Part shown: positions 1 to 64,000 of the stretch, one piece after another | Numbering within the stretch: position 1 is the stretch's first letter | Layout: every line of letters starts with the position of its first letter | Assembly (NCBI GenBank): GCA_026392355.1 | Contig: JAPLCF010000030.1 | Coordinates: forward strand, 522,259-586,258 | Length of the DNA: 64,000 nucleotides | Source: Actinomycetota bacterium | GTDB taxonomy: Bacteria; Actinomycetota; Thermoleophilia; Gaiellales; F1-60-MAGs149 | Direction of reading: 5' to 3' | Notes under the pieces: model-generated | Told to the model about the DNA's origin: nothing | Database searches by the model: none | Seen by the model: the letters and a program-made list of their open reading frames with translations, nothing else | Program-made: the position numbers and the translations under genes

Positions 1-837
<837 letters not shown>

Positions 838-898
838 TTAGCGAACGTGGCAGCGGGACGGGGTCGGAACCGTCGATTTGATCGCACCGCGACGTTGC

Positions 899-1180
899 TC
901 AGGCAACAAGTGCGATCACCAGAAACGGCACGCTCAAGGCAAGCGTGCCGAGCCCGGTCAGCTGCGTGACACGCCCCTCGGTGCGACGCGCCAGGCCCAG
1001 CAGCACGGTGCCGAGCAGCACGATCAGCACGCCGACGAGGCCGCAGCCACCCGCAATCGCCCCCGCCGTGGGCCTGCCGGCGGCCGCGAAGGCGCTCGAC
1101 AGCACGGCGGCGATCAGCACGAGCCCCACCAGCAGCACGATCAGCCGCAGCGCCGCCGCCCGCCATCCGACCTGATTCAC
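899..1180 (-). CDS. small hydrophobic membrane protein (93 aa), function unknown
   Basis: Its GTG start overlaps the stop of the upstream ABC ATPase (GTGA). The sequence is strongly hydrophobic (LIVLLVGLVLIAAVL..., GLVGVLIVLLGTVLLGL...) with GC-rich third codon positions. The competing plus-strand ORFs are Arg/Pro-rich shadows. Confidence 0.5.
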   Translation of the reverse strand: MNQVGWRAAALRLIVLLVGLVLIAAVLSSAFAAAGRPTAGAIAGGCGLVGVLIVLLGTVLLGLARRTEGRVTQLTGLGTLALSVPFLVIALVA

Positions 1181-2156
1181 GGCTGCAGCGGGTAGGCGCA
1201 GGCCCAGCCGTGTCCGTCCGCCGCATGCTCAAGTTGCGGATCATGCTCGGCGCACGAGGGCTGCGCCACCGGACAGCGCGGATGAAACCGGCAGCCCGAC
1301 GGCGGGTTGAGCGGGCTCGGCACGTCGCCTTGGAGCACGACGCGCTGCTGCGAGCGCGCACGCACCGGATCGGCGACCGGGCGGGCCGACAGCAGCGCGT
1401 GCGAGTACGGGTGGCGCGGCGCGTTGTAGACCTCCTCGCCCGTGCCCTCCTCGACCACGCGCCCGAGGTACATCACCTTGACGCGGTCCGCGAGGCGGCG
1501 GACGACATCGAGGTCGTGCGCAATCACGATGTACGAGAGCCCAAGGTCGCGCTGCAGGTCTTCCAGCAGGTTGACGATCTGCGCCTGCACGGACACGTCG
1601 AGCGCGGAGACCGGTTCGTCGCACACGATCACGCGGGGCTGCATCACCACGGCGCGGGCAATGCCGATGCGCTGGCGCTGACCGCCCGAAAACTCGTGCG
1701 GAAAGCGGTTGTAATGCTCAGGGTTGAGGCCGACGCGCTCCATCGCCTCCTGCACCTTGCGCTTGCGCTCTGCCGGCGTGCCAATGCCGTGGATATCCAG
1801 CGGCTCCTGCACGGACTGGCCGATCCGCATGCGCGGATCGAGCGACGCGATCGGATCCTGGAAGATCATCGTGACCTGCCGGCGGAAGTCGGTCAGGCCA
1901 CGTCCCTTGCGGCGCGTGATGTCCTCACCCATGAACTCGATCGAGCCGGCATCGATGCCCTGCAGGCGCACGAGCCCGCGCGCCAGTGTCGTCTTGCCAC
2001 AGCCAGACTCGCCGACGATCGCGAGCGTCTCGCCTTCGTTGAGCTCGAGATCCACGCCGTCGACGGCCTGCACGCGCCCGACCTCGCGCTGAAACACGAT
2101 GCCGCGCGTAACGGGAAAACCGATGGTGATGCCCGTCGCGCGGAGAATTGGCTCGC

Positions 2157-2160
<4 letters not shown>
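1177..2160 (-). CDS. peptide/nickel ABC transporter ATP-binding protein (OppF/DppF type)
   Basis: From [15 protein letters not shown]: Walker [10 protein letters not shown], signature [14 protein letters not shown], Walker [13 protein letters not shown], and an oligopeptide-type C-terminal tail ([11 protein letters not shown]...GCRFHPRCP). The ATG overlaps the upstream stop (ATGA). The longer 381-aa ORF start is a shadow extension. Confidence 0.9.
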
Positions 2161-3167
<1,007 letters not shown>

Positions 3168-3170
3168 CGC

Positions 3171-4196
3171 CTACTCCAGCCGGATCCGCGGATCGAGGGT
3201 GGCGTTGACGAGATCGACGACGATGTTCGCGACGACGATCAGGATCGCGGAGAACAGGACGATCCCGGCCGTCGTCGGCACATCGAGGCGCTGCGCGGCC
3301 TGGACGGCGAGCCAGCCGAGCCCTTGGAGGCCGAACGTCACCTCGATCAGGATCGCGCCGCCGAGCAGCAGACCGAGGTCGAGGCCAAACATCGTGACGA
3401 TCGGCAGCATCGCATTGCGGAACGCATGCCGGATGATCACGCGCGTTTCGCCGGCGCCTTTGGCGCGCGCGGTGCGCACGTAGTCCTCGCTAAGGGTGTC
3501 GAGCATCTGCGAGCGCGTGATGCGCACATAGATCGCCGCGAACTGGAGCGCCAGAACGAACGCGGGCAACAGCAGGTGGTAGAGCCACTGGCCGGGGTTC
3601 GAGAGCGGCTCGTAGCCCGACAGCGGAAACCAACCGAGCCGATAGGCGAAGAAGTAGAGGGCCAGCAGGCCGAAGTAGTAGACGGGCAGCGACTGGCCGA
3701 TCAACACGAAGACGATCGAGGTGCGATCGAAGATCGACCGTGGCCGGATCGCGGAGATGATGCCGATCGGAATCGAGATCAGCAGCCACATCAGCGCGGC
3801 GAGGAAGGTGAGTGACAGCGTCACCGGGAAGTGATCCCAGATCAGCGAGTCGACCGAACGCTGCTTCGCGAAGGAGCTACCGAAGCGCCCCAGCAACTGG
3901 TCGCACTCCGCGGCTGTGGAACCCGGACAGACGCGGTCGCGCTCCTCCTGCGACGGCCCGAGCACGAGTCGCTTGAGGGTATAGCCGTACTGGACGTAGT
4001 AGGGCTTGTCGAGCCCGAGCAGTGCCGAGACGCGCTCGATCTGCTCGGGCGAGGGATTCTTGCCGGCGTACAGCCGGGCCGGCGAGATATTCGAGTGCCA
4101 GCGCAGCACCGGTCCGAACAGCACAAAGACCGCCAGGGTCACGACGAGCACCACGAAGATGCCGCCGAGAATGCGTCGGATCAGAAAACGGATCAT
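3171..4196 (-). CDS. ABC transporter permease (DppB/OppB-like)
   Basis: 341 aa, multi-TM, with a BPD-transporter motif region (DYVRTARAKGAGETRVIIRHAFRNAMLPIVT). Confidence 0.9.
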   Translation of the reverse strand: MIRFLIRRILGGIFVVLVVTLAVFVLFGPVLRWHSNISPARLYAGKNPSPEQIERVSALLGLDKPYYVQYGYTLKRLVLGPSQEERDRVCPGSTAAECDQLLGRFGSSFAKQRSVDSLIWDHFPVTLSLTFLAALMWLLISIPIGIISAIRPRSIFDRTSIVFVLIGQSLPVYYFGLLALYFFAYRLGWFPLSGYEPLSNPGQWLYHLLLPAFVLALQFAAIYVRITRSQMLDTLSEDYVRTARAKGAGETRVIIRHAFRNAMLPIVTMFGLDLGLLLGGAILIEVTFGLQGLGWLAVQAAQRLDVPTTAGIVLFSAILIVVANIVVDLVNATLDPRIRLE

Positions 4197-4263
4197 GCCG
4201 AGAGGCGCGGGTGCCCCACTCGCCGCGCCGAAGCGCGACGAGTGGGGTTGATCACCGTGCGGT

Positions 4264-6027
4264 CTACTTGCCGTCCTTCAAGAAGTACGAGCCGAAGTAG
4301 AACTGCTTGCCGGGGCCCCAGACGTAGTTGCCCAGGCGCTCCGAGACGAACGAGATCTTGCGACGCAGGTCCAGCGTGGCCCACGGTGCAAGATTCGTTG
4401 CCGTGTCGGTCGAGAGCTGCGCGAACTGCGCGGTGCGATCGGCACCGGGCGGCAGCTGATTGATCTCGTTGACCTTGGCGTCGAAGGCCTTGTCGCAGAA
4501 CTGTCCGTAGTTCGAGCCCTGGCCGCAGAGCAGCAGCGGGCCGTAGTACGTGATCGCGTCACCGTAATCCTGACCCCATGCAGCAACGCCAATGTCGTAG
4601 TCGCTCTTGGGGTCGGCGAGGAAGCCGTAGTACACGTCGGCCGACAGCGCCTTGACGGTGACCTTGAAGCCAACCGCCTCGAGCTGCTCCTTCATCGCTG
4701 CCGAAACCTGCGGCGACGGAGCGTCGGAGAAGTTCGCCAGCGTGATGTCGATCGGGGTCTTCACACCCGACTCGGCAACCAGCGCCTTGGCCTTCTCGAC
4801 GTCCATCGTGTAGATGTCGGTCGGCTGATCCGCCAGGAGGTTCTCCGAGAGGATCTGACTCCACGGCGAGCGGCTCAGCTTGCCGCCGATGACCTTGACG
4901 ATGGCGTCACGGTCGAGGGCATAGTTGACCGCCTGGCGGAGCTTAAGGTTGTCGAACGGCGCCTTGTCCGTCTTGAAGACGGCGTAGTCCACGGCGGCGT
5001 CCGGCGTCGAGAAGAACCGATCCTTGTACTGCGGATCGTTCGCCGTAGCGGGGATCTGCGAGCCGATCGGTGCCGAGCCGTCGAACGTCATGTCGATCTC
5101 GTTCGACTTCAGCTGTGCGTACTGGGTCTCGTCCGGCACACCGATCTGCAGATCGATGCCGTCGATGTTGTTGTCGGTCTCCGCCTGCGGGACGCCGGCA
5201 GCGACGTTCTTGTCCCAGCTGGGCTCGCGCTCGATCGTGACCGACTTGTCGAGCTGGTAGTCACTGATCTTGTACGGGCCGACGAACGGCGGCGGGGTGT
5301 CGCTCTTCTTGTGCGGCGTGGAGGCCGGCACGATGAAGGCCCAGCCCATTGCCAGGGCGCGCGGGAACGAACCGTCGGCGTCGGTCAGCGTGAACGACGT
5401 CGTCAGATCGTCAACAGCCTTGATGCCGCTGATGCCGATGTTGTTCTTGCCCTTGGACTTCGTCATCGCGTCGGAGTACTCCGACATGCCGACGATGTCC
5501 GCGTAGTAGCCCGAGGCCGGCGGTCCGCCGGTCGCGCACTGGATGTTCGGGTCGAGGATGTACTCGTACGTGGCCTTCACGTCCTTCGCCGTGACGGGCG
5601 AGCCATCCGGGAAGGTCAGACCCTCGCGTAGCTTGACCGTGTAGGTCTTGCCGTCTGCGGAGACGCTCGGCATGTCGGCGGCGAGCTCCGGCTGCATCTC
5701 GTCCGTCGCGGGCGAGGCAACCGTGTTCGGGTAGCCGTAGAGGCCGCGGGCCATGAAGTAGAAGACCGACCACGAGATGCCGTAGTAGGACAGGCCGTTC
5801 CAGCAGTCGATGTTGCTGTTCATTGCCATCTTCAGCGTGCCGCCCTTGGTGGGCGTTTCTGTGGCCGGGAAGCCGCCGTTCAGATAGTCGCCGCCGGCCG
5901 CAGCAGTGTCACTGCCTCCGCCGCCGGAACTCGTCGAGCTCGAGCTACCGCTCGAGCCACAGGCCGCGGCAACGATGGCAATTGCCACCAGCGCTGCTGC
6001 CATCAGCAGATAACGGAGCTTCTTCAC
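4264..6027 (-). CDS. ABC transporter substrate-binding lipoprotein, family 5 (peptide/nickel type)
   Basis: Lipoprotein signal MKKLRYLLMAAALVAIAIVAAAC followed by a Ser/Gly linker. Its 587-aa size and sequence resemble DppA/OppA-type binding proteins. Confidence 0.88.
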   Translation of the reverse strand: MKKLRYLLMAAALVAIAIVAAACGSSGSSSSTSSGGGGSDTAAAGGDYLNGGFPATETPTKGGTLKMAMNSNIDCWNGLSYYGISWSVFYFMARGLYGYPNTVASPATDEMQPELAADMPSVSADGKTYTVKLREGLTFPDGSPVTAKDVKATYEYILDPNIQCATGGPPASGYYADIVGMSEYSDAMTKSKGKNNIGISGIKAVDDLTTSFTLTDADGSFPRALAMGWAFIVPASTPHKKSDTPPPFVGPYKISDYQLDKSVTIEREPSWDKNVAAGVPQAETDNNIDGIDLQIGVPDETQYAQLKSNEIDMTFDGSAPIGSQIPATANDPQYKDRFFSTPDAAVDYAVFKTDKAPFDNLKLRQAVNYALDRDAIVKVIGGKLSRSPWSQILSENLLADQPTDIYTMDVEKAKALVAESGVKTPIDITLANFSDAPSPQVSAAMKEQLEAVGFKVTVKALSADVYYGFLADPKSDYDIGVAAWGQDYGDAITYYGPLLLCGQGSNYGQFCDKAFDAKVNEINQLPPGADRTAQFAQLSTDTATNLAPWATLDLRRKISFVSERLGNYVWGPGKQFYFGSYFLKDGK

Positions 6028-6095
6028 GAGGTCTCCTCCTTGGTTGTGATCATTGGATCGGTGTCCTTTCGAGGGATGGGACAGAGTCAGGGCGA

Positions 6096-7070
6096 CTAGA
6101 GGATCGTTCCGCCACGGGGGTCGAGGGCGTCGCGGAGGCCATCACCGAGCAGGTTGAAGGCCAGCACCGTGACGACGAGCAGCGTGCCGGGGAACACCAT
6201 CAGGAAGGGTGCGTTGATGTAGAGACCGCCGGGCACGGCGTCCGAGATCATGCGCCCCCACGAGGGGATCTCCAGCGGTAGGCCGAAGCCAAGGTACGAC
6301 AACGCGGCCTCGGCGGCGATCGCGCCGGCCACGGACAGGCTGGCGTAGACCGTCAGCGGTCCGATTAGCTGCGGCATCAAATGCCGAAAGACGATCCGCG
6401 AGTTCGAGGCACCAAGCATCCGTGCGGCGGTGACGAACTCGCGGTTGCGGAGCGACAACACCTCGCCGCGGAAGATGCGCCCCGGATAGAACCAGGAGAA
6501 GAAAGCGATGATCAGGATTACGAACCAGAGTGAGGCGCCGAACGCAACCGACGCGGCGATCGCGAAGAGCAGAAACGGGAAGGCGGCGACGATGTCCATC
6601 AGACGCGCGATCACCGTGTCGGTCCAGCCGCCGACGTAGCCCGCGATGACGCCGAGCAGGAGCGCCACGACCATCGTCAGGATCGTCGCCACGATGCCAA
6701 TGATCAGCGAGGTGCGCGCACCGAAGGAGAGCTGCACGAGCATGTCGTAGCCGAGGTTGTTCGACGCCCCGAGCACAAAGCACGCGCGCTCCCCCACGCT
6801 GGCCAGGCCATTGACACAGCCATGCAGCGGCCCGACCGGCAACAGCGTGTAGTCATCAACACCGGTCGAGTTCGACTTGTTGACGGGATGCCCCGTCCAC
6901 GACTCAAACAGCGGTCCCGCCAGCGCAAACAGCACGAGCAGCACAATGAAGGCGAGACTGGCGAGGGCGACGTAGTCGCGACGCAGCCGAGCGAAGGCCA
7001 GCTGGCGTGGCGTGCGTGCCACAACCATCGCCTCGGTCTTCATGTCCTCGAACTGCTCGACGGTCGACAC
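6096..7070 (-). CDS. ABC transporter permease (DppC/OppC-like)
   Basis: Multi-TM protein with the motif REFVTAARMLGASNSRIVFRHLMPQLIGPL. The start is placed at the GTG (VSTVEQFED) behind GGGAGG. The maximal ORF would extend to 7103. Confidence 0.85.
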   Translation of the reverse strand: MSTVEQFEDMKTEAMVVARTPRQLAFARLRRDYVALASLAFIVLLVLFALAGPLFESWTGHPVNKSNSTGVDDYTLLPVGPLHGCVNGLASVGERACFVLGASNNLGYDMLVQLSFGARTSLIIGIVATILTMVVALLLGVIAGYVGGWTDTVIARLMDIVAAFPFLLFAIAASVAFGASLWFVILIIAFFSWFYPGRIFRGEVLSLRNREFVTAARMLGASNSRIVFRHLMPQLIGPLTVYASLSVAGAIAAEAALSYLGFGLPLEIPSWGRMISDAVPGGLYINAPFLMVFPGTLLVVTVLAFNLLGDGLRDALDPRGGTIL

Positions 7071-7178
7071 AGGGTCCACCTCCCTCAGCGCGATAGGGTA
7101 CACCGAAACCGCACCACGCGTTCGGGCAATCCGCTTAACCGTGCGGCAAAACTCGCACGTTTGAGAGGTTACCCCGCG

Positions 7179-8060
7179 CTACGAGATAGCGTCAGCGCCG
7201 GCGACGACCTCGAGCAGCTGCTGCGTGATCTCGGCCTGGCGGGCACGGTTCATGTCGAGCGTGAGACGGTCGATCAGATCCTTAGCGTTGTCCGACGCAC
7301 TGCGCATGGCGGTCATGCGGGCACCGTGCTCGGAGGCAGTCGATTCGAGCAGCGCGCGAAAGATCTCGGTCTCGAGTGCCGTGGTGAGCAGCGGCCCCAG
7401 CATCGTCTCGGCCTCGGGCTCGAAGAGCAGCTCGCCGGAAACGGCGGCCTTGCCCTCCGTCGCGGCCGCGGCCGCGGGCAGCGGAATCGGCAGCACCTCA
7501 TCGGCATGCACCGTCTGCACGAGCGGCGAGTCGAAGTGGTTGAACACCATGATCAGGCGATCGAACTCGCCTTCGCCGTACTGCTCGATCAGCGTGTTGG
7601 CAATCTGCTCGGCGTCCTGGTAGATCGGACGATCGGTGAAGCCCGACCACACCTCGCGCAGCTCGGCGCCGCGGAAGCGCAGCGATCCAGCGCCCTTGCG
7701 ACCTGCGGCGTACCAGACGATCTCACGACCGGCAGCGCGCTCAGCAGCGGCCTCATCGATTGCGCGGCGCAGGACGCTCGCGTTGAAGGCACCCGCCAGA
7801 CCACGATCGCCCGACATCAGCAGGATCGCGGTCTTGGTGATCTTGCGACGCTCAAGGAGCGGCTGACCACCAAGCGAGCCGGTCCGGCTCGCGGTCTCGG
7901 AGATCAGCTCGTGCATGCCATCGGCGAACGGGCGGAGCGACTCGATGCGAACCTGCGCGCGGCGCAACTTCGCACCGGCGACGAGCTCCATCGCCTTGGT
8001 GATCTTGCTCGTGTTCTTGACGGAATGGATCCGCCGACGGATGTCCTGAAGGGACGCCAC
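7179..8060 (-). CDS. atpG: F1 ATP synthase subunit gamma
   Basis: MASLQDIRRRIHSVKNTSKITKAMELVAGAKLRRAQ... and C-terminal ...LDMNRARQAEITQQLLEVVAGADA are typical of gamma. Confidence 0.95.
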   Translation of the reverse strand: MASLQDIRRRIHSVKNTSKITKAMELVAGAKLRRAQVRIESLRPFADGMHELISETASRTGSLGGQPLLERRKITKTAILLMSGDRGLAGAFNASVLRRAIDEAAAERAAGREIVWYAAGRKGAGSLRFRGAELREVWSGFTDRPIYQDAEQIANTLIEQYGEGEFDRLIMVFNHFDSPLVQTVHADEVLPIPLPAAAAATEGKAAVSGELLFEPEAETMLGPLLTTALETEIFRALLESTASEHGARMTAMRSASDNAKDLIDRLTLDMNRARQAEITQQLLEVVAGADAIS

Positions 8061-8063
8061 GGT

Positions 8064-9596
8064 CTACGCGGTTGCCCCTGCGGTGGTCGCCGAACCCTGG
8101 AAACCAGCGGCGAACTGCTCGACCGCGGCCTTCAGCTTGGCCACCGTGTCATCGGACAGATCGAGCGACTCGCGGATGCCCGCGAGCACCGTCTTCTCGG
8201 CACGCAGCGACTGACGGAGGCCGTCGTTGAAACGCGACACGTCGTCGACGGCGATGCCGTCGACGTGACCGTTCGTCGTTGCCCAGATGACTGCGACCTG
8301 CTCCTCGATCGGCCACGGGTCGTACTGGTTCTGGTTGAGCGTCTTGACGAGACGCTGGCCGCGGTTGATCTGCGCCAGCGTGGCGGCGTCAAGCTCGGAG
8401 GCAAACTGCGCGAACGCCTCAAGGGCGCGGAACTGCGCGAGCTCCAGCTTCAGGCGGCCGGCGACCTTCTTCATCGCCTTCGTCTGGGCGTTCGAGCCGA
8501 CGCGCGACACGGACAGGCCGACGTTGATGGCCGGGCGAACGCCCTGGAAGAACAGGCTCGTCTCCAGGAAGATCTGACCGTCGGTGATCGAAATGACGTT
8601 GGTCGGGATGTACGCCGACACGTCACCGGCCTGCGTCTCGATGACGGGCAGTGCCGTCAGGGAGCCGCCGCCGAGCTCGTCGCTCAGCTTGACCGCGCGC
8701 TCGAGCAGACGCGAATGCAGGTAGAAGACGTCGCCCGGGAAGGCCTCGCGACCAGGAGGACGACGCACGAGCAGCGACATCTGACGGTAGGCGTCGGCCT
8801 GCTTGGTCAGGTCGTCGTAGACCACGAGCGCGTGGCCGCCCTTGTAGAGGAAGTACTCGCCCATCGCGCAACCGGCGTACGGGGCGATGTACTTGATCGG
8901 TGCGGCCTCGGAGGCGTTGGCGGCCACGACGATCGTGTACTCCATGGCGCCGTGCTCGCGAAGCTTCTCGACGACCTGCGCGACCGTCGAGGCCTTCTGG
9001 CCGACGGCGACGTAGACGCAGATGACGCCCGAGTCCTTCTGGTTAATGATCGTGTCGATCGCGACCGCGGTCTTACCGGTCTGGCGGTCGCCGATGATCA
9101 ACTCGCGCTGGCCACGGCCAATCGGCACCAGGGCGTCGAGCGCCTTCAGGCCGGTCTGGAGCGGCTGGGTGACCGGCTGGCGGTCGACGACACCAGGCGC
9201 CTTGAACTCGAGCGAGCGCTCTTCGGTGGTCACGATCGCCGGGCCGCCGTCAATCGCCTGGCCGAGCGGGTTGACGACGCGGCCGATCAGCGACTCGCCG
9301 ACGGGGACGCTCATGACCTTGCCGGTGCGGCGGACGGTGTCGCCCTCGCGAATCTTCTGCCACTCACCGAAGAGCACGACGGCGACGTTGGACTCCTCCA
9401 GGTTGAGGGCGAGGCCGGTCACGCCATGGGGCAACTCGAGCATCTCGAGCGCGATGCAGCGCTCAAGGCCGTAGACGCGGGCGATGCCGTCGCCGACCTG
9501 GATGACGGTGCCGATCTCCTCGACGTCGGCGGTGTCCTCGAACCCGCTGATCTGGTTCTTGAGGATGGATGCGATCTCGTCGGGATTCAGCTTCAC
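8064..9596 (-). CDS. atpA: F1 ATP synthase subunit alpha
   Basis: [16 protein letters not shown]..., Walker [20 protein letters not shown]; 510 aa. Confidence 0.97.
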
Positions 9597-9612
9597 GGTT
9601 CTCTCCGTCTAT

Positions 9613-10155
9613 CTAGGCGGTCGGGATGCGGGCGGCGCGCAGATCGCGGCCGAGCAGGTCGAGGCGACGACGCAGGGATGCGTCGACGAGGCGGTCACGG
9701 ACGCGAAGGACCACGCCGCCGAGGATGGTCGGATCGACGGTGCGATCCATGGTTACAGTCAGGCCAGTTGCCGAGGCGAGCTGCTGCTGCACCTTGTCGG
9801 CGGTGGCATCGTCGATGGCGACAGCAGTCGTCAATTCAACGGCGAGCTCGTTGCGATCGAGGCGTACGCGATCGGCGAACGCCTCCTGGATAGCGGCCAG
9901 ATCGCCAAGGCGACGATGGTCGAGCAGCACCTGCAGGAAGCGCGCGACGAGCGGGTCGTCGCCCTTCGCGAGAGCGGCGAGCAGATTGCTCTTGCCCTCG
10001 CCGCGGACGGCCGGGTTCGTGAGTGCACGAGCCAGCGCCGGGTTCTCGCGGACAGCGTCCGTGATCTCGGCCAGCTCGCCGTCCACCTCGTTGAGGCGGC
10101 CGGCTTCGGCAGCGGCGTTGTACAGCGCCGTGGCGTACGGGGTAGCAGCGCTCAC
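9613..10155 (-). CDS. atpH: F1 ATP synthase subunit delta (OSCP)
   Basis: 180 aa, located between atpF and atpA, with an OSCP-like C-terminus (DPTILGGVVLRVRDRLVDASLRRRL). Confidence 0.85.
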   Translation of the reverse strand: MSAATPYATALYNAAAEAGRLNEVDGELAEITDAVRENPALARALTNPAVRGEGKSNLLAALAKGDDPLVARFLQVLLDHRRLGDLAAIQEAFADRVRLDRNELAVELTTAVAIDDATADKVQQQLASATGLTVTMDRTVDPTILGGVVLRVRDRLVDASLRRRLDLLGRDLRAARIPTA

Positions 10156-10157
10156 GC

Positions 10158-10697
10158 TTACTTCGCGTCTCCGTGCAGCGCGGAGAAGTCGACGCCCGCG
10201 AGCGCCTCTTCCACGAGCCGCTTCTGCTCGGCTTCGTTGAGCGCGTGCCCGAGCACCTTCTCGGTGGCGAGCAGCGTCAGGTCGGCGATCTCCGTCTTGA
10301 TGCGATCCAGCGACTGCTGGGTCTCGGCGGCGATCGCCTGCTGGGCGGCGGCAATACCCTTCTCCCGCTCAGCGGCGAGCTCATCGCTGAGCTGGCGCTG
10401 CTGCTCGGCAGCGGTCGTGCGCGCGCGCTCAAGGATGTCGGACGCCTCGTGGCGGCTCTTAGCGAGCTGCTCCTTGTACTCCCCGAGCAGGCGCTCGGCC
10501 TCCTCGCGGGCATGCTCCGCCGCTTCGAGGTTCTTGCGGACGGCGTCCCGCCGCTCGTCGAGCAGCGCGGCGATCTTCCCGAACGCGAACTTCTTCAGCA
10601 CGAAGAGCACGATCAGGAAGGTGACGAGCGTCCAGATGCTCAGCCCGAGCTCGGGCGTGATCAGACTGGCGTCGCTGGCGACTACGGCGGGCAGCAT
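10158..10697 (-). CDS. atpF: F0 ATP synthase subunit b
   Basis: A single N-terminal TM segment (LSIWTLVTFLIVLFVLKKFAF) followed by a long charged helix; position between atpE and atpH. Confidence 0.85.
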   Translation of the reverse strand: MLPAVVASDASLITPELGLSIWTLVTFLIVLFVLKKFAFGKIAALLDERRDAVRKNLEAAEHAREEAERLLGEYKEQLAKSRHEASDILERARTTAAEQQRQLSDELAAEREKGIAAAQQAIAAETQQSLDRIKTEIADLTLLATEKVLGHALNEAEQKRLVEEALAGVDFSALHGDAK

Positions 10698-10703
10698 CGT
10701 TCG

Positions 10704-10988
<285 letters not shown>

Positions 10989-11864
10989 TTAGTGGTGGGG
11001 CTCGATCGCCGAGCCGATGTAGATGCCCGAGAGCATCGCAAAGATGTAGGCCTGGAGCGACGCCACGAGGCCCCACTCGAAGATGTAGAAGGCAACGGCG
11101 ACCGGGATCGTGACCGGTGCGATGAACACGTTACCGAGCAGGATCACGAAGCCGACGCACATGATGATCAGCAGGTGACCACCGAGCATGTTGGCGAAGA
11201 GACGCACGCTCAGCGACACGATGCGGAGAATCTGCGAGAGCACCTCGAGAATGATCATCGCCGGCAGCAGGGCCTTGGGGGATGGCGGGACCCAGCTCTT
11301 GAAGTACGGGATGACGCCGTTTGCGCGAATGCCCTCGACGTGCGAGATCATCACCGTCACCAGGGTCAGCGTGAGCGTGACCGTCAGGTTCGACGTGACC
11401 GCGTAGATCGTGAGGCCCGGAATCGGCCCGATGAACGGATTGTGCGTGTCGAGCGGCAGCGGGATGAAGCTGATCATGTTGAGCACCCAGATGAACACGA
11501 ACAGCGAGGCGACGTACGGGAACCAGCGGACGTACGCGACCTTCGGCAGCGTCGCCTGACCGATGTTGGTCTCGGAGAAGGTGTAGAGCACCTCGACGAC
11601 GCTCTGGGTGCGCTTGGGATCCGTGCGGAGGCCGCCGCGGACGATCCAGAGCGTTAGGCCGACGGCGATCAGCACGGCTAGCCAGAGGTAGACAACGGCC
11701 TTCGAGATGCCGATCTCGATCGGGCCGAGCATGAACGACGCCCAATACGTGTTGATGAACTCCTCAACCGGCTTGAACTCGCTCCCCTCGCCAAAGGCGG
11801 CCAGCGGGAACACCAGCAGACCGACGAGGGTCAGAAGCGTCAGGCTGAGTCGTCGGCGGATCAA
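10989..11864 (-). CDS. atpB: F0 ATP synthase subunit a
   Basis: 291-aa polytopic protein with the conserved Arg helix LSVRLFANMLGGHLL. Confidence 0.93.
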   Translation of the reverse strand: MIRRRLSLTLLTLVGLLVFPLAAFGEGSEFKPVEEFINTYWASFMLGPIEIGISKAVVYLWLAVLIAVGLTLWIVRGGLRTDPKRTQSVVEVLYTFSETNIGQATLPKVAYVRWFPYVASLFVFIWVLNMISFIPLPLDTHNPFIGPIPGLTIYAVTSNLTVTLTLTLVTVMISHVEGIRANGVIPYFKSWVPPSPKALLPAMIILEVLSQILRIVSLSVRLFANMLGGHLLIIMCVGFVILLGNVFIAPVTIPVAVAFYIFEWGLVASLQAYIFAMLSGIYIGSAIEPHH

Positions 11865-12277
11865 ACTGTTCCTCCAGAGGCCGGCAGGGTTACCGGATTC
11901 TCGTCGCGGGAGAGGACGTGGCTGAAGGAACGTCCTGCCATGTCGAACGTAAAGTAAACCAAGAAGGCCCCGGCGGCGGCGATCGCCAGCTCGCGCTCGC
12001 CCGACCAGGCGATCACAAACAGCGTGGCGAAGATCAACCAGGCGCGGACGATCAGGCTAATGCCGATCATGCCGACGATCGTGACCTGCGAGCGGCCCTT
12101 GCCGATGCGCTCGAACGCCAGCGCCACAACGATGTTGAGTGCGAGGAGTCCGGCGCTCAACGCCCAGGCGTCGTAGCCCCAGCCAGCGATCAGAAAGATC
12201 GGCAGCGCAATCACGCACGGGATGACCGCGAGGAAGCGCAGGGCGACAGCGAGTGCGTGGCGGGAGGTCGTGGTCAT
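11861..12277 (-). CDS. ATP synthase protein I-like membrane protein
   Basis: 138-aa, 4-TM-like protein directly upstream of atpB, overlapping it by 4 nt. The call is by position and by similarity in type to AtpI. Confidence 0.6.
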   Translation of the reverse strand: MTTTSRHALAVALRFLAVIPCVIALPIFLIAGWGYDAWALSAGLLALNIVVALAFERIGKGRSQVTIVGMIGISLIVRAWLIFATLFVIAWSGERELAIAAAGAFLVYFTFDMAGRSFSHVLSRDENPVTLPASGGTV

Positions 12278-12432
12278 CAGCGTGGTTTGAAGTACTTGAT
12301 GTAGAGCAGATAGAACCCGAGCACGAGTCCGATGCTCGAGCCGATCATGATCGCCGGCGCAAGCCGATCGATCAGGAGTCCGACGACGACGCCGAGCCCC
12401 GCACCGAGCAAGATTCCGGCGATCACCACCAT
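12277..12432 (-). CDS. AtpZ/AtpI-family small membrane protein (about 51 aa)
   Basis: Only the last part of the 371-aa ORF 12277-13392 looks real: MVVIAGILLGAGLGVVVGLLIDRLAPAIMIGSSIGLVLGFYLLYIKYFKPR (two TM segments). The start is uncertain. Confidence 0.5.
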   Translation of the reverse strand: MVVIAGILLGAGLGVVVGLLIDRLAPAIMIGSSIGLVLGFYLLYIKYFKPR

Positions 12433-12575
12433 GCCGGCTCCGAGTCCCGAGGCGTCTGCCCCTCCGTTGGTTCCCGATCCGGTGATGCTGAACTCCGGTT
12501 TCCTGTTCGCAGCCGGTTGCCCGACCGAACGGAAACCTAGCAGGGGGTGCGCGGGACTGGCATGACGTCGGCTCG

Positions 12576-13736
12576 TCAGGTGCGGGCGAAGGGCCGTGGG
12601 AGCGGCGCCTCGTCGGGCGCGGCCGCCTTGCGCAGCAGGCCGACCTTGCGCAGGTGCCCGTACTTGAGGATCTCGAGGGCGACGACGACGTAGTACGTCA
12701 CGGCCAGCGCGAGCAGGCCGAAGAGCGTCAGTCCGATCGTCGGCCAGAGGTTCCACGTGCCCTCCGTGCGGTACGGGAACAGGCGGATAGCGAGCGCGAA
12801 CGCGGCGAGCACGCCCGACCACGCGTAGAGCAATCCGACCGCCTGTCGCTGCGTAAACCCGACACGTAACAGCCGATGGTGGAAGTGGTTCTTGTCGGCG
12901 CTCGCGATCGACTGGCCCGACTTGAGGCGCTTGAGGATCACGAATGAGGTGTCGAGAATCGGCACGAGCAGCACGACCAGCGGAAAGACGAGTGACAGTG
13001 CCGCCGCGGTCTTCATCACGCCTTGGATCGAGACGCACGCCAGCAGAAATCCGAGTACGAGCGCGCCCGAATCGCCCATGAAGACCTTGGCGGGATTGAA
13101 GTTCCAGGGCAGAAAGCCGAGGCACGCACCCGCGATCGCGGCCGCCATCACGCCCGCCGAGATACGCCCGAGCGACAGCGCGAGAATCGCAAAGGTGATC
13201 GCGCTGATCGCGCAGACACCGGCGGCGAGCCCGTCCATGCCGTCGGCGAGGTTGACGACGTTGGCGACAGCGACGATGAAGATGATCGTCAGGGGGTACG
13301 CGAGGACGCCGAACGACAGCGTGCTCGGCGTGATGAACGGGATCGTGATCGAGTCGATCGTCATGCCGTGCGCGACGGGAATCGCCGCGCACGCAACCTG
13401 GCCGATGAACTTCGGGAGCGGCGGAATGCCGAAGCGATCGTCAAGCGCACCGAGCAGGCAGATCAACGCAGCGCCGAGCAGGATGAACTCGTAGCGCGCG
13501 TCGACGTCGACGTTCGGCAGAACGGCCGCGAGAATGCCGAGGAACATGGCGACGCCACCGAGCAGCGGGATCGGTCGGTCATGGATGCGCCGCCCGCCGG
13601 GCTTGTCGACCACCCCGAGGCGCCAGGCCGCGCGCATCATCACGGGCGTCAGCGCAAATGCCACGACGCCAGCGATGAGCAGCGCGTAGATCGCGGACGG
13701 CGCGAGGACAAGCCGGGAGAAGGCGTCGGGCACCAC
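12576..13736 (-). CDS. MraY/WecA-family polyprenyl-phosphate N-acetylhexosamine-1-phosphate transferase
   Basis: Contains LTPVMMRAAWRLGVVDKPGGRRIHDRPIPLLGG, DDRFGIP, VNLADGMDGLAAG and KVFMGDSGALVLGF. A wecA/rfe-like gene directly upstream of the atp operon matches actinobacterial synteny. The start is placed at a GTG downstream of the palindromic repeat; the longer ORF start (13844) lies inside repeat DNA. Confidence 0.85.
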   Translation of the reverse strand: MVPDAFSRLVLAPSAIYALLIAGVVAFALTPVMMRAAWRLGVVDKPGGRRIHDRPIPLLGGVAMFLGILAAVLPNVDVDARYEFILLGAALICLLGALDDRFGIPPLPKFIGQVACAAIPVAHGMTIDSITIPFITPSTLSFGVLAYPLTIIFIVAVANVVNLADGMDGLAAGVCAISAITFAILALSLGRISAGVMAAAIAGACLGFLPWNFNPAKVFMGDSGALVLGFLLACVSIQGVMKTAAALSLVFPLVVLLVPILDTSFVILKRLKSGQSIASADKNHFHHRLLRVGFTQRQAVGLLYAWSGVLAAFALAIRLFPYRTEGTWNLWPTIGLTLFGLLALAVTYYVVVALEILKYGHLRKVGLLRKAAAPDEAPLPRPFART

Positions 13737-13802
13737 GGACTCAGGGTACCGGTGGCGTGGGCGGACATGCCTGTCCACTCCACCGGTACCCTGAGTCCGT
13801 GG

Positions 13803-13902
13803 ATGCTCCAAAGGGGTCAGACCCTTTTGGAGCATGGTGCTCAATCAGAGCCCGCGATCAACCGCTCGGATGCTCCAAAAGGGTCTGACCCCTTTGGAGC
13901 AT
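13803..13902. repeat. paired 33-bp palindrome element, locus 1
   Basis: 13803-13835 is ATGCTCCAAAGGGGTCAGACCCTTTTGGAGCAT. 13870-13902 is its exact reverse complement, ATGCTCCAAAAGGGTCTGACCCCTTTGGAGCAT. A 34-nt unique spacer separates them. The same pair recurs at 40402-40508. Confidence 0.95.
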
Positions 13903-13932
13903 CCGCCCGCGATTGCGAGTGGACCTTGCTGT

Positions 13933-15073
13933 CTACCCCGCGTGGATCGAGCTGAAGCCACGCATGCCTGCGTACAGCGGGCGGGTGGCGAGAATCGACT
14001 CGATCTCACCGCGCAGCACGTCGAGGTCGGCGCTCTCGCTGACGGCCGATCCGATGATGCGACCGACGTTCGCGAAGTCGGCCTCGTCCAGGCCGCGCAT
14101 GGTGGCGGCCGGAGTGCCAATGCGGATGCCGCTCGTCTCCATCGCCGGGCGCGGATCGAACGGAATCGAGTTGCGGTTGACCGTGATGCTGATCGAGTGC
14201 AGTCGATCCTCGAGCTCCTTGCCGGAGAACGCGGCCTCCTGCAGGTCGAGCAGCACGAGGTGCGTGTCGGTGCCACCGGAGACGAGCTTGTTGCCGGTGC
14301 CGAGCAGTCCGTCAGCCAGTGCCTGCGCGTTGAGGCAGATCTGCTTCTGGTACTGCTTGAAGGCCGGGGTCGCGGCGATACCGAAGGCGACGGCCTTGGC
14401 GGCTACGCCGTGACAGAGGGGACCACCCTGCAGGCCCGGGAAGAGGCCGGAGTCGATCTTCTTCTGCCACTCCTCTTTGCAGAGGATGAAGCCCGCGCGC
14501 GGGCCGGCCAGCGACTTGTGCACGGTCGAGGTGACGACGTCGGCATACGGCACCGGGCTGGGGTGCTCGCCCGCGGCCACGAGGCCGGAGATGTGCGCCA
14601 TGTCGACCATGACATTCGCACCGACCTCGTCGGCGATCTCGCGGAAGGCGGCGAAATCGAGCGTGCGCGGATACGCGCTGGCGCCCGTGATGATCAGCTT
14701 CGGCTTGTGCTCGTGGGCGGCCTTGCGGACGTCTTCCATGTCGATCGTGCCGGTCTCGGGCGAGACGCCGTAGTGCACGAAGTTGTAGTCCGTAGAGGCT
14801 CTTGGCGCGCTCGATGGCCAGCGTCTCAATCTCGTCAACGACATCGCAGCCGCCGTAGTAGCGCTTGCCCGGATACCCCTCGGCGTACTTGTTGGTGGCG
14901 ACGCTGCCCACCGCCTCCATGACCGCCGGCCACGTGAAGTTCTCCGAGGCGATCAGCTCGAGCTCGTCGCGCTGGCGGTCCAGCTCGCGGTCGAGGAGGG
15001 CCGCGATGGCGGGATCGACTGCTTCGAGTCCAGCGGTGCGGAGGGTGTCGAGGGAGAGATCATTGATGGCCAT
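13933..15073 (-). pseudogene. glyA: serine hydroxymethyltransferase, disrupted (internal deletion of about 50 codons plus frameshift)
   Basis: The N-terminal frame (from the ATG at 15073) reads MAINDLSL...[56 protein letters not shown]. At 14790-14792 the SHMT sequence resumes in another frame as [14 protein letters not shown]...[14 protein letters not shown]...SGGTDTHLVLLDL... up to the stop at 13933. The conserved block that normally lies between ERAK.LFG and YN..PYGV is absent, including the HGGHLTHG loop. Confidence 0.8.
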
Positions 15074-15181
15074 GCGGCGGAGTGTACGCGTGGCGTGGGT
15101 TCCGGCAAGCATCACCAGCCCCTGTCAATCAGGTGACGCAGTGTGCAGCGCTGACATGCGCTGCCTGAAATGCGCTGCCGG

Positions 15182-16039
15182 TCAGGTTCGGCGCGCCGCC
15201 ACAACCCGGTCAACGCCCGCCAGGTCGCGGTGGCACACGACGTCAACGAATCCCGCAGCCTCGAGCAGGCCTCGCACTATGCCCGCCTGCTCGTCCGAGT
15301 TCTCCAGCACGATCATCCCGCCCGGATTGAGCAAGGCGAGCGCGTCGGCTACGAGCCGGCGGATCAGATCGAGACCGTCGACGCCGGCGTACAGCGCGAG
15401 GTGCGGCTCGTGGCGGACGACACCCTCTTCCGTGCGCGGGTCGCCGTCGGGGATGTAGGGCAGGTTCGCGGCGATCACGTCGAAGGTTCGCCCCACCACC
15501 GCGGCAGCAAGATCCGATTCCAACAGCTCAATCTCGACGCCGATGCGCTCCGCGTTCTCGCGCGCGAGCGCAAGCGCGTCAACGGAGAGGTCTACCGCCG
15601 TGACCGTCACGTCCGGCCGCTCGTGCTTGACCGCGATCGCAATCGCACCCGAGCCCGTGCCGACATCGAGCAGCGCGCCGCCTTTGCCCAGGTTGGCAAG
15701 TGCCACCTCAACCAGCGTCTCGGTCTCGGAGCGCGGCATCAGCGCCCGCGCGTCGGTCTTCAGCACCAGCCGATGAAAGCCCACCTCACCGAGGATGTAC
15801 GCCACCGGCTCAAGGTCGGCGCGGCGTCGCAGGAGCGGCCGAATTGCGTCGAGCTCGGCGGGCGTGACCGGGCGATCGTGATGCAGATACAGCTCGAGCC
15901 GATCGAGGTCGAGCACGCTGCCAATGAGCTTCTCGGCGTCGAGTCGGGCCGTCGGGATCCCCTTGGCGTTCAGGTACGCAGCCGACAGCGCGACGACGTC
16001 CTTGACGTTCTTCATGCCACCGGGCATGGCCTCAGCCAT
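15182..16039 (-). CDS. prmC: release-factor glutamine N5-methyltransferase (PrmC/HemK)
   Basis: SAM motif [14 protein letters not shown] and catalytic motif IAANLPYIP (an NPPY variant), immediately downstream of prfA. Start ambiguous (16039, 16027 or 16015). Confidence 0.85.
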
Positions 16040-17108
16040 CGGCGGAGGCGGCCTCGAGCTGCTGACGGTTCCAGTCGGCCTGGAGCGCGGAACTGAACGG
16101 CTCCAGCGCACCGAGCAGGACCGCGTCCATGTCGTGCGACGTGAACTTGATGCGGTGGTCCGTCACGCGGCTCTGCGGAAAGTTGTAGGTGCGGATCTTC
16201 TCGGAGCGGGCACCCGTGCCGATCTGCGACGTGCGGGTCGCAGCGCGTTCGGCATCGAGCCGCTCGCGTTCGGCCTCGTAGATGCGGGCGCGCAAAATCT
16301 TCATGGCGCGCTCGCGATTCTGCAGCTGCGAGCGCTCGTCCTGGCAGGCGACGACAACGCCAGTCGGCAGGTGCGTAATGCGCACGGCCGAGTCCGTCGT
16401 ATTGACGGACTGTCCGCCTGGACCGGTCGCGCGAAAGACGTCGATCTTGAGGTCCTTCTGATCGATCGTCACCTCGACCTCTTCTGCCTCGGGCAGCACG
16501 GCGACCGTCGCCGTCGACGTGTGGATACGTCCCTGCGTCTCCGTCGCCGGCACGCGCTGAACTCGATGGACGCCCGACTCCCACTTGAATGCGGAATACG
16601 CGCCGTCGCCGGTGATCTCAAACGAGACATCCTTGAGGCCGCCGGAGTCGGATGAATCACTCGTCAGTACCTGATGCTTAAAGCCGAGGCGATCGGCGTA
16701 GCCCGTCAGCATCTTGAAGAGATCGGCCGCGAACAGTGCGGCTTCTTCCCCACCCGTGCCACCGCGGATCTCAATGATCACGTTGCGATCGTCGGCCGGA
16801 TCGCGCTCGAGCATGGCGATGCGCAGCTCTTCCTCCAGCTCGGGCAGCTCGACCCGCGCGGACTCGAGCTCCTCTTGGAGGTAGGCGCGCACCTCGGGGT
16901 CGGACTCGCTCTCTAGGCCCTCCGTGGCATCGGTAACCGTCGCGGTCGCGGTGCGCCAGCGCTTGGCCAGCTCGTTGGCAGCCTGCAGGCGGCGATGCGT
17001 CCGCCCGACCTCGGCGAGGCGCTGATGATCCGCAAGAACAGCGGGGTCGGCGAGCTCCTGCTCGGTCTCCTCGAAGGATCGTTCGATCTGGGCGACGAGG
17101 CGTTCCAT
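16032..17108 (-). CDS. prfA: peptide chain release factor 1
   Basis: From [22 protein letters not shown]...; contains [25 protein letters not shown] (the GGQ motif) and [21 protein letters not shown]. The longer 477-aa ORF N-terminus is Arg/Pro shadow. Confidence 0.95.
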
Positions 17109-17146
17109 ACCTGCAGGGTACGCGGGAGCGCCCGCGCGCCGCGTCG

Positions 17147-18085
17147 TCAGGCCATGACGTCGACGGGAGCGTCGGCACGGCGCTGGCGATTGAACGCCTC
17201 GCGCTCGAGGACGGCGTCGAGCGCGGCGACCGCGACTTCGAGATGCTCGGTGTCGGCCGGGCGGGTCGTCAGACGCTGCAGCAGCAGGCCCGGCCACAGC
17301 ACCGCGTGGATGATCGGGTTGTGGCCGTAGCGGCCCGCCAGGCGGATCACCTCGTACGCGATGCCGGCGATCACGGGCACGAGCAGGATCCGCGACAGGA
17401 TCAGCAGCCAGAGATCCGGACGGCCGACGAAGGCGAACACGACGATCGCGATCACCATCACCCACAGGAGGAAGGCGGTCCCGCAGCGCAGGTGGATGCG
17501 CGAGTGCCGGGCCGCCGCCTCCGCAGTGCGCGGGTCACCCGCCTCGAGTGCGTTGATAGCCATGTGCTCGGCAGCATGAAACTCGAACACGCGGCGCAAG
17601 TCGGGCAGCAACGTCAGAAACAACAGATAGCCGATGAACAGGCTGACGCGGATCACGCCCTCGACGACGACAAAGAGGACGGTGTCGTCGATCGGCAGAA
17701 AGTTCGCCACCACGCTGGGCACGACCTTGAAGATCGCGATACTGAAGGCCACCGCCACCACCAGCGCGATGATGATCTCCTTGCGGCCGAGCTCCTCCTC
17801 CGCCTCACCGTCACCGCGCTCCTCGCCCTCGTGCCCGTGATCACTCGACGACAGGCGCGCCGCCAGCGACAGCGCCTTCATGCCGATCGCGAGCGACTCG
17901 CCGAGCGCGACAACGCCACGCACGACGGGCCAGCGCAAGACGGGCGAGCGCAACGCGACAGAGCGCTGATCCTCCACGACCGTCGTAATGCGGCCATCCG
18001 GACGTCGAACCGCGACGGCCCACGCCGACGGGGTCCGCATCATCACGCCCTCGACAACGGCCTGCCCACCAACGGACTGGCTCAT
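17147..18085 (-). CDS. DUF1385-type membrane protein (YqhQ-like)
   Basis: [19 protein letters not shown]..., [12 protein letters not shown]..., and C-terminal TM segments. The position between rpmE and prfA is typical for this family. Confidence 0.75.
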
Positions 18086-18104
18086 CGCCTGCTCCCGATC
18101 CCGA

Positions 18105-18311
18105 CTAGGACGAGGCCTTGGCGCGGCGCTTGTTGAAGCGCTCCACGCGACCGCCGACGTCAATCAGCTTCTGCGTGCCCGTGTAGAACGGATGGCAGGC
18201 CGAGCAGAGCTCGACGCTGTAGTCGCCCTTCGTCGAGCGCGTCTCGAACGAGTTCCCACAGGAACACGTGATCGTCACGACGGGGTACTCGGGATGCGTA
18301 TCTGCCTTCAT
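18105..18311 (-). CDS. rpmE: 50S ribosomal protein L31
   Basis: [62 protein letters not shown]. Confidence 0.93.
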
Positions 18312-18438
18312 CGCGCGGCACCGTAGCACGACGTTTGCGGCGGCCACGCCGTACCCACCCACGAGGGCGGCACAAGTGTGCCCTTGACTTCTTATCTTCG
18401 TAGTGGTTTGCTCGTCACACCATTAGACGGGAGGGGTC

Positions 18439-19929
18439 ATGGCAAGTCATCCATCCGGTGAGCGATTCACCGTAGAACTCGAGAAGGGCACCAACTGGTG
18501 GGGCGCCTTCGTGATCGGCCTGGCGGGCACGATCCTCGTGATCGGCCTCGCGGGCTATGCCCTGCTGGCACTCGGCGGCGTGGCGATCACGCTGTTCATC
18601 GTGCTCACGCTGGTCGGCGTGTTCCTCTGCTTCTGTCTGGCCGAACTCGCGGCCGCCTTCCCCGACCGCGCCGGCGGGTTGCCGTCGTACGCGTTCGAGA
18701 CCTTCAAGCCCTGGGGTAGTTCAGCGTCAGAGCACATCGGCGGTCTCAGCTCGTGGGCGTACTGGCTCGGCTGGTTCACCGTCGCGCCGATCAACGCCTA
18801 CCTCGCCGCGCTCTACATCACCGACCTGTTCGGAATCCCGCTCGGGTCGACGTACGGACCGATTTCCGACAAGTTTGGGTCGGCCTGGTCGGTCGGCGTG
18901 CTCGTCACCGCCGCAGTCATCCTCGTGGTGATCTTTGTCCCAGGCTGGCTCGGTATCCGGCTCGGCGCGACCTTCGCGACCGTGCTTGGCATCGGTTCGA
19001 TCATCCCACTCGTGTTGATCATCGTGCTCCCGTTCTTCCACCCATCCTCGATCGACTTCGGCAACGTGCAGCTGACGACGCTGCCCGAAGGCGTCACCGG
19101 CTCGTGGCAGCTGATCATCGGCTGGGCGTTCATCTTCACCTGGACCGTCTGGGCGATGGAGGCCGCGGCGTGCTACATCGGTGAGTGTCGCGAGCCCGCT
19201 CGCGACGCCAAGATCGCGATGACGGCGGAGGGCCTGTTCGGCCTGTTCGTCTACATCACCCTGCCGCTGATGCTCCTGGCCGTGCTGGGTACTGCTGGTT
19301 TTGCCGCGCTCGGCTCGGGCGACGCGAACGTCGTGTTCCTCGGCTACGTCGACAAGATCTTCGGCACCAACGAGTTCTGGCGCTGGTTCGTCGGCCTCGC
19401 GCTCGTGGCAGCGCTGCTCCTGTCGGTGCTCAACGCCCTGATCGGCGCGTCGCGCGGTCTCTGGCAGAACTCGGTCGACGGCGTGTTGCCGAAGATCTTC
19501 GCCAAGACCAACAAGCACGGCTCTCCCAGCACCGCGATCATCCTGTCGCTGGTCGCCTCGCTGCTCGTGCTCTTGGTGGGCTCGCCGCTGCAGATCTACG
19601 TGTTCTCCAACATGGGCTACCTGTTCGCCCTGTCGGTCGCCATGATCGGCTTCGGTGTCTTCCGCTACAAGCGGGACGACTTCCCGCGGCCGGTCAAGAT
19701 GCCGAAGATCATGGCGCCCCTCGCGATCCTCTTCGGCGTGGCAGGCCTCCTACTGTGGGCGATCGGCGGCTACTTCTCCGCCGACTACGCAGTCGGCGAG
19801 GGCTACCGCTGGCTCTACTGGGTCGGTCTGATTCTGCTCGCCCTCTACGTACCGCTGCACCTCTGGCGCCGCGTCGAGGACAAGCGCCATGGGCAACCCA
19901 CCCCGCACCACGTGGATCATCCCCACTGA
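18439..19929 (+). CDS. APC-superfamily amino acid/amine permease
   Basis: 496 aa with about 12 TM segments and N-terminal APC-like features (GTNWWGAFVIGLAGTILV..., CLAELAAAFPDRAGGLPSYAFE). Confidence 0.85.
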   Translation: MASHPSGERFTVELEKGTNWWGAFVIGLAGTILVIGLAGYALLALGGVAITLFIVLTLVGVFLCFCLAELAAAFPDRAGGLPSYAFETFKPWGSSASEHIGGLSSWAYWLGWFTVAPINAYLAALYITDLFGIPLGSTYGPISDKFGSAWSVGVLVTAAVILVVIFVPGWLGIRLGATFATVLGIGSIIPLVLIIVLPFFHPSSIDFGNVQLTTLPEGVTGSWQLIIGWAFIFTWTVWAMEAAACYIGECREPARDAKIAMTAEGLFGLFVYITLPLMLLAVLGTAGFAALGSGDANVVFLGYVDKIFGTNEFWRWFVGLALVAALLLSVLNALIGASRGLWQNSVDGVLPKIFAKTNKHGSPSTAIILSLVASLLVLLVGSPLQIYVFSNMGYLFALSVAMIGFGVFRYKRDDFPRPVKMPKIMAPLAILFGVAGLLLWAIGGYFSADYAVGEGYRWLYWVGLILLALYVPLHLWRRVEDKRHGQPTPHHVDHPH

Positions 19930-19943
19930 TGCGCTGACCTCAC

Positions 19944-20450
19944 ATGCCGCTACTCCCACGCCGCCGCAAGCGCAACTGGGACGAGCAACCGGTCGAACCC
20001 TGCGAGGTCATGCTCGCCGGGGACGGTCGGCGGAAGTTCTCGGAGAGGGCGATCGCCAAGGCGGTCGCCCTCTCCCCTTCCGGGCCCGTCACGGTCGTCA
20101 CGATCGCCCGTATTCACGGCACGCAGTTTGGCCTGCCCAATCCGGGCCTGATGCCGACGAAGCAGGAGATGAAGGCCCGGCACGATTGGGTCGGCAAGGG
20201 GGTCGACGCGATCCTGGCGGCCGGCGGCGAGGCCGACGGACAAGTGGCCGTGACACGCAAGACGACCAAAACGCTGGCGCGGATCGCGCGCACGCGCGAG
20301 GTCAAGACGATCGTGATCGACGAGACGCAGTACACCGGCTGGCGGCGGTTCGTCGAGGGCGATGTCGGCACCGAGCTCGCCAAGCGGCTGCGTGCCGATG
20401 GCATCGAGGTGATCGTCATCCCGTACGACCCAAACGACCCCAAGCCGTAG
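19944..20450 (+). CDS. universal-stress-protein-like (adenine-nucleotide alpha-hydrolase fold) protein
   Basis: 168 aa, starting 14 nt after the permease stop. It shows a weak USP-like pattern (VMLAGDGRRKFSERAIAKAVAL...VTVVTIARIHG...TIVIDET...). The functional call is tentative and the start is uncertain. Confidence 0.45.
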   Translation: MPLLPRRRKRNWDEQPVEPCEVMLAGDGRRKFSERAIAKAVALSPSGPVTVVTIARIHGTQFGLPNPGLMPTKQEMKARHDWVGKGVDAILAAGGEADGQVAVTRKTTKTLARIARTREVKTIVIDETQYTGWRRFVEGDVGTELAKRLRADGIEVIVIPYDPNDPKP

Positions 20451-20517
20451 CAATCCGACACTTCCCAACCACAAAAGGTTCGACTAGCATGCCTTTCACC
20501 ACGCGCAACTGGAGGAG

Positions 20518-21885
20518 ATGACCGTGGCACAGCCCAAGAACAAGGAAGAGGCCCGTCGCCGAGCAAAGGCTGACGGCATCGAGTTCTTCTTCGCCCAGTT
20601 CGTCGACATGCACGGCAAGCCGAGCGCCAAGCTCGTCCCCGCCGAGCGCATCGACATGCTGTTCGACGATGGCGCAGGCTTCGCCGGCTTTGCCGCCGGC
20701 CCGATCGGCCAGACGCCCGCCTCGCCGGACATCGCGGCGATTCCGGATCCCGAGTCCTACACCCCCGTGCCGTTCAAGCCCGGTCTCGCGCGCTTCGCCT
20801 GCGACATCACGATCGACGGCGATCCGTGGAACTTCTGCCCGCGCACGATCCTCAAGAACGCCAACGCCCGCGCAGCGAAGATGGGCTACCGCCTGAAGAT
20901 GGGCATGGAGCTCGAGTTCTTCCTGCTCAAGGAGCGCGACGGCAAGATCGTCCTGGCGGACGACCTCGATACGCTCGACCAGCCCTGTTACGACATGAAG
21001 GGCATCACGCGGTCGTACGACTTCATCTCGCAGCTGTCGAAGAACCTCAACGGGCTCGGCTGGGGCAACTACGCCAACGACCACGAGGACGCCAACGGCC
21101 AGTTCGAGCTGAACTTCGAGTACGACGACGCGCTCAAGACGGCCGACAAGGCGATCTTCTTCCGCTACATGGTCCACGCCATGGCGCAGGAGCGCGGTCT
21201 GCTGACGACCTTCATGCCGAAGCCGTTCTCGAACCTGACGGGCAACGGTGGCCACCTCCACATCTCGCTGTGGGATCCGACCGGCAAGAAGAACCTGTTC
21301 GAGGATAAAAAGGATCCGCGCGGCCTCGGCCTGTCCAAGCTCGCGTACCAGTTCCTCGGCGGCATCATCGACAACTCCGAGGGCCTCAGCGCGATCCTCG
21401 CGCCGACGGTCAACTCGTACAAGCGCATCGGCGTCGGCGCACCCACCTCGGGCGCCACGTGGGCCCCTGCTTACGCCACGTACGGCATGAACAACCGCAC
21501 GCAGTCGATCCGCATCCCGGCCCCGGGACGCATCGAGATCCGCTCGACCGACGGTGCAGCCAACCCGTACCTGGCCGCCGCGGCGATCATCGGCTGCGGC
21601 CTCGACGGCGTCGCCAACAAGGCCAATCCGGGCGAGCCGAACCTCGACAACCTGTACGATCTGTCGCCGGCGCAGATCAAGCGCAAGCGCATCAAGACGC
21701 TGCCCGCGAACCTGCTCGACGCCACGCGCGCCGCGCAGAAGAACAAGGCGCTGCGTGATTGGCTCGGCAGCATGGACGGCTGGGACTACCTCGACTACTT
21801 CGTCGAGACGAAGCAGGCCGAGTGGCAGGAGTACCACACGACCGTCAGCGATTGGGAGCTCAAGCGCTACCTCACGCTGTTCTAG
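20518..21885 (+). CDS. glutamine-synthetase-fold gamma-glutamyl ligase (GlnA/GmaS/PuuA-like)
   Basis: 455 aa, with GGAGGAG 6 nt upstream of the ATG. GS catalytic-domain motifs: MGMELEFFL, NDHEDANGQFELNFEY, FMPKPFSNLTGNGGHLHISLW, NSYKRI, NRTQSIRIP, EIRSTDGAANPYL. Confidence 0.9.
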   Translation: MTVAQPKNKEEARRRAKADGIEFFFAQFVDMHGKPSAKLVPAERIDMLFDDGAGFAGFAAGPIGQTPASPDIAAIPDPESYTPVPFKPGLARFACDITIDGDPWNFCPRTILKNANARAAKMGYRLKMGMELEFFLLKERDGKIVLADDLDTLDQPCYDMKGITRSYDFISQLSKNLNGLGWGNYANDHEDANGQFELNFEYDDALKTADKAIFFRYMVHAMAQERGLLTTFMPKPFSNLTGNGGHLHISLWDPTGKKNLFEDKKDPRGLGLSKLAYQFLGGIIDNSEGLSAILAPTVNSYKRIGVGAPTSGATWAPAYATYGMNNRTQSIRIPAPGRIEIRSTDGAANPYLAAAAIIGCGLDGVANKANPGEPNLDNLYDLSPAQIKRKRIKTLPANLLDATRAAQKNKALRDWLGSMDGWDYLDYFVETKQAEWQEYHTTVSDWELKRYLTLF

Positions 21886-21894
21886 GACACAGGG

Positions 21895-21929
21895 GTGACG
21901 GAGATGCACCACGAGTGTATCTCCGTCAC
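21895..21929 (+). terminator. 11-bp stem hairpin after the GS-like gene (weak terminator or attenuator)
   Basis: GTGACGGAGAT-gcaccacgagtgt-ATCTCCGTCAC, beginning 10 nt after the stop. No U-tract follows. Confidence 0.35.
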
Positions 21930-22108
21930 ACCCGCAGTCCCGTTCCCCGAGGAGCATCGGCGCTACGCATGTGCAGCACGACCATATGGTTGTGATCCGT
22001 CATGTGACGGTGCCCCATGCCATCACCCCGCTGGTGCGGTAGCCTTTCTCCCAAGAACAGGTGGATCACCCACCGCCCAGAGGATGTTCCATCGAGGAGG
22101 AGACCGTC

Positions 22109-23479
22109 ATGGCGGTTGCAGTTGAGAGCGCGAAGGCCGGACTTGATCCGATGTTCAACCCGGATTGGTTTCTGACCGACGAGGAGAGGGCGCTGCGCGA
22201 GCAGTTGATCGAGATCTGCGAGAAGGAGATCCGTCCCCGCGCCGCCCAAAACGACCGCGAGCTGATCTTTCCTCGCGAGAGCCTCGAGGCGCTCGGCCCG
22301 TTCCTCGGCCTGACGCTGCCCAAGGAATGGGGCGGCCTCGGCCAGGGTCACGCGATGCTCGTCGCCACGACCGAGACGATTGCGCGCTACGGCTGCGCCT
22401 CCACCGCCATGTGTTACACGATGCACATGGGCGCGGTTGAGTCCCTTCGCCTGACCGCCACCGAGTGGCACACGGAGAACGTCCTCAAGAAGATCGTCTC
22501 CGACAAGCTGATCGGCACCCTTTCGTTCTCCGATCCGGAGACTGGCTCGCACTTCTGGTACCCGATCTCGTCCGGCGCCCGCAAGGTCGAGGGCGGCTAC
22601 GAGGTGCTGAAGAAGGCGTCGTGGACGACGTCCGGCGGCTTCGCCGACTGGTACGTCCTGCAGACGACGTCGCCGGAGTTCAAGGCCTACTCGGACCTGA
22701 CCTGCTGGCTCGTCTTCAACGACGAGGTCGAGTCGGGCCACGCCGAGTGGGACGCCATGGGCCTGCGCGGCAACCAGTCTGGTTCGCTGCTGCTCGACTG
22801 GAAGCTCCTCGGCGAGGAGCGCATGGTCGGCGCGATTGGTGATGGCGCCTGGGCCAACGACGAGGCGGTCGATCCGTTCTTCCTGATCTCCTCCAGCGCC
22901 TGCTGGAGCGGCATCGCGCTTGGTGCGATCGACATCTGCATCCAGCACACGACCCGCAAGGTCCACAAGGACGTCGGCATGCGCGTCTGCGACTACCCGA
23001 CGATTCAGGACTCCGTCGGCGAGGCGATCATCGACACGAACGCCATCCGCTGCATGAACTACTCGATCGCCGCCGCCATGGACAACGTGACGGATAACGG
23101 CCAGCGCACGCTCGAGCAGTCCGAGTACGCCCGCGGCAACTACCTCCACTGGCTCTGGCAGCTCAAGTTCGCCTCGGCCAAGAACTGCGGCCTCGTCGTC
23201 GACGAGATGATGCACTCCGCCGGTGGCACGTCGTACAAGAAGTCGCCGCTCGAGCTGGAGCGCTTCGTCCGCGACGGCAAGGCCGGCTGGGTGATGGGCC
23301 CGACGAACGAGGTCCTGCGCCAGTTCGTCGGCAAGACCGCCCTGCTGGGCATGGAGTCGCTCGACTACTGGAACCAGGTCGTCAACGAGCGCTCGATCAA
23401 GAACGAGACCAAGAAGATGACGCCCGAGCAGAAGAAGGCGCTCGCCGAGGAACTCCTCGCCGAGGCCGCGCAGGGCTAG
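22109..23479 (+). CDS. acyl-CoA-dehydrogenase-fold flavoprotein lacking the canonical catalytic Glu (oxidase/monooxygenase-like)
   Basis: From MAVAVESAKAGLDP (GAGGAGGAG upstream). ACAD-like N-terminal, middle and C-terminal domains are visible (LTLPKEWGGLGQGH..., GTLSFSDPETGSH..., WDAMGLRGNQSGSL...). Where ACADs carry (I/V)YEG(T/S)xE, this protein reads VMGPTNEV. Confidence 0.8.
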   Translation: MAVAVESAKAGLDPMFNPDWFLTDEERALREQLIEICEKEIRPRAAQNDRELIFPRESLEALGPFLGLTLPKEWGGLGQGHAMLVATTETIARYGCASTAMCYTMHMGAVESLRLTATEWHTENVLKKIVSDKLIGTLSFSDPETGSHFWYPISSGARKVEGGYEVLKKASWTTSGGFADWYVLQTTSPEFKAYSDLTCWLVFNDEVESGHAEWDAMGLRGNQSGSLLLDWKLLGEERMVGAIGDGAWANDEAVDPFFLISSSACWSGIALGAIDICIQHTTRKVHKDVGMRVCDYPTIQDSVGEAIIDTNAIRCMNYSIAAAMDNVTDNGQRTLEQSEYARGNYLHWLWQLKFASAKNCGLVVDEMMHSAGGTSYKKSPLELERFVRDGKAGWVMGPTNEVLRQFVGKTALLGMESLDYWNQVVNERSIKNETKKMTPEQKKALAEELLAEAAQG

Positions 23480-23492
23480 TTCGCAACGTCAA

Positions 23493-23538
23493 GGCCCCCT
23501 GGCTGCACCGCATCGCGGTGCAGCCAGGGGGCCTTTTT
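23493..23538 (+). terminator. rho-independent terminator
   Basis: 19-bp perfect stem GGCCCCCTGGCTGCACCGC-atc-GCGGTGCAGCCAGGGGGCC followed by TTTTT. Confidence 0.85.
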
Positions 23539-23554
23539 CGTTGTGGGACCAGAC

Positions 23555-23936
23555 TGACGATGGGAACACCCCGAGGTGGCTCGGTGGGAAACGACCGATT
23601 CACCTCGCGGTGATCCCGTCGCCTGGGTGGATCAACTGCGCCAGCAGTGGCATTGGCCTCCGAGAGATCTCGGAACCAGGCGACGCGATCGCCTCGAGGT
23701 GAATCGGTCCTTTCGGACCGAGCCACCTCGAGGCCTTCGCGTCGTCAAACGCGAACAACGAACAGGCCTTCGAGTCGTCGCCGTGGATCAACCGCGCCAG
23801 CAACGGCATTGGCCTCCGAGAGATCTCGGAACCAGGCGACGCGATGACCTCGAGGTGAATCAGTCTTTTCAGACTGAGCCACCTCGAGGCCCTCGCGTCG
23901 TCCAGCGCGACCAATCGACAGGCCTTCGCGTCGTCG
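23555..23936. repeat. MITE-like palindromic element family 1: one full copy (23555-23747) plus a tandem partial copy
   Basis: The module is GAGGTGGCTCGG..CCGATTCACCTC, then GATCCCGTCGCCTGG, core, CCAGGCGACGCGATC, then CCTCGAGGTGAATCGG..CCGAGCCACCTCGAGG, then ..TTCGCGTCGTC. The right half repeats again at 23770-23903. Related copies lie at 30560-30832 and 43178-43369. Confidence 0.9.
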
Positions 23937-23966
23937 GGCGAGATCCGGGGCCCTAACGTCGAGGCC

Positions 23967-25637
23967 CTAGAACAGTCCGACAACCGTGCCGTCGTCGGCC
24001 AGATCGATCGCGTTCGCAGCAGGCACCGCGCCGAGGCCCGGCATCTGCAGCATGTCGCCGCACAGCGGCACCAGCATGCCGGCACCCGTGTACGAGCGGA
24101 TGTCGCGGATCGGCACCGTGAAGCCGGTCGGGCGGTTACGCAGCGTCGGATCGTGCGACAGCGACAGATGCGACTTCGCCATGCAGATCGGGAGGTGCGA
24201 GATGCCCTCCTTCTCGAAGCGGGCGATCGCAGCCAGCGCGGCGGGCGACAGGTCGACGCCGTCGGCGCCGTACACCGTCTTGGCGATCGTCTCGATCTTC
24301 TGGGCAACCGGATCCGAGTCCTCGTAGAGCATCTTGAAGTCCGACGGCGCCTCAGCAGCGGCACAGACGATCTCGGCGAGCTCGGTGACACCGTCGCCAC
24401 CCGCACCGAAGCCGTTGTGGATGGCAGCACCAAAGGCACCGGCCTCCAGTGCGAGCGTCTTGATCAGCTCGAGCAGCTCGGGCTCATCATCGGGACGCGT
24501 GTTGATCGTGACGACCGGCTGGATGCCGAAGGCGCGCACGTTCTCGATGTGCTTGGCGAGGTTCGCCATGCCCGTCTCGACCTCGGCACGCATCTGCGCC
24601 ATCTCGGCCGTCGACTGCCAGTCGCCGCCGCCGTGGTGGCGCAGCGCGCGCACCGTCGCGACGATCACGACAACGTGCGGCTTGAGCCCACCGACGCGGC
24701 AGACGATGTCCATGAACTTCTCCATGCCAAGATCGGCGGCGAAGCCGGACTCGGTGATCAGGAACTCACCCAGCTTGAGGCCAATGCGGTCCGCGATGAT
24801 GGAGTTGTTGCCGTGGGCGATGTTCGCGAACGGACCGCAGTGCATCAGGCACAGCTGACCCTCAAGCGTCTGCACGATGTTCGGCTTGATCGCGTCGCGC
24901 AGAAGGACGGCCATCGAGCCAGCGGCCTTGACATCCTCGGCGGTAACGGGATCGCCCGCCTTCGTGTAACCGACGGTGATCGCGCCAAGCTTCTTGCGCA
25001 GATCCTTCATGTCGGTGGCCAGCGCCATGATCGCCATGACCTCGGAGGCGGCGGTGATGTCGAAGCCGGACTCCGCGGGAATGCCGTTCTTGGGGCCACC
25101 GAGGCCCGTCACGATGTTGCGGAGCGAGCGGTCGGTCACGTCGATCGCGCGACGCCACGTGACGTTGGCGATCTGCGGGCTGTGCCCGTGGAAGATGTGC
25201 GCATCAACCAGCGCCGACAGGAGGTTGTTCGCGGCGGTGATGGCGTGCACGTCACCGGTGAAGTGGAGGTTGAGGTCCTCCATCGGTACGACCTGGGCGT
25301 AGCCGCCACCGGCTGCGCCGCCCTTCACACCGAAGACAGGGCCGAGCGACGGTTCGCGCAGCGCGAGCATCGCGCGACGGCCGATCTTGCCCATGCCCTG
25401 CGTCAGCGAGACGGAGGTCGTCGTCTTGCCCTCGCCGGCCGGGGTCGGCGTAATTGCAGTGACGTTGACGATCTTCGCGTCCGGGACGTCCTTGAGGCGG
25501 TCGAGAATCGACAGCTCGATCTTGGCCTTGTAGCGGCCGTAGAGCTCGAGCTCATCCGGCAGGATGCCGTACTCGGCTGCAATATCGGCGATCGGCTGGA
25601 GCGTATGCTCCTGGGCGATTTCAAGGCTCGACTTCAT
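23967..25637 (-). CDS. fhs: formate-tetrahydrofolate ligase
   Basis: MKSSLEIAQEHTLQPIADIA..., TAITPTPAGEGKTTTSVSL, REPSLGPVFGVKGGAAGGGYAQV; 556 aa. Confidence 0.95.
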   Translation of the reverse strand: MKSSLEIAQEHTLQPIADIAAEYGILPDELELYGRYKAKIELSILDRLKDVPDAKIVNVTAITPTPAGEGKTTTSVSLTQGMGKIGRRAMLALREPSLGPVFGVKGGAAGGGYAQVVPMEDLNLHFTGDVHAITAANNLLSALVDAHIFHGHSPQIANVTWRRAIDVTDRSLRNIVTGLGGPKNGIPAESGFDITAASEVMAIMALATDMKDLRKKLGAITVGYTKAGDPVTAEDVKAAGSMAVLLRDAIKPNIVQTLEGQLCLMHCGPFANIAHGNNSIIADRIGLKLGEFLITESGFAADLGMEKFMDIVCRVGGLKPHVVVIVATVRALRHHGGGDWQSTAEMAQMRAEVETGMANLAKHIENVRAFGIQPVVTINTRPDDEPELLELIKTLALEAGAFGAAIHNGFGAGGDGVTELAEIVCAAAEAPSDFKMLYEDSDPVAQKIETIAKTVYGADGVDLSPAALAAIARFEKEGISHLPICMAKSHLSLSHDPTLRNRPTGFTVPIRDIRSYTGAGMLVPLCGDMLQMPGLGAVPAANAIDLADDGTVVGLF

Positions 25638-25851
25638 CGTTTTGACTCTCTCCTCCGTGGCATGTCTGACGGGAACCTACAGTGATCACCCGCCCCTTGC
25701 GCCGCCCACATAGAATGCAGAAACGGCGCTGAGAAGAGGCTACAGCCCGCGAACTACACGATCAGGGGTAGTACGTACAGCAAACACCGCCCCTAGTGTG
25801 TATACCTTCCACAATGCACGGCCTAAATACGCCCCCTACCCTTAACCCACT

Positions 25852-26121
25852 GTGAGCCACTTCCACATCAAAACCCCATTTGGCCTCCGCCCCGTCAGCG
25901 AGTTCTCGTACGGCGGCGAAGTGCGTCCCCCACTGGCACCTGATGCCCCCGACGAGGAGGCGATCGACCACCTGTGGCTGCGCGCCAACATCGCCGGGGT
26001 GCAGAAGGAGCGGTGGTTCCACTCCAGCGGCACGCGTCGCTGGTACACGATCGTGCGTGACACGCGCACGAACATCGTCCTGGCGCAGCCGGGCGAGGAG
26101 TACACGGAGGGCTCGGCGTGA
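25852..26121 (+). CDS. sarcosine-oxidase-type delta subunit (MgdB/SoxD-like)
   Basis: 89 aa with SEFSYGGEV...ERWFHSSGTRRWYTIVRDTRTN, matching the SoxD pattern EF.YGGE...ERW.H..GC..W. The stop overlaps the alpha-subunit start. Confidence 0.8.
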   Translation: MSHFHIKTPFGLRPVSEFSYGGEVRPPLAPDAPDEEAIDHLWLRANIAGVQKERWFHSSGTRRWYTIVRDTRTNIVLAQPGEEYTEGSA

Positions 26122-28769
26122 GCATTGAATTCGAAGGGCGCGACGTCGCCATTCAGCCGGGCGACACACTCGCCTCGGCGCTTTATCGGGATGGCGTCCG
26201 CGTCTTCTCCCGCTCGTTCAAGTACCACCGCCCCCGCGGCCTCTACTGCCTGTCGGGCGACTGCCCGAACTGCCTGGTCACGGTCGACGGCGAGGTCAAC
26301 GTCCGCGCGTGCATGTGCGCCGCCAAGGATGGCCAGAAGGTCTCGCGTCAGAACGCGTGGCCGTCGGTCGACCGTGACGCACTCAACGTGATCGACAAGT
26401 TCCATCCGCTGATGCCCGTCGGCTTCTACTACAAGGCCGGCATCAAGCCGAAGTTCGCGTGGCCGATGGCCGAAGGCGTGATCCGCCGCGTGGCTGGCCT
26501 CGGCTTCTCGGACAAGAACGATGCGCCGCAGGACATCGATCGCATCAACCGTCATCCCGACGTGCTCGTGATCGGTGCGGGCGTCGCTGGCCTTTCGGCC
26601 GCGATTGCCGCTGCCGACGCTGGCAAGCGCGTGATGGTCATCGATGAGGGCTCCGAGCCCGGTCTCCGCGTTGCCGCGGGCCCGACGAAGGACGCCATCA
26701 ACGGACTTGCCGCGACGGCTGCGGCGAACGCCAACATCGAGCTGAACCCGGGCACGTCCGCCATCGGCATCTACGAGGGCCCGATGGTTCTCGCCATCAC
26801 CGCCGAGCAGACGCTCCACATCCACCCGACGAACATCGTGATCGCGTCGGGCGGCATGGAGATGCATCGCATCTTCGTAAGCAACGACCTGCCCGGCATC
26901 TTCATGGGCCGCGGTGCCGCTCGCCTCGCGGGCGCCCAAGGCGTCAAGGTCGGCGACACGGCTGTCGTCTGGGCCGAGACCCAGGAGGCAGTCGAGCACG
27001 CGAAGACGCTCGCCGCCTCCGGTACGACGGTAGCTGCCGTCGTGACGGGTCCCGGCGTCGACGCCTCGGGTGTCGGCAATCGCCAGATCGCTGGCGAGAT
27101 CGTCGAGGCCAAGGGCCGCAAGAAGCTGTCCGGCGTCGTCGTCAAGACGTCCGGCGGCTCGACCGAGGAGATCGCCTGCGACATCCTCGCCTGTGGTGCG
27201 GAGATCCAGCAGAACATGCACCTCCCCCGTCTCGCCTACGACCTGCCGTGTGTGCTCGCCGGCGACGCTGCCATCCCTGGCACGACGCTCGACGAGGCCG
27301 CCAAGCAGGGCACCGAGGCGGGTGCTGCTGCGGCAGCCGGTCTGCCCCTGTACGTGAACCCGCCCGCCTCCCAGCCGCGCAAGTGCGGTACCGCTGGCTA
27401 CGTCTGTCTCTGCGAGGACGTGTCGGTCAAGGAGGTCGAGCAGGCGATCGACGAGGGCTTCGAGTCCGCTGAGCTCCTCAAGCGCTACACGACCGTGACG
27501 ATGGGACCGTGCCAGGGGCGCCTCTGCGCCGACCAGCTGCGGGCCATCGCGGAGCGCAAGACGCCGGCCGAGGCTGCACGTGTCTCGGCGCCGACGACCC
27601 TGCGTCCGCCGGTTCGCCCGATCCGCATCGAGCAGGCGGCTGCAGGTGCCCGTCATCACATCGAGCGCCACACCCCGCTCCACCAGAAGCATCTGGAGAT
27701 GGGCGCGTCGACCCTCTGGGCCGGCCCGTGGAAGCGCATCTTCTCGTACGGCGACATGCAGGCCGAGTACGAGGCCGTCCGCCATCGCGTCGGCGTCATC
27801 GACGTCGGCACGCTCGGCAAGTTCCTGCTGGCCGGCCCCGACGTCGTCGAGTTCCTTGAGCGCATCTACCCGATGCGCGTCGCGGACCTCGAGCCCGGCA
27901 AGCTGCGCTACGGCCTGATGCTCGAGGAAGGCGGGGTCATCATCGATGACGGCACCGTCTGCGCCCTCGAGGGTGGTGCGTTCTACTGCACCGTCACCAC
28001 ATCGGGTGCTGAGCGCCTCGAGTCCTGGATGCTCGACTGGCGTGAGGCCTGGGGCCTCGACGTCTTCGTCGTCAACCAGACCGCGTCGCTCGCAGCTGTC
28101 AACGTCGCCGGCCCACACGCCCGCGATCTGCTCGAGAAGCTGTGTGACGATCCGATCGACAAGGAGTCGTTCCCGTACCTGCGGCATCGCCGCATCACGG
28201 TCAACGGCGTCTCCTGTCTGGCCATCCGCCTCGGCTTCGTTGGCGAGCTGGCCTACGAGCTCCACTTCCCCGCCGCCAACGCGGTCGAGATGTGGGACGC
28301 GATTCTCGAGGCAGGCAAGGAGTGGGACATCAAGCCGTTCGGCCTTGACGCCCAGCGCCTTCTCCGCCTTGAGAAGGGTCACATCATCATCTCCCAGGAC
28401 ACCGACTTCGAGACGACCCCGTGGAAGGTCTCGATGGACTGGGCTGTGAAGCTCGACAAGCCCGACTTCGTCGGCAAGGCTGCTCTGATTCGCGCGCAGC
28501 GTCGCACCCCGCGTGAGACGCTCGTGCCATGGCAGATGGAGCCTGGTATGGCAACCCCCGCAGAGGGCTCGATCGTAACGGTCGGCGGCAATCTGAACGG
28601 ACGTGTAACGTCCTCGAAGATGTCGTATGTCCTCGGCCACCCGGTCGGACTCGCGTGGGTAACCACCGAGTTCGCGAAGGCTGGCGGAACCATCTCTATC
28701 GGAGGCGCGCCGGCATCTATCGGTGACCACGCCTTCTACGACCCTGAGGGAGTGAAGCTCCGTGCCTAA
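26118..28769 (+). CDS. sarcosine-oxidase-type alpha subunit (MgdC/SoxA-like) with an N-terminal Cys4 2Fe-2S-type motif
   Basis: 883 aa. N-terminus: GDTLASALYRDGVRVFSRSFKYHRPRGLYCLSGDCPNCLVTVDGEVNVRAC. Rossmann motif VLVIGAGVAGLSAA. The C-terminal half is a GcvT-like folate-binding domain (VGVIDVGTLGKFLLAGPD...GHIIISQDTD...). Confidence 0.9.
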   Translation: MSIEFEGRDVAIQPGDTLASALYRDGVRVFSRSFKYHRPRGLYCLSGDCPNCLVTVDGEVNVRACMCAAKDGQKVSRQNAWPSVDRDALNVIDKFHPLMPVGFYYKAGIKPKFAWPMAEGVIRRVAGLGFSDKNDAPQDIDRINRHPDVLVIGAGVAGLSAAIAAADAGKRVMVIDEGSEPGLRVAAGPTKDAINGLAATAAANANIELNPGTSAIGIYEGPMVLAITAEQTLHIHPTNIVIASGGMEMHRIFVSNDLPGIFMGRGAARLAGAQGVKVGDTAVVWAETQEAVEHAKTLAASGTTVAAVVTGPGVDASGVGNRQIAGEIVEAKGRKKLSGVVVKTSGGSTEEIACDILACGAEIQQNMHLPRLAYDLPCVLAGDAAIPGTTLDEAAKQGTEAGAAAAAGLPLYVNPPASQPRKCGTAGYVCLCEDVSVKEVEQAIDEGFESAELLKRYTTVTMGPCQGRLCADQLRAIAERKTPAEAARVSAPTTLRPPVRPIRIEQAAAGARHHIERHTPLHQKHLEMGASTLWAGPWKRIFSYGDMQAEYEAVRHRVGVIDVGTLGKFLLAGPDVVEFLERIYPMRVADLEPGKLRYGLMLEEGGVIIDDGTVCALEGGAFYCTVTTSGAERLESWMLDWREAWGLDVFVVNQTASLAAVNVAGPHARDLLEKLCDDPIDKESFPYLRHRRITVNGVSCLAIRLGFVGELAYELHFPAANAVEMWDAILEAGKEWDIKPFGLDAQRLLRLEKGHIIISQDTDFETTPWKVSMDWAVKLDKPDFVGKAALIRAQRRTPRETLVPWQMEPGMATPAEGSIVTVGGNLNGRVTSSKMSYVLGHPVGLAWVTTEFAKAGGTISIGGAPASIGDHAFYDPEGVKLRA

Positions 28770-29283
28770 TCTTTTTGAAGTCAAAGGCGCAGCGAAGATC
28801 CGCTGCTTCGGCAAGGAAGCCGTTCTGGACGGGCTCAAGCAGCCTGCTGGAACGCTGATCGGCCGCATTACCCCCGACGAGGTCATCTTCGTCGGCGAGC
28901 CCGGCACTGCTGCCGCGCTCGTCGAGGACCTCTCGGGCCAGCTCGCGAGCGAGGGCACTGCCGCGCTCGTCGTCGATCACACCGACGGCTGGTCGTTCTT
29001 CACCATCGAGGGTGAGGGCGTCGAGGAGGTGTTCGCCCGCGAGGCGAACTGGAAGCTCCCCGTCTCGAACGGCGAGCCGGTCTTCACGGTCGGCAAGGTC
29101 TGCCATGTCGCTGGCAAGGTGTTCGTCCGGCCCAACCGGATCGACATCATGACCGGCGGCGAGGTCATCGAGCACGTGCACCACTCGCTGCTCCATGCCG
29201 GCCATCACGTCAACATGCATGAGGTCGCCGCTCCCGCGCAGAATGCGCTCGGCGTCGGCACAGAAGGGGTGGCAGTCTCGTGA
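28762..29283 (+). CDS. sarcosine-oxidase-type gamma subunit (MgdD/SoxG-like)
   Basis: 173 aa. Its GTG start overlaps the alpha stop and its stop overlaps the beta start (GTGA). The call rests on position, size and a weak similarity pattern. Confidence 0.65.
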   Translation: MPNLFEVKGAAKIRCFGKEAVLDGLKQPAGTLIGRITPDEVIFVGEPGTAAALVEDLSGQLASEGTAALVVDHTDGWSFFTIEGEGVEEVFAREANWKLPVSNGEPVFTVGKVCHVAGKVFVRPNRIDIMTGGEVIEHVHHSLLHAGHHVNMHEVAAPAQNALGVGTEGVAVS

Positions 29284-30500
29284 GCGGTCTCCTGCGAGGA
29301 CGCACGTTCTTCAAGAAGTACCCGATGAAGAAGTCGTACGACGTCGTCATCATTGGTGGCGGTGCGCACGGCCTCGGCACGGCGTACTACCTGGTCAAGA
29401 ACCACGGCATCAAGGCCGAGAACATCGCGGTCCTTGAGATGAACTACATCGGTGCCGGCGGTTCGGGTCGCAACACGACCATCGTCCGCTCGAACTACCG
29501 CACGCCCGAGGGCATTCGGTTCTACGAGCGCTCGATGGAGCTGTGGCGTGGCCTGTCCCAGGACCTCGACTTCAACATGATGATGTCGAACCTCGGTCAC
29601 TTCACGCTGGCCCACACCGACTCGTCGGTGCGCGTGCAGCGCGAGCGCGCCGAGACCAACAAGGTCCTCGGTGTCGACTCTCGGCTGATCTTCCGCGATG
29701 AGATCGCGGAGCTCTGCCCCGAGCTGAACATGTCGATGGACGTGCCGTACCCGATCGAGGCCGCGCTGTACCACCCGCCGGGCTCGGTGCTGCGTCACGA
29801 CGCCGTCGTCTGGGGCTACGGCTCCCAGTTCTCGATGCGCGGCGGTCACATCCACCAGGGTGTGAAGGTCACGGCGATCCGCAAGGACTCGGCCGGCAAG
29901 TGCATCGGTGTCGACACGAGCCAGGGCCCGATCGACGCCGGTGTCGTGATGAGCGCCGTCGCTGGTTGGACGACGCAGGTCACCGACCTCGCCGGTGTCC
30001 GCACCCCGATCACGAACCATCCGCTCCAAGCGTTCGTGACGGAGCCGGTCAAGCCGCTCCTCCACAAGATCATCGTGTCGGCTTCGCTGCACACGTACAT
30101 CTCGCAGACGGACCGCGGTGAGGTTCTGATCGGCTCGGAGATCGAGCCGTACACCACGTACAACATGCGCTCGACGAACACGTTCCTCGAGCACTCCACG
30201 GCGAATGCCCTGGACGTTGTGCCGCTGCTGGCGCGCCTGAAGATTCAGCGCCAGTGGACGGGTTACTGCGACATGACCCCGGACTACAGCCCGATCATGG
30301 GCAAGACCGAGGTCGATAACTTCCTGATCGACGCCGGTTGGGGTACGTGGGGCTTCAAGGCCTCCGCGGTGTGCGGCGAGACGATGGCAGAGCTGATTGC
30401 CACGAATCGCACGCCGGACCTGATCGAGCCCTTCCGCCTCTCCCGGTTCGCCGAGGAGATGCTGGTGCCCGAGAAGGCTGCTGCTTCCGTCTCCCACTAG
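29280..30500 (+). CDS. sarcosine-oxidase-type beta subunit (MgdA/SoxB-like), FAD-dependent
   Basis: KKSYDVVIIGGGAHGLGTAYYL, GSGRNTTIVRSNYRTPEG, LRHDAVVWGY, CGWGTWGFKA-like DAGWGTWGFKAS, C-terminal ...EKAAASVSH. Confidence 0.9.
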   Translation: MSGLLRGRTFFKKYPMKKSYDVVIIGGGAHGLGTAYYLVKNHGIKAENIAVLEMNYIGAGGSGRNTTIVRSNYRTPEGIRFYERSMELWRGLSQDLDFNMMMSNLGHFTLAHTDSSVRVQRERAETNKVLGVDSRLIFRDEIAELCPELNMSMDVPYPIEAALYHPPGSVLRHDAVVWGYGSQFSMRGGHIHQGVKVTAIRKDSAGKCIGVDTSQGPIDAGVVMSAVAGWTTQVTDLAGVRTPITNHPLQAFVTEPVKPLLHKIIVSASLHTYISQTDRGEVLIGSEIEPYTTYNMRSTNTFLEHSTANALDVVPLLARLKIQRQWTGYCDMTPDYSPIMGKTEVDNFLIDAGWGTWGFKASAVCGETMAELIATNRTPDLIEPFRLSRFAEEMLVPEKAAASVSH

Positions 30501-30526
30501 AGACCGCAGCTCAAACCAGTACTTCC

Positions 30527-30560
30527 CTGAGGGGCGGCTTCGGCCGCCCCTCAGTCGTTT
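30527..30560 (+). terminator. rho-independent terminator
   Basis: CTGAGGGGCGGC-ttcg-GCCGCCCCTCAG followed by TCGTTT. Confidence 0.8.
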
Positions 30561-30832
30561 GACGACGCGAAGGCCCTGAGGTGGCTCGGTCCGAAGGGAC
30601 CGATTCACCTCAGGGTCATCGCGTCGCCCTGTCGAGACATGCGGCATGCACGCATTCCGCGCCTGATCTCCTGAGGCGACGCGATGTCCTCGAGGTGAAT
30701 CGGTCCCTTCGGAACATTGCCGCGGCCGTAGGCGCCCGGCAATGCAAGGGTCACTCTTCAGCGAGTCGTGCGCAGCACGGCTCCCCTGAAGACGTCACCC
30801 CCTCCGAGCCACCTCGAGGACTTCGCGTCGCC
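30560..30832. repeat. MITE-like palindromic element family 1, copy carrying a nested ~90-nt insertion
   Basis: Left end TGACGACGCGAAGGCCCTGAGGTGGCTCGGTCCGAAGGGACCGATTCACCTC. In the right hairpin, GAGGTGAATCGGTCCCTTCGGA is split from CCGAGCCACCTCGAGGACTTCGCGTCG by about 90 nt (30714-30803) containing its own hairpins. The right end abuts the stop codon of the minus-strand membrane gene. Confidence 0.85.
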
Positions 30833-31719
30833 TACGACACCGACGCGATCAGCACGAGCAGCGTGCCGAGGATGCTCCACAGCGGTACCGTGCCGCGCTC
30901 TGCACGCCAGGCACCCACGATCGCGACGATCACGGCGGTGAACACCATCACGTCCACGCGCGCGCCTATCTGGATTTCCCCGAAGGTGATGGCGAGGATC
31001 ACGACGAAACCCAGGAGTTCGTGCTGGGTGGTGCGGTGTGCACCCCGGGCGTTGAGGATCAGGAGAATCCCCAGCAGGGCGAAGGCATACGCGGCCATGT
31101 GCCAGTCGACGACAAGCGAGGCGAGCACATACCCGACGGGCAGCACGAGGATCAACGCGGGCAGCAGGCGCTTGGCACGCCCCTCGAGCGCGACCGACGG
31201 GTGCTCGGGGCTAGGCCAGACGCGATCAAGCAGCAGTAGGTACAGCCCGCCGCCGATCAGCGAGGCGATCAGCAGCTCGATCGCCGACCGCAGCCCGTCG
31301 GACGAGCCCGATCCGATCAAGAGCCCCACGATCGGCACGAGTGCGATCGTCGCCATCGAGCGATCGACCTTGCGGGCGAACGCGAAGAACCCGCCCACGA
31401 GCAGCAGCAGGAGCACCAGCACGACCGCGTGGTTCTGGACGAGGGCGCCGATCGCCGCAGCGAGCCCGATCAGGACCGCAATACCGATCACCTGCGCGCG
31501 CCGCGCGATGCCGTAGCCCGGCGGACCCATCAGCAGGATTAGCAGTGCACTGGCGGCCGCAATGGCGCCAAGTGGGTGCGCGCCAGCCGACGTGCCGGCC
31601 GCGAACGGGGCCCCGACGACCACACCGAAGCGCAGCGCGAGCTGCCAGCGTGCCGGAAAGTGCTCGCGCAGCGCCGCTAGGGCAGATCGTGTCTCCACCG
31701 CCTCCATCACCGACAGCAT
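30832..31719 (-). CDS. polytopic membrane protein, family not recognised
   Basis: 295 aa from MLSVMEAVETRSAL..., with at least 7 hydrophobic segments. The upstream 217 codons of the 512-aa ORF are antisense to the IclR gene and were discarded. Confidence 0.6.
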   Translation of the reverse strand: MLSVMEAVETRSALAALREHFPARWQLALRFGVVVGAPFAAGTSAGAHPLGAIAAASALLILLMGPPGYGIARRAQVIGIAVLIGLAAAIGALVQNHAVVLVLLLLLVGGFFAFARKVDRSMATIALVPIVGLLIGSGSSDGLRSAIELLIASLIGGGLYLLLLDRVWPSPEHPSVALEGRAKRLLPALILVLPVGYVLASLVVDWHMAAYAFALLGILLILNARGAHRTTQHELLGFVVILAITFGEIQIGARVDVMVFTAVIVAIVGAWRAERGTVPLWSILGTLLVLIASVS

Positions 31720-31743
31720 ACGAGACCGGGTACCATTGCCGAC

Positions 31744-32502
31744 ATGGCAACACCCGGCCGACCCGTCGCCGCCGTCGAGCGCGCGCTCCTTGTGCTCGAG
31801 ATTCTGGCCGACGCGCCTGAGCCGCTGGGCGTGAACGACATCGCTCGCCGCCTTGACGTCTCCCCCTCGTCGGCCTCGCGCCTGCTTGGCACGCTCGCCG
31901 GCCACGGACTCGTCGAGAAGGTCGAGGCGACCGGCCGCTACCGCCTCGGCGTACGCCTGTTGCAACTGGGTACGCACGTGCTGCAGCGCCTCGACGTCCG
32001 CACCGTCGCTCGCCCCATCCTCGACGAGGTGGAGGCCGCAACGGGCGAGACGGCCACGCTCTCGCTCGCTGCTGCTGGCGAAGGTGTGACCGTCGATCAT
32101 GTCCCCAGTCGCCGTAGCGTGCGCTCTGCGGCCCTTGTGGGACGCCCGAGCGTCGCGCATGCCACTGCCGTGGGCAAAGTCGTGCTCGCGTTCGGCCGTG
32201 GCACGCAGACCGAACTGCCCACGCAGCTCGCGGCCTTCACGTCCCGCACGATCACCGATCCATCCGTCCTGGCCGCTGCCGTCGACGAGGTGCGTGAGCG
32301 TGGCTGGGGTGAGGCCGACGAGGAGCGCGAAGAGGATCTCGCCGCGATCGCCGTCCCCGTCTTCGACCACACGGGCGGTCTCGTGGCGATCCTTGGCGTG
32401 CAGGGCCCCAGCGACCGCTTCGACGCGGACGCACGCCGCGCCGCGCTGCCAGCGCTCCAGACGGCCGCGCGCGAGCTCGGACGCCTACTCGGCGCGCTCT
32501 AG
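31744..32502 (+). CDS. IclR-family transcriptional regulator
   Basis: N-terminal wHTH VERALLVLEILADAPEPLGVNDIARRLDVSPSSASRLLGTLAGHGLVEK and a C-terminal IclR effector domain (ERGWGEADEEREEDLAAIAVPVFD). It diverges from the membrane gene across a 24-bp gap. Confidence 0.85.
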   Translation: MATPGRPVAAVERALLVLEILADAPEPLGVNDIARRLDVSPSSASRLLGTLAGHGLVEKVEATGRYRLGVRLLQLGTHVLQRLDVRTVARPILDEVEAATGETATLSLAAAGEGVTVDHVPSRRSVRSAALVGRPSVAHATAVGKVVLAFGRGTQTELPTQLAAFTSRTITDPSVLAAAVDEVRERGWGEADEEREEDLAAIAVPVFDHTGGLVAILGVQGPSDRFDADARRAALPALQTAARELGRLLGAL

Positions 32503-33107
32503 CCTCGGGCGTCGCGCCAGAGGCCGGCGAAGTCCGGACACCCGGTCGGCCCCGTGACTCGCTGGATCACCCGGAAGCCGTGCCGCTCGTACATGGCGAT
32601 GTTGCGTGGGTTGCTCGACTCGAGGTAGGCGCTGGCGCCCTCAGCGTCGATCAAAGCGAGATTGTGCTGCAACAGGGCCTGCCCATAGGCGTTGCCACGC
32701 GCCACAGGCTCCGTCGCGAACAGGCTCAGGTAGAAGTGCGGCTCGTCGTGGGGATGGCTGGCATCCAGCGTCTCGAAGAGTTCCAACACGGGCGTCGCAC
32801 CATCGCCGAGCAGGTCTACGAGCAGCGGCTCGAACCGCGCCGTCCCCTCTTCCGAGAGCTCTGTGCCATCGGGCGGGATCCAGCACGTCGTCGTGGAGTC
32901 GTCAGCGGCGAGAAACGTCCACGGGTAGCGAATCGCCTCCGCCACGCAAAACCCCCAGAACGCCTGCTGCTGCGCGAGGCGCTTGCCGTCATCCGGAAAG
33001 GCCCAGGCCCACAGCGGATCGTCGTGGAACCCGCACGCGAACACCAGCGCCGCGGCATCAACGTCGTCAGCGGTGACAACCCGGACATCGGTGAGGTGCC
33101 CGCTCAT
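32499..33107 (-). CDS. GNAT-family acetyltransferase (putative)
   Basis: From MSGHLTDVRVVTADDVDAA...; C-terminal acetyl-CoA-site-like region LFATEPVARGNAYGQALLQH...YLESSNPRNIAMYERHGF. Its stop overlaps the IclR stop (CTAG). Confidence 0.65.
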   Translation of the reverse strand: MSGHLTDVRVVTADDVDAAALVFACGFHDDPLWAWAFPDDGKRLAQQQAFWGFCVAEAIRYPWTFLAADDSTTTCWIPPDGTELSEEGTARFEPLLVDLLGDGATPVLELFETLDASHPHDEPHFYLSLFATEPVARGNAYGQALLQHNLALIDAEGASAYLESSNPRNIAMYERHGFRVIQRVTGPTGCPDFAGLWRDARG

Positions 33108-33164
33108 GACACGAAGTATGCCCGGACGACCGAGTCGCCACGATGGTCGTCCCGCCGCTGTCGA

Positions 33165-33207
33165 CCCCGAAAACGCCTCGGGGCGGGTCCGAAGACCCGC
33201 CCCGAGG
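33165..33207 (-). terminator. terminator of the GS-like/mgs-like operon
   Basis: On the minus strand: CCTCGGGGCGGGTC-ttcg-GACCCGCCCCGAGG followed by CGTTTTCGG. Confidence 0.75.
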
Positions 33208-33237
33208 GACAAACGACGTGCTGGTGGAACCGAGGGA

Positions 33238-33699
33238 CTAGTGGCCCTGCGGCGACTCCCAGCCCGGGAGGACCGACGGCTTCCAATCGGTGCCGACGAT
33301 ACGCGAGTTCTTGACCCACGGCCCGAGCTCGGGCTGCGGGAACTTCGCGTGCGCCTCCTTCAGCTTGATGCCGTAGGAGTTGCCGCTCTGGAGGTGCTTA
33401 AGCAGCACCTTGCGCGCGACCTCGTTCTCCTGACCCTTCGGAATCTCGAAGTAGATCTTGATGAACGAGTTCGAGTACCGATCGAAGACGGCGGGAACGC
33501 CGTCCTCCTGGAGCAGCTCAATATCCTCGAGCCAGTTGATGTCCTGGCCCGGCGTCGACTCCATCAGATCGACATCAGCGCTGGCGTTGATGTCCTCCTG
33601 GTAGTCGAAGCGCTTGCCGGCCAGGTACTCGGCGGAGATGCCGATGGTCAGCTCGGGATTGTGTCGCTCAGTAGCGATGTTGGTCGTTGCTTCAGACAT
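33238..33699 (-). CDS. hypothetical acidic protein (153 aa), last gene of the mgs-like operon
   Basis: MSEATTNIATERHNPELTIGISAEYLAGKRFDYQEDINASADVDLMES... The ATG lies 8 nt after the upstream stop with GGAGTCAG between them. Third codon positions are GC-rich. I recognise no family. Confidence 0.6.
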   Translation of the reverse strand: MSEATTNIATERHNPELTIGISAEYLAGKRFDYQEDINASADVDLMESTPGQDINWLEDIELLQEDGVPAVFDRYSNSFIKIYFEIPKGQENEVARKVLLKHLQSGNSYGIKLKEAHAKFPQPELGPWVKNSRIVGTDWKPSVLPGWESPQGH

Positions 33700-33707
33700 G
33701 CTGACTC

Positions 33708-35153
33708 CTAGTCGCCCTGCGTCGCAGCCGGCGTGCTCTGCGGCATGTAGTCGACGGGATTCACGAGATGGCGCTCGAGGAGCGTCTTGATCTCGTTCAG
33801 GGTCTTCTCCTCGGTGACACCCGGGATGTACCGGGTACCGGCGAGCGGAACCTTGGCCATCGCAGCCGCCTCGACCGTGAGGGCCGCGAGGTCCTCCGGC
33901 TCCAGCGAGTGGATGTTGGTCTTGCCGCACGCGCGGGCCAGCATCTGGACCTCGAGCGTCATCGTGTGCAGGAAGTTGTAGACCCGCTCAGCGGCCTCGT
34001 CGACGACGAGACGCTTGCGCAGCTCCAGGTCCTGGGTGGCGACGCCAACCGGGCAGCGGCCCGTGTGGCAGTGGTAGCACTCGCCTGCGGGGACACCAAC
34101 GGTGCCCTCGTAGTCGGTGACACCCGGGATCTCCTTGTTGCAGTTCAGCGCCATCAGCGACGAGTGGCCAATTGCCACAGCCTTGGCACCGAGTGCGATG
34201 CACTTGGCGACGTCGGCACCGTTGCGGATACCGCCAGCGACGACGAGATCGATCTCGTCAGCCAGACCGACGTCCTCGAGGGCGCGACGCGCCTCGGGGA
34301 TAGCCGCCATCAGCGGAATACCGGTCTCCTCGGTGGCGATGTGCGGACCGGCACCGGTGCCGCCCTCTGCGCCGTCGAGGTAGATGACGTCAGGGCCACA
34401 CTTCGCAGCCATGCGCACATCGTCGTAGACACGGCTGGCGCCGAGCTTGAGCTGAATCGGGATCTGGTAGTCCGTGGCCTCACGGACCTCCTGGATCTTG
34501 AGGCTCAGGTCGTCCGGGCCCATCCAGTCAGGATGGCGCGCCGGCGAGCGCTGGTCGATGCCGGCGGGCAGGGAGCGCATCTCTGCGACCTGCTCCGTCA
34601 CCTTCTGGCCCATCAGGTGGCCGCCGAGGCCCACCTTGCAGCCCTGGCCGATGAAGAACTCGACCGCATCCGCGCACATCAGGTGATGCGGGTTGAAGCC
34701 GTAGCGGCTCTGGATGCACTGGTAGTACCACTTCGTCGACAGGTCGCGCTCCGGCGGAATCATGCCGCCCTCACCCGAGCAGGTCGCCGTACCGGCCATC
34801 GAGGCGCCCTTGGCCAGAGCCATCTTCGCCTCGAGGGACAGTGCGCCGAAGCTCATGCCCGTGATGTAGATCGGGATGTCGAGCTCCATCGGCTTCTTGG
34901 CGAAGCGCGCACCGATAACCGTCTTGGTGACGCACTTCTCGCGGTAGCCCTCGATCACGAAACGGGTCAGAGTGCCCGGCATGAACATGAGCTGATCCCA
35001 GTGCGGGATCGGCTTGAACATGGAGAAGCCACGCATGCGGTAGCGACCCAGCTCGGCCTTCATGTGGATGTCGTTCATCACCTCAGGGGTGAAGATCGGG
35101 CTCCGGCCGAGAACTGCGCGCTTGCGCTCGATTTCTTTGGTGTTATCGCTCAT
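33708..35153 (-). CDS. glutamate-synthase FMN-binding-domain protein (MgsC/GlxD-like)
   Basis: 481 aa with a GltB domain-2 pattern: ITGMSFGALSLEAKMALAKGA, YLDGAEGGTGAGP, VVAGGIRNGADVAKCIALGA, CHTGRCPVGVATQD. Confidence 0.88.
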   Translation of the reverse strand: MSDNTKEIERKRAVLGRSPIFTPEVMNDIHMKAELGRYRMRGFSMFKPIPHWDQLMFMPGTLTRFVIEGYREKCVTKTVIGARFAKKPMELDIPIYITGMSFGALSLEAKMALAKGASMAGTATCSGEGGMIPPERDLSTKWYYQCIQSRYGFNPHHLMCADAVEFFIGQGCKVGLGGHLMGQKVTEQVAEMRSLPAGIDQRSPARHPDWMGPDDLSLKIQEVREATDYQIPIQLKLGASRVYDDVRMAAKCGPDVIYLDGAEGGTGAGPHIATEETGIPLMAAIPEARRALEDVGLADEIDLVVAGGIRNGADVAKCIALGAKAVAIGHSSLMALNCNKEIPGVTDYEGTVGVPAGECYHCHTGRCPVGVATQDLELRKRLVVDEAAERVYNFLHTMTLEVQMLARACGKTNIHSLEPEDLAALTVEAAAMAKVPLAGTRYIPGVTEEKTLNEIKTLLERHLVNPVDYMPQSTPAATQGD

Positions 35154-35170
35154 CAGTAATCCCCCTTTTC

Positions 35171-35962
35171 CTAGAGAACGAGCTTGCGCTCGGACGCCTC
35201 AAGGCTGTCGTAGTTATAGAGCTTCTTGCCGCAGACGAACTTCTGAAAGGCCGGGGGCGTGCCTAGTTCGTAGATGCGGAACTTGCGGTCGATGAACTCG
35301 GTGTCCGCGTCGGTCCACTCGCCGGGGACGCAGTCGATCCCAAGGGACCGAACCTTGCCGCCGACGTAGATGATGCCGTCGTACATCGAGTCACCGAGAC
35401 CATGGCCGGCGTCGCCGCAGATGACCTGACGGCCACGCTGCATCATGAAGCCGGTGTTGGCGCCGACGGAGCCCATCGTGAGGATGGTCCCGCCCTTCTG
35501 ATCGATGCCGGTGCGGGCGCCGAGGCGACCCTTGATGATCAGGTCGCCACCGCGCATCGCGGCACCCGTCAGGGAGCCAGCGTTGCCTTCGACGACCACG
35601 GTGCCGCTCATCATGTTCTCGCACGAGGACCAGCCGACGCGACCCTTGATGTGCACCTCGGGACCGTCGATGACGCCGCAGCCGAAGTAGCCGAGGCTGC
35701 CCTCGAACGTAATCTTGCAGCGGGTCAGGATGCCGACACCCAGCGAGTGCTTGGCGCCGGGGTTCTTGACGGTGACGTCAGTGATCCCCTGCTCGTTGAT
35801 CAGCCAGCGCAGCTCCAGATTGATCTGGCGCGTGGTCAGATCGTTCGCGTCGAACTCGGCCTTCGTGCCGTCAATGCTCGAGACCTTAGGGACCTCAGCA
35901 TTGGGCTCAACGAGACCGCGTGCGTCGTAGACGATCTGGCTTTCACCGGTCAGCGCGTCCAT
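35171..35962 (-). CDS. GXGXG-motif domain protein (glutamate synthase C-terminal-domain-like; MgsB/GlxC-like)
   Basis: 263 aa with repeated beta-helix Gly motifs ([58 protein letters not shown]...). Confidence 0.85.
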   Translation of the reverse strand: MDALTGESQIVYDARGLVEPNAEVPKVSSIDGTKAEFDANDLTTRQINLELRWLINEQGITDVTVKNPGAKHSLGVGILTRCKITFEGSLGYFGCGVIDGPEVHIKGRVGWSSCENMMSGTVVVEGNAGSLTGAAMRGGDLIIKGRLGARTGIDQKGGTILTMGSVGANTGFMMQRGRQVICGDAGHGLGDSMYDGIIYVGGKVRSLGIDCVPGEWTDADTEFIDRKFRIYELGTPPAFQKFVCGKKLYNYDSLEASERKLVL

Positions 35963-36879
35963 ACCATCACCTCACCCTCATACGGATCGTACGTGTCAAT
36001 TTCATGGTCGATAATCGCGCGGATCGCCATCTCTTCCGAAGCCATCGCGATCATGTTCTCGCCCTCGAAGAGGACCAGCGGCTTCGCCGCCATCTCGTCC
36101 TTCGCGACGCCAAGCGCGTCGGCCGTCACGCAGATGTACGTGAACACGCCGTCGAGCTCGTCGAGGCTCTTCTCCATCGCCTCTTTGAGACCCATGCCCT
36201 CGCTCATCTTCTCCGCCAGGTAGACGGCGATGATCTCCGAGTCGCACTCGGAGTTGAAGCGATGGCCCGAGCGCTCGAGGCGACGACGCCACTGGAAGTA
36301 GTTCGTCAGCTGGCCGTTATGCACCACGGCGATGTCGCTGAACGGGTACGCCCAGTAGGGATGCGCGCCCGAGATGTCCACGTCGGACTCGGTTGCCATG
36401 CGGACATGGCCGATGGCGTGCGTGCCCTGGAACTGCTCGAGGTGGTACTGCGCGCAGACGGACTCGGCGTCGCCGAGGTCCTTGATGATCTCAAGCGAGT
36501 GACCCAGCGAGAGGACCTCGCAGTCCGGGATGTCCTCGATCTGGTCGGCGAGCTTCTTCAGATCGTCGGTGTAGTCCAGCGTGAGGCGGAACGCGTAATC
36601 CGTCTCCTGCACGCACGTGACAATCTTCGCGCCCAGACCGGCCAGACGGCGCTCGGCCTCGGCGCGATTGCGCTTCAGGCGGTCCTGGAACTCGAAGTCA
36701 CGCGGCGTCGTGGTGTTCGCCGTCGTGTAGCGCATGACGACGTTCTCCGTCGGCTCTGCGTACAGCGCGTAGCCGGTCGAGTCCGGGCCGCGATGCTTCA
36801 TGGACTGCAACATGCGGGTCATGTCCTGACCCACATTGTGGTGTCCATCCTTGTAGATGATTCCTGCGATTCCGCACAC
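35950..36879 (-). CDS. class-II glutamine amidotransferase domain protein (MgsA/GlxB-like)
   Basis: N-terminal nucleophile MCGIAGIIYKDG..., GHVRMATESD, VVHNGQLTNY. Confidence 0.88.
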   Translation of the reverse strand: MCGIAGIIYKDGHHNVGQDMTRMLQSMKHRGPDSTGYALYAEPTENVVMRYTTANTTTPRDFEFQDRLKRNRAEAERRLAGLGAKIVTCVQETDYAFRLTLDYTDDLKKLADQIEDIPDCEVLSLGHSLEIIKDLGDAESVCAQYHLEQFQGTHAIGHVRMATESDVDISGAHPYWAYPFSDIAVVHNGQLTNYFQWRRRLERSGHRFNSECDSEIIAVYLAEKMSEGMGLKEAMEKSLDELDGVFTYICVTADALGVAKDEMAAKPLVLFEGENMIAMASEEMAIRAIIDHEIDTYDPYEGEVMVWTR

Positions 36880-36933
36880 GGTGATCTCTGCCCTCGTTGC
36901 GTCGTGGTTTTAGTGTTATTACTCGACTCCGCC

Positions 36934-38331
36934 CTACGGGAGGATGTCGAGGTACTCCTGAACGTCCCATTCGGTGACGGTGGCGCAGTAGCGCTCCCAC
37001 TCGTCCCGCTTGTAATGACTGAACACCCGGTACATATCGCCGGGCAGTGCGGCCTTGATGACCTCATCCTGATCGAGGGCATCGAGCGCCTCGCCGAGCG
37101 TCATCGGAATCTTCTTGACTTCCTTGCCGGCGTTCATGGCGTCGTAGATGTTGCGCTCCTCCGGCTGGCCCGGATCGATCTTGTTGTCGATGCCGTCACG
37201 CATGGCAGCAATCAGACAGGTGAGCGACAGGTACGGGTTGACGGCCGAGTCGACCGAGCGGTACTCGAAGCGACCCGGAGCCGAGACGCGCAGCGCCGTC
37301 GTGCGGTTCTGGAAGCCCCAGTCCGCGAAGACCGGTGCCCAGAAGCCCGTGTCCCAGAGGCGGCGGTACGAGTTGACCGTCGGCGACGAGATGGCGGTCA
37401 GGGCGCCGAGGTGCTTGAGGATGCCACCGATTGCCCAGAGGCCAATGTCGCCAGGCATCATCGGGTTGGCCGGGTCGGGCGCGTCGAACATGTTCTGATC
37501 GCCCTTCCAGATCGAGATGTTGTGATGGCAGCCATTGGCCGAGACGCCCATGAACGGCTTCGGCATGAAGCACGGGAACGCGTCCATCTCGCGACCGACC
37601 TGCTTGCAGATCTGGCGGTACGTCGTGAGATTGTCGGCCGTCACCTCGGCACGATCAAAGTTGAAGTTCAGCTCGAGCTGGCCCGGGGCGTCCTCGTGGT
37701 CGCCCTGGATCATGTCGAGGCCCAGACCCGCGGCGTACTCCATGACCTTGTGGATCAGCGGCTGGAACTCGGAGAACTGGTCGATGTGGTAGCAGAAGGG
37801 CTTCGAGAGGCCCTCAACCGACGGCGTGCCGTCCGGGTTGTTCTTCAGCCACATCATCTCGGGCTCGGTGCCGGCCTTGAGGTGCATGCCGGTCTCGGCC
37901 TCAAACGCCGCCTGCGTGCGCTTGAGCAGGCCGCGGCAGTCGGAGGTCAGGTACGCGCCAGGATCGACGTCTTCCTCGCGCCCACGGAACAGGGTGCAGA
38001 AGACGCGACCGACCTTGGGATCCCACGGCAGCTGCGCGAAGGTCTCGGGGTCGGGCAGACCCACCAACTCGCGCGACTCTGGGCCGTAGCCGATGTACTC
38101 GCCATGACGGTCGACGAACAGGTTCGCCGTGGCGCCGTAGACGAGCTGGAAGCCCTTGCGGGCCATGCTCTCCCAGTGCTTCGCGGGGACACCCTTGCCC
38201 ATGATCCGGCCGGTCACCGACGCGAACTGGTAGTAGATGTACTCGATGCCCTGGGCATCAATCTGACGACGTACCTCCTTGACCTGGTCGTCTCGACCCG
38301 GTGCTGCGAGGTAGTTCTCCATATCCGTCAT
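36934..38331 (-). CDS. glutamine-synthetase-fold ligase (type III GS/GlnT / gamma-glutamylmethylamide synthetase-like)
   Basis: 465 aa: GTEPEMMWL, QGDHEDAPGQLELNFNF, FMPKPFMGVSANGCHHNISIW, NSYRRL, NRTTALRVS, EYRSVDSAVNPYL. It is the first gene of the operon with the GATase/GXGXG/FMN genes. Confidence 0.9.
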   Translation of the reverse strand: MTDMENYLAAPGRDDQVKEVRRQIDAQGIEYIYYQFASVTGRIMGKGVPAKHWESMARKGFQLVYGATANLFVDRHGEYIGYGPESRELVGLPDPETFAQLPWDPKVGRVFCTLFRGREEDVDPGAYLTSDCRGLLKRTQAAFEAETGMHLKAGTEPEMMWLKNNPDGTPSVEGLSKPFCYHIDQFSEFQPLIHKVMEYAAGLGLDMIQGDHEDAPGQLELNFNFDRAEVTADNLTTYRQICKQVGREMDAFPCFMPKPFMGVSANGCHHNISIWKGDQNMFDAPDPANPMMPGDIGLWAIGGILKHLGALTAISSPTVNSYRRLWDTGFWAPVFADWGFQNRTTALRVSAPGRFEYRSVDSAVNPYLSLTCLIAAMRDGIDNKIDPGQPEERNIYDAMNAGKEVKKIPMTLGEALDALDQDEVIKAALPGDMYRVFSHYKRDEWERYCATVTEWDVQEYLDILP

Positions 38332-38536
38332 CGCGGTACCACTCTCCTCTCCCTTTATCCCCCGAGCGTCCTCGGTGGTCCGAGCGTCCCCGGACTGCTA
38401 GAAACGTAAGCGCGAGCGTACCGCGCGGCAATGTTCCGGGTAGGCACTCCGCGCGGCCCCAACAGGATGATTCGCACATAGTCATTTTCAGCATTGCCGT
38501 GATTCGTTCCGGATTGTGGGACAAAACGGCCTCTAA

Positions 38537-40399
38537 ATGGTGCTGCTGCCAAACCTTTGGGGTGTGCACGGGGCGCCCGCCGCTGGTACGGTGTGCGACC
38601 TGAACACACGGACTCCCCCCATCCCGGCTGCCAGCGACGCTCAAGTTGATGAGCGGCGCGTTCTGTACGAAATCATTCGCACGGTTTCATCGAGCGTTGA
38701 TCTCGAGCAGGTGCTCGGCGCGATCACCGAACTCGTCACCGAACAGACACGCGCCCACGCAACGCTGATCTTCATCGCAGAGGGCCCGGATGAGGACCTC
38801 GTGCTCCAGTCCGTGTCCGACGACACCTATCGCGACCAGATCGGCTCGGTCCGGATGAAGCGCGGCGAGGGGCTGGCCGGCTGGGTGGCCAAGCACCGTG
38901 AGCCGGTCTTCATCGCCGAGAACGCGCTACAGGACCCGCGCGTCAAGTACTTTCCGGAGTTCGAGGAGGAGAAGTACCAGTCGATCGTGTCGGTACCGCT
39001 GATTGCCCCCGATAGCGAGCTGATCGGCGTGATCGCCCTGCACGCTGAAGCACCGCGCGTGTTCACCGAGGAGGACGCGGCCTTCGTGATCCACTCGGCG
39101 TCGCTCGTGGCCTCTGCGATCGTCAACGCGCGTCTCTACGAGGCGGCACGCCGCCGCGTCCGCGAGCTTGAAGGCCTGTCGGCGCTGTCCAACATCGTCT
39201 CGACCGCCACGGCGCTCGACGACCTGCTGCCCGTTGCCGTCGCACGCGCCCTGCCGCTGCTGCAGGCCGAGAGCGCGCACATCTATCTGCTCGACCGCGG
39301 TGATCGCCTGCAGCGTCACGCCTCGGCGCCCGAGGTCGGCGACGCACCGTCGGCCGTGACCGTCAGCGAACTCGCCGAGTCGCGCCGCACGGGCAGCACC
39401 AGCACGGTTCAGGCCACGCTCGGCGCAGCGCTGTGGGGTGCTTCGGCTGAGCCCGGCGCGCTGCTCGTCCCGATGCTCGCGGACGGTGAGGTGCTTGGCG
39501 CGCTGGTCGTGCACACCGCTGCCGGCCGCCGCTTCTCGCCCGACGACCGCGACCTGGCCGCCTCGATCGCCTCCCAGATCGCCGTGGGTATCAAGAAGAT
39601 CCGCCTGATCGAGGGCCTCGAAGAGCGCAACCTGATCAAGGATTTCTTCGCCGATCTCGCCGCCGGGCGCTTCGCCGATGGCCTGTCGTCGCGTGCGCGG
39701 CGTCTCGGCTGTGACTTCGCCCAGCCCAAGTTGGCGCTCGTAGCGATTGGCTGGCGCGACGCCAACGACGAGGAGCGCGCCACCGCGCTGGAGCGCTTCC
39801 GCGCCAACCTCGTGCGCGCCATGCCTGGCGTGCTCATGGACCAGCGCGACGAAGAGGCTGTCGCGCTCGTGCCAGCGCTCGGCACTGACGAAAGCGACTC
39901 GCTCCGCCGGCTCGAGAAGGCGCTTGGCGAAGGGGCGAACCGACTCCCGCTCGTGATTGGCGTCTCCAGCCCGTGTCTCGGGGCCGCCGCCCTGGCGACC
40001 GGCCTGCAGGAGGCGCGCCAGGCCGCGCTCGCCGCCCCGGTGATCGTCGATGCACCTGCCGTTGTGCCCTACGACGGCCTCGGCCCGTACAAGTATCTCC
40101 TGCGCGTGCCACTCGACGGCGACGTCCGCGACCGCCAGCGCGATGCCCTGCGCAAGCTCGGCGAGTACGACCGCCAGCGCCAGGCCCAGCTGACGCGCAC
40201 GCTCGAGGAGTTCCTCCGCCAGCGCGGCAACATCTCGGCCACCGCCCAGGCGCTCTACGTGCACCCGAACACGCTGCGCCAGCGCCTCCGCCGCATCGAG
40301 GCATTGACCGGCATCAGCATCAAGGGCGACGACTGGCTGATGATCGAGATCGCCCTCAAGCTGATCCGCCTCGAAGAGGCGCTCGGCCGCCAAGCGTAG
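38537..40399 (+). CDS. GAF-GAF-PucR-type transcriptional regulator
   Basis: Two GAF-like segments (LYEIIRTVSSSVDLEQVLGAI...GEGLAGWVAKHREPVFI...; LSALSNIVSTATALDDLL...) and a PucR C-terminal HTH (LTRTLEEFLRQRGNISATAQALYVHPNTLRQRLRRIEALTG). Start uncertain. Confidence 0.8.
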   Translation: MVLLPNLWGVHGAPAAGTVCDLNTRTPPIPAASDAQVDERRVLYEIIRTVSSSVDLEQVLGAITELVTEQTRAHATLIFIAEGPDEDLVLQSVSDDTYRDQIGSVRMKRGEGLAGWVAKHREPVFIAENALQDPRVKYFPEFEEEKYQSIVSVPLIAPDSELIGVIALHAEAPRVFTEEDAAFVIHSASLVASAIVNARLYEAARRRVRELEGLSALSNIVSTATALDDLLPVAVARALPLLQAESAHIYLLDRGDRLQRHASAPEVGDAPSAVTVSELAESRRTGSTSTVQATLGAALWGASAEPGALLVPMLADGEVLGALVVHTAAGRRFSPDDRDLAASIASQIAVGIKKIRLIEGLEERNLIKDFFADLAAGRFADGLSSRARRLGCDFAQPKLALVAIGWRDANDEERATALERFRANLVRAMPGVLMDQRDEEAVALVPALGTDESDSLRRLEKALGEGANRLPLVIGVSSPCLGAAALATGLQEARQAALAAPVIVDAPAVVPYDGLGPYKYLLRVPLDGDVRDRQRDALRKLGEYDRQRQAQLTRTLEEFLRQRGNISATAQALYVHPNTLRQRLRRIEALTGISIKGDDWLMIEIALKLIRLEEALGRQA

Positions 40400-40401
40400 G
40401 A

Positions 40402-40508
40402 ATGCTCCAAAGGGGTCAGACCCTTTTGGCGCATGATCACCGGAGCGTCGTGTTCCCCAGTGCGCAGTCACGGTCATGCTCCAAAAGGGTCTGACCCCTT
40501 TGGAGCAT
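40402..40508. repeat. paired 33-bp palindrome element, locus 2
   Basis: 40402-40434 is ATGCTCCAAAGGGGTCAGACCCTTTTGGCGCAT (one mismatch to locus 1). 40476-40508 is ATGCTCCAAAAGGGTCTGACCCCTTTGGAGCAT (identical to locus 1). The 41-nt spacer is unrelated to the locus-1 spacer. Confidence 0.95.
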
Positions 40509-40548
40509 TCCCCACATCGATACCCATCTATATGCCCCGCGCCCTATC

Positions 40549-40905
40549 GTGCCCGTTATGGAAGCGCTGCCGCTCGAGTGCGACACCCCGCTCGTGGCGC
40601 GCGCTATGGGTAATGCCGAGGCCGAGGCTCTGGCTCGCACACTCAAGGCCGTGGCAGACGCCAATCGCGTCAAGATTCTGCACCGGCTGATCTCGGCCTC
40701 GCCGCAGGGCGTCTGTGTCTGCGACCTAACCGAGCCACTCGGGATCGCCCAGCCCAGCGTCAGCTACCACCTGCGCATCTTGCGGCAGGCTGGCCTGATC
40801 GACCGGCGGCAAGACGGGAGCTTTGCCTACTTCTCGGTGCGCGACGAGGCGCTGCGCCGTCTCGCGACGCTGCTCGACCCCACCACGCAGGAGGCATTGG
40901 CATGA
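40549..40905 (+). CDS. arsR: ArsR/SmtB-family metalloregulator
   Basis: [53 protein letters not shown], a wHTH with a CVC-type metalloid site. The stop overlaps the next start (ATGA). Confidence 0.85.
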
Positions 40906-41924
40906 GTGCTCCCATCCGCATCGGAATCAATGGCTTCGGCCGCATCGGGCGGCTCGCGCTGCGCGCTGGGTGGGACTGGCCCGAATTCGAGTTCGTGCAC
41001 ATCAACGAGGCCAATGGCGATGCAGAAACCTGTGCGCATCTCCTTGAGTTCGACTCCGTGCACGGCCGCTGGCCGCATGCCGTGGCCGCCGAAGGCGATG
41101 CACTCTCGATCGACGGCACGCTGATCTCAACGTCCACTGAGTCCGATCCGGCCGCAATTCCGTGGGGCGACATGGGCATCGACCTCGTGCTCGAGGCGAG
41201 CGGCCAGTTCCGCACCCTGGAGACGCTGCAACCGCACTTCGACAATGGCGCACGCAAGGTCATCGTCGCGGCGCCCGTCAAGGACCCGGCGGCGCTCAAC
41301 GTCGTGGTGGGCATCAACGACCACCTCTACGACCCGAGCGTCCACGACATCGTGACGGCGGCCTCGTGCACGACGAACTGCCTGGCCCCTGTCGTCAAGG
41401 TGATCCACGAGGGTCTTGGCATCCGCCACGGCCTGATCACCACGCTGCACGACGTGACCAACACGCAGACGATCGTTGATGCGCCCCATAAGGATCTGCG
41501 CCGCGCCCGCGCCGCAAGCATGTCGCTGATTCCCACTACGACGGGCTCGGCCACCGCAATCGGGCTGATTTTCCCTGAGCTCCAGGGCAAGCTGAATGGG
41601 CTCGCCGTGCGCGTGCCACTCCTCAACGCTTCGCTGACCGACTGCGTGTTCGAGGTCGCGCGCGAGACCACCGTCGAGGAGGTCAACGGCCTGCTGCGCG
41701 CGGCCAGCGAAGGGCCGCTCGGCCACGTGCTCGGCTACGAGGAGCGCCCGCTCGTCTCGATCGACTACAAGGACGATCCGCGCTCGTCGATCGTCGACGC
41801 GCCCTCGACGATGGTTGTCGGCGGCACGCAGGTGAAGATCCTCGCCTGGTACGACAACGAGTGGGGCTACGCCAACCGCTACGCGGAACTGGCGCGCATG
41901 GTCGGCGCTCGCCTGCCCGAGTAG
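40902..41924 (+). CDS. glyceraldehyde-3-phosphate dehydrogenase, ars-cluster type
   Basis: [13 protein letters not shown], active site [18 protein letters not shown]. It sits between arsR and an ArsJ-like MFS gene. Confidence 0.9.
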
Positions 41925-41934
41925 GATCGATGCG

Positions 41935-43170
41935 ATGAGCGCTTCTGCCCGCGCCGGAGATCTGCGCAACTACGCGCTGGTAACGGCGGCCTACTGGGCG
42001 GACACGATCACGGACGGCGCGATCCGGATCCTCGTCCTCTTCTACTTCTACGACCTCGGCTACAGCCCACTCGAGGTCGCCACGCTATTCGTGTTCTACG
42101 AGGCGTTCGGCATCGTCACGAACCTGTTCGGTGGCTGGCTGGCGGCGCGGTTCGGCCTTAAGTCGACGCTGATATCGGGCCTCGCGCTCCAACTCGGAGC
42201 GCTGCTCATGCTCGCGCTCGCCCCCGATCCCTGGCTCGTGGTGCCGTACGTGATGGCCTCGCAGGCCGTCAGCGGCGTGGCCAAGGACCTGACCAAGATG
42301 AGTTCGAAGAGCGCGGTCAAGCTGGTCGTGCCCGAAGGCTCATCGGATGCCCTCTTCAAGTGGGTCGCGATCCTGACGGGCTCGAAGAACGCGCTCAAGG
42401 GCGTCGGCTTCTTCATCGGCGGCCTGCTGCTCACGCTCGTCGGCTTTCAGTCCGCCCTCGGCCTACTCGTCGTGCTGGTGGGCGCGGCATTGGTGCTCGT
42501 GCTCGTCGCCGTGCACGGGCAACTCGGCAAGCCCGATGCCAAGGCGCGCTTCCGGCATATGTTCTCGAACAACCGGGCGGTGAACCTGCTCGCGGCGGCG
42601 CGGATCTTTCTGTTTGCCTCACGTGACGTCTGGTTCGTCGTCGGTCTCCCCGTGTTTCTCCGCAGTGTGCTCGGCTGGACGTTCTGGGAGGTCGGCACCT
42701 TCATGGCGATCTGGGTGATCGGCTACGGCATCGTGCAGGCCTTCGCGCCGCAACTGCTGCGTCGCACGGGCCAGCCGACCGGGTTCACCGCCGCGTGGCT
42801 CGCCTTCGTCCTGGCACTGCTGCCCGCCGGTATTGCGATCGCCCTCGCGCTGGACTTCGACCCTGCGACCGTGCTCGTCGTGGGGCTGATCATTTTCGGC
42901 ATCGTCTTCGCGCTCAACTCCGCCGTGCACTCGTTCCTGATCCTGCACTACGCCGACGGTGACAAGGTCGCGATGAACGTTGGCTTTTACTACATGGCGA
43001 ACGCCGGTGGCCGGCTGGCAGGCACGATCCTGTCGGGCCTGCTGTACCAGTGGCAGGGGCTCGAAGCGTGCCTCTGGGCCTCGGCCGCGATGGTGTTGGC
43101 GGCGGGCGTGATCTCGCTGCTGTTGCCGCGCGTGTCGTCTCCCGCGAAGCCTGTCGCTCCACTGAACTGA
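41935..43170 (+). CDS. arsJ: ArsJ-like MFS permease (organoarsenical efflux)
   Basis: 411-aa MFS protein. The N-terminus NYALVTAAYWADTITDGAIRILVLFYFYDLGYSPLEVATLFVFYEAFGIVTNLFGGWLAARFG resembles ArsJ as I remember it, and the arsR and gapdh context supports the call. Confidence 0.75.
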   Translation: MSASARAGDLRNYALVTAAYWADTITDGAIRILVLFYFYDLGYSPLEVATLFVFYEAFGIVTNLFGGWLAARFGLKSTLISGLALQLGALLMLALAPDPWLVVPYVMASQAVSGVAKDLTKMSSKSAVKLVVPEGSSDALFKWVAILTGSKNALKGVGFFIGGLLLTLVGFQSALGLLVVLVGAALVLVLVAVHGQLGKPDAKARFRHMFSNNRAVNLLAAARIFLFASRDVWFVVGLPVFLRSVLGWTFWEVGTFMAIWVIGYGIVQAFAPQLLRRTGQPTGFTAAWLAFVLALLPAGIAIALALDFDPATVLVVGLIIFGIVFALNSAVHSFLILHYADGDKVAMNVGFYYMANAGGRLAGTILSGLLYQWQGLEACLWASAAMVLAAGVISLLLPRVSSPAKPVAPLN

Positions 43171-43177
43171 TCGCGTC

Positions 43178-43369
43178 TGACGACGCGAGGGCCTTGAGGT
43201 GGCTCGGCCGGAAACGGCCGATTCACCTCAAGGTCATCGCGTCGCCTGGTCTTGAGATCCTCAGGAAACCCTTGCCACTGCTGGCGACGTTGATCAACCA
43301 AGGCGACGGGATCACCTCGAGGTGAATCGGTCTATGCAGACCGAGCCACCTCGAGGTGGTCACGTCGTC
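43178..43369. repeat. MITE-like palindromic element family 1, inverted-orientation copy
   Basis: TGACGACGCGAGGGCCTTGAGGTGGCTCGGCCGGAAACGGCCGATTCACCTC...core...CCTCGAGGTGAATCGGTCTATGCAGACCGAGCCACCTCGAGGTGGTCACGTCGTC. The core is the reverse complement of the 23.6-kb copy core, mostly identical by eye. The element fills the whole arsJ/etfA convergent gap. Confidence 0.9.
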
Positions 43370-44346
43370 TAACCGCGAGCCTTGATCAGCTCGGTCAGCT
43401 TCGGGACGATCGTGTTGAGATCGCCGACGATGCCGAAGTCGGCGTAGTCGAAGATCGGCGCGTTCTTGTCCTTGTTGATCGCGACGATCGTGCCGGAGCC
43501 CTGCATGCCGACCTTGTGCTGGATTGCGCCGGAGATGCCGCACGCGATGTACAGCTTCGGCGTGACGGTCTTGCCCGTCTGGCCAACCTGGGCGCTGTAG
43601 GGATACCAGCCGGCGTCAACGACGGCACGCGTTGCCGCGACAGCGCCACCGAACGCGCTGGCGCACTCCTCGATGGCGGCGAAGCCCGCAGCGTCACCGA
43701 GGCCGCGGCCACCGGCCACGAGCACCTCTGCAGCGCCAATGTCGGGACCGGAATCCTCGGCATCCTCATGGCCAACCAGCTGAACGGCCTGCGAGTACGC
43801 CTTAAACGTCGGCGAGAAGCGCTCGACCGGGGCCGAGCCACCGTTGCCCTCCGTCGCCGCGAAGGCGTTGGAGCGCGTGACGACAACACCGACCGGCGTC
43901 GTGAAGCCACAGTGCGCGAGCACGGAGTCGCCGAGGCCCGAGCGGCGGGTGACAAGCGCTCCGCCCTCCGCGTGAAGCTCGACGGCGTCGATCACGATGC
44001 CGGCACCGAGGCGCGCGGCAAGGCCCGCCATGGCGTCGGCCGACATGATCGAAGCACCGGCGAGCCAGTAGCGATACTGGCCGCTCTCCTGCGCCGAGGC
44101 GCAGGCATCGACGACGGGCTGCGCAATGCCGCTGGCGAGCGCGGCGTCATCCGCCACACGCACTTTCGAGGCACCGAAACCGCCAAGCGCACCCATCGCG
44201 GCGTCGTCCAGGCCGGAGCCGCAGACGATCGCCTCGACCGGCTCGCCGAGTGCCGCGCCCAGACGGGCCGCCTCTTCGAGCACCCCGAGGGAGCCCTTGG
44301 CGATCTCGCCGCCCTGAACCTCACAGAGAACTGCGATGCCAGCCAT
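43369..44346 (-). CDS. etfA: electron transfer flavoprotein subunit alpha
   Basis: 325 aa; C-terminal FAD motif [37 protein letters not shown]. Confidence 0.92.
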
Positions 44347-45131
44347 TACGCGACCACCTTCTTCTCAAGTAGGAATGCAACGAGCTGATCAGCTGCCGAA
44401 CCGTCATCCTCGATGACGATCGTGTCGCCACGACCCTCGGGCTTCGAGAGACCGCCAACGGTCGTGCCAGCGCCTGCGGCGCCGACCGTGCTGGCGTCAA
44501 CACCCAGGTCGGCCAACGACAGGACTTCATGCGGCTTGCGCTTGGCGCCCATGATGGCGGGCAGCGGTGGGTAGCGCGGGTCGTTGATCGCGTCGGAGAC
44601 CGACACGACGCACGGCGTCGCGGCCTTGACGGTGTCGTAGCCCGTCTCGACCTGACGCTTGACGGTGACAGCGCCATCGGCGAGCTCAATCGAAGCGGCC
44701 TGCGTGACACACGGCAGCTCGAGCAGCTCGGCGACCAGGCCAGCCATCACGTACGACTCGGAGTCTGCAGCCTGCTGGCCGAGCAGGATCAGGTCGTAGT
44801 TGCCACGCTTGAGCGCAGCAGCGAGGATGCGAGCGGTGCCCAGCAGATCGCTGCCGGCAGCTGCTTCGTCGGCGATGTGGACGGACTGATCGCCGCCCTG
44901 GGCCAGCGCGCGGTCGACGGAGCGGTTTGCGCTCTCGGGACCGACCGTGACGATGGTGATCTCCGCGTCGGGCGCCGGGCCCTCCTTGATCTGGACGGCC
45001 GCCTCGATCGCATGGCGATCGTACGGGTTGAGCGTGTTCTCGCCGCTACGGACGAGTCGATTGGTGCCCGCGTCGATCCGCTTCTCAGCGGTCGGGTCTG
45101 GGACTTCCTTGACGCAGATCGCGATGCGCAC
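44346..45131 (-). CDS. etfB: electron transfer flavoprotein subunit beta
   Basis: GTG start behind AGGAGG: (M)RIAICVKEVPDPTAEKRID...NPYDRHAIEAA. The stop overlaps the etfA start (TAATG). Confidence 0.9.
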   Translation of the reverse strand: MRIAICVKEVPDPTAEKRIDAGTNRLVRSGENTLNPYDRHAIEAAVQIKEGPAPDAEITIVTVGPESANRSVDRALAQGGDQSVHIADEAAAGSDLLGTARILAAALKRGNYDLILLGQQAADSESYVMAGLVAELLELPCVTQAASIELADGAVTVKRQVETGYDTVKAATPCVVSVSDAINDPRYPPLPAIMGAKRKPHEVLSLADLGVDASTVGAAGAGTTVGGLSKPEGRGDTIVIEDDGSAADQLVAFLLEKKVVA

Positions 45132-45194
45132 GTGTTTGCCTCCTGAAGATGCCGTTGGCAACGATACCCAACGTCACCGATTGATTCGCCGGGT

Positions 45195-45470
45195 TCAGGC
45201 TGCGCGGCTGAATGGACCGCGACGACGAACCCAGCGGCGACGGGCGGTGACCACCGGCACGGGGATGTCTGCGCCCCGTGCTGCGGCAATGCCAGCGGCG
45301 ACGACGGCTTCCTCGATATGCCCCGCGCGGCGCAGGATCGTGCTGGCCAGCGCCACCTCATCGGCGGGCGAGCAGTCGTCCTCGACGATGCCGCGCGCTA
45401 ACTCGACGGCGACGTCGCGGCGATAGGCGCCCTGATCCATCAGGTAGCAGGCTGCACGGGCTGCGCTCAT
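45195..45470 (-). CDS. hypothetical protein (about 91 aa)
   Basis: ORF from MSAARAACYLMDQGAYRRDVAVELARGIVEDD..., upstream of etfB. Codon bias is moderately consistent with coding. I recognise no family. Confidence 0.35.
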   Translation of the reverse strand: MSAARAACYLMDQGAYRRDVAVELARGIVEDDCSPADEVALASTILRRAGHIEEAVVAAGIAAARGADIPVPVVTARRRWVRRRGPFSRAA

Positions 45471-45504
45471 GGCCCCCAACCTACCCCCGCTCAACGCCCT
45501 ATGT

Positions 45505-45670
45505 GATCGGGTTCACGATTCCTGCCGGATTCCCAACACAATCCCAACATCCGCGTTCACCATCAAAACGCGCTGGCCGCGGGCGAACATCGTCGCTTTC
45601 CCGCCGAATTGTGAACCGCGTCGGCGACCTTCACCAGTCCGGAACGCAACCGCGCCAATCACTTCACCCA
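45505..45670. promoter_or_regulatory. candidate PhoP/PHO-box-like repeat region upstream of the secreted-protein/pst cluster
   Basis: (G/C)TTCAC(C) occurs five times: GTTCAC at 45511 and 45555, GTGAAC (inverted) at 45611, CTTCACC at 45629 and 45662. Same-strand copies are spaced 44 and 33 nt apart, both multiples of 11. Confidence 0.3.
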
Positions 45671-45736
45671 TCGCCTTACGGCGGCTCCTTACGGTACTGC
45701 TTGACCGCGATACACGCGGGGTCCCTAAGGAGGATC

Positions 45737-46462
45737 ATGAACCGGAAAGGTCGTCTCATCGCGCTCGGCATCTGCGCGGCGATTGGAGCGGCGTTCGCTG
45801 TGCCGTCGATCGTCGGTGCAGACGCACCCGTCCCGCTCGCTCGCAACTCCTACGCCGTCAGCGGCTTCAAGGTGTCGCCGGAGGGCAAGCAGGTTCGTTC
45901 GATCGTTCCTACGAACAGCAAGGGCAAGTTCCCGCTGCGGACCATGGATCTGAGCCAGGTGCCGTGGGGCACGACGATGACCGGCGTGGTCGGCATCGAG
46001 TTCACCAACCCCACGAACTGCGGCTCGTCGCCGGCGTTTACCTACAGCGCCACCAGCCGTGCCTGCCAGAACTCGTTCGGTGCAGGCGTTTCGTTCCCGC
46101 TGCAGCTGCCCAAGCCGCTGCGCAATGCCAAGGTCGGCATCCTCGGTGGCCTCAACGAGAACGGCGAGTGCGCCGGCTCGTTCGACAAGCCGTCGGCTCC
46201 GGCTGGCTTCCTCTGCGTCTACCCGGGTAACACCGGCTCGGCCGCTGAGTACTTCGATAAGAGCGAAGCCGACATCTTCAACATCTCGAAGAACGGCGAC
46301 GGCTCCTACGCCGTTGAGGTCTTCCCGCTGACGGGCAACGCCTCGAAGCACGGCTTCCGCGTGACCGCACAGGGTGCGATTGCCGGTGCGGCCAAGTTCT
46401 ACGGCACGTGGGCCTACACGGCTCCGACCAAGGAAATCCCCCTCACGGAGTCGGCCTCCTAG
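45737..46462 (+). CDS. secreted protein of unknown function (241 aa)
   Basis: AAGGAGG lies 6 nt upstream of the ATG. Signal peptide MNRKGRLIALGICAAIGAAFAVPSIVGADA. The mature part has six Cys and I recognise no family. It sits directly upstream of pstS. Confidence 0.65.
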   Translation: MNRKGRLIALGICAAIGAAFAVPSIVGADAPVPLARNSYAVSGFKVSPEGKQVRSIVPTNSKGKFPLRTMDLSQVPWGTTMTGVVGIEFTNPTNCGSSPAFTYSATSRACQNSFGAGVSFPLQLPKPLRNAKVGILGGLNENGECAGSFDKPSAPAGFLCVYPGNTGSAAEYFDKSEADIFNISKNGDGSYAVEVFPLTGNASKHGFRVTAQGAIAGAAKFYGTWAYTAPTKEIPLTESAS

Positions 46463-46492
46463 GCCCCTCCGAGTAAGCAGAAAGGTATACAC

Positions 46493-47338
46493 ATGAAGAT
46501 GCGACTTCTCATCCTCGTCGCCGCTCTGATGGCCACCATGGTCGTCACCGCGCCGGCATTCGCTGTCACGAAGATCGTCACGGGCGGCTCCACGGGCCTC
46601 CAGATCCTCGGCTCGGCACTCGCGTCGCAGTACGGCAAGGACTCGGGCGGCAAGTACCGCGTCACCGTCTCGGGCGGTGGCTCGGGCGCCGGCCAGACCG
46701 GTGCGGCCAACGGCACGTTCCAGATCGGCAACTCGTCGTCGGACAAGTCGTCCTCGACGCCGGCCGGCCTGACGTTCACGCCGATCACGAAGGAGCCCTT
46801 CGCGATCATCGTCAACAAGTCCAACCCGGTCAAGGGGCTCACGGCCGCGCAGGTCAAGGCCATCTTCTCCGGCCAGGTCACCAACTGGAAGGACGTCGGC
46901 TGGGCCTCGGGCGGAGCGATCAAGTGCTTCTCGCGCGTTGCCACCTCCGGCACCCGCCAGTCGTTCCAGAAGCTCTTCCTGGGTAGCATCAGCACGCCCG
47001 TGTCGAACTCGTGCCCGGCGCTCGCGTCGAACGCACTCGACCGCTCGGCTGTTGCCAACTCGAAGTCGGGTATCGCGTTCGTGACGTACGCGTACACGAT
47101 CGGCTCGGGTGGCACGACCGTCAAGACGCTGCCGATCGACGGCGTCTCGCCGTCGCTGACCAACGTGGTCGCCAATAAGTACAAGTTCTGGAACTGCCAG
47201 TACTTCGTCACCAAGGGCGAGCCCGCTGGTGATGTCGCCACGTACATCAACTGGGTGCGCAGCGCCAAGGGTGCGGCAGTCATCAAGAGCTACGCCGTCC
47301 CGTTCACGGGCACCTACGACCAGTGCATCGCGGGCTAG
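46493..47338 (+). CDS. pstS: phosphate ABC transporter substrate-binding protein (PstS family)
   Basis: Signal peptide, then GGSTGLQILGSALASQY...VSGGGSGAGQTGAANGTFQIGNSS...SGTRQSF, a PBP-like phosphate-binding pattern. pstCAB follow. Confidence 0.85.
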   Translation: MKMRLLILVAALMATMVVTAPAFAVTKIVTGGSTGLQILGSALASQYGKDSGGKYRVTVSGGGSGAGQTGAANGTFQIGNSSSDKSSSTPAGLTFTPITKEPFAIIVNKSNPVKGLTAAQVKAIFSGQVTNWKDVGWASGGAIKCFSRVATSGTRQSFQKLFLGSISTPVSNSCPALASNALDRSAVANSKSGIAFVTYAYTIGSGGTTVKTLPIDGVSPSLTNVVANKYKFWNCQYFVTKGEPAGDVATYINWVRSAKGAAVIKSYAVPFTGTYDQCIAG

Positions 47339-47359
47339 TTCCAGCCTGACGACACTACC

Positions 47360-47393
47360 GCGAGGGAGCCGGGCCGCGGCCCGGCTCCCTCGC
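47360..47393 (+). terminator. intercistronic hairpin between pstS and pstC (partial terminator or processing site)
   Basis: 15-bp perfect stem GCGAGGGAGCCGGGC-cgcg-GCCCGGCTCCCTCGC with no strong U-tract. Confidence 0.6.
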
Positions 47394-47413
47394 ACTGATT
47401 CCCCCACACCACC

Positions 47414-48439
47414 TTGGCTTCCTTCACCCGACCGCTGACCACGCCGACTCCGTCGGCCGCGCCCTCCGGCGCTCGCAGCGATGCCGTCTTCCGCGGGCTC
47501 GTGATCGCGATCTCGGCCTTCATGCTGATCGTGATCGGCGCAATCGCCATCTTCGTCTTCTACACCGGCTGGCCGTCCTTCTCTGCCAACGGCCTGAGTT
47601 GGTTCGGCACCGGCGATCAGCCGCTGGACGTGCAGCTCGGCAACTCGTTCCTCGGCGATCCGGAAACCGGTGAGCCCTCCACCGTGCTCAACGCCTGGCC
47701 GGCAATTCTCGGCACGCTGCTGACCACCGGCGGCGCGTTGCTCCTCTCGTTCCCCTTCGCGCTCCTCGGTGCCATCTTCATCGCTGAGCTGGCCCCCAAG
47801 CGCCTCGCCGCGATCCTCGACCCGATCGTGACCATCCTGGCCGCGACGCCGTCCGTGATCTACGGCCTCTTCGCCATCTTGGTCCTGGCTCCGCGGATCG
47901 AGCGCAATTTGATCCCGCAGGAGCAGGCAGAACAACTTTCGGCTGTCGTCACGTTGACGGGCGCCAACGTCCTGCTCGGCATCCTCGTCCTGTCGCTGAT
48001 GATCGCACCGCTGATGATCGCGATCTTCGCTGACGCCCTGCGCGCCGTCCCGATCAAGTGGAAGGAGGGCGCGATTGCGCTCGGCTGCGACGAGTGGCGC
48101 ATGACGCGCCGCGTCTCGCTCCGCGCGATTCGCCCCGCGCTCGTCGCCGGCACCACCCTCGCCATGGGCCGGGCCGTCGGCGAGGCGATCGCGCTGTCGA
48201 TGGCGACCGGCTCGATCGGCTTCGTCCCCAACCCGCTCGACGGGTACTTCTTCTTCCTCGAGCCCGTGCGCACGATGGCCTCGTCGATCGTCGACTATTC
48301 CGAGGGCTTCGAGTCGCCTGAGTTGAAGGCGAACCTGTTCGCCTTCGGCGTGATTCTGCTGATTACGACGGCTGCCCTCACGATTGGAGCCAAGATCGCG
48401 TCGCGGTCGGCCGAGCGTCGCCTCGGAGGCGGTCAGTAA
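47414..48439 (+). CDS. pstC: phosphate ABC transporter permease PstC
   Basis: 341-aa polytopic protein. PstC-like motif DALRAVPIKWKEGAIALGCDEWRMTRRVSLRAIRPALVAGT. TTG start in the ORF track. Confidence 0.88.
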   Translation: MASFTRPLTTPTPSAAPSGARSDAVFRGLVIAISAFMLIVIGAIAIFVFYTGWPSFSANGLSWFGTGDQPLDVQLGNSFLGDPETGEPSTVLNAWPAILGTLLTTGGALLLSFPFALLGAIFIAELAPKRLAAILDPIVTILAATPSVIYGLFAILVLAPRIERNLIPQEQAEQLSAVVTLTGANVLLGILVLSLMIAPLMIAIFADALRAVPIKWKEGAIALGCDEWRMTRRVSLRAIRPALVAGTTLAMGRAVGEAIALSMATGSIGFVPNPLDGYFFFLEPVRTMASSIVDYSEGFESPELKANLFAFGVILLITTAALTIGAKIASRSAERRLGGGQ

Positions 48440-49359
48440 TGCCGACCCGCCTGTCCGATCGCGTCGGCGTGGCCACGGCCTACGCCGCAGGCGGCGTGCT
48501 GATCATCGCCGTGACGGTCATCATGTCCTGGCTCGTTTGGCAGGGCATTGGCACGATCTCGTGGGACTTCCTGACCACCGGACCGGCGCCTGGCTCGCTC
48601 GAGCAGGGCGTGGCAGGTGGCATCCTGCCGGCGCTGGTCGGCACGCTGATCGTGATTATCTTCGGCATGCTCGTGGCCATCCCGCTCGGCTTGGGTGTGG
48701 CGATCTTCCTGACGGAGTACCGCCAGCCGAGCTGGCTGGCCAAGGGCACGGATACCGCGATCGACCTGATCTTCGGTGTGCCGTCGGTGGTCTTCGCGCT
48801 CTTCGGTCTGGCGATCTTCTCGCAGGGCTGGCTGGCGTGGTTGTCCAATCCGGTCGGCGACGCCGGCATGGCCACGGCGCAGTCGTTCTTCTGCGCCTCG
48901 CTGATGATGGCGCTGATTGGTCTACCTCCCGTCGTGCGCTCGAGCCAGGCGGCGATCATCGGTGTGCCCAACCAACAGCGCGAGGCGTCGTACGCGCTTG
49001 GCAAGGGCCGGCTCACCACGATCCGTCGCATCGTCGTGCCGGGCGCCCGCCCCGGCATCGCCACCGGCATCGTGCTTGGCATCGGCCGCATCGCCGGCGA
49101 TACGGCGATCGTCTGGATCCTGCTCGGCGGCGCCGTCCTGCAGTCGCCGCCGGACGGCTGGTACCTGCCCTGGAACCTGGTCGACTTCCTCCGCAGCGAA
49201 GGCTCGACCCTGACAACCTACATCTACTTCTCGTCCCCGGCCGGCGAAGGCAACTCGCCCGGTCCGGCGTACGGCGCGGCCTTCGTCCTGATGGTCGTGA
49301 TCCTCTTCGTCAATATCGCGCTGATTCGTCTGAGTCGGCGCAAGATCGGAAAGCGGTAA
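48439..49359 (+). CDS. pstA: phosphate ABC transporter permease PstA
   Basis: 306 aa; SSQAAIIGVPNQQREASYALGKGRLTTIRRIVVPGARPGIATG. Confidence 0.88.
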   Translation: MPTRLSDRVGVATAYAAGGVLIIAVTVIMSWLVWQGIGTISWDFLTTGPAPGSLEQGVAGGILPALVGTLIVIIFGMLVAIPLGLGVAIFLTEYRQPSWLAKGTDTAIDLIFGVPSVVFALFGLAIFSQGWLAWLSNPVGDAGMATAQSFFCASLMMALIGLPPVVRSSQAAIIGVPNQQREASYALGKGRLTTIRRIVVPGARPGIATGIVLGIGRIAGDTAIVWILLGGAVLQSPPDGWYLPWNLVDFLRSEGSTLTTYIYFSSPAGEGNSPGPAYGAAFVLMVVILFVNIALIRLSRRKIGKR

Positions 49360-50393
49360 TGGAGCCGATGGACACCCCGAGCAACGATCCCACCGACGAG
49401 CGCGCTGCCCGGCAGGAGTGGCGCCACGCGCACGACCGCACCTCCGACCTCCAGGCGGCCGGCAACCCGACCGACCCGACGATGGTGCCACCCGTAGCCA
49501 CCGCCGACGCCGAGCCCGCCGGCACGCAGGCCGCCCCGCCCGCAGCATCGACCGCCACCCCGGCCGCGGCACAGCCCACTGAGCGGATTGCGAAGTCGAT
49601 GACGGAGCACCCCGCCCACGTTCCGAATCCGTCGGACCTCGTGCTCGCCATCCGTGGGCTCCGCGTGGCGTTTAGTGGCAACGAGATCCTGCACGGCGTC
49701 GACATTGACGCGCCACGCGGCGCTGTCGTGGCCCTCGTCGGCCCGTCTGGGTGCGGCAAGACCACGCTGCTGCGCAGCATCAATCGTCTGACGGAACTCG
49801 CACCCACCGCCAGCATTAACGGCGAGATCCAGCTCGACGGGCAGAACGTCTACGACCGCGGCACCGATCTCAACCTGCTGCGCCGTCGTATTGGCATGGT
49901 CTTCCAGCAGCCAAACCCCTTCCCGATGACGATCTTTGACAACGTCGCCTTTGCCATGCGCGAGCAGGCCAAGACGCGTCCGTCGCGCTCCTCCCTGATG
50001 CCCGCGGTGCAGGACGTGCTCCAGCGCGCCGGCCTGTGGGACGAGGTCAAGGACAACCTTGATCGCAATGCCCTGTCGCTGTCGGGCGGCCAGCAGCAGC
50101 GTCTGTGCATCGCGCGTACGCTCGCGGCCAACCCCGAGGTGATTCTGATGGACGAGCCGTGCTCGGCGCTCGATCCGCGCTCGACGGCGCGCATCGAGGA
50201 GCTGATCATCCAGCTTGCCGGGTCGCTGACCGTCGTGATCGTCACGCACAACCTCGCGCAGGCCAAGCGCATCGGCGACTACGCCGCGTACCTGCTCAAC
50301 GGTGACGTGATCGAGCAGGGTCTCGCGCGCAAGGTGTTTGAGGACCCGGATCAGCAGTCGACTCGGGACTTCGTCTCGGGCATGTTCGGGTAA
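49359..50393 (+). CDS. pstB: phosphate ABC transporter ATP-binding protein PstB, possibly with an ~80-aa N-terminal low-complexity extension
   Basis: Core: [55 protein letters not shown]. One ATG at 49359 overlaps the pstA stop (TAATG). The conventional-length start would be the ATG at 49599 (MTEHPAHV). Confidence 0.9.
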   Translation: MEPMDTPSNDPTDERAARQEWRHAHDRTSDLQAAGNPTDPTMVPPVATADAEPAGTQAAPPAASTATPAAAQPTERIAKSMTEHPAHVPNPSDLVLAIRGLRVAFSGNEILHGVDIDAPRGAVVALVGPSGCGKTTLLRSINRLTELAPTASINGEIQLDGQNVYDRGTDLNLLRRRIGMVFQQPNPFPMTIFDNVAFAMREQAKTRPSRSSLMPAVQDVLQRAGLWDEVKDNLDRNALSLSGGQQQRLCIARTLAANPEVILMDEPCSALDPRSTARIEELIIQLAGSLTVVIVTHNLAQAKRIGDYAAYLLNGDVIEQGLARKVFEDPDQQSTRDFVSGMFG

Positions 50394-50398
50394 CGTCG

Positions 50399-51178
50399 AT
50401 GCGTCGTCTGCTGCCCGCACTCCTGCTCGTGCTCGTCGCTGCGATCGCCACGGCGGGCTGCGAGAGCACCTTCGACAAGGCGGCCAAGTTGCGCGCCGAG
50501 CAGGGCACGATTGCCGAGGTCGAGGCAGTCGACGTTGAGCAGACGCAGGGCATCACCGCAGAGACCCTCGCCATTATCCCGTCGGCCGATGGGCTGATGG
50601 CCGCCGTCGTGATCGAGGTCTCCTCCACGGGCCCGGGTCTGCTGTGGGCACCGATTGAGGTCAAACTCCTCGACAGTGCGGGCAACGAGGTCGGCACGAA
50701 CAACGTGCCCGGCGCCGATCCCACGCTGATCCACCTGCCCTCGCTGGCGCAGGGTGAGAAGGCCCTCTACGTGAATGACCAGATCGCGATTACCGGCACG
50801 CCGACCGAGGCGAAGGTGACCGTCGCTGGCGCCCCCGTCACCGCCCCGCTGCTACCCGGACTGGCCGTGACAGACCAGGTAGTCACCGAAGACCCTTCGT
50901 TCGGCACGACATGGACCGCAACCGTCACGAACAACACCGAGGCGCGGCAGCAGCAGGTGATCGTGCAGGCCATCCTCCGTGACGGCAAGACCATTACCAG
51001 CGCCGGCATCGCAATCGTGGCTGGCCTGGATCCTGGTGCCTCCGCCGAGGTGCAGGGGTTCTTCCTGGGCACGAACAAGGGCGAGCTCGAGGTCTTCGCG
51101 CCCGCTGGCAACGCCGCCGACGGCTCTGGCGCACCGTCTCCGGAGCAGGCCGGCGACGCAACCGTCTCGATGGGGTAG
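50399..51178 (+). CDS. lipoprotein of unknown function
   Basis: Lipobox MRRLLPALLLVLVAAIATAGC. It starts 5 nt after the pstB stop. The mature part is Thr/Val/Ala-rich and looks beta-type. Confidence 0.65.
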   Translation: MRRLLPALLLVLVAAIATAGCESTFDKAAKLRAEQGTIAEVEAVDVEQTQGITAETLAIIPSADGLMAAVVIEVSSTGPGLLWAPIEVKLLDSAGNEVGTNNVPGADPTLIHLPSLAQGEKALYVNDQIAITGTPTEAKVTVAGAPVTAPLLPGLAVTDQVVTEDPSFGTTWTATVTNNTEARQQQVIVQAILRDGKTITSAGIAIVAGLDPGASAEVQGFFLGTNKGELEVFAPAGNAADGSGAPSPEQAGDATVSMG

Positions 51179-51220
51179 ACCGCTCGGGGGACACACCTGC
51201 GCGGTGATAGCCTGAGAGAC

Positions 51221-52543
51221 GTGCGGTTCCGCGTGCCTGTCCTCCTCTGCGCCCTCGTTGGCGCGCTCGCCCTTGCGTCCACCGCGTCTGCGGCGACGCT
51301 GGCGCAGAACCTCACGCGCGTCGGCGTGCCCGCCGCCACGAAGCAGGCCAATCTCGACTCCGTGGCGCGCGCCAAGTCGACCGCGAAGAAGCTGGGTGGT
51401 ACGCGTGCGCAGGCCATCAACGCCGTCGTCGCCAGCCTCACCAAGATGGCTGGACGCGCCGCGTTCACACCCGATCTGGCGCGGATCGCCTTCCTCGAGC
51501 TCGATAGCAACACCACGTACCTGTCGTCGCATGCGCTCCCGTCGTCTGGCACGCGCATCCGTATCGACGGTGTCGTGTACGAGAGCTATACGGGCCAGGG
51601 GCTGCGTATTCAGCCGCTCGGCACGTACTTCGCAATTCTCGAGCCGGGCCAGGGCATCGTGTCCGAAGGCGGTGTCGGCGTCGCGATGACGAGCGCCCAG
51701 AAGATCGTGTTGGCGGTCGGCGACAACAACGATCTCCCCTACCTCTTCCCCTACAGCGGCACGCAACCGCCGTGGTACAGCGCGATGGCCGAGGGCGTCG
51801 CTGCCTCCGCAGGCATCAGCGTGTGGAACCGCAACGGCGACGACCAGTATCTCGACATGGCGATCCGCTTTGGCAACTCCGCCCTCGCCGACGGCATCAC
51901 CGTCGAAAACAATGGTCTGTGGTTCCCGCTCTACGTCTCGAAGCCCGGCTATCGCGTCCTCAACGGGCACATGCAGACCGTCCTCGCGATGAGCGATCTG
52001 GCCGACGCCACGGGCGATGACGGCTTTGCCGATGCTTTCAACCGCAGTGTGGCCGCCACGAAGGCCGTTCTCCCGAAGTACAACACGGGCGGCTGGGGCC
52101 GCTACGCCATTGGCGAGGACGCGCCGGTCAAGTACATGACCTTGATGGCCACGCAGCTGAAGGAGCTTGGCGACATCACGGGCGATGCCACCTTTACCAC
52201 CATGGGCCAAGCCTTCGCCGCCGATCTCAAGACACCGCCGGTGCTGACGGGCCCCACCAAGCCCGTCAAGCCCCTGCAGCTGAAGAAGTTCAACGACAAG
52301 CCGTTCGTGAAGCTGCTGATCAAGCGCGACAAGCCCGTCAAGCTCACGATCCGCGTGACCAAGAAGGGCGGCGGCGCCTCCGGTATCGGCCCCTTCTCCG
52401 TCGACGTCGCCTCAGGGTCGGGTCGTATCAAGATCACGCTGCCCCGCAAGAAGGGCATGTACGTGATCCGCGCGGACGCGAAGGACTGGGCCGGCAACCG
52501 CGTGAAGAACGTGCTGCTGGCAGCCGTTCGCGTAAAGGGCTAG
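51221..52543 (+). CDS. secreted protein with a D-glucuronyl C5-epimerase C-terminal-like domain (tentative)
   Basis: Signal peptide MRFRVPVLLCALVGALALASTASA. The segment WYSAMAEGVAASAGISVWNR...LNGHMQTVLAMSDLADATGD...YNTGGWGRYA resembles the C5-epimerase C-terminal family as I remember it. Confidence 0.5.
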   Translation: MRFRVPVLLCALVGALALASTASAATLAQNLTRVGVPAATKQANLDSVARAKSTAKKLGGTRAQAINAVVASLTKMAGRAAFTPDLARIAFLELDSNTTYLSSHALPSSGTRIRIDGVVYESYTGQGLRIQPLGTYFAILEPGQGIVSEGGVGVAMTSAQKIVLAVGDNNDLPYLFPYSGTQPPWYSAMAEGVAASAGISVWNRNGDDQYLDMAIRFGNSALADGITVENNGLWFPLYVSKPGYRVLNGHMQTVLAMSDLADATGDDGFADAFNRSVAATKAVLPKYNTGGWGRYAIGEDAPVKYMTLMATQLKELGDITGDATFTTMGQAFAADLKTPPVLTGPTKPVKPLQLKKFNDKPFVKLLIKRDKPVKLTIRVTKKGGGASGIGPFSVDVASGSGRIKITLPRKKGMYVIRADAKDWAGNRVKNVLLAAVRVKG

Positions 52544-52590
52544 CGCCCCAGCACCGCACCGCGCGAACGGCTGCCAGCAGCACGTTCTTC
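52504..52590 (+). terminator. 29-bp perfect inverted repeat whose left arm is the last 9 codons of the upstream gene
   Basis: GAAGAACGTGCTGCTGGCAGCCGTTCGCG (52504-52532, coding KNVLLAAVR) pairs with CGCGAACGGCTGCCAGCAGCACGTTCTTC (52562-52590). The 29-nt loop contains the stop codon. Confidence 0.7.
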
Positions 52591-52607
52591 CCGCGGTGTG
52601 TCACGCC

Positions 52608-53090
52608 AAGGATCCGGGTCCATGTCAAGCGGTGTCCGTGAAGACATCAGCGGCGATTGCCTCCCCAGCCACGTGGGGACCCGGATCCATCCGCCCCTGA
52701 TCTCAAGGGAAGCTGATTCTGCAAAGGATCCGGGTCCATGTCCGGCGTTCCACGGCGAAGGCATCAGTGGCGATTGTCTCTCCAGGAACGTGGGGACCCG
52801 GATCCATCCACCTTGGACTGGGTGGATCATGAACTGGGTCGATCAGACCAGTCCACGCGCTGAGCGGACCCACTCAGAGCCAACCAGGGTGGATCCGGGT
52901 CCCCACGTGATTGACGAGACGAGGCGCCCCTGATGCCTCCTCGGAGATCTCCCGACATGGACCCCGATCCTTGAGACGATCAGATCACCATTCGATCAGC
53001 TTCGAAATGGATCCGGGTCCCTACGTGGCTGGTGAGGCAATCGCCACTGATGCCTTCGCCGTGGATCCCCGGACATGGACCCGGATCCTT
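52608..53090. repeat. repeat family 2: four ~85-bp units (two direct, two inverted) forming a ~480-bp composite palindrome
   Basis: Units lie at 52608-52692, 52724-52809 (+), 52888-52972 and 53006-53090 (-). Each is bounded by AAGGATCCGGGTCCATGTC and ACGTGGGGACCCGGATCCATCC, which are terminal inverted repeats of GGATCCGGGTCC. The inter-unit spacers are also related (GAAGCTGAT). Confidence 0.9.
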
Positions 53091-53122
53091 GAACGATGCC
53101 AACCAGCGGGATTCGGTCGGAT

Positions 53123-53185
53123 ATGGATGGTGCGGTGCGTATTGGCTAGCGCTGCGCGCTAGCCAATACGCACCGCACCATCCAT
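53123..53185 (-). terminator. 30-bp perfect inverted repeat whose right arm is the last 8 codons plus stop of the NlpC/P60 gene
   Basis: ATGGATGGTGCGGTGCGTATTGGCTAGCGC-tgc-GCGCTAGCCAATACGCACCGCACCATCCAT. The minus-strand reading of the right arm is MDGAVRIG followed by the stop. Confidence 0.7.
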
Positions 53186-54292
53186 GTCGGAGCGATCCGA
53201 CAGGCTCGACACTTTCACGACATCACCCGTCTGCGGCGCATGCACGTACTGACCGCCGCCGATGTAGATGCCGATGTGGCCAGAGCCATGGAAGGAGATC
53301 AAGTCGCCCGGCTCCAGCGCGTCCATTGGAACGGGCGTGCCCATGCTGTACTGCGCGGCAGCGTAGTGCGGGAGCGAGATGCCGGCTTGGCCGTAGGCCC
53401 ACGCGACGAGCCCGGAGCAGTCGAATCCGCCGGGAGCGCCACCGCCCCAGACGTACGGGGTACCGAGCTGGCCGAGCGCGATCGATGCCGCGGCGCCACC
53501 GGTAGTTGAGGACGGCGGCGGCTCAATGTACGTACCGACATCGGCACTGCCAGCGACGGAGCCGCCGAGCGTCAGGTCCTGATTCGCAGCCACGGCCTGG
53601 GCATCAGCGAGGATGCCGCCGGCAGCGGCTGCTGCCTGTGCGTCTGCGGCGCGCTGGGCGGCGAGGCGCTGGGCGAGGATGCCCTGGATTTCGGCGCTGA
53701 GCGAGTTGAGCAGGCGCTGACGCTCAGCGAGTGCTCCCTGAATCGATGCCTTCTCGGCCTCACGTTGCGCGAGGGCACCCTCACGCGTCGCGCGCTCGCT
53801 CTCCAGCGCATCCTCACGGCGCTTGACGTCATGCGCGTACGACCGCACGTCGGTCACAACCTGCTCGGCGTGCGACGTGGCGCGCTGCACGAAGCGCTGC
53901 TGGTCGACGAGCTGATCGATGGAGCCGGCGTTGAGCAACATGGCGACGAGATCGGGGTTGCCCTGGCGGTAGGCATCGACCAGCATCTGCGAGAGCTCTT
54001 GACGCGAGACGCGCAGGTTGTTCTTCGAGGCGCTCAGGAGTTTCTGGTTCTCGGCGATCTTGGCGTTCGTCTCGTCGAGCTGCAGCTGCGCTGCGTTGTA
54101 CTTCTCGGCGGCCGCGGCCACCTGATCGTTGAGCGACTGGAGCTCGACTTCGGCCTGATCGGCCTGCGCACGAGCTTCGGACAGGCGATCAGCCTGGGCA
54201 GCGCCAGGCGCAAAGCCGACGAAGAGGGCCACGGCGAACAGCGCGAGCAGCGCTGCAGCGGGCCGGAGGCGTGGTCTCCGAGGGTGCCGCAT
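53159..54292 (-). CDS. secreted coiled-coil NlpC/P60 (C40) peptidoglycan endopeptidase, RipA-like
   Basis: Signal MRHPRRPRLRPAAALLALFAVALFVGFAPGAAQA, a long coiled-coil, and a C-terminal LGTPYVWGGGAPGGFDCSGLVAWAY...GDLISFHGSGHIGIYIGGGQYVHAP. Confidence 0.88.
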   Translation of the reverse strand: MRHPRRPRLRPAAALLALFAVALFVGFAPGAAQADRLSEARAQADQAEVELQSLNDQVAAAAEKYNAAQLQLDETNAKIAENQKLLSASKNNLRVSRQELSQMLVDAYRQGNPDLVAMLLNAGSIDQLVDQQRFVQRATSHAEQVVTDVRSYAHDVKRREDALESERATREGALAQREAEKASIQGALAERQRLLNSLSAEIQGILAQRLAAQRAADAQAAAAAGGILADAQAVAANQDLTLGGSVAGSADVGTYIEPPPSSTTGGAAASIALGQLGTPYVWGGGAPGGFDCSGLVAWAYGQAGISLPHYAAAQYSMGTPVPMDALEPGDLISFHGSGHIGIYIGGGQYVHAPQTGDVVKVSSLSDRSDMDGAVRIG

Positions 54293-54348
54293 CTGCCCCC
54301 AAGGGTAGCAGCGGCCCGTGGGCGCGTTCTTGGGGCGGGCGTGACGCA

Positions 54349-55335
54349 TTACCCGAGGCGGACGAAGCCGTCGAGATCAGAGCGATCCGCGATCGAATGC
54401 ACGCGCACCACGTCACCGGCTTTTGTGGAGTGCACGTAGAGCCCATCCCCGAGGTAGATCCCGATGTGGCCCTGCCCGTGGAAGGAGACCAAGTCGCCGG
54501 GCTGCGCGGCGGCGCGGGTGACACGATGGCCCGCGTCCCAGATCTGCCACGACGAGCGCGGAATCGACTGTCCCGCCTGGGCGAAGGCCCAGTACAGGAG
54601 CCCCGAGCAGTCAAAGCCGCTTGCGGGCGAGTAGCCAGCCGCGCGATAGGGCGTGCCGAGCTGCGTGAGCGCAAAGGCCGCTGCGATCGCCCCCGGCCCC
54701 GAGGCGTCGGGGGTCGCTGGCGCGCCATCCAGCTGGCGCGCGAAGTCGGCGCCGTTGCCGCCACTGGCCGTCGGCGCTTCGAGCTGCACCGGTGCGAGCA
54801 GAACGGGCTCTCGAGCTGCGGCACGGCGTGCACGCGCCTGTCGCTGCCGCGTGCGATCGGCCTTCAGCACGCGCTGGCGCATCTTCAGCGACAGGCCGCC
54901 GAGGACGACGGCACGGCGTTGCTGCGCCTTGGCGACCAGCGTGGTGGTGTACGCGACGTCTTCGCGCAGGCCGGTGATCGTGCGCTCGAGCCCGACGCGG
55001 TTCTTCGTCACAGCCAGCATCGTCGTGGCCGCGCCGCCAACACCGGCCACAGGCGCGTCCTTCAGGGAGCCGCGGACGACATCCTCAAGACGGGAGACCT
55101 CACCGAGTTGCTGCGTGGCTGTCTGCAGTCGCGTTTGCGCGCGCGCAAGCTGCCGATGTGCGGCGATCGCCTGGGCATCCGTCGCGTGGACGGCGATGAC
55201 TGCGCGCTTGAACGCAGGCGCGCGATGCGTCTTCCAGCCAGCTGATGCAGGCGCAGCGATGATCATGAGAGCAACGACCAACAGCGCGAGAAGCGAAACC
55301 ACCGGCCGGAGCTGTGGGCTCCGTGTGTTCGACAT
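54349..55335 (-). CDS. secreted NlpC/P60 (C40) peptidoglycan endopeptidase, paralog
   Basis: From MSNTRSPQLRPVVSLLALLVVALMIIAAPASA; C-terminal LGTPYRAAGYSPASGFDCSGLLYWAF...GDLVSFHGQGHIGIYLGDGLYVHST. Confidence 0.85.
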   Translation of the reverse strand: MSNTRSPQLRPVVSLLALLVVALMIIAAPASAGWKTHRAPAFKRAVIAVHATDAQAIAAHRQLARAQTRLQTATQQLGEVSRLEDVVRGSLKDAPVAGVGGAATTMLAVTKNRVGLERTITGLREDVAYTTTLVAKAQQRRAVVLGGLSLKMRQRVLKADRTRQRQARARRAAAREPVLLAPVQLEAPTASGGNGADFARQLDGAPATPDASGPGAIAAAFALTQLGTPYRAAGYSPASGFDCSGLLYWAFAQAGQSIPRSSWQIWDAGHRVTRAAAQPGDLVSFHGQGHIGIYLGDGLYVHSTKAGDVVRVHSIADRSDLDGFVRLG

Positions 55336-55492
55336 TCGAGGGCTGAACGTACCAGCAATCTCCCGCCGCGTCGGGAAAAACCCCTGCAAACTGGTGGCAA
55401 TTGTCACACAATCGTCACGGATTTCCCGTAGCGAGCGGGATCGCACAATTGTTCGGATTTTGTGAGTGCGGCACGAGCCCGGCGATTCTGGC

Positions 55493-55539
55493 CCGAAAAC
55501 GACGAAGGGCCAGGTCGCCCGTAGGCAACCCGGCCCTTC
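55493..55539 (-). terminator. rho-independent terminator after the gabT-like gene
   Basis: On the minus strand: GAAGGGCCGGG..loop..CCTGGCCCTTC followed by GTCGTTTTCGGG. Confidence 0.7.
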
Positions 55540-55551
55540 GCGCACGCTGCT

Positions 55552-56853
55552 CTAGCTGGCGAAGACCTCGGCCAGCGTCTCCTCGAGGATCGCGAAACCC
55601 TCGTCCAGATCGTCCTTCGTGGCGACGAGCGGTACCAGCACGCGGATCGCGTTGCCGTACAGCCCCGAACCCATCAGGATCAGGCCGCGTTCGCGTGCCA
55701 GTCCGACGATGCGCCCAACCTCCTCGGCGGCGGGCTCCTTCGTGGCGGGATCCTTGACGAGCTCGATCGCCAGCATCGCACCCAAACCACGGACCTCGCC
55801 GACACAGGCGTGGCGCGAGGCGATCGCGTCGAGGCGGGCGCGCAGATCGTCGCCAAACGCCGTGGCGTGCTCCTGGAAGTCGGCATCAAGCACCTGGTCA
55901 AGCGCCACGATCGCCGCGGCACACGAGACGGGGTTACCGCCGAAGGTGCCGCCGAGACCGCCCGGGTGGACGGCATCCATCAGGTCGGCACGGCCGGTCA
56001 CACCCGAGACCGGCATACCACCGCCCATCGACTTGGCCCACGTCGCGAGATCCGGCGAGATGCCGTAGTGCTCGATCGCCGACGGTGTGCCCGTACGCCC
56101 CATGCCCGCCTGCACCTCATCGGAGATGTAGAGGATGCCGTGCTCCTGGCAGATTGCGTACACGCCCTGGATGAACTCTGCGGGCATCGGCAGGAAGCCA
56201 CCCTCGCCCTGCACGGGCTCAAGGATCACCGCGGCGACCTCGGACGGGTCGATCTGGCTCTTGAGCACCTTGCGGAATCCGTCGAGCGCCAGCTCCGTCG
56301 TGATGCCGCGATACAGGTACGGTGCGGGCGAACGGTAGATCTCGGGAGCAAACGGCCCCATGCCCTTCTTGTACGGCATCGGCTTGGACGTCAGCGACAT
56401 GCCAACGAGCGTGCGGCCGTGGAAGCCCTGGTCGAAGCAGATGATCGCGTTGCGCTTGGTGGCGTAGCGCGCGATCTTGATCGCGTTTTCGACGGCCTCT
56501 GCGCCAGAGTTGAGCAGGAGACCCTTAAACGGGCCCTCGCCGGGATGACACGCAACCATGCGCTTAACGGTCTCGATGTAGCCCTCGTACTGGACCACGG
56601 AGTACATCTGGTGCATGTAGCGCGCGGCCTGCTCCTGCACGGCCGCGACGACGGCGTCCGGCGTGTGGCCACAGTTGAGCGAGCCAATGCCTCCGACGAA
56701 GTCGATGTACTCGCGTCCCTCGACGTCCGTGATGCGTGCGCCGTGCGCGTGATCCACAAACAGCGGCTGCGTGAACACCGACGCAGCGACCCAGCGCTCG
56801 CGTTCGGCCTGCAGCGCCGCGGTCTTGGTTCCGGTTCCCTGATCGATCGCCAT
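55552..56853 (-). CDS. class-III aminotransferase, 4-aminobutyrate aminotransferase-like
   Basis: From MAIDQGTGTK (GGAGG upstream). Contains GGIGSLNCGHTPDAVV, LLNSGAEAVENAIKIAR, ISDEVQAGMGRTG and ATWAKSMGGGMP (PLP lysine context). Confidence 0.88.
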   Translation of the reverse strand: MAIDQGTGTKTAALQAERERWVAASVFTQPLFVDHAHGARITDVEGREYIDFVGGIGSLNCGHTPDAVVAAVQEQAARYMHQMYSVVQYEGYIETVKRMVACHPGEGPFKGLLLNSGAEAVENAIKIARYATKRNAIICFDQGFHGRTLVGMSLTSKPMPYKKGMGPFAPEIYRSPAPYLYRGITTELALDGFRKVLKSQIDPSEVAAVILEPVQGEGGFLPMPAEFIQGVYAICQEHGILYISDEVQAGMGRTGTPSAIEHYGISPDLATWAKSMGGGMPVSGVTGRADLMDAVHPGGLGGTFGGNPVSCAAAIVALDQVLDADFQEHATAFGDDLRARLDAIASRHACVGEVRGLGAMLAIELVKDPATKEPAAEEVGRIVGLARERGLILMGSGLYGNAIRVLVPLVATKDDLDEGFAILEETLAEVFAS

Positions 56854-56974
56854 TGAAAGGCCTCCATGCCGCTGCTCGGCGGCGCTCGCGATGTCCGGCA
56901 GCATACCGGCGCGGCCGCGTCCCGGCAGTCGCGCCCCGTCCTGTCCCTTACTATGTGGTCAGGAGGCGATACCC

Positions 56975-58363
56975 ATGGCGACAATGGACACCGCGAAGCT
57001 GCAGGAACAGGCGATCAAGCACCTCTGGCTGCACTTCACCCAGATGGCGGGCTACGACCCGGATAAGCACCCGGTGATGGTGCGCGGTGAGGGCATTCAC
57101 CTGTTCGATTCGAACGGCAACAAGTACATGGACTTCCTGAGCGGGCTGTTCACCGTGCAGATCGGCTACTCGCACGGCGAGGAGATCGGTCGCGCGATGC
57201 TCGAGCAGGCGATGGAGCTGCCGTACTACACGAACTGGACCTACTCGCACCCGCGCGCGATCGAGCTCGCCACGAAGCTGGCCGAGATCACGCCGGAAGG
57301 CATCAACCGCTCGTTCTTCGTGTCCGGCGGCTCGGAAGGCGTTGAGGGCGCAATCAAGCTGGCGCGCGAGTACCACAACGCCAACGGCGAGCCCATGCGC
57401 CGCAAGGTGATCGCCCGGCAGATCGCGTATCACGGCACCACCTACGGCGCCCTGTCCCTGACCGGCATCACCAGCATCCGCACGCCGTTCGAGCCGCTGA
57501 TGAGCGGTGTCCGCCACGTCGCGCCGACGAATCCGTATCGCTGCAAGTACTGCGCAGACCAGGGCAGCTGCAACCTCTCGTGCGCCGAGGAGGTGCGCGA
57601 AGTGATCGAGTTCGAGGGGCCGGAGACGGTCTCGATGGTGATCATGGAGCCGGTGCAGAACGCGGGCGGCTGCTTCACACCGAGCGCCGAGTACCACCAG
57701 CGCGTCAACGAGATCTGCAAGGAGTACGGCGTGCTGCACGCCGCCGACGAGACGATCTGCGGTTACGGGCGCGTCGGCGAGTGGTTCGGCTCGATCCGCT
57801 ACGACTACAAGCCCGACATCATTACGTGCGCCAAGGGCCTCACCTCCGGCTACCAGCCGATGGGTGCCGTGCTGTTCGGCGACAAGATCGCCGACGCACT
57901 GCTCGAGAAGGAGGCGATGTACCTCCACGGCATCACCTTCGGCGGCCATCCGATCGTTGCCGCGGCGGCGCTGAAGAACCTCGAGATCATGGAGCGCGAG
58001 GGCGTCATCGAGAACGTCCGCAACAACCAGGACTATCTCCGCGACCAGTTGCTCGGCCTGAAGGAGCGCTACGAGATCGTCGGCGACGTCCGTGGCGCCG
58101 GCTACTTCTGGGCAATGGAGCTCGTCAAGGACCGCGCCACCAAGGAGACGTTCAACGAGGAGGAGTGCAACGTGCTGCTGCGCGACTTCCTCTCGCCGAC
58201 GCTCCTCGAGGAGGGGCTCCTGTGCCGCGCCGATGATCGTGGCGACCCGGCGATCCAGATCTCGCCGCCGCTGATCACCACGCGCGACCAGATTGATGAG
58301 GCCATTGCCGTCTTCGACCGTGTGCTGCCCGAGGCGCAGAACCGGATGGCGAAGCTGCACTAA
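56975..58363 (+). CDS. class-III aminotransferase (omega-transaminase / aminotransferase of unknown amine specificity)
   Basis: From MATMDTAKLQEQAIKHLWLHF (AGGAGG upstream). Contains FVSGGSEGVEGAIKLAR, AADETICGYGRVGEWFG and ITCAKGLTSGYQPMG. Confidence 0.88.
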   Translation: MATMDTAKLQEQAIKHLWLHFTQMAGYDPDKHPVMVRGEGIHLFDSNGNKYMDFLSGLFTVQIGYSHGEEIGRAMLEQAMELPYYTNWTYSHPRAIELATKLAEITPEGINRSFFVSGGSEGVEGAIKLAREYHNANGEPMRRKVIARQIAYHGTTYGALSLTGITSIRTPFEPLMSGVRHVAPTNPYRCKYCADQGSCNLSCAEEVREVIEFEGPETVSMVIMEPVQNAGGCFTPSAEYHQRVNEICKEYGVLHAADETICGYGRVGEWFGSIRYDYKPDIITCAKGLTSGYQPMGAVLFGDKIADALLEKEAMYLHGITFGGHPIVAAAALKNLEIMEREGVIENVRNNQDYLRDQLLGLKERYEIVGDVRGAGYFWAMELVKDRATKETFNEEECNVLLRDFLSPTLLEEGLLCRADDRGDPAIQISPPLITTRDQIDEAIAVFDRVLPEAQNRMAKLH

Positions 58364-58371
58364 TTGCTGCG

Positions 58372-58412
58372 GCCGTCGACCTACGCGGCGCAGCCCGTAG
58401 TAGGTCGACGGC
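58372..58412. terminator. bidirectional hairpin between convergent genes
   Basis: 13-bp stem GCCGTCGACCTAC ... GTAGGTCGACGGC with a 15-nt loop. Confidence 0.6.
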
Positions 58413-58462
58413 GCGTCAGCGACCGGGTGCGCCAACGTGAGACCCAGAGCGATCGCGCGGAG

Positions 58463-59629
58463 TCAGGCTGACGGCACGACAGCGTCTCGAGTCGGGCGCA
58501 TCGTGTAGACGAGAATCAGGCCGACAATCGCGAAGGCCGCTCCAAAGGCGTAGACCGTCTCGTACCCGGCTGCACTCGCGATGTAGCCAAGCGTGAAGCC
58601 GGCGACGAGCGTGCCGAGGTCGAAGCCCGCTGTGTAGATCGCGAGCGCGGAGTTGCGCTGGGCGCGCGGCGTGCGATCGACGGCCAAGAGGCCGAGAGAC
58701 GGAAACAGGAGCGACCAGGCAAAGCCACACACCACCCCGCCGATCATGCCGATCTCCCAGTTGGGCGCTACCGCAATGATCGACACGCCAGCCAGCGCCA
58801 GGCAGAAGGCGAGCAATCCGGTCTTGTAGGCGCCGAGCTTGTCCGGCAGGTGCCCGATTAACACACGGCCGGCAAAGGTCGCAGCGCCGTAGGCGCCGAT
58901 CACGTAAGCGCCACCACCGCCGCTGCGCGCATCGAAGGTGAGGACGGCGAAGCCGACGATGGTCGCCATCACCACGGCACCACGCATCAGGCCGAGACTT
59001 GGACGGACCGCCTCGCGGGGCACGCTGAGTTTCGGCAGGTCGCCGTGCGTCACCGGCGAGCGCATGCCGATCAACGCGACGAGCGCCAGCGCCGGGGCGA
59101 TCAGCATCAGCGCCTCGGCGGCATGCGTACCCGCATGATCGAGCAGGAGTTGAGCGGACACCGGCCCGAGCGTCAGCCCGGCCCAGACGGCGAGCCCGAA
59201 CAGCGACATCGCCTGCCCACGGCGGCTCTCCGGTGCCAGCTGGATCGCCCAGGAGAGCCCCGCCGTGAACATGCAGGCCTGCCCCACGCCCTGCAACGCG
59301 CGCGCCCCGAAGAGCAGCCACTCACGCTCCGGCGTAATCAGCAGGAAGAGGCCTCCCGACACCGCCAGGAGGAGAAAGCCAAGCGCGAAGATGGCTCTGG
59401 CACCACGCCGATCAATCCCGACGCCGGCGAAGAACCGGGTCGCAAGCGCCGTGGCCGCGAAGATCGTCAGCGTCCAGCCGACCACAACATCCGTCTCGTG
59501 CATGTCCTGCTTGACGATGTCGGGCACAACGGCGAACGCCGCACCCAATGCGATGAAGCCGCCGAGACCGGCCAGAACGACGCGGGCGAAGGCGACGCGC
59601 TTCGGTGATCGCAAATGCCAGTCGCCCAT
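58463..59629 (-). CDS. MFS transporter
   Basis: From MGDWHLRSPKRVAFARVVLAGLGG...; about 12 hydrophobic segments. The upstream part of the 489-aa ORF is discarded as shadow. Confidence 0.8.
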   Translation of the reverse strand: MGDWHLRSPKRVAFARVVLAGLGGFIALGAAFAVVPDIVKQDMHETDVVVGWTLTIFAATALATRFFAGVGIDRRGARAIFALGFLLLAVSGGLFLLITPEREWLLFGARALQGVGQACMFTAGLSWAIQLAPESRRGQAMSLFGLAVWAGLTLGPVSAQLLLDHAGTHAAEALMLIAPALALVALIGMRSPVTHGDLPKLSVPREAVRPSLGLMRGAVVMATIVGFAVLTFDARSGGGGAYVIGAYGAATFAGRVLIGHLPDKLGAYKTGLLAFCLALAGVSIIAVAPNWEIGMIGGVVCGFAWSLLFPSLGLLAVDRTPRAQRNSALAIYTAGFDLGTLVAGFTLGYIASAAGYETVYAFGAAFAIVGLILVYTMRPTRDAVVPSA

Positions 59630-59715
59630 GGCGTCAGGATACGGGGAGCCGCTTCCCCTTTGCGTCCGAGACCGGTTTGCCGATACACTTCGCAGCGATG
59701 CGCACGACGTCGCAC

Positions 59716-59823
59716 ATGCTTGAAGGGACTCTCGGCCGCTCGGCATTCGCCAGCGGCCATGGGGTCGTGGCGTCGTCGCCCGTTTCCTCGCTCCTCCTTC
59801 TCGTCGGCCTCCTTCCCCGCTAA
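59716..59823 (+). promoter_or_regulatory. candidate Leu-rich leader peptide / attenuator upstream of leuA
   Basis: A small ORF (ATG at 59716, or 59698) ends ...VSSLLLLVGLLPR-stop. It has four consecutive Leu codons CTC CTC CTT CTC (59791-59802) and two more at 59809-59814. Hairpins GCGCCG-cttgcc-CGGCGC and GGTGCG-tgcaa-GCGCACC follow, before the leuA RBS. Confidence 0.4.
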
Positions 59824-59922
59824 GGGGAATGCATACGCCTACGCGCCGCTTGCCCGGCGCAGAAAACGACGAGACCACAGGACAGGTGCGTGCAAGCGCA
59901 CCGCACTTCGGAAGGGGGCACG

Positions 59923-61467
<1,545 letters not shown>

Positions 61468-61493
61468 CCTGTAGAACGAGAACGGAGCATCAC

Positions 61494-62537
61494 GTGAAGA
61501 TCGCAGTCCTCCCCGGTGACGGCATCGGCCCCGAGACCACGCGCGTCGCGCTGGCCGTCCTCGCCGCCGCGGGCGAGGCCCATGGCTTCGCCGCTGAGTG
61601 CACCGAGTATCCCTTCGGCGGCAACGCCATCGACTCGCACGGGGATCCGTTTCCCACCGAGACGCGTGCCGCTCTCCCGCACGCCGACGCCGTGCTGAAG
61701 GGTGCGGTCGGCGGACCCAAGTGGGACACCGGCGAGATTCGCCCCGAACAGGGACTGTTGGCGCTGCGTGCGGAACTGAAGGCGTTCGCCAACGTCCGCC
61801 CAATCCGCATGTGGACGGAGAAGCTCGTCTCTCCCCTCCGCCCCGAGCTCGTTGACGGCCTCGACATGATCATCATCCGCGAGCTCACCGGCGGCCTGTA
61901 CTTCGGTCCCAAGGAGCTCACCGCAGAGACCGGCATGGACACGTGCCGCTACTCGGTCGAAGAGGTCGAGCGCGTGGCGCGCTACGCCTTCGATCTGGCG
62001 CGGACGCGCCGCGGCAAGGTGTGCTCGGTCGATAAGCAGAACGTCCTGTCCAGCTCGAAGCTGTGGCGCCAGGTCGTGATTGAGCGCGTGGCGCCGGACT
62101 ACCCGGACGTCGAGCTCTCGCACCAGCTGGTCGACTCCATGGCGATGAAGCTGATCGAGCAGCCGCTGGCGTACGACGTGATCGTCACCGAGAACATGTT
62201 CGGCGACATCCTGTCCGACCTCGCCGCGAGCATCTCCGGCGGCATCGGCCTGGCCCCGAGCTCGTCGCTCGGTGCCTCGCGCCCCGGGCTGTACGAGGCG
62301 ATCCACGGCTCGGCGCCCGATATCGCCGGCAAGGGCATCGCCAACCCGACGGCAATGATCCTGACCGTCGCGATGATGCTGCGCGATCTCGATCAGCGCG
62401 ACGCAGCCGACGCCGTCGAGGCTGCCGCTATTCACTGTCTAGAGCATGGACCACAGACGCCGGACCTCGGCGGCACGGCTACCACCGACGAGGTCGGCGC
62501 TGCGATTGCCGCGCTGGTCGCAAAGGGGAACGCATGA
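61494..62537 (+). CDS. leuB: 3-isopropylmalate dehydrogenase
   Basis: (V)KIAVLPGDGIGPE..., ENMFGDILSD, GSAPDIAGKGIANP. Confidence 0.95.
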   Translation: MKIAVLPGDGIGPETTRVALAVLAAAGEAHGFAAECTEYPFGGNAIDSHGDPFPTETRAALPHADAVLKGAVGGPKWDTGEIRPEQGLLALRAELKAFANVRPIRMWTEKLVSPLRPELVDGLDMIIIRELTGGLYFGPKELTAETGMDTCRYSVEEVERVARYAFDLARTRRGKVCSVDKQNVLSSSKLWRQVVIERVAPDYPDVELSHQLVDSMAMKLIEQPLAYDVIVTENMFGDILSDLAASISGGIGLAPSSSLGASRPGLYEAIHGSAPDIAGKGIANPTAMILTVAMMLRDLDQRDAADAVEAAAIHCLEHGPQTPDLGGTATTDEVGAAIAALVAKGNA

Positions 62538-64000
62538 GCGATACCAATCTGCAGAAGGCACGGGCGCGCAAGGAGCGCATGCTCGGCGCGGAGGCGATCA
62601 TCCGATCGCTCGAGGCCGAGGACGTCACGATCTGCTGGGGCATTCCCGGCGGCGCGATCCTGCCGCTCTACGACGCCTTCATGGCGATCGACCACAGCAT
62701 CGAGCACGTGCTCGTGCGCCACGAGCAGGGTGCTGGCCACATGGCGCAGGGCTATGCCCGCGCGACCGGCAAGGTCGGCGTCTGCATCGCGACCAGCGGT
62801 CCGGGCGCGACGAACCTCGTCACGCCGATTGCCGACGCGTTTCTTGACTCCACCCCGCTCGTCGCGATCACCGGCCAGGTGCCCACGCACCTGATCGGCA
62901 CGGACGCCTTCCAGGAGGCTGACATCACGGGCATCGTGATGCCGATCGTGAAGCACTCGTTCCTCGTCCAGAAGGCCGAGGACATTCCGAAGGCGATCCA
63001 CGAGGCCTTCCACATTGCCAGTACGGGCCGCCCTGGTCCCGTGCTCGTCGACATCCCGAAGGACCTCCAGCTGACGGAGATCGACTTCGCGTACGTCGAC
63101 ACGATCGACCTCGTCGGCTACAGCCCCGAGTTTCCGCGCGAGCTCGAGGGAATTGAAGCTGCAGCCGATCTGATCGCGCACTCGCGCAAGCCGGTCCTAT
63201 ACGTGGGCGGCGGCGTGATCAACGGCGAGGCCTCGGACGACCTGATCCTGCTCGCCGAGGCGATGCAGGTGCCCGTCACGACGACGCTGCTCGCCAAGGG
63301 CGCCTTCCCCGACTCGCATCCGCTGTCGGTGCAGATGCCGGGCATGCACGGCTCGAAGTACGCCAACTGGACGATCCACCGCTCCGACCTACTGATCACC
63401 GTTGGCGCGCGCTTCGACGACCGCGTCACGGGCAAGCTCGACGCCTTCGCGCCGGGCGCGAAGATCATCCACTTCGATATCGATCCGGCGGAGGTTTCCA
63501 AGAACCGCTTTGCGGACGTCTCGCTGGTCGGTGAGCTGCGTGCAACGCTTCCCGCCCTGCGTGACGCCGTGATCGCCCGCAAGGACAACGCCGCACGTCT
63601 TGAGGCCCAGGGTGAGTGGCTGCGCGACGTGCAGAGCTGGAAGCGCGACAACCCGTTCCGCTACAAGAAGGGCGACAAGCTCAAGCCCCAGTACGTGGTG
63701 GAGGCCTTCGACAAGGCCCTCAAGGGCAAGGACGCGATCTGGGTGACGGGCGTCGGCCAGCATCAGATGTGGGCGGCACAGTTCCTGTCGATCGACGGCC
63801 CGCGCCGCTGGCTCACCTCGGGTGGCCTCGGCACGATGGGCTTTGGCGTTCCTGCGGCCATCGGTGCGCAGCAGGGCTGCCCCGACGCGTACGTCGTCAA
63901 CTTCGACGGCGACGGCTGCTTCCAGATGACGATGCAGGAGCTAGCCACGGCCCGCTGCTACGACGTCCCCGCGATCCACGCGGTGATGAACAACGGCTGG
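62534..64000 (+). CDS. ilvB: acetolactate synthase large subunit (5' part; continues past right edge)
   Basis: The ATG overlaps the leuB stop (ATGA). MSDTNLQKARARKERMLGAEAIIRSLEAEDVTICWGIPGGAILPLYDA...HEQGAGHMAQGYARATGKVGVCIATSGPGATNLVTPIADA...GLGTMGFGVPAAIGA. It is missing from the ORF track because it runs off the edge. Confidence 0.93.
   Translation, partial: MSDTNLQKARARKERMLGAEAIIRSLEAEDVTICWGIPGGAILPLYDAFMAIDHSIEHVLVRHEQGAGHMAQGYARATGKVGVCIATSGPGATNLVTPIADAFLDSTPLVAITGQVPTHLIGTDAFQEADITGIVMPIVKHSFLVQKAEDIPKAIHEAFHIASTGRPGPVLVDIPKDLQLTEIDFAYVDTIDLVGYSPEFPRELEGIEAAADLIAHSRKPVLYVGGGVINGEASDDLILLAEAMQVPVTTTLLAKGAFPDSHPLSVQMPGMHGSKYANWTIHRSDLLITVGARFDDRVTGKLDAFAPGAKIIHFDIDPAEVSKNRFADVSLVGELRATLPALRDAVIARKDNAARLEAQGEWLRDVQSWKRDNPFRYKKGDKLKPQYVVEAFDKALKGKDAIWVTGVGQHQMWAAQFLSIDGPRRWLTSGGLGTMGFGVPAAIGAQQGCPDAYVVNFDGDGCFQMTMQELATARCYDVPAIHAVMNNGW

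Follow-up and report, generated by a model that had tools for sequence, protein, structure and literature searches.

The window, meaning the whole 64-kb stretch of DNA that was analysed, contains on its minus strand a glyA gene for serine hydroxymethyltransferase (SHMT). Translation showed that the gene is in two pieces in different frames, the N-terminal part running from an ATG at 15073 and the C-terminal part from base 14789 (Table 1). The N-terminal part comprises 95 SHMT residues starting with MAINDLSL, and its last codon is left incomplete at base 14790. The frame of the C-terminal part opens at the adjoining base, is coding down to base 13936 and ends in LYAGMRGFSSIHAG; the PLP-lysine motif sits within this fragment. 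Neither fragment has an internal stop codon in its own frame. The N-terminal fragment does not lead into the frame of the C-terminal fragment and is instead followed by an out-of-frame tail, for which a search of the protein collection gave no true homologue. The C-terminal fragment is held within a mechanical ORF of 303 codons. This ORF is predicted only, and any product would lack SHMT residues 1-147. An exact look-up of its product in public assemblies returned no record, and neither did exact look-ups of AtpE and AtpF.

Table 1. Features of the glyA locus and of the surrounding DNA, in window positions.
Feature	Position	Strand	Remarks
glyA N-terminal fragment	14790..15073	-	Start codon 15071-15073; 94 full codons plus the first 2 nt of the Gly95 codon
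glyA C-terminal fragment	13933..14789	-	Last 2 nt of codon 147, codons 148-431 and stop; stop codon 13933-13935
Deletion junction	14789..14790	-	155 nt of all relatives missing between these bases; blunt, zero microhomology
Read-through tail of the N-terminal ORF, out of frame	14312..14789	-	158 codons, non-SHMT; stop codon 14312-14314
ORF with N-terminal part and tail	14312..15115	-	From the ORF list
Mechanical 303-aa ORF holding the C-terminal fragment	13933..14844	-	18-residue out-of-frame leader; ATG at 14844
prmC, upstream neighbour, intact	15182..16111	-	Pfam PrmC_N and MTS; same order in L085, L086, L088 and L094
Family-4 glycosyltransferase (WecA/Rfe-like), downstream neighbour, intact	12576..13844	-	Pfam Glycos_transf_4; 97% identity to the L084 orthologue
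Five-gene peptide-type ABC transporter between atpG and atpD	OppC-like 6099-7103; binding protein 4267-6027; OppB-like 3174-4196; two ATPases 1180-3167	-
Methylamine (N-methylglutamate) gene set, complete-looking	20518-38331		Two GS-like genes 20518-21882 and 36937-38331; soxD/A/G/B-like genes 25846-30497
fhs	23970-25637
GATase, GXGXG and glutamate-synthase-like mgsABC genes	33711-36879
GAF-PucR regulator adjoining the methylamine set	38537-40396

An earlier note on this DNA, made from the sequence without database searches, had described an SHMT gene that has lost about 50 internal codons and carries a frameshift. Our analysis bears this out: 155 nt are missing, and the gene matches the Pfam SHMT family (PF00464) in two blocks in two frames. 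The N-terminal part aligns to profile positions 1-79 (E=4e-33) and the C-terminal part to positions 142-399 (E=7e-98), so the gap is also present in the profile alignment, where positions 80-141 are unmatched between the two blocks. The intact relative P0189 gives one continuous match over positions 1-399. SHMT structures in the PDB match the window gene in the same two blocks as Pfam, the second block starting at residue 140 of E. coli GlyA (1dfo) and at residue 135 of the Geobacillus enzyme, and the two fragments joined together match 3PGY with E=7e-125. The C-terminal part, which had been given as 285 residues, is a normal SHMT C-terminus, but that count includes an Asp created at the junction, and the ancestral residues number 284.

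DNA alignments (blastn/megablast) place the size of the gap at exactly 155 nt, or 51 codons plus 2 nt. Lost are codons 96-146, the last base of codon 95 and the first of codon 147, and the frame is shifted; in L084 the corresponding segment occupies 8681-8835. The gap corresponds approximately to residues 88-139 in E. coli GlyA numbering. The comparison set consisted of 11 contigs from at least 8 samples (L081, L084-L088, L090, L092, L094, L082 and L083), at 86-96% nucleotide identity, and all 11 keep the 155 nt at the same place. The same offset is seen with more distant loci, including L082, L083, L002 and L003. In the first homology search the full-length relatives had 428-431 residues, the best cluster representative being P0001 at 94% identity; L081, which is the DNA of P0001, shows one 155-nt gap against the window and no other. 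The segment is kept by 114 of 114 full-length homologues with lengths of 425-436 residues, and the close intact relatives have an SHMT of 431 residues. At the amino-acid level, the N-terminal fragment is 100% identical to residues 1-95 of the intact proteins P0189, P0196 and P0198, and the C-terminal fragment is 98.2% identical to P0189 residues 148-431. Because the E. coli, Bacillus and human enzymes all have the block, the difference reflects a loss from the window, not a gain by the others.

The gene lies in a conserved housekeeping block, as the earlier note had recognized. In the direction of transcription, the order on the minus strand is L31, DUF1385, prfA, prmC, glyA, the family-4 glycosyltransferase, atpI, atpB, atpE, atpF, atpH, atpA and atpG, and the order L31, DUF1385, prfA, prmC, glyA, glycosyltransferase and atp genes is common to the window and to L084-L088, L090, L092 and L094. 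These contigs come from ENA, JGI and NCBI samples and are syntenic with the window at 90-96% DNA identity. The ten close syntenic contigs were found through members of the P0001 cluster and through an identical L31 protein, and all ten are intact. The members of the P0001 cluster carry the source names ‘Thermoleophilia bacterium’ and ‘Gaiellales bacterium’. Synteny and the top identity to the syntenic copy establish that the locus is an orthologue by descent of the housekeeping glyA of Thermoleophilia/Gaiellales-type MAGs. Both immediate neighbours of glyA are intact; the true start of the glycosyltransferase is probably near 13760.

Several other features of the neighbourhood were observed. 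A 35-nt near-perfect palindrome, GGATGCTCCAAAGGGGTCAGACCCTTTTGGAGCAT, and its near reverse complement are located at 13801-13835 and 13868-13902, after the glyA stop codon. A second inverted pair of this palindrome is located at 40404-40432 and 40478-40506, after the PucR-type regulator gene. The copies in these pairs are ~67-74 nt apart, the pairs lie in two intergenic spacers, and none is expected by chance; in translation the palindrome appears as a recurring peptide, ‘LQKGLTPLEH’. The pairs resemble a REP/BIME-type doublet or a bidirectional terminator element of the genome. The pair after glyA is context and no part of the lesion. Between prmC and the start of glyA lies a spacer of 108 nt with two tandem 14-mers, CTGACATGCGCTGC and CTGAAATGCGCTGC (plus strand, 15151-15178), which have no Rfam match and could be an operator-like repeat. 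The ATP synthase operon (window 1-11864, minus strand) is interrupted: atpB, E, F, H, A and G are found at 11864..7179 and atpD only at 1-837, with the ABC transporter genes in between. An OppC-like gene also follows atpG in L084 (region 15523-19692), L007 and L010, and there is a weak binding-protein match at this place in L008. In Solirubrobacterales and Firmicutes loci, atpD directly follows atpG.

A second copy of the deletion allele was not present in any public contig or protein call found. The out-of-frame tail, used as a protein query, indicated that the allele is absent from 5.8 billion protein clusters. A pattern scan of metagenomes returned two contigs only, at 86% identity, and in a scan of genome contigs the best match among the matches listed was 68-71% identical. 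No shortened SHMT of this type was found among 8000 scored homologues. Within the 64-kb window, only chance matches were obtained for a displaced copy of the lost segment and for a second SHMT.

Of five features that define a functional SHMT, the window gene lacks three. It has no continuous match to the SHMT profile in one frame. The glycine-rich loop H-G-G-H-L-T-H-G with the PLP-stacking histidine is absent; the relatives have LDHGGHLTHGH within the gap, so the earlier note was correct in listing this loop as lost. The phosphate loop P-H-[SA]-G-[SA]-Q-A-N is likewise absent, the relatives having QPHAGAQAN within the gap. We take the A/S-G-x-Q-A-N loop of the lost block to be the PLP phosphate binder, from the E. 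coli structure. The remaining two features are present. The N-terminal catalytic/inter-subunit motif Y-A-E-G-Y-P-G-x-R-Y-Y-G-G is in the N-terminal fragment, and the Schiff-base lysine motif T-x-H-K-[ST]-L is in the C-terminal fragment, where it aligns to TTTHKTLRGPRGG of 3PGY and 1KKJ; the PLP-lysine context is thus retained, as had been claimed. The PLP-stacking histidine, which follows two conserved glycines, is invariant in bacterial SHMTs (PMC6294363).

Since both PLP loops are missing and the frame is interrupted, the locus is predicted to be incapable of giving an active SHMT. A ribosome that begins at the normal start would make 95 residues of SHMT and then 158 of nonsense. No credible start would be in phase with the 284 codons of the C-terminal part, among them the one for the Schiff-base lysine. 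Judged from its coding sequence the locus is a null allele, and a restored frame would still leave it without both PLP loops. Programmed frameshifting at the junction, or two cooperating fragments, could be imagined to give a functional protein, and both fragments are indeed stop-free in their own frames. However, 51 residues including the PLP-binding loops are missing, and repair of the frame cannot bring back activity (PMC6294363). By sequence reading, there is no slippery motif at the junction CUC-UAC-GGA-C; no Rfam family matches anywhere in the window, and no such short SHMT is known among the scored homologues. We regard a functional product as extremely unlikely. No promoter or terminator consensus was matched around glyA, and with no Rfam match in the window a leader RNA or recoding signal was rejected.

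The aligned relatives define the breakpoints precisely. With a slash at each breakpoint, the undeleted sequence of L084-L087 reads AAGAGCCTCTACGG/CGCCGAGCAC...TCGAGCAAGT/ACTACAACTTC, and the relatives around the breakpoints have CTCTACGG/CGCCGAG...GCAAGT/ACTACAAC. L081 differs in having GGCAGAAC right after the left breakpoint (GG/GGCAG). In an alignment of six sequences including the window, the breakpoints in L084-L087 are GG/CGCCG and CAAGT/ACTAC, with 0 nt common to both. With no base in common, the deletion can be placed in one way only, and microhomology is absent. The earlier note had read D-Y (GACTAC) on both flanks and had proposed either a microhomology deletion or the collapse of a repeat in assembly. 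Neither proposal survives the comparison with relatives. In ten contigs (L081, L084-L088, L090, L092, L094 and L082), the left flank codes for G-A-E-H and the right flank for K-Y-Y-N, and GACTAC is absent from the proximal side. The GAC at the junction, which encodes the D of DYNF, consists of the second G of the Gly95 codon and the AC of the Tyr codon; it was made by the junction and is not ancestral. Since there is no repeat at the breakpoints, a repeat-driven assembly collapse has no substrate.

Other origins of the junction were considered and rejected. A near-repeat, CG[C/T]CGAGCA, is found at both ends inside the deleted segment, and slippage on it would remove ~143 nt and keep one copy, which is not observed. 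A hairpin-bypass deletion or polymerase jump is not favoured, as the fold of the undeleted segment is no more stable than that of shuffled sequence (z=0.28). A chimeric join of two lineages is not favoured either, as both flanks order the relatives identically by identity. If the deletion took place in the cell, the blunt, zero-microhomology junction would suggest illegitimate or end-joining repair of a double-strand break and not slippage between repeats. Such a junction is no positive signature of any one natural mechanism.

Both halves of the gene are under strong purifying selection. The dN/dS ratio is 0.05-0.08 for both fragments (Nei-Gojobori, against L081 and L082). Among eight close relatives, the codons unique to the window are synonymous in 17 cases and change the residue in 2 (F206V and G277A), which compares with 24 and 2 for the intact L088, whose branch is about as long. 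Compared with 114 full-length homologues, the window deviates at 2 of 169 highly conserved columns, one of which is the junction residue, and the mean deviation of the other sequences at highly conserved columns is 1.4. No further stop or indel was found in either glyA fragment. With no decay besides the deletion, any real inactivation must be very recent. The deletion event itself would be very recent, as both halves are still gene-like and strongly constrained. The absence of secondary decay fits an assembly artefact equally well.

These data also bear on the view that the pseudogene is old and that its lineage gave up SHMT for the N-methylglutamate pathway, Fhs and other routes. The gmaS-like, mgsABC-like and soxBDAG/mgd-like genes and fhs in the window are consistent with this view. 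However, every relative with the same neighbourhood whose sequence reaches glyA has an intact 431-aa SHMT, and L084, L086, L088 and L090 carry the adjacent GS-like gene yet have an intact SHMT. The low dN/dS, the 17 synonymous against 2 non-synonymous changes and the lack of any additional stop or indel are also difficult to reconcile with old age. We consider an old pseudogene very unlikely, and both the intact relatives and the signs of selection contradict an old, lineage-wide loss of glyA.

We see two credible readings of the glyA lesion, neither of them exotic: one strain lost the gene very recently, or the assembly is in error. With no great confidence, we lean towards a recent, strain-specific 155-bp deletion in a syntenic housekeeping glyA that is present in the sequenced DNA. 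This reading is supported by the exact same gap against 11 contigs, by a consensus that is clean elsewhere and by flanks that are not chimeric. Because there is no repeat at the breakpoints, there is no false k-mer path, and a contig with the junction would imply reads with the junction. The window contains no N. A frame plot based on codon-position GC revealed no other same-strand frame switch off gene boundaries in the 64 kb. When the 50 other ORFs were compared with Pfam, 45 gave complete domain matches (one cut by the window end) and five were without a family. The alignment to L084, over ~20 kb, has no further large indel apart from the 100-N scaffold gaps of L084 itself. A generally sloppy assembly was rejected, as the frame plot and the Pfam matches show no other disrupted gene.

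An artefact of assembly, scaffolding or consensus, with the organism keeping an intact 431-codon glyA, is a serious possibility to which we give somewhat less than an even chance. It could have arisen by a gapless join of two contigs that end inside the most conserved part of the SHMT gene, by a low-coverage long-read consensus that took over a deletion from one read, or by a minority or chimeric molecule becoming the consensus path. In its favour are the lack of decay, with constraint equal to that of intact relatives, and the fact that no public relative found shares the allele, all close ones being intact. In sister scaffolds from similar samples, 100-N gaps are located beside glyA (L084, 8287-8386; L092, 5425-5524). 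Broken SHMT calls turn up often in public long-read MAGs: P0121-P0136 match SHMT only over their first 90-230 residues. L004, L007 and L072 have split matches to atpA and atpG. The missing block is also the most conserved stretch of glyA, where assembly graphs of co-occurring strains may tangle. Several observations weigh against an artefact. No repeat or microhomology is available to mislead a k-mer or overlap assembler. The window has neither an N nor another frameshift or large indel in 64 kb, or in ~20 kb against L084. The other frameshifted SHMT calls break at varied positions, and none has an internal gap of ~51 residues.

Two related patterns were seen in the public sequences. Among the ENA ‘METAG-scaffold’ relatives, gaps of 100 N are found, besides the two given above, at 18566-18665 in L084, 6003-6102 in L090 and 262-361 in L091; of all the gaps in these relatives, two lie within prmC, immediately upstream of glyA. 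Scaffolds of relatives often break no more than a few hundred bases from glyA, as in L084 and L092. The repeated gaps suggest that the neighbourhood of glyA is hard to assemble where several close relatives co-occur. Housekeeping genes split by frameshifts also occur in public long-contig MAGs, in L002 (glyA), L004 (atpA), L007 (atpG) and L072 (atpA and atpG); together with P0121-P0136 they give an impression of the frequency at which sequencing error produces broken glyA models.

The window also provides a metabolic context for the preferred reading, a real and recent deletion. Beyond prfA are genes for an amino-acid permease, a glutamine-synthetase-like protein and an acyl-CoA dehydrogenase, then fhs, soxD/A/G/B-like genes, mgsABC-like genes and a second GS-like gene of the gmaS type. 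Pfam scans of these genes agree with the claim that an N-methylglutamate route and fhs are encoded in the window. If SHMT is lost, C1 units could still reach tetrahydrofolate through N-methylglutamate dehydrogenase and formate-THF ligase, whose genes lie at a distance of 9-24 kb. The cell would need outside glycine, another glycine route or a second glyA elsewhere. The presence in the window of Fhs and of a methylene-THF-forming N-methylglutamate dehydrogenase makes a real SHMT null metabolically plausible.

Studies of other bacteria provide a background for such a loss. E. coli glyA mutants are described as glycine auxotrophs (PMC9769978). A glyA deletion mutant of Listeria grows when given glycine, and Fhs or the glycine cleavage system fills its C1 pool; Fhs alone can sustain the pool in rich medium, and at least one of the three routes, SHMT, Fhs and the glycine cleavage system, is essential (PMC13489624). 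The window could thus be imagined to come from a natural SHMT-null actinobacterium, in which the deletion is real and fixed in a free-living population and affects the only glyA. Such an organism would be a glycine auxotroph or use another route to glycine, and would obtain C1 units from methylamine and formate and not from serine. We consider this combination unlikely.

A real deletion would catch an uncultured actinobacterial lineage of soil or freshwater very soon after the loss of a near-universal enzyme of C1 and amino-acid metabolism, and the organism would then depend on a second gene copy or on glycine from outside. It would also be a small natural case of the known redundancy of SHMT, Fhs and other C1 routes. 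If the lesion is an artefact, it cautions against reading metabolism from one clean lesion in a metagenome-derived sequence. For annotation, the locus should be flagged as disrupted, and absence of SHMT should not be inferred for the organism without a check of the reads.

Comparison with known systems places the locus among disrupted genes. The window gene has the T-x-H-K lysine motif in common with the GlyA family (PF00464; 1DFO, the Geobacillus enzyme 1KKJ and the S. aureus enzyme 3PGY). In contrast to the family, it lacks the profile positions noted above and is out of frame, making it a disrupted copy. The laboratory glyA nulls of E. coli and Listeria monocytogenes show that loss of SHMT alone is tolerated, and the window has both fhs and a methylene-THF-yielding cluster. 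Those nulls were engineered, whereas the lesion in the window is known from environmental sequence alone. A closer parallel is the fhs gene of L. monocytogenes EGD-e (lmo1877), which is split by a small frameshift and can be reverted by a 4-nt insertion (PMC13489624). As in the window, a C1 gene is divided into N- and C-terminal ORFs in one strain and is intact in relatives. However, the window glyA has lost 155 nt of essential coding sequence, so reversion is impossible. The frameshifted SHMT calls P0121-P0136 also resemble the window gene, with an SHMT N-terminus followed by an out-of-frame tail. These are known as protein calls, and their breaks are at varied positions with no gap of ~51 residues, whereas the window shows a clean loss in an otherwise error-free consensus. 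The glyA lesion is one more disrupted gene or gene model, and no new kind of system.

Follow-up and report, generated by a model that had tools for sequence, protein, structure and literature searches.

Putative gene module for uptake and entry of methylated amines in a Gaiellales-type actinobacterium, with a candidate dimethylamine monooxygenase of the acyl-CoA dehydrogenase (ACAD) fold

Which reaction is performed by a flavoprotein of the ACAD fold that lacks the catalytic base and is encoded behind a permease and a glutamine synthetase-fold (GS-fold) ligase? The original prediction placed ligase and flavoprotein in a new gamma-glutamylation-dependent route of amine catabolism. We analyzed the window, i.e., the whole 64-kb stretch of DNA, which carries the following features.

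18439–19929, plus strand: APC-superfamily permease, 496 aa (PF13520 AA_permease_2, E 5e-43)
19944–20450, plus strand: USP-like (adenine-nucleotide alpha-hydrolase-like) protein, 168 aa (marginal Pfam Usp score)
20518–21885, plus strand: GmaS, gamma-glutamylmethylamide synthetase (glutamate--methylamine ligase), 455 aa (Gln-synt_C, E 2e-94; TIGR03105)
21892–21933, plus strand: predicted hairpin with an 18-bp stem directly 3' of the gmaS stop codon, without a T tract
21997–22046, plus strand: conserved spacer blocks (alignment of five related spacers)
22109–23479, plus strand: ACADL, ACAD-fold flavoprotein without the catalytic base, 456 aa (Pfam Acyl-CoA_dh_N/M/C domains)
23492–23534, plus strand: intrinsic terminator closing the gene set (20-bp stem with 16 GC pairs, 3-nt loop, T tract)
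23967–25637, minus strand: ftfL (NF010030 at 758 bits)
25852–30500, plus strand: soxD/A/G/B-like N-methylglutamate dehydrogenase genes (soxA and soxB family matches)
33708–38331, minus strand: mgsC, mgsB, mgsA, and a second GmaS-like ligase, GS2 (NCBIfam matches)
38537–40399, plus strand: divergent GAF-PucR regulator (HMM match)
43369–45161: etfAB (homology)

The four ORFs of the gene set have a coding-type GC3 of 0.89–0.93 and are separated by 14, 67, and 223 nt. The ACADL gene starts with ATG, preceded by GAGGAGGAG, and the terminator hairpin is followed by TTTTTCGTT. The predicted succession of co-oriented permease, USP-like, ligase, and ACAD-fold genes closed by a terminator was confirmed, and the fold assignments were right, as judged by Pfam domains and, for the ACAD-fold protein, Foldseek.

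Judged by every sequence measure of GmaS that was tried, the ligase is a canonical GmaS. It scored 597 bits against TIGR03105 (cut-off 469.6) and aligned end to end with solved GmaS structures (PDB 9qur, E 2e-128; 7cql, E 3e-122). The RhGmaS residues D177, E186, R312, and W300 and the Ala at the Asp50' position are all kept, the hallmark residues of the window ligase being A56, D188, E197, W315, and R327 (PMC7948447). The proposal that the ligase serves a new or second amine was rejected on these grounds. The Puu and Ipu gamma-glutamyl-amine pathways (PuuA/PuuB, IpuC) are likewise encoded by catabolic clusters that contain a permease, a GS-fold ligase, and an oxidizing flavoenzyme or oxygenase, but the window ligase reached only 262 bits against the PuuA model (cut-off 650), and nothing points to a gamma-glutamyl amide as the substrate of ACADL.

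The best NCBIfam match of the permease was the Methylocella TMAO permease NF053774, at 163 bits versus a cut-off of 690, and in 38 of 75 more distant loci ACADL is flanked by APC permeases that likewise match this model best, and weakly; its substrate for uptake is probably a small methylated amine. The label "USP-like" for the 168-aa protein proved marginal: the window copy scored 17.1 bits against Pfam Usp, below the cut-off of 24, while the L006 orthologue reached 24.9 bits. Searches of PDB and NCBIfam gave no match, and hhalign against a USP cluster gave E 0.07. The gene is kept 3' of the permease in L006, L008, and L010, and other loci also pair USP proteins with APC permeases. This protein is a possible regulator of the permease, whose activity it would probably modulate.

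The remaining genes of the N-methylglutamate pathway (gmaS-mgsABC-mgdABCD) lie within 15 kb, and homology bore out the expected neighboring gene set, including a SoxD-like 89-aa ORF that belongs to cluster 19. In contrast to the known arrangement, gmaS is detached from mgsABC and grouped instead with the permease, the USP-like gene, and ACADL, whereas mgsABC has its own divergent paralogue GS2, which shares 34% identity with GmaS and retains D177, E186, R312, and W300. The GAF-PucR protein scored 748 bits against an HMM of the regulator whose gene separates ACADL from the gmaS cluster at other Gaiellales loci. The region is best read as a module by which a Gaiellales-type actinobacterium takes up methylated amines and channels them into metabolism. 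By homology, the permease probably imports the amine, GmaS joins monomethylamine to glutamate with ATP, and the product enters the N-methylglutamate pathway encoded 2–15 kb away (mgsABC, the soxDAGB-like dehydrogenase, and ftfL). The suggestion that the module feeds the adjacent C1/methylamine metabolism was borne out.

The spacer between gmaS and ACADL (21886–22108) is structured, as predicted, with a fold of -103.8 kcal/mol (z = -5.8 versus shuffles); no Rfam family matched it. Alignment of five related spacers placed the 21892–21933 hairpin in an insertion of about 57 nt, present only in the window and L010 and absent from L006, L008, and L009; the L010 insertion has a different sequence, also hairpin-like by eye. 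This predicted hairpin may be a partial terminator or an RNA-stabilizing element. Conserved in the five spacers are the inverted repeat CCGTCA-TG-TGACGG at 21997–22010 and an invariant TGCGGTAGCCTT at 22035–22046, and a -10-like TAGCCT lies 63 nt 5' of the ACADL ATG. The conserved motif was found in these close relatives only. The blocks at 21997–22046 are a candidate promoter/operator of the ACADL gene itself, which would probably be transcribed from its own promoter inside the spacer.

ACADL has the three-domain ACAD fold (AF2 model with pLDDT 87.4 and pTM 0.88). In a profile-versus-PDB alignment, Gly397 aligns with MCAD Glu376 and Pro398 with the following Gly, while the alternative helix-G base position is occupied by Phe257; across 58 homologues, the residues at the two base positions are invariant or almost invariant. 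Neither catalytic-base position carries a carboxylate. The reported absence of the catalytic Glu and of a Glu in helix G therefore stands, except that the aligned residue is Gly397 rather than Pro, one residue off. We infer that ACADL is no acyl-CoA dehydrogenase. Its scores stay under all NCBIfam ACAD cut-offs (best 187 bits versus 600), although all source annotations read "acyl-CoA dehydrogenase family protein." The generalization that ACAD-fold proteins without the base tend toward oxygenases acting on non-CoA substrates was upheld. Group D two-component flavin monooxygenases (DszC/TdsC, HsaA, C2-HpaH, SfnB, isobutylamine N-hydroxylase, KijD3/DnmZ), some of which oxidize amines, share the fold without the catalytic Glu. 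Similarity to them is low, with 25–59 bits to the SfnB, HsaA, and DszC NCBIfam models and 70–77 bits to the KijD3 and DnmZ chains. By sequence, ACADL resembles true ACADs more closely (164 bits to 3pfd versus 130 bits to the monooxygenase 5z8t), and it also differs from Group D by an invariant, family-specific extension of about 45 aa at the C terminus (residues about 415–456) and by its proposed substrate, a C1–C3 methylated amine in a Tdm/GmaS context.

The ACADL family occurs in at least 561 species genomes and 1,420 protein clusters, with about 60% identity across Actinomycetota, Chloroflexota, Alphaproteobacteria, and one cyanobacterium. It is a widespread, strongly conserved, uncharacterized family encoded beside methylated-amine breakdown genes in hundreds of species; no paper describing it was found in the literature searched. 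Neighborhoods were compared in 80 species loci, with tiers set by ACADL identity: below 65% (the Tdm tier, 40 loci) and 65%–84%, corresponding to Gaiellales (35 loci). Among the former, a bona fide TMAO demethylase (Tdm; NF053776, 1,232 bits versus a cut-off of 1,100) is encoded immediately downstream on the same strand in 32 loci, often just 1–20 nt away, and in 31 a PF01613 flavin reductase lies within 10 kb. Reductases of this HpaC/HsaB type are known to partner ACAD-fold oxygenases, and the presence of such a gene beside ACADL in most genomes is a further likeness to Group D. The L092 locus encodes on a single strand ACADL and, after a 20-nt gap, Tdm and the reductase overlapping by 4 nt. 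Gaiellales-tier loci carry within 10 kb of ACADL a GmaS-like ligase (31/35) and mgs genes (27/35). Methylated-amine genes were present in all 32 Tdm-tier and 29 of 30 Gaiellales-tier loci with adequate flanks.

We tentatively propose, at a probability of about 45%, that dimethylamine is converted to methylamine within this module by a two-component flavin monooxygenase with ACADL as its oxygenase, the substrate being suggested by gene context. This step fits both contexts because Tdm yields dimethylamine, which in turn gives rise to the substrate of GmaS. Reduced flavin would be delivered by a separate NAD(P)H:flavin reductase, encoded beside ACADL in most other genomes but not within the window. 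With O2, ACADL would hydroxylate dimethylamine at a methyl group, giving a carbinolamine that would collapse to monomethylamine and formaldehyde. ACADL would supply the substrate of GmaS, whose gene lies just upstream; in other lineages its own substrate would come from the TMAO demethylase, whose gene lies just downstream.

The dimethylamine step could instead belong to a DAO-family FAD oxidoreductase, conserved in 25 of 80 loci, which speaks against this role of ACADL. So do some proteobacterial loci (L001, L086, L090) without methylamine context, the closeness in sequence to true ACADs, and the window itself, in which no PF01613 reductase, Tdm, or stand-alone GCV_T was found.

The main rival, which we regard as unlikely, is that ACADL and the reductase form a two-component trimethylamine N-oxygenase (TMA to TMAO), a non-homologous replacement of Tmm feeding the downstream Tdm. 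The ACADL-Tdm adjacency in 32 of 40 distant loci resembles the classical tmm-tdm pairing of Methylocella and marine clusters and, fitting an N-oxygenase too, tells against the dimethylamine role. Amine N-oxygenating ACAD-fold enzymes are known, KijD3 and DnmZ being among the PDB matches of ACADL, and the actinobacterial loci yielded no FMO-type Tmm. However, Tdm was found within 10 kb in none of the 35 Gaiellales-tier loci, though other methylamine-pathway genes cluster there, and in the window ACADL comes after GmaS, which acts two pathway steps later. In two alphaproteobacterial loci, L048 and L056, a canonical Tmm (NF058570, 850 bits) stands beside ACADL, Tdm, and the reductase, so the TMA-to-TMAO step is already filled there. 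Tmm, like ACADL as proposed, is flavin- and O2-dependent and its gene adjoins tdm, but it is a single-component NADPH enzyme of another fold, and ACADL has no match to NF058570.

Somewhat more doubtful is a self-contained FAD oxidase or dehydrogenase that demethylates dimethylamine or another methylated amine and passes electrons to O2 or another acceptor, like nitroalkane oxidase. The ACAD-like FAD motifs retained by eye make such a tightly FAD-bound mechanism possible, and it agrees with the nearness to true ACADs, the lack of a reductase gene in the window, and etfAB 20 kb away. The reported etf genes are indeed present, but they neighbor ACADL in only 1 of 89 loci, and in most Tdm-tier loci the reductase is co-operonic or adjacent while no other enzyme of those operons requires it.

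It is improbable that ACADL oxidizes the gamma-glutamyl-amide made by the adjacent ligase (e.g., gamma-glutamylmethylamide to glutamine and formaldehyde) or acts on N-methylglutamate, as in the original prediction. Ligase and ACADL are same-strand neighbors in the window and five related loci, and a GmaS-like gene is near in most Gaiellales loci. Yet the pair is not a conserved unit, same-strand adjacency occurring in only 5 of 80 species loci, all of one Gaiellales lineage; the ligase is an ordinary GmaS with a full mgsABC/sox-type set available for its product; and the invariant partner in Tdm-tier loci is Tdm. No GS-like gene was found within 10 kb in 29 of 40 Tdm-tier loci or in the cyanobacterial locus, which speaks against a gamma-glutamyl amide as the substrate. 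A conventional acyl-CoA or acyl-carrier dehydrogenase placed here by coincidence, suggested by the annotations and by the few loci without amine context, is very improbable given the carboxylate missing at both positions across the family, the sub-threshold ACAD scores, and the nearly universal methylated-amine context.

The reaction proposed for ACADL, dimethylamine to monomethylamine and formaldehyde, is that of DmmDABC of Methylocella, Ruegeria, and Paracoccus, which has the same place in the TMA/TMAO-to-monomethylamine pathway near tdm, gmaS, and mgs genes. The Dmm enzyme consists of several subunits, DmmABC with the GcvT-domain DmmD (PMC5520151); the ACADL family is apparently unrelated, and no Dmm-like multi-subunit gene set was seen in the loci inspected. 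The dmmDABC genes are missing from many methylated-amine degraders (PMC5520151). If the dimethylamine monooxygenase reading is true, ACADL would be a non-homologous stand-in for DmmDABC and a candidate dimethylamine-to-methylamine enzyme in bacteria without it.

The window has a G+C content of about 66%, and four plus-strand ORFs between 18.4 and 23.5 kb show GC3 values of 0.89–0.93, the bias of real genes:

18439-19929, plus strand, permease of 496 aa (Pfam AA_permease_2, PF13520, E 5e-43)
19944-20450, plus strand, orf168, a protein of 168 aa with no family at E ≤ 1e-3
20518-21885, plus strand, GmaS (gamma-glutamylmethylamide synthetase) of 455 aa (Gln-synt_C, E 2e-94; the Gln-synt_N match is weak)
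22061/22109-23479, plus strand, ACADL, the ACAD-fold flavoprotein, with Acyl-CoA_dh_N, _M, and _1/_2 domains

The ATG at 22109 is the true start of ACADL: GAGGAGGAG lies just before it, and the resulting N-terminus is conserved among homologues. The gaps between the genes, from the permease to ACADL, are 14, 67, and 223 nt, and the set ends in a terminator at 23492-23534, whose 20-bp stem contains 16 GC pairs and precedes a T tract. The 223-nt spacer before ACADL has a folding energy of -103.8 kcal/mol (z = -5.8 versus shuffled sequence). The four-gene set, its terminator, and the structured spacer were thus confirmed as originally described. A housekeeping block (rpmE, a DUF1385 gene, prfA, and prmC; 15182-18362, minus strand) adjoins the module, with glyA and a wecA/mraY-family gene farther upstream; the related loci L006, L008, and L045 likewise have the DUF1385 gene upstream. 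The region 40549-43170 (plus strand) encodes an ArsR-family regulator, an ArsJ-associated GAPDH, and the organoarsenical efflux permease ArsJ, all above the NCBIfam cut-offs. It is an arsenate-resistance module with no relation to the ACADL gene set.

ACADL has a three-domain ACAD fold, as predicted; this was confirmed by the Pfam N, M, and C domains, by an AlphaFold2 model (pLDDT 87.4, pTM 0.88), and by Foldseek, where true ACADs matched the model with TM-scores of 0.84–0.89 (target-length normalised). The top matches mix true ACADs with monooxygenases (DszC, TdsC, and 5z8t, a "flavin-containing monooxygenase"). Foldseek comparison with PDB was therefore rejected as a discriminator of dehydrogenases from monooxygenases, since both kinds were among the best matches without separation and the fold alone leaves the chemistry undecided. 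The positions of the catalytic base were read from an alignment of solved ACADs with a profile built from 59 members of the family. In this alignment RDGKAGWVMGPTNEV aligns against RDAKITQIYEGTNQI, so that the position of MCAD Glu376 is occupied by Gly397, and the following Gly is replaced by Pro398. The alternative base position, which we take to be the residue preceding the conserved helix-G Arg (MCAD Thr255, IVD Glu254), is Phe257. All 58 homologues compared keep Gly397, and position 257 is F, N, K, W, or Y, never a carboxylate, in the 18 homologues displayed in full. Ser141, His148, His106, and Asn400 are invariant as well. An ACAD-fold protein without the catalytic base in an amine cluster is therefore a real anomaly, although the residue aligned with the missing Glu is Gly397 and not Pro, the original prediction being one residue off. 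ACADL shares this combination, the ACAD fold without the dehydrogenase base, with group D two-component flavin monooxygenases.

Comparison with NCBIfam placed ACADL below every curated cut-off, the best match being Rv1679/FadE16 (187 bits versus 600), and gave no match to the FMO-type trimethylamine monooxygenase Tmm (NF058570). A C-terminal extension of about 45 aa is conserved within the ACADL family and confined to it. Judged from the published description of its subunits (PMC5520151), the dimethylamine monooxygenase DmmDABC appears non-homologous to ACADL.

The homology search yielded 1420 clusters of related proteins at E ≤ 1e-20, all of them annotated just as "acyl-CoA dehydrogenase family" or "AidB-like". 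Members from Actinomycetota, Chloroflexota, and Alphaproteobacteria are about 60% identical, and a scan of one genome per species showed that at least 561 species carry a relative. The context counts refer to the best 80 loci of these at least 561 species, mapped by tblastn with the window proteins as queries, together with the TMAO demethylase Tdm, the flavin reductase, and further genes taken from the first loci. Of the close relatives (at least 85% identity, n = 5), four have GmaS immediately upstream in the same orientation, and three of these four also have the permease and orf168; only the GmaS-ACADL pair is retained in L045, a 78% relative. The Gaiellales tier (65–84% identity) has a GmaS-like ligase within 10 kb in 31 of 35 loci and mgs genes in 27 of 35, while Tdm was found within 10 kb in none of these 35 loci of the best-80 set. 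In this tier a GAF-PucR regulator is usually placed between the cluster and the divergent ACADL, with an APC permease downstream. The loci with less than 65% identity (n = 40) belong to Solirubrobacterales, Thermoleophilia, Streptosporangiaceae, Dongiaceae, and Hyphomicrobiales. Here Tdm lies immediately downstream of ACADL on the same strand in 32 of 40, typically after a gap of 1–20 nt, and within 10 kb in 36, while a GS-like gene was present within 10 kb in just 11. The identity of Tdm follows from NF053776 (1232 bits versus a cut-off of 1100). The pairing of ligase and ACAD-fold protein, initially proposed as a new module, is thus specific to one lineage among the best 80 loci.

Flavin reductases of PF01613 were found within 10 kb in 31 of 40 loci of the Tdm tier and in 12 of 35 of the Gaiellales tier. 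They belong to the HpaC/HsaB type, the known partners of which are ACAD-fold oxygenases. The gene order is reductase-ACADL-Tdm in Carbonactinospora thermoautotrophica (reductase and ACADL at L002 9353-11407); in the Solirubrobacterales locus L092, ACADL is followed after a 20-nt gap by Tdm and a reductase overlapping by 4 nt, with soxDAGB adjacent. In two alphaproteobacterial loci, L048 and L056, a canonical Tmm (NF058570, 850 bits) is located directly beside ACADL, Tdm, and the reductase. Three proteobacterial loci had no amine context. The 64-kb window contains no PF01613-type ORF and no stand-alone GCV_T; tblastn and HMM searches with queries from related loci found in it no flavin reductase, Tdm, DAO-type oxidoreductase, USP/Zn-ribbon pair, or "c32" protein, giving cross-matches to Sox subunits only, and a search of the window with the Tmm of L048 gave nothing. 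ETF, considered as the electron acceptor, was rejected as a conserved partner because its genes neighbour ACADL in only 1 of 89 homologous loci; the window etfAB genes are 20 kb distant. Cluster 40, encoded immediately before ACADL in several Solirubrobacterales loci, resembles a RecQ-type helicase on visual inspection; having no match to the GAF-PucR regulator profile, it was dropped as a pathway partner.

Several loci have particular arrangements. A cyanobacterial contig (L087/L088, 10001-13716) carries an isolated ACADL and a shortened Tdm (607 aa), then a gene for a 156-aa protein, among psbM and other photosynthesis-related or housekeeping genes; the same protein occurs in 73 data blocks, and neither GmaS nor mgs genes were found within 10 kb of this pair. 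The Chloroflexota operon L004 (5579-11428) encodes a permease, a 408-aa ACAD-fold paralogue with 34% identity to ACADL, a PNPOx-like protein, a stand-alone GCV_T, and ACADL, with a separate DUF1989 gene upstream, which suggests a split Tdm and two ACAD-fold oxygenases. In the alphaproteobacterial L091, a TauD-family Fe/2-oxoglutarate dioxygenase (5038-6096) is encoded between ACADL and Tdm, and in L064, L086, and L091 genes of LivK/AmiC-type ABC transporters run divergently from ACADL. A protein family of about 190 aa (e.g., L048 18107-18841, L089 14479-15075, and L001 11556-12137), unmatched in Pfam and NCBIfam, is encoded after the flavin reductase in alphaproteobacterial loci with ACADL and Tdm, and immediately after ACADL in Zavarzinia. 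In 25 of the 80 loci (e.g., L002 6857-9877 and L051 13777-16633) a conserved unit combines an FAD oxidoreductase of the DAO family (about 440 aa, with weak matches of soxB/ThiO type) with an IclR regulator and the flavin reductase; in Carbonactinospora and L076 it is followed by NuoF-like and NuoG-N-terminal-like genes. This unit is a candidate for another step of methylated-amine oxidation.

The window ligase scored 597 bits with TIGR03105 (cut-off 469.6) and aligned end to end with 9qur, "glutamate--methylamine ligase" (E 2e-128), and with 7cql, the Rhodovulum GmaS (E 3e-122). The mechanism residues of the latter enzyme are Asp177, Glu186, and Arg312, while Ala48' replaces Asp50' of GS and Trp300 replaces the flap Glu (PMC7948447). 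All equivalents are kept in the window ligase (D188, E197, R327, A56, and W315). Because of this score, these alignments, and these residues, the enzyme is, as judged from sequence, a canonical GmaS, and not a ligase for a new or second amine as had been proposed. The mgsABC and soxDAGB-like genes are located within 15 kb of gmaS, and the N-methylglutamate pathway, the neighbouring gene set of which had been described as complete, is indeed complete by homology (sox-like, ftfL, and mgsABC-like genes):

23967-25637, ftfL, by homology
25852-30500, soxD/A/G/B-like genes, by homology
36934-38331, minus strand, GS2, a second GS-like ligase adjoining the mgsA/B/C-like genes

GS2 has 34% identity to GmaS and, although it scored 336 bits with TIGR03105 and so stays under the cut-off, retains the catalytic Asp, Glu, and Arg of GmaS as well as the Trp. 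The slot beside mgsABC in related genomes is occupied by either the GmaS or the GS2 type, and GmaS-type orthologues directly adjoin mgsABC in about 23 related loci of the best-80 set. In related Gaiellales each ligase type is paired with a correspondingly different version of mgsABC. This distribution points to two parallel types of N-methylglutamate clusters. Directly downstream of mgsC, a conserved protein of about 150 aa without Pfam family is encoded in 12 loci (window, 33238-33930, minus strand, 273 bits with the cluster HMM; also L016 2877-3332). A GAF and PucR-HTH protein (38537-40399, plus strand; orthologue in L020, 8017-10263) is divergent from GS2-mgsABC. About 20 Gaiellales loci have its orthologue between ACADL and the gmaS cluster, and this protein is likely the pathway regulator.

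The permease scored 163 bits with the TMAO permease TmoP model (NF053774), missing the cut-off of 690, so that membership in the APC superfamily alone is shown. This Methylocella model is nevertheless the one in NCBIfam that it matches best, and the permeases of other loci likewise match it best but far under the cut-off. With Pfam Usp (PF00582, cut-off 24 bits), orf168 scored 17.1 bits and its L006 orthologue 24.9. An hhalign comparison with a USP cluster was weak (E 0.07), and hmmsearch against the permease-associated USP clusters, as well as a PDB sequence search, gave nothing. In view of the missing hmmsearch match and the weak hhalign result, orf168 appears marginally USP-like. USP-family proteins recur beside the APC permeases of these clusters, and orf168 could plausibly regulate the transporter. 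A small-gene pair recurs beside the APC permeases of these clusters in about 25 loci (e.g., L020 15470-16518 and L051 18263-19090), encoding a Zn-ribbon and transmembrane protein of about 135 aa without Pfam family and a USP-family protein of about 170 aa.

In the spacer before ACADL, a hairpin at 21892-21933 directly 3' of the gmaS stop lies inside an insertion common to the related locus L010 only; the L010 insertion has a different sequence, again with a hairpin by eye. The conserved blocks of the spacer include the invariant TGCGGTAGCCTT (22035-22046), with a -10-like TAGCCT 63 nt upstream of the ACADL ATG, and for this reason ACADL may have its own promoter and be partially uncoupled from gmaS. 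A sigma-70 promoter scan returned zero sites. An Rfam scan of 17900-24000 found no riboswitch and no family match in the spacer, and its sole match, to a miRNA model (E 0.005), was dismissed as the terminator hairpin.

The clusters encode uptake, Tdm, GmaS, MgsABC, a Sox-like dehydrogenase, and folate C1 enzymes, and the ACADL family is consistently embedded in such TMAO/DMA/MMA catabolic clusters, accompanied by a flavin reductase. Tdm converts TMAO to DMA and HCHO. The steps without an assigned gene are the conversions of TMA to TMAO and of DMA to MMA. ACADL is very probably an enzyme of methylated-amine catabolism. Its assignment as the DMA monooxygenase is more tentative, at somewhat less than even odds: it would turn DMA, the product of the downstream Tdm, into MMA, the substrate of GmaS. 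This step is favoured because DMA is the sole compound linking the Tdm-type and GmaS-type contexts, because the TMA step is already filled by Tmm in L048 and L056, and because no multi-subunit Dmm-like gene set was seen in the loci inspected. Against this assignment, the window itself lacks a reductase, Tdm, and a stand-alone GCV_T.

The DAO-family oxidoreductase could equally be the DMA enzyme, and its conservation in the mapped loci counts against ACADL in this role. Function of ACADL as a TMA N-oxygenase is unlikely: its adjacency to Tdm resembles the classical tmm-tdm pairing and speaks against the DMA model, but L048 and L056 already have a canonical Tmm beside ACADL. A reductase-independent oxidase or dehydrogenase, which would need none of the flavin reductases that accompany the family, is somewhat less probable again. 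A gamma-glutamyl amide as the ACADL substrate, the original prediction of a new gamma-glutamylation-dependent module, is very improbable, the ligase being an ordinary GmaS and its pairing with the ACAD-fold protein being limited to one lineage.

The ACADL family is therefore a strong candidate for an alternative dimethylamine (or trimethylamine) monooxygenase. With a probability of about 0.6, we consider it an unrecognised, widespread ACAD-fold family performing the "missing" conversion of DMA to MMA (or TMA oxidation) where no DmmDABC-like genes were seen in the loci inspected, its hosts being many soil Actinomycetota, Chloroflexota, Alphaproteobacteria, and cyanobacteria with Tdm, GmaS, or both.

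Methylated amines (TMA, TMAO, DMA, and MMA) are major sources of both carbon and nitrogen as well as climate-active aerosol precursors. To our knowledge, DmmDABC is the only genetically defined aerobic DMA monooxygenase. The dmmDABC genes are missing from many methylated-amine degraders, and their absence despite other pathway genes has been termed a metabolic bottleneck (PMC5520151). A full-text literature search, including PDB codes 5Z8T and 5GJ7, found no paper on the ACADL family. In hundreds of species ACADL is placed between Tdm and GmaS, which makes it a concrete, directly testable candidate for an alternative route. If this is true, a recognised gap in the methylated-amine pathway would be closed, the blanket annotation "acyl-CoA dehydrogenase / AidB-like" would be corrected in more than 1000 database entries, ACAD-fold oxygenase chemistry would be extended to very small aliphatic amines, and methylated-amine turnover in soils would gain a new marker gene.
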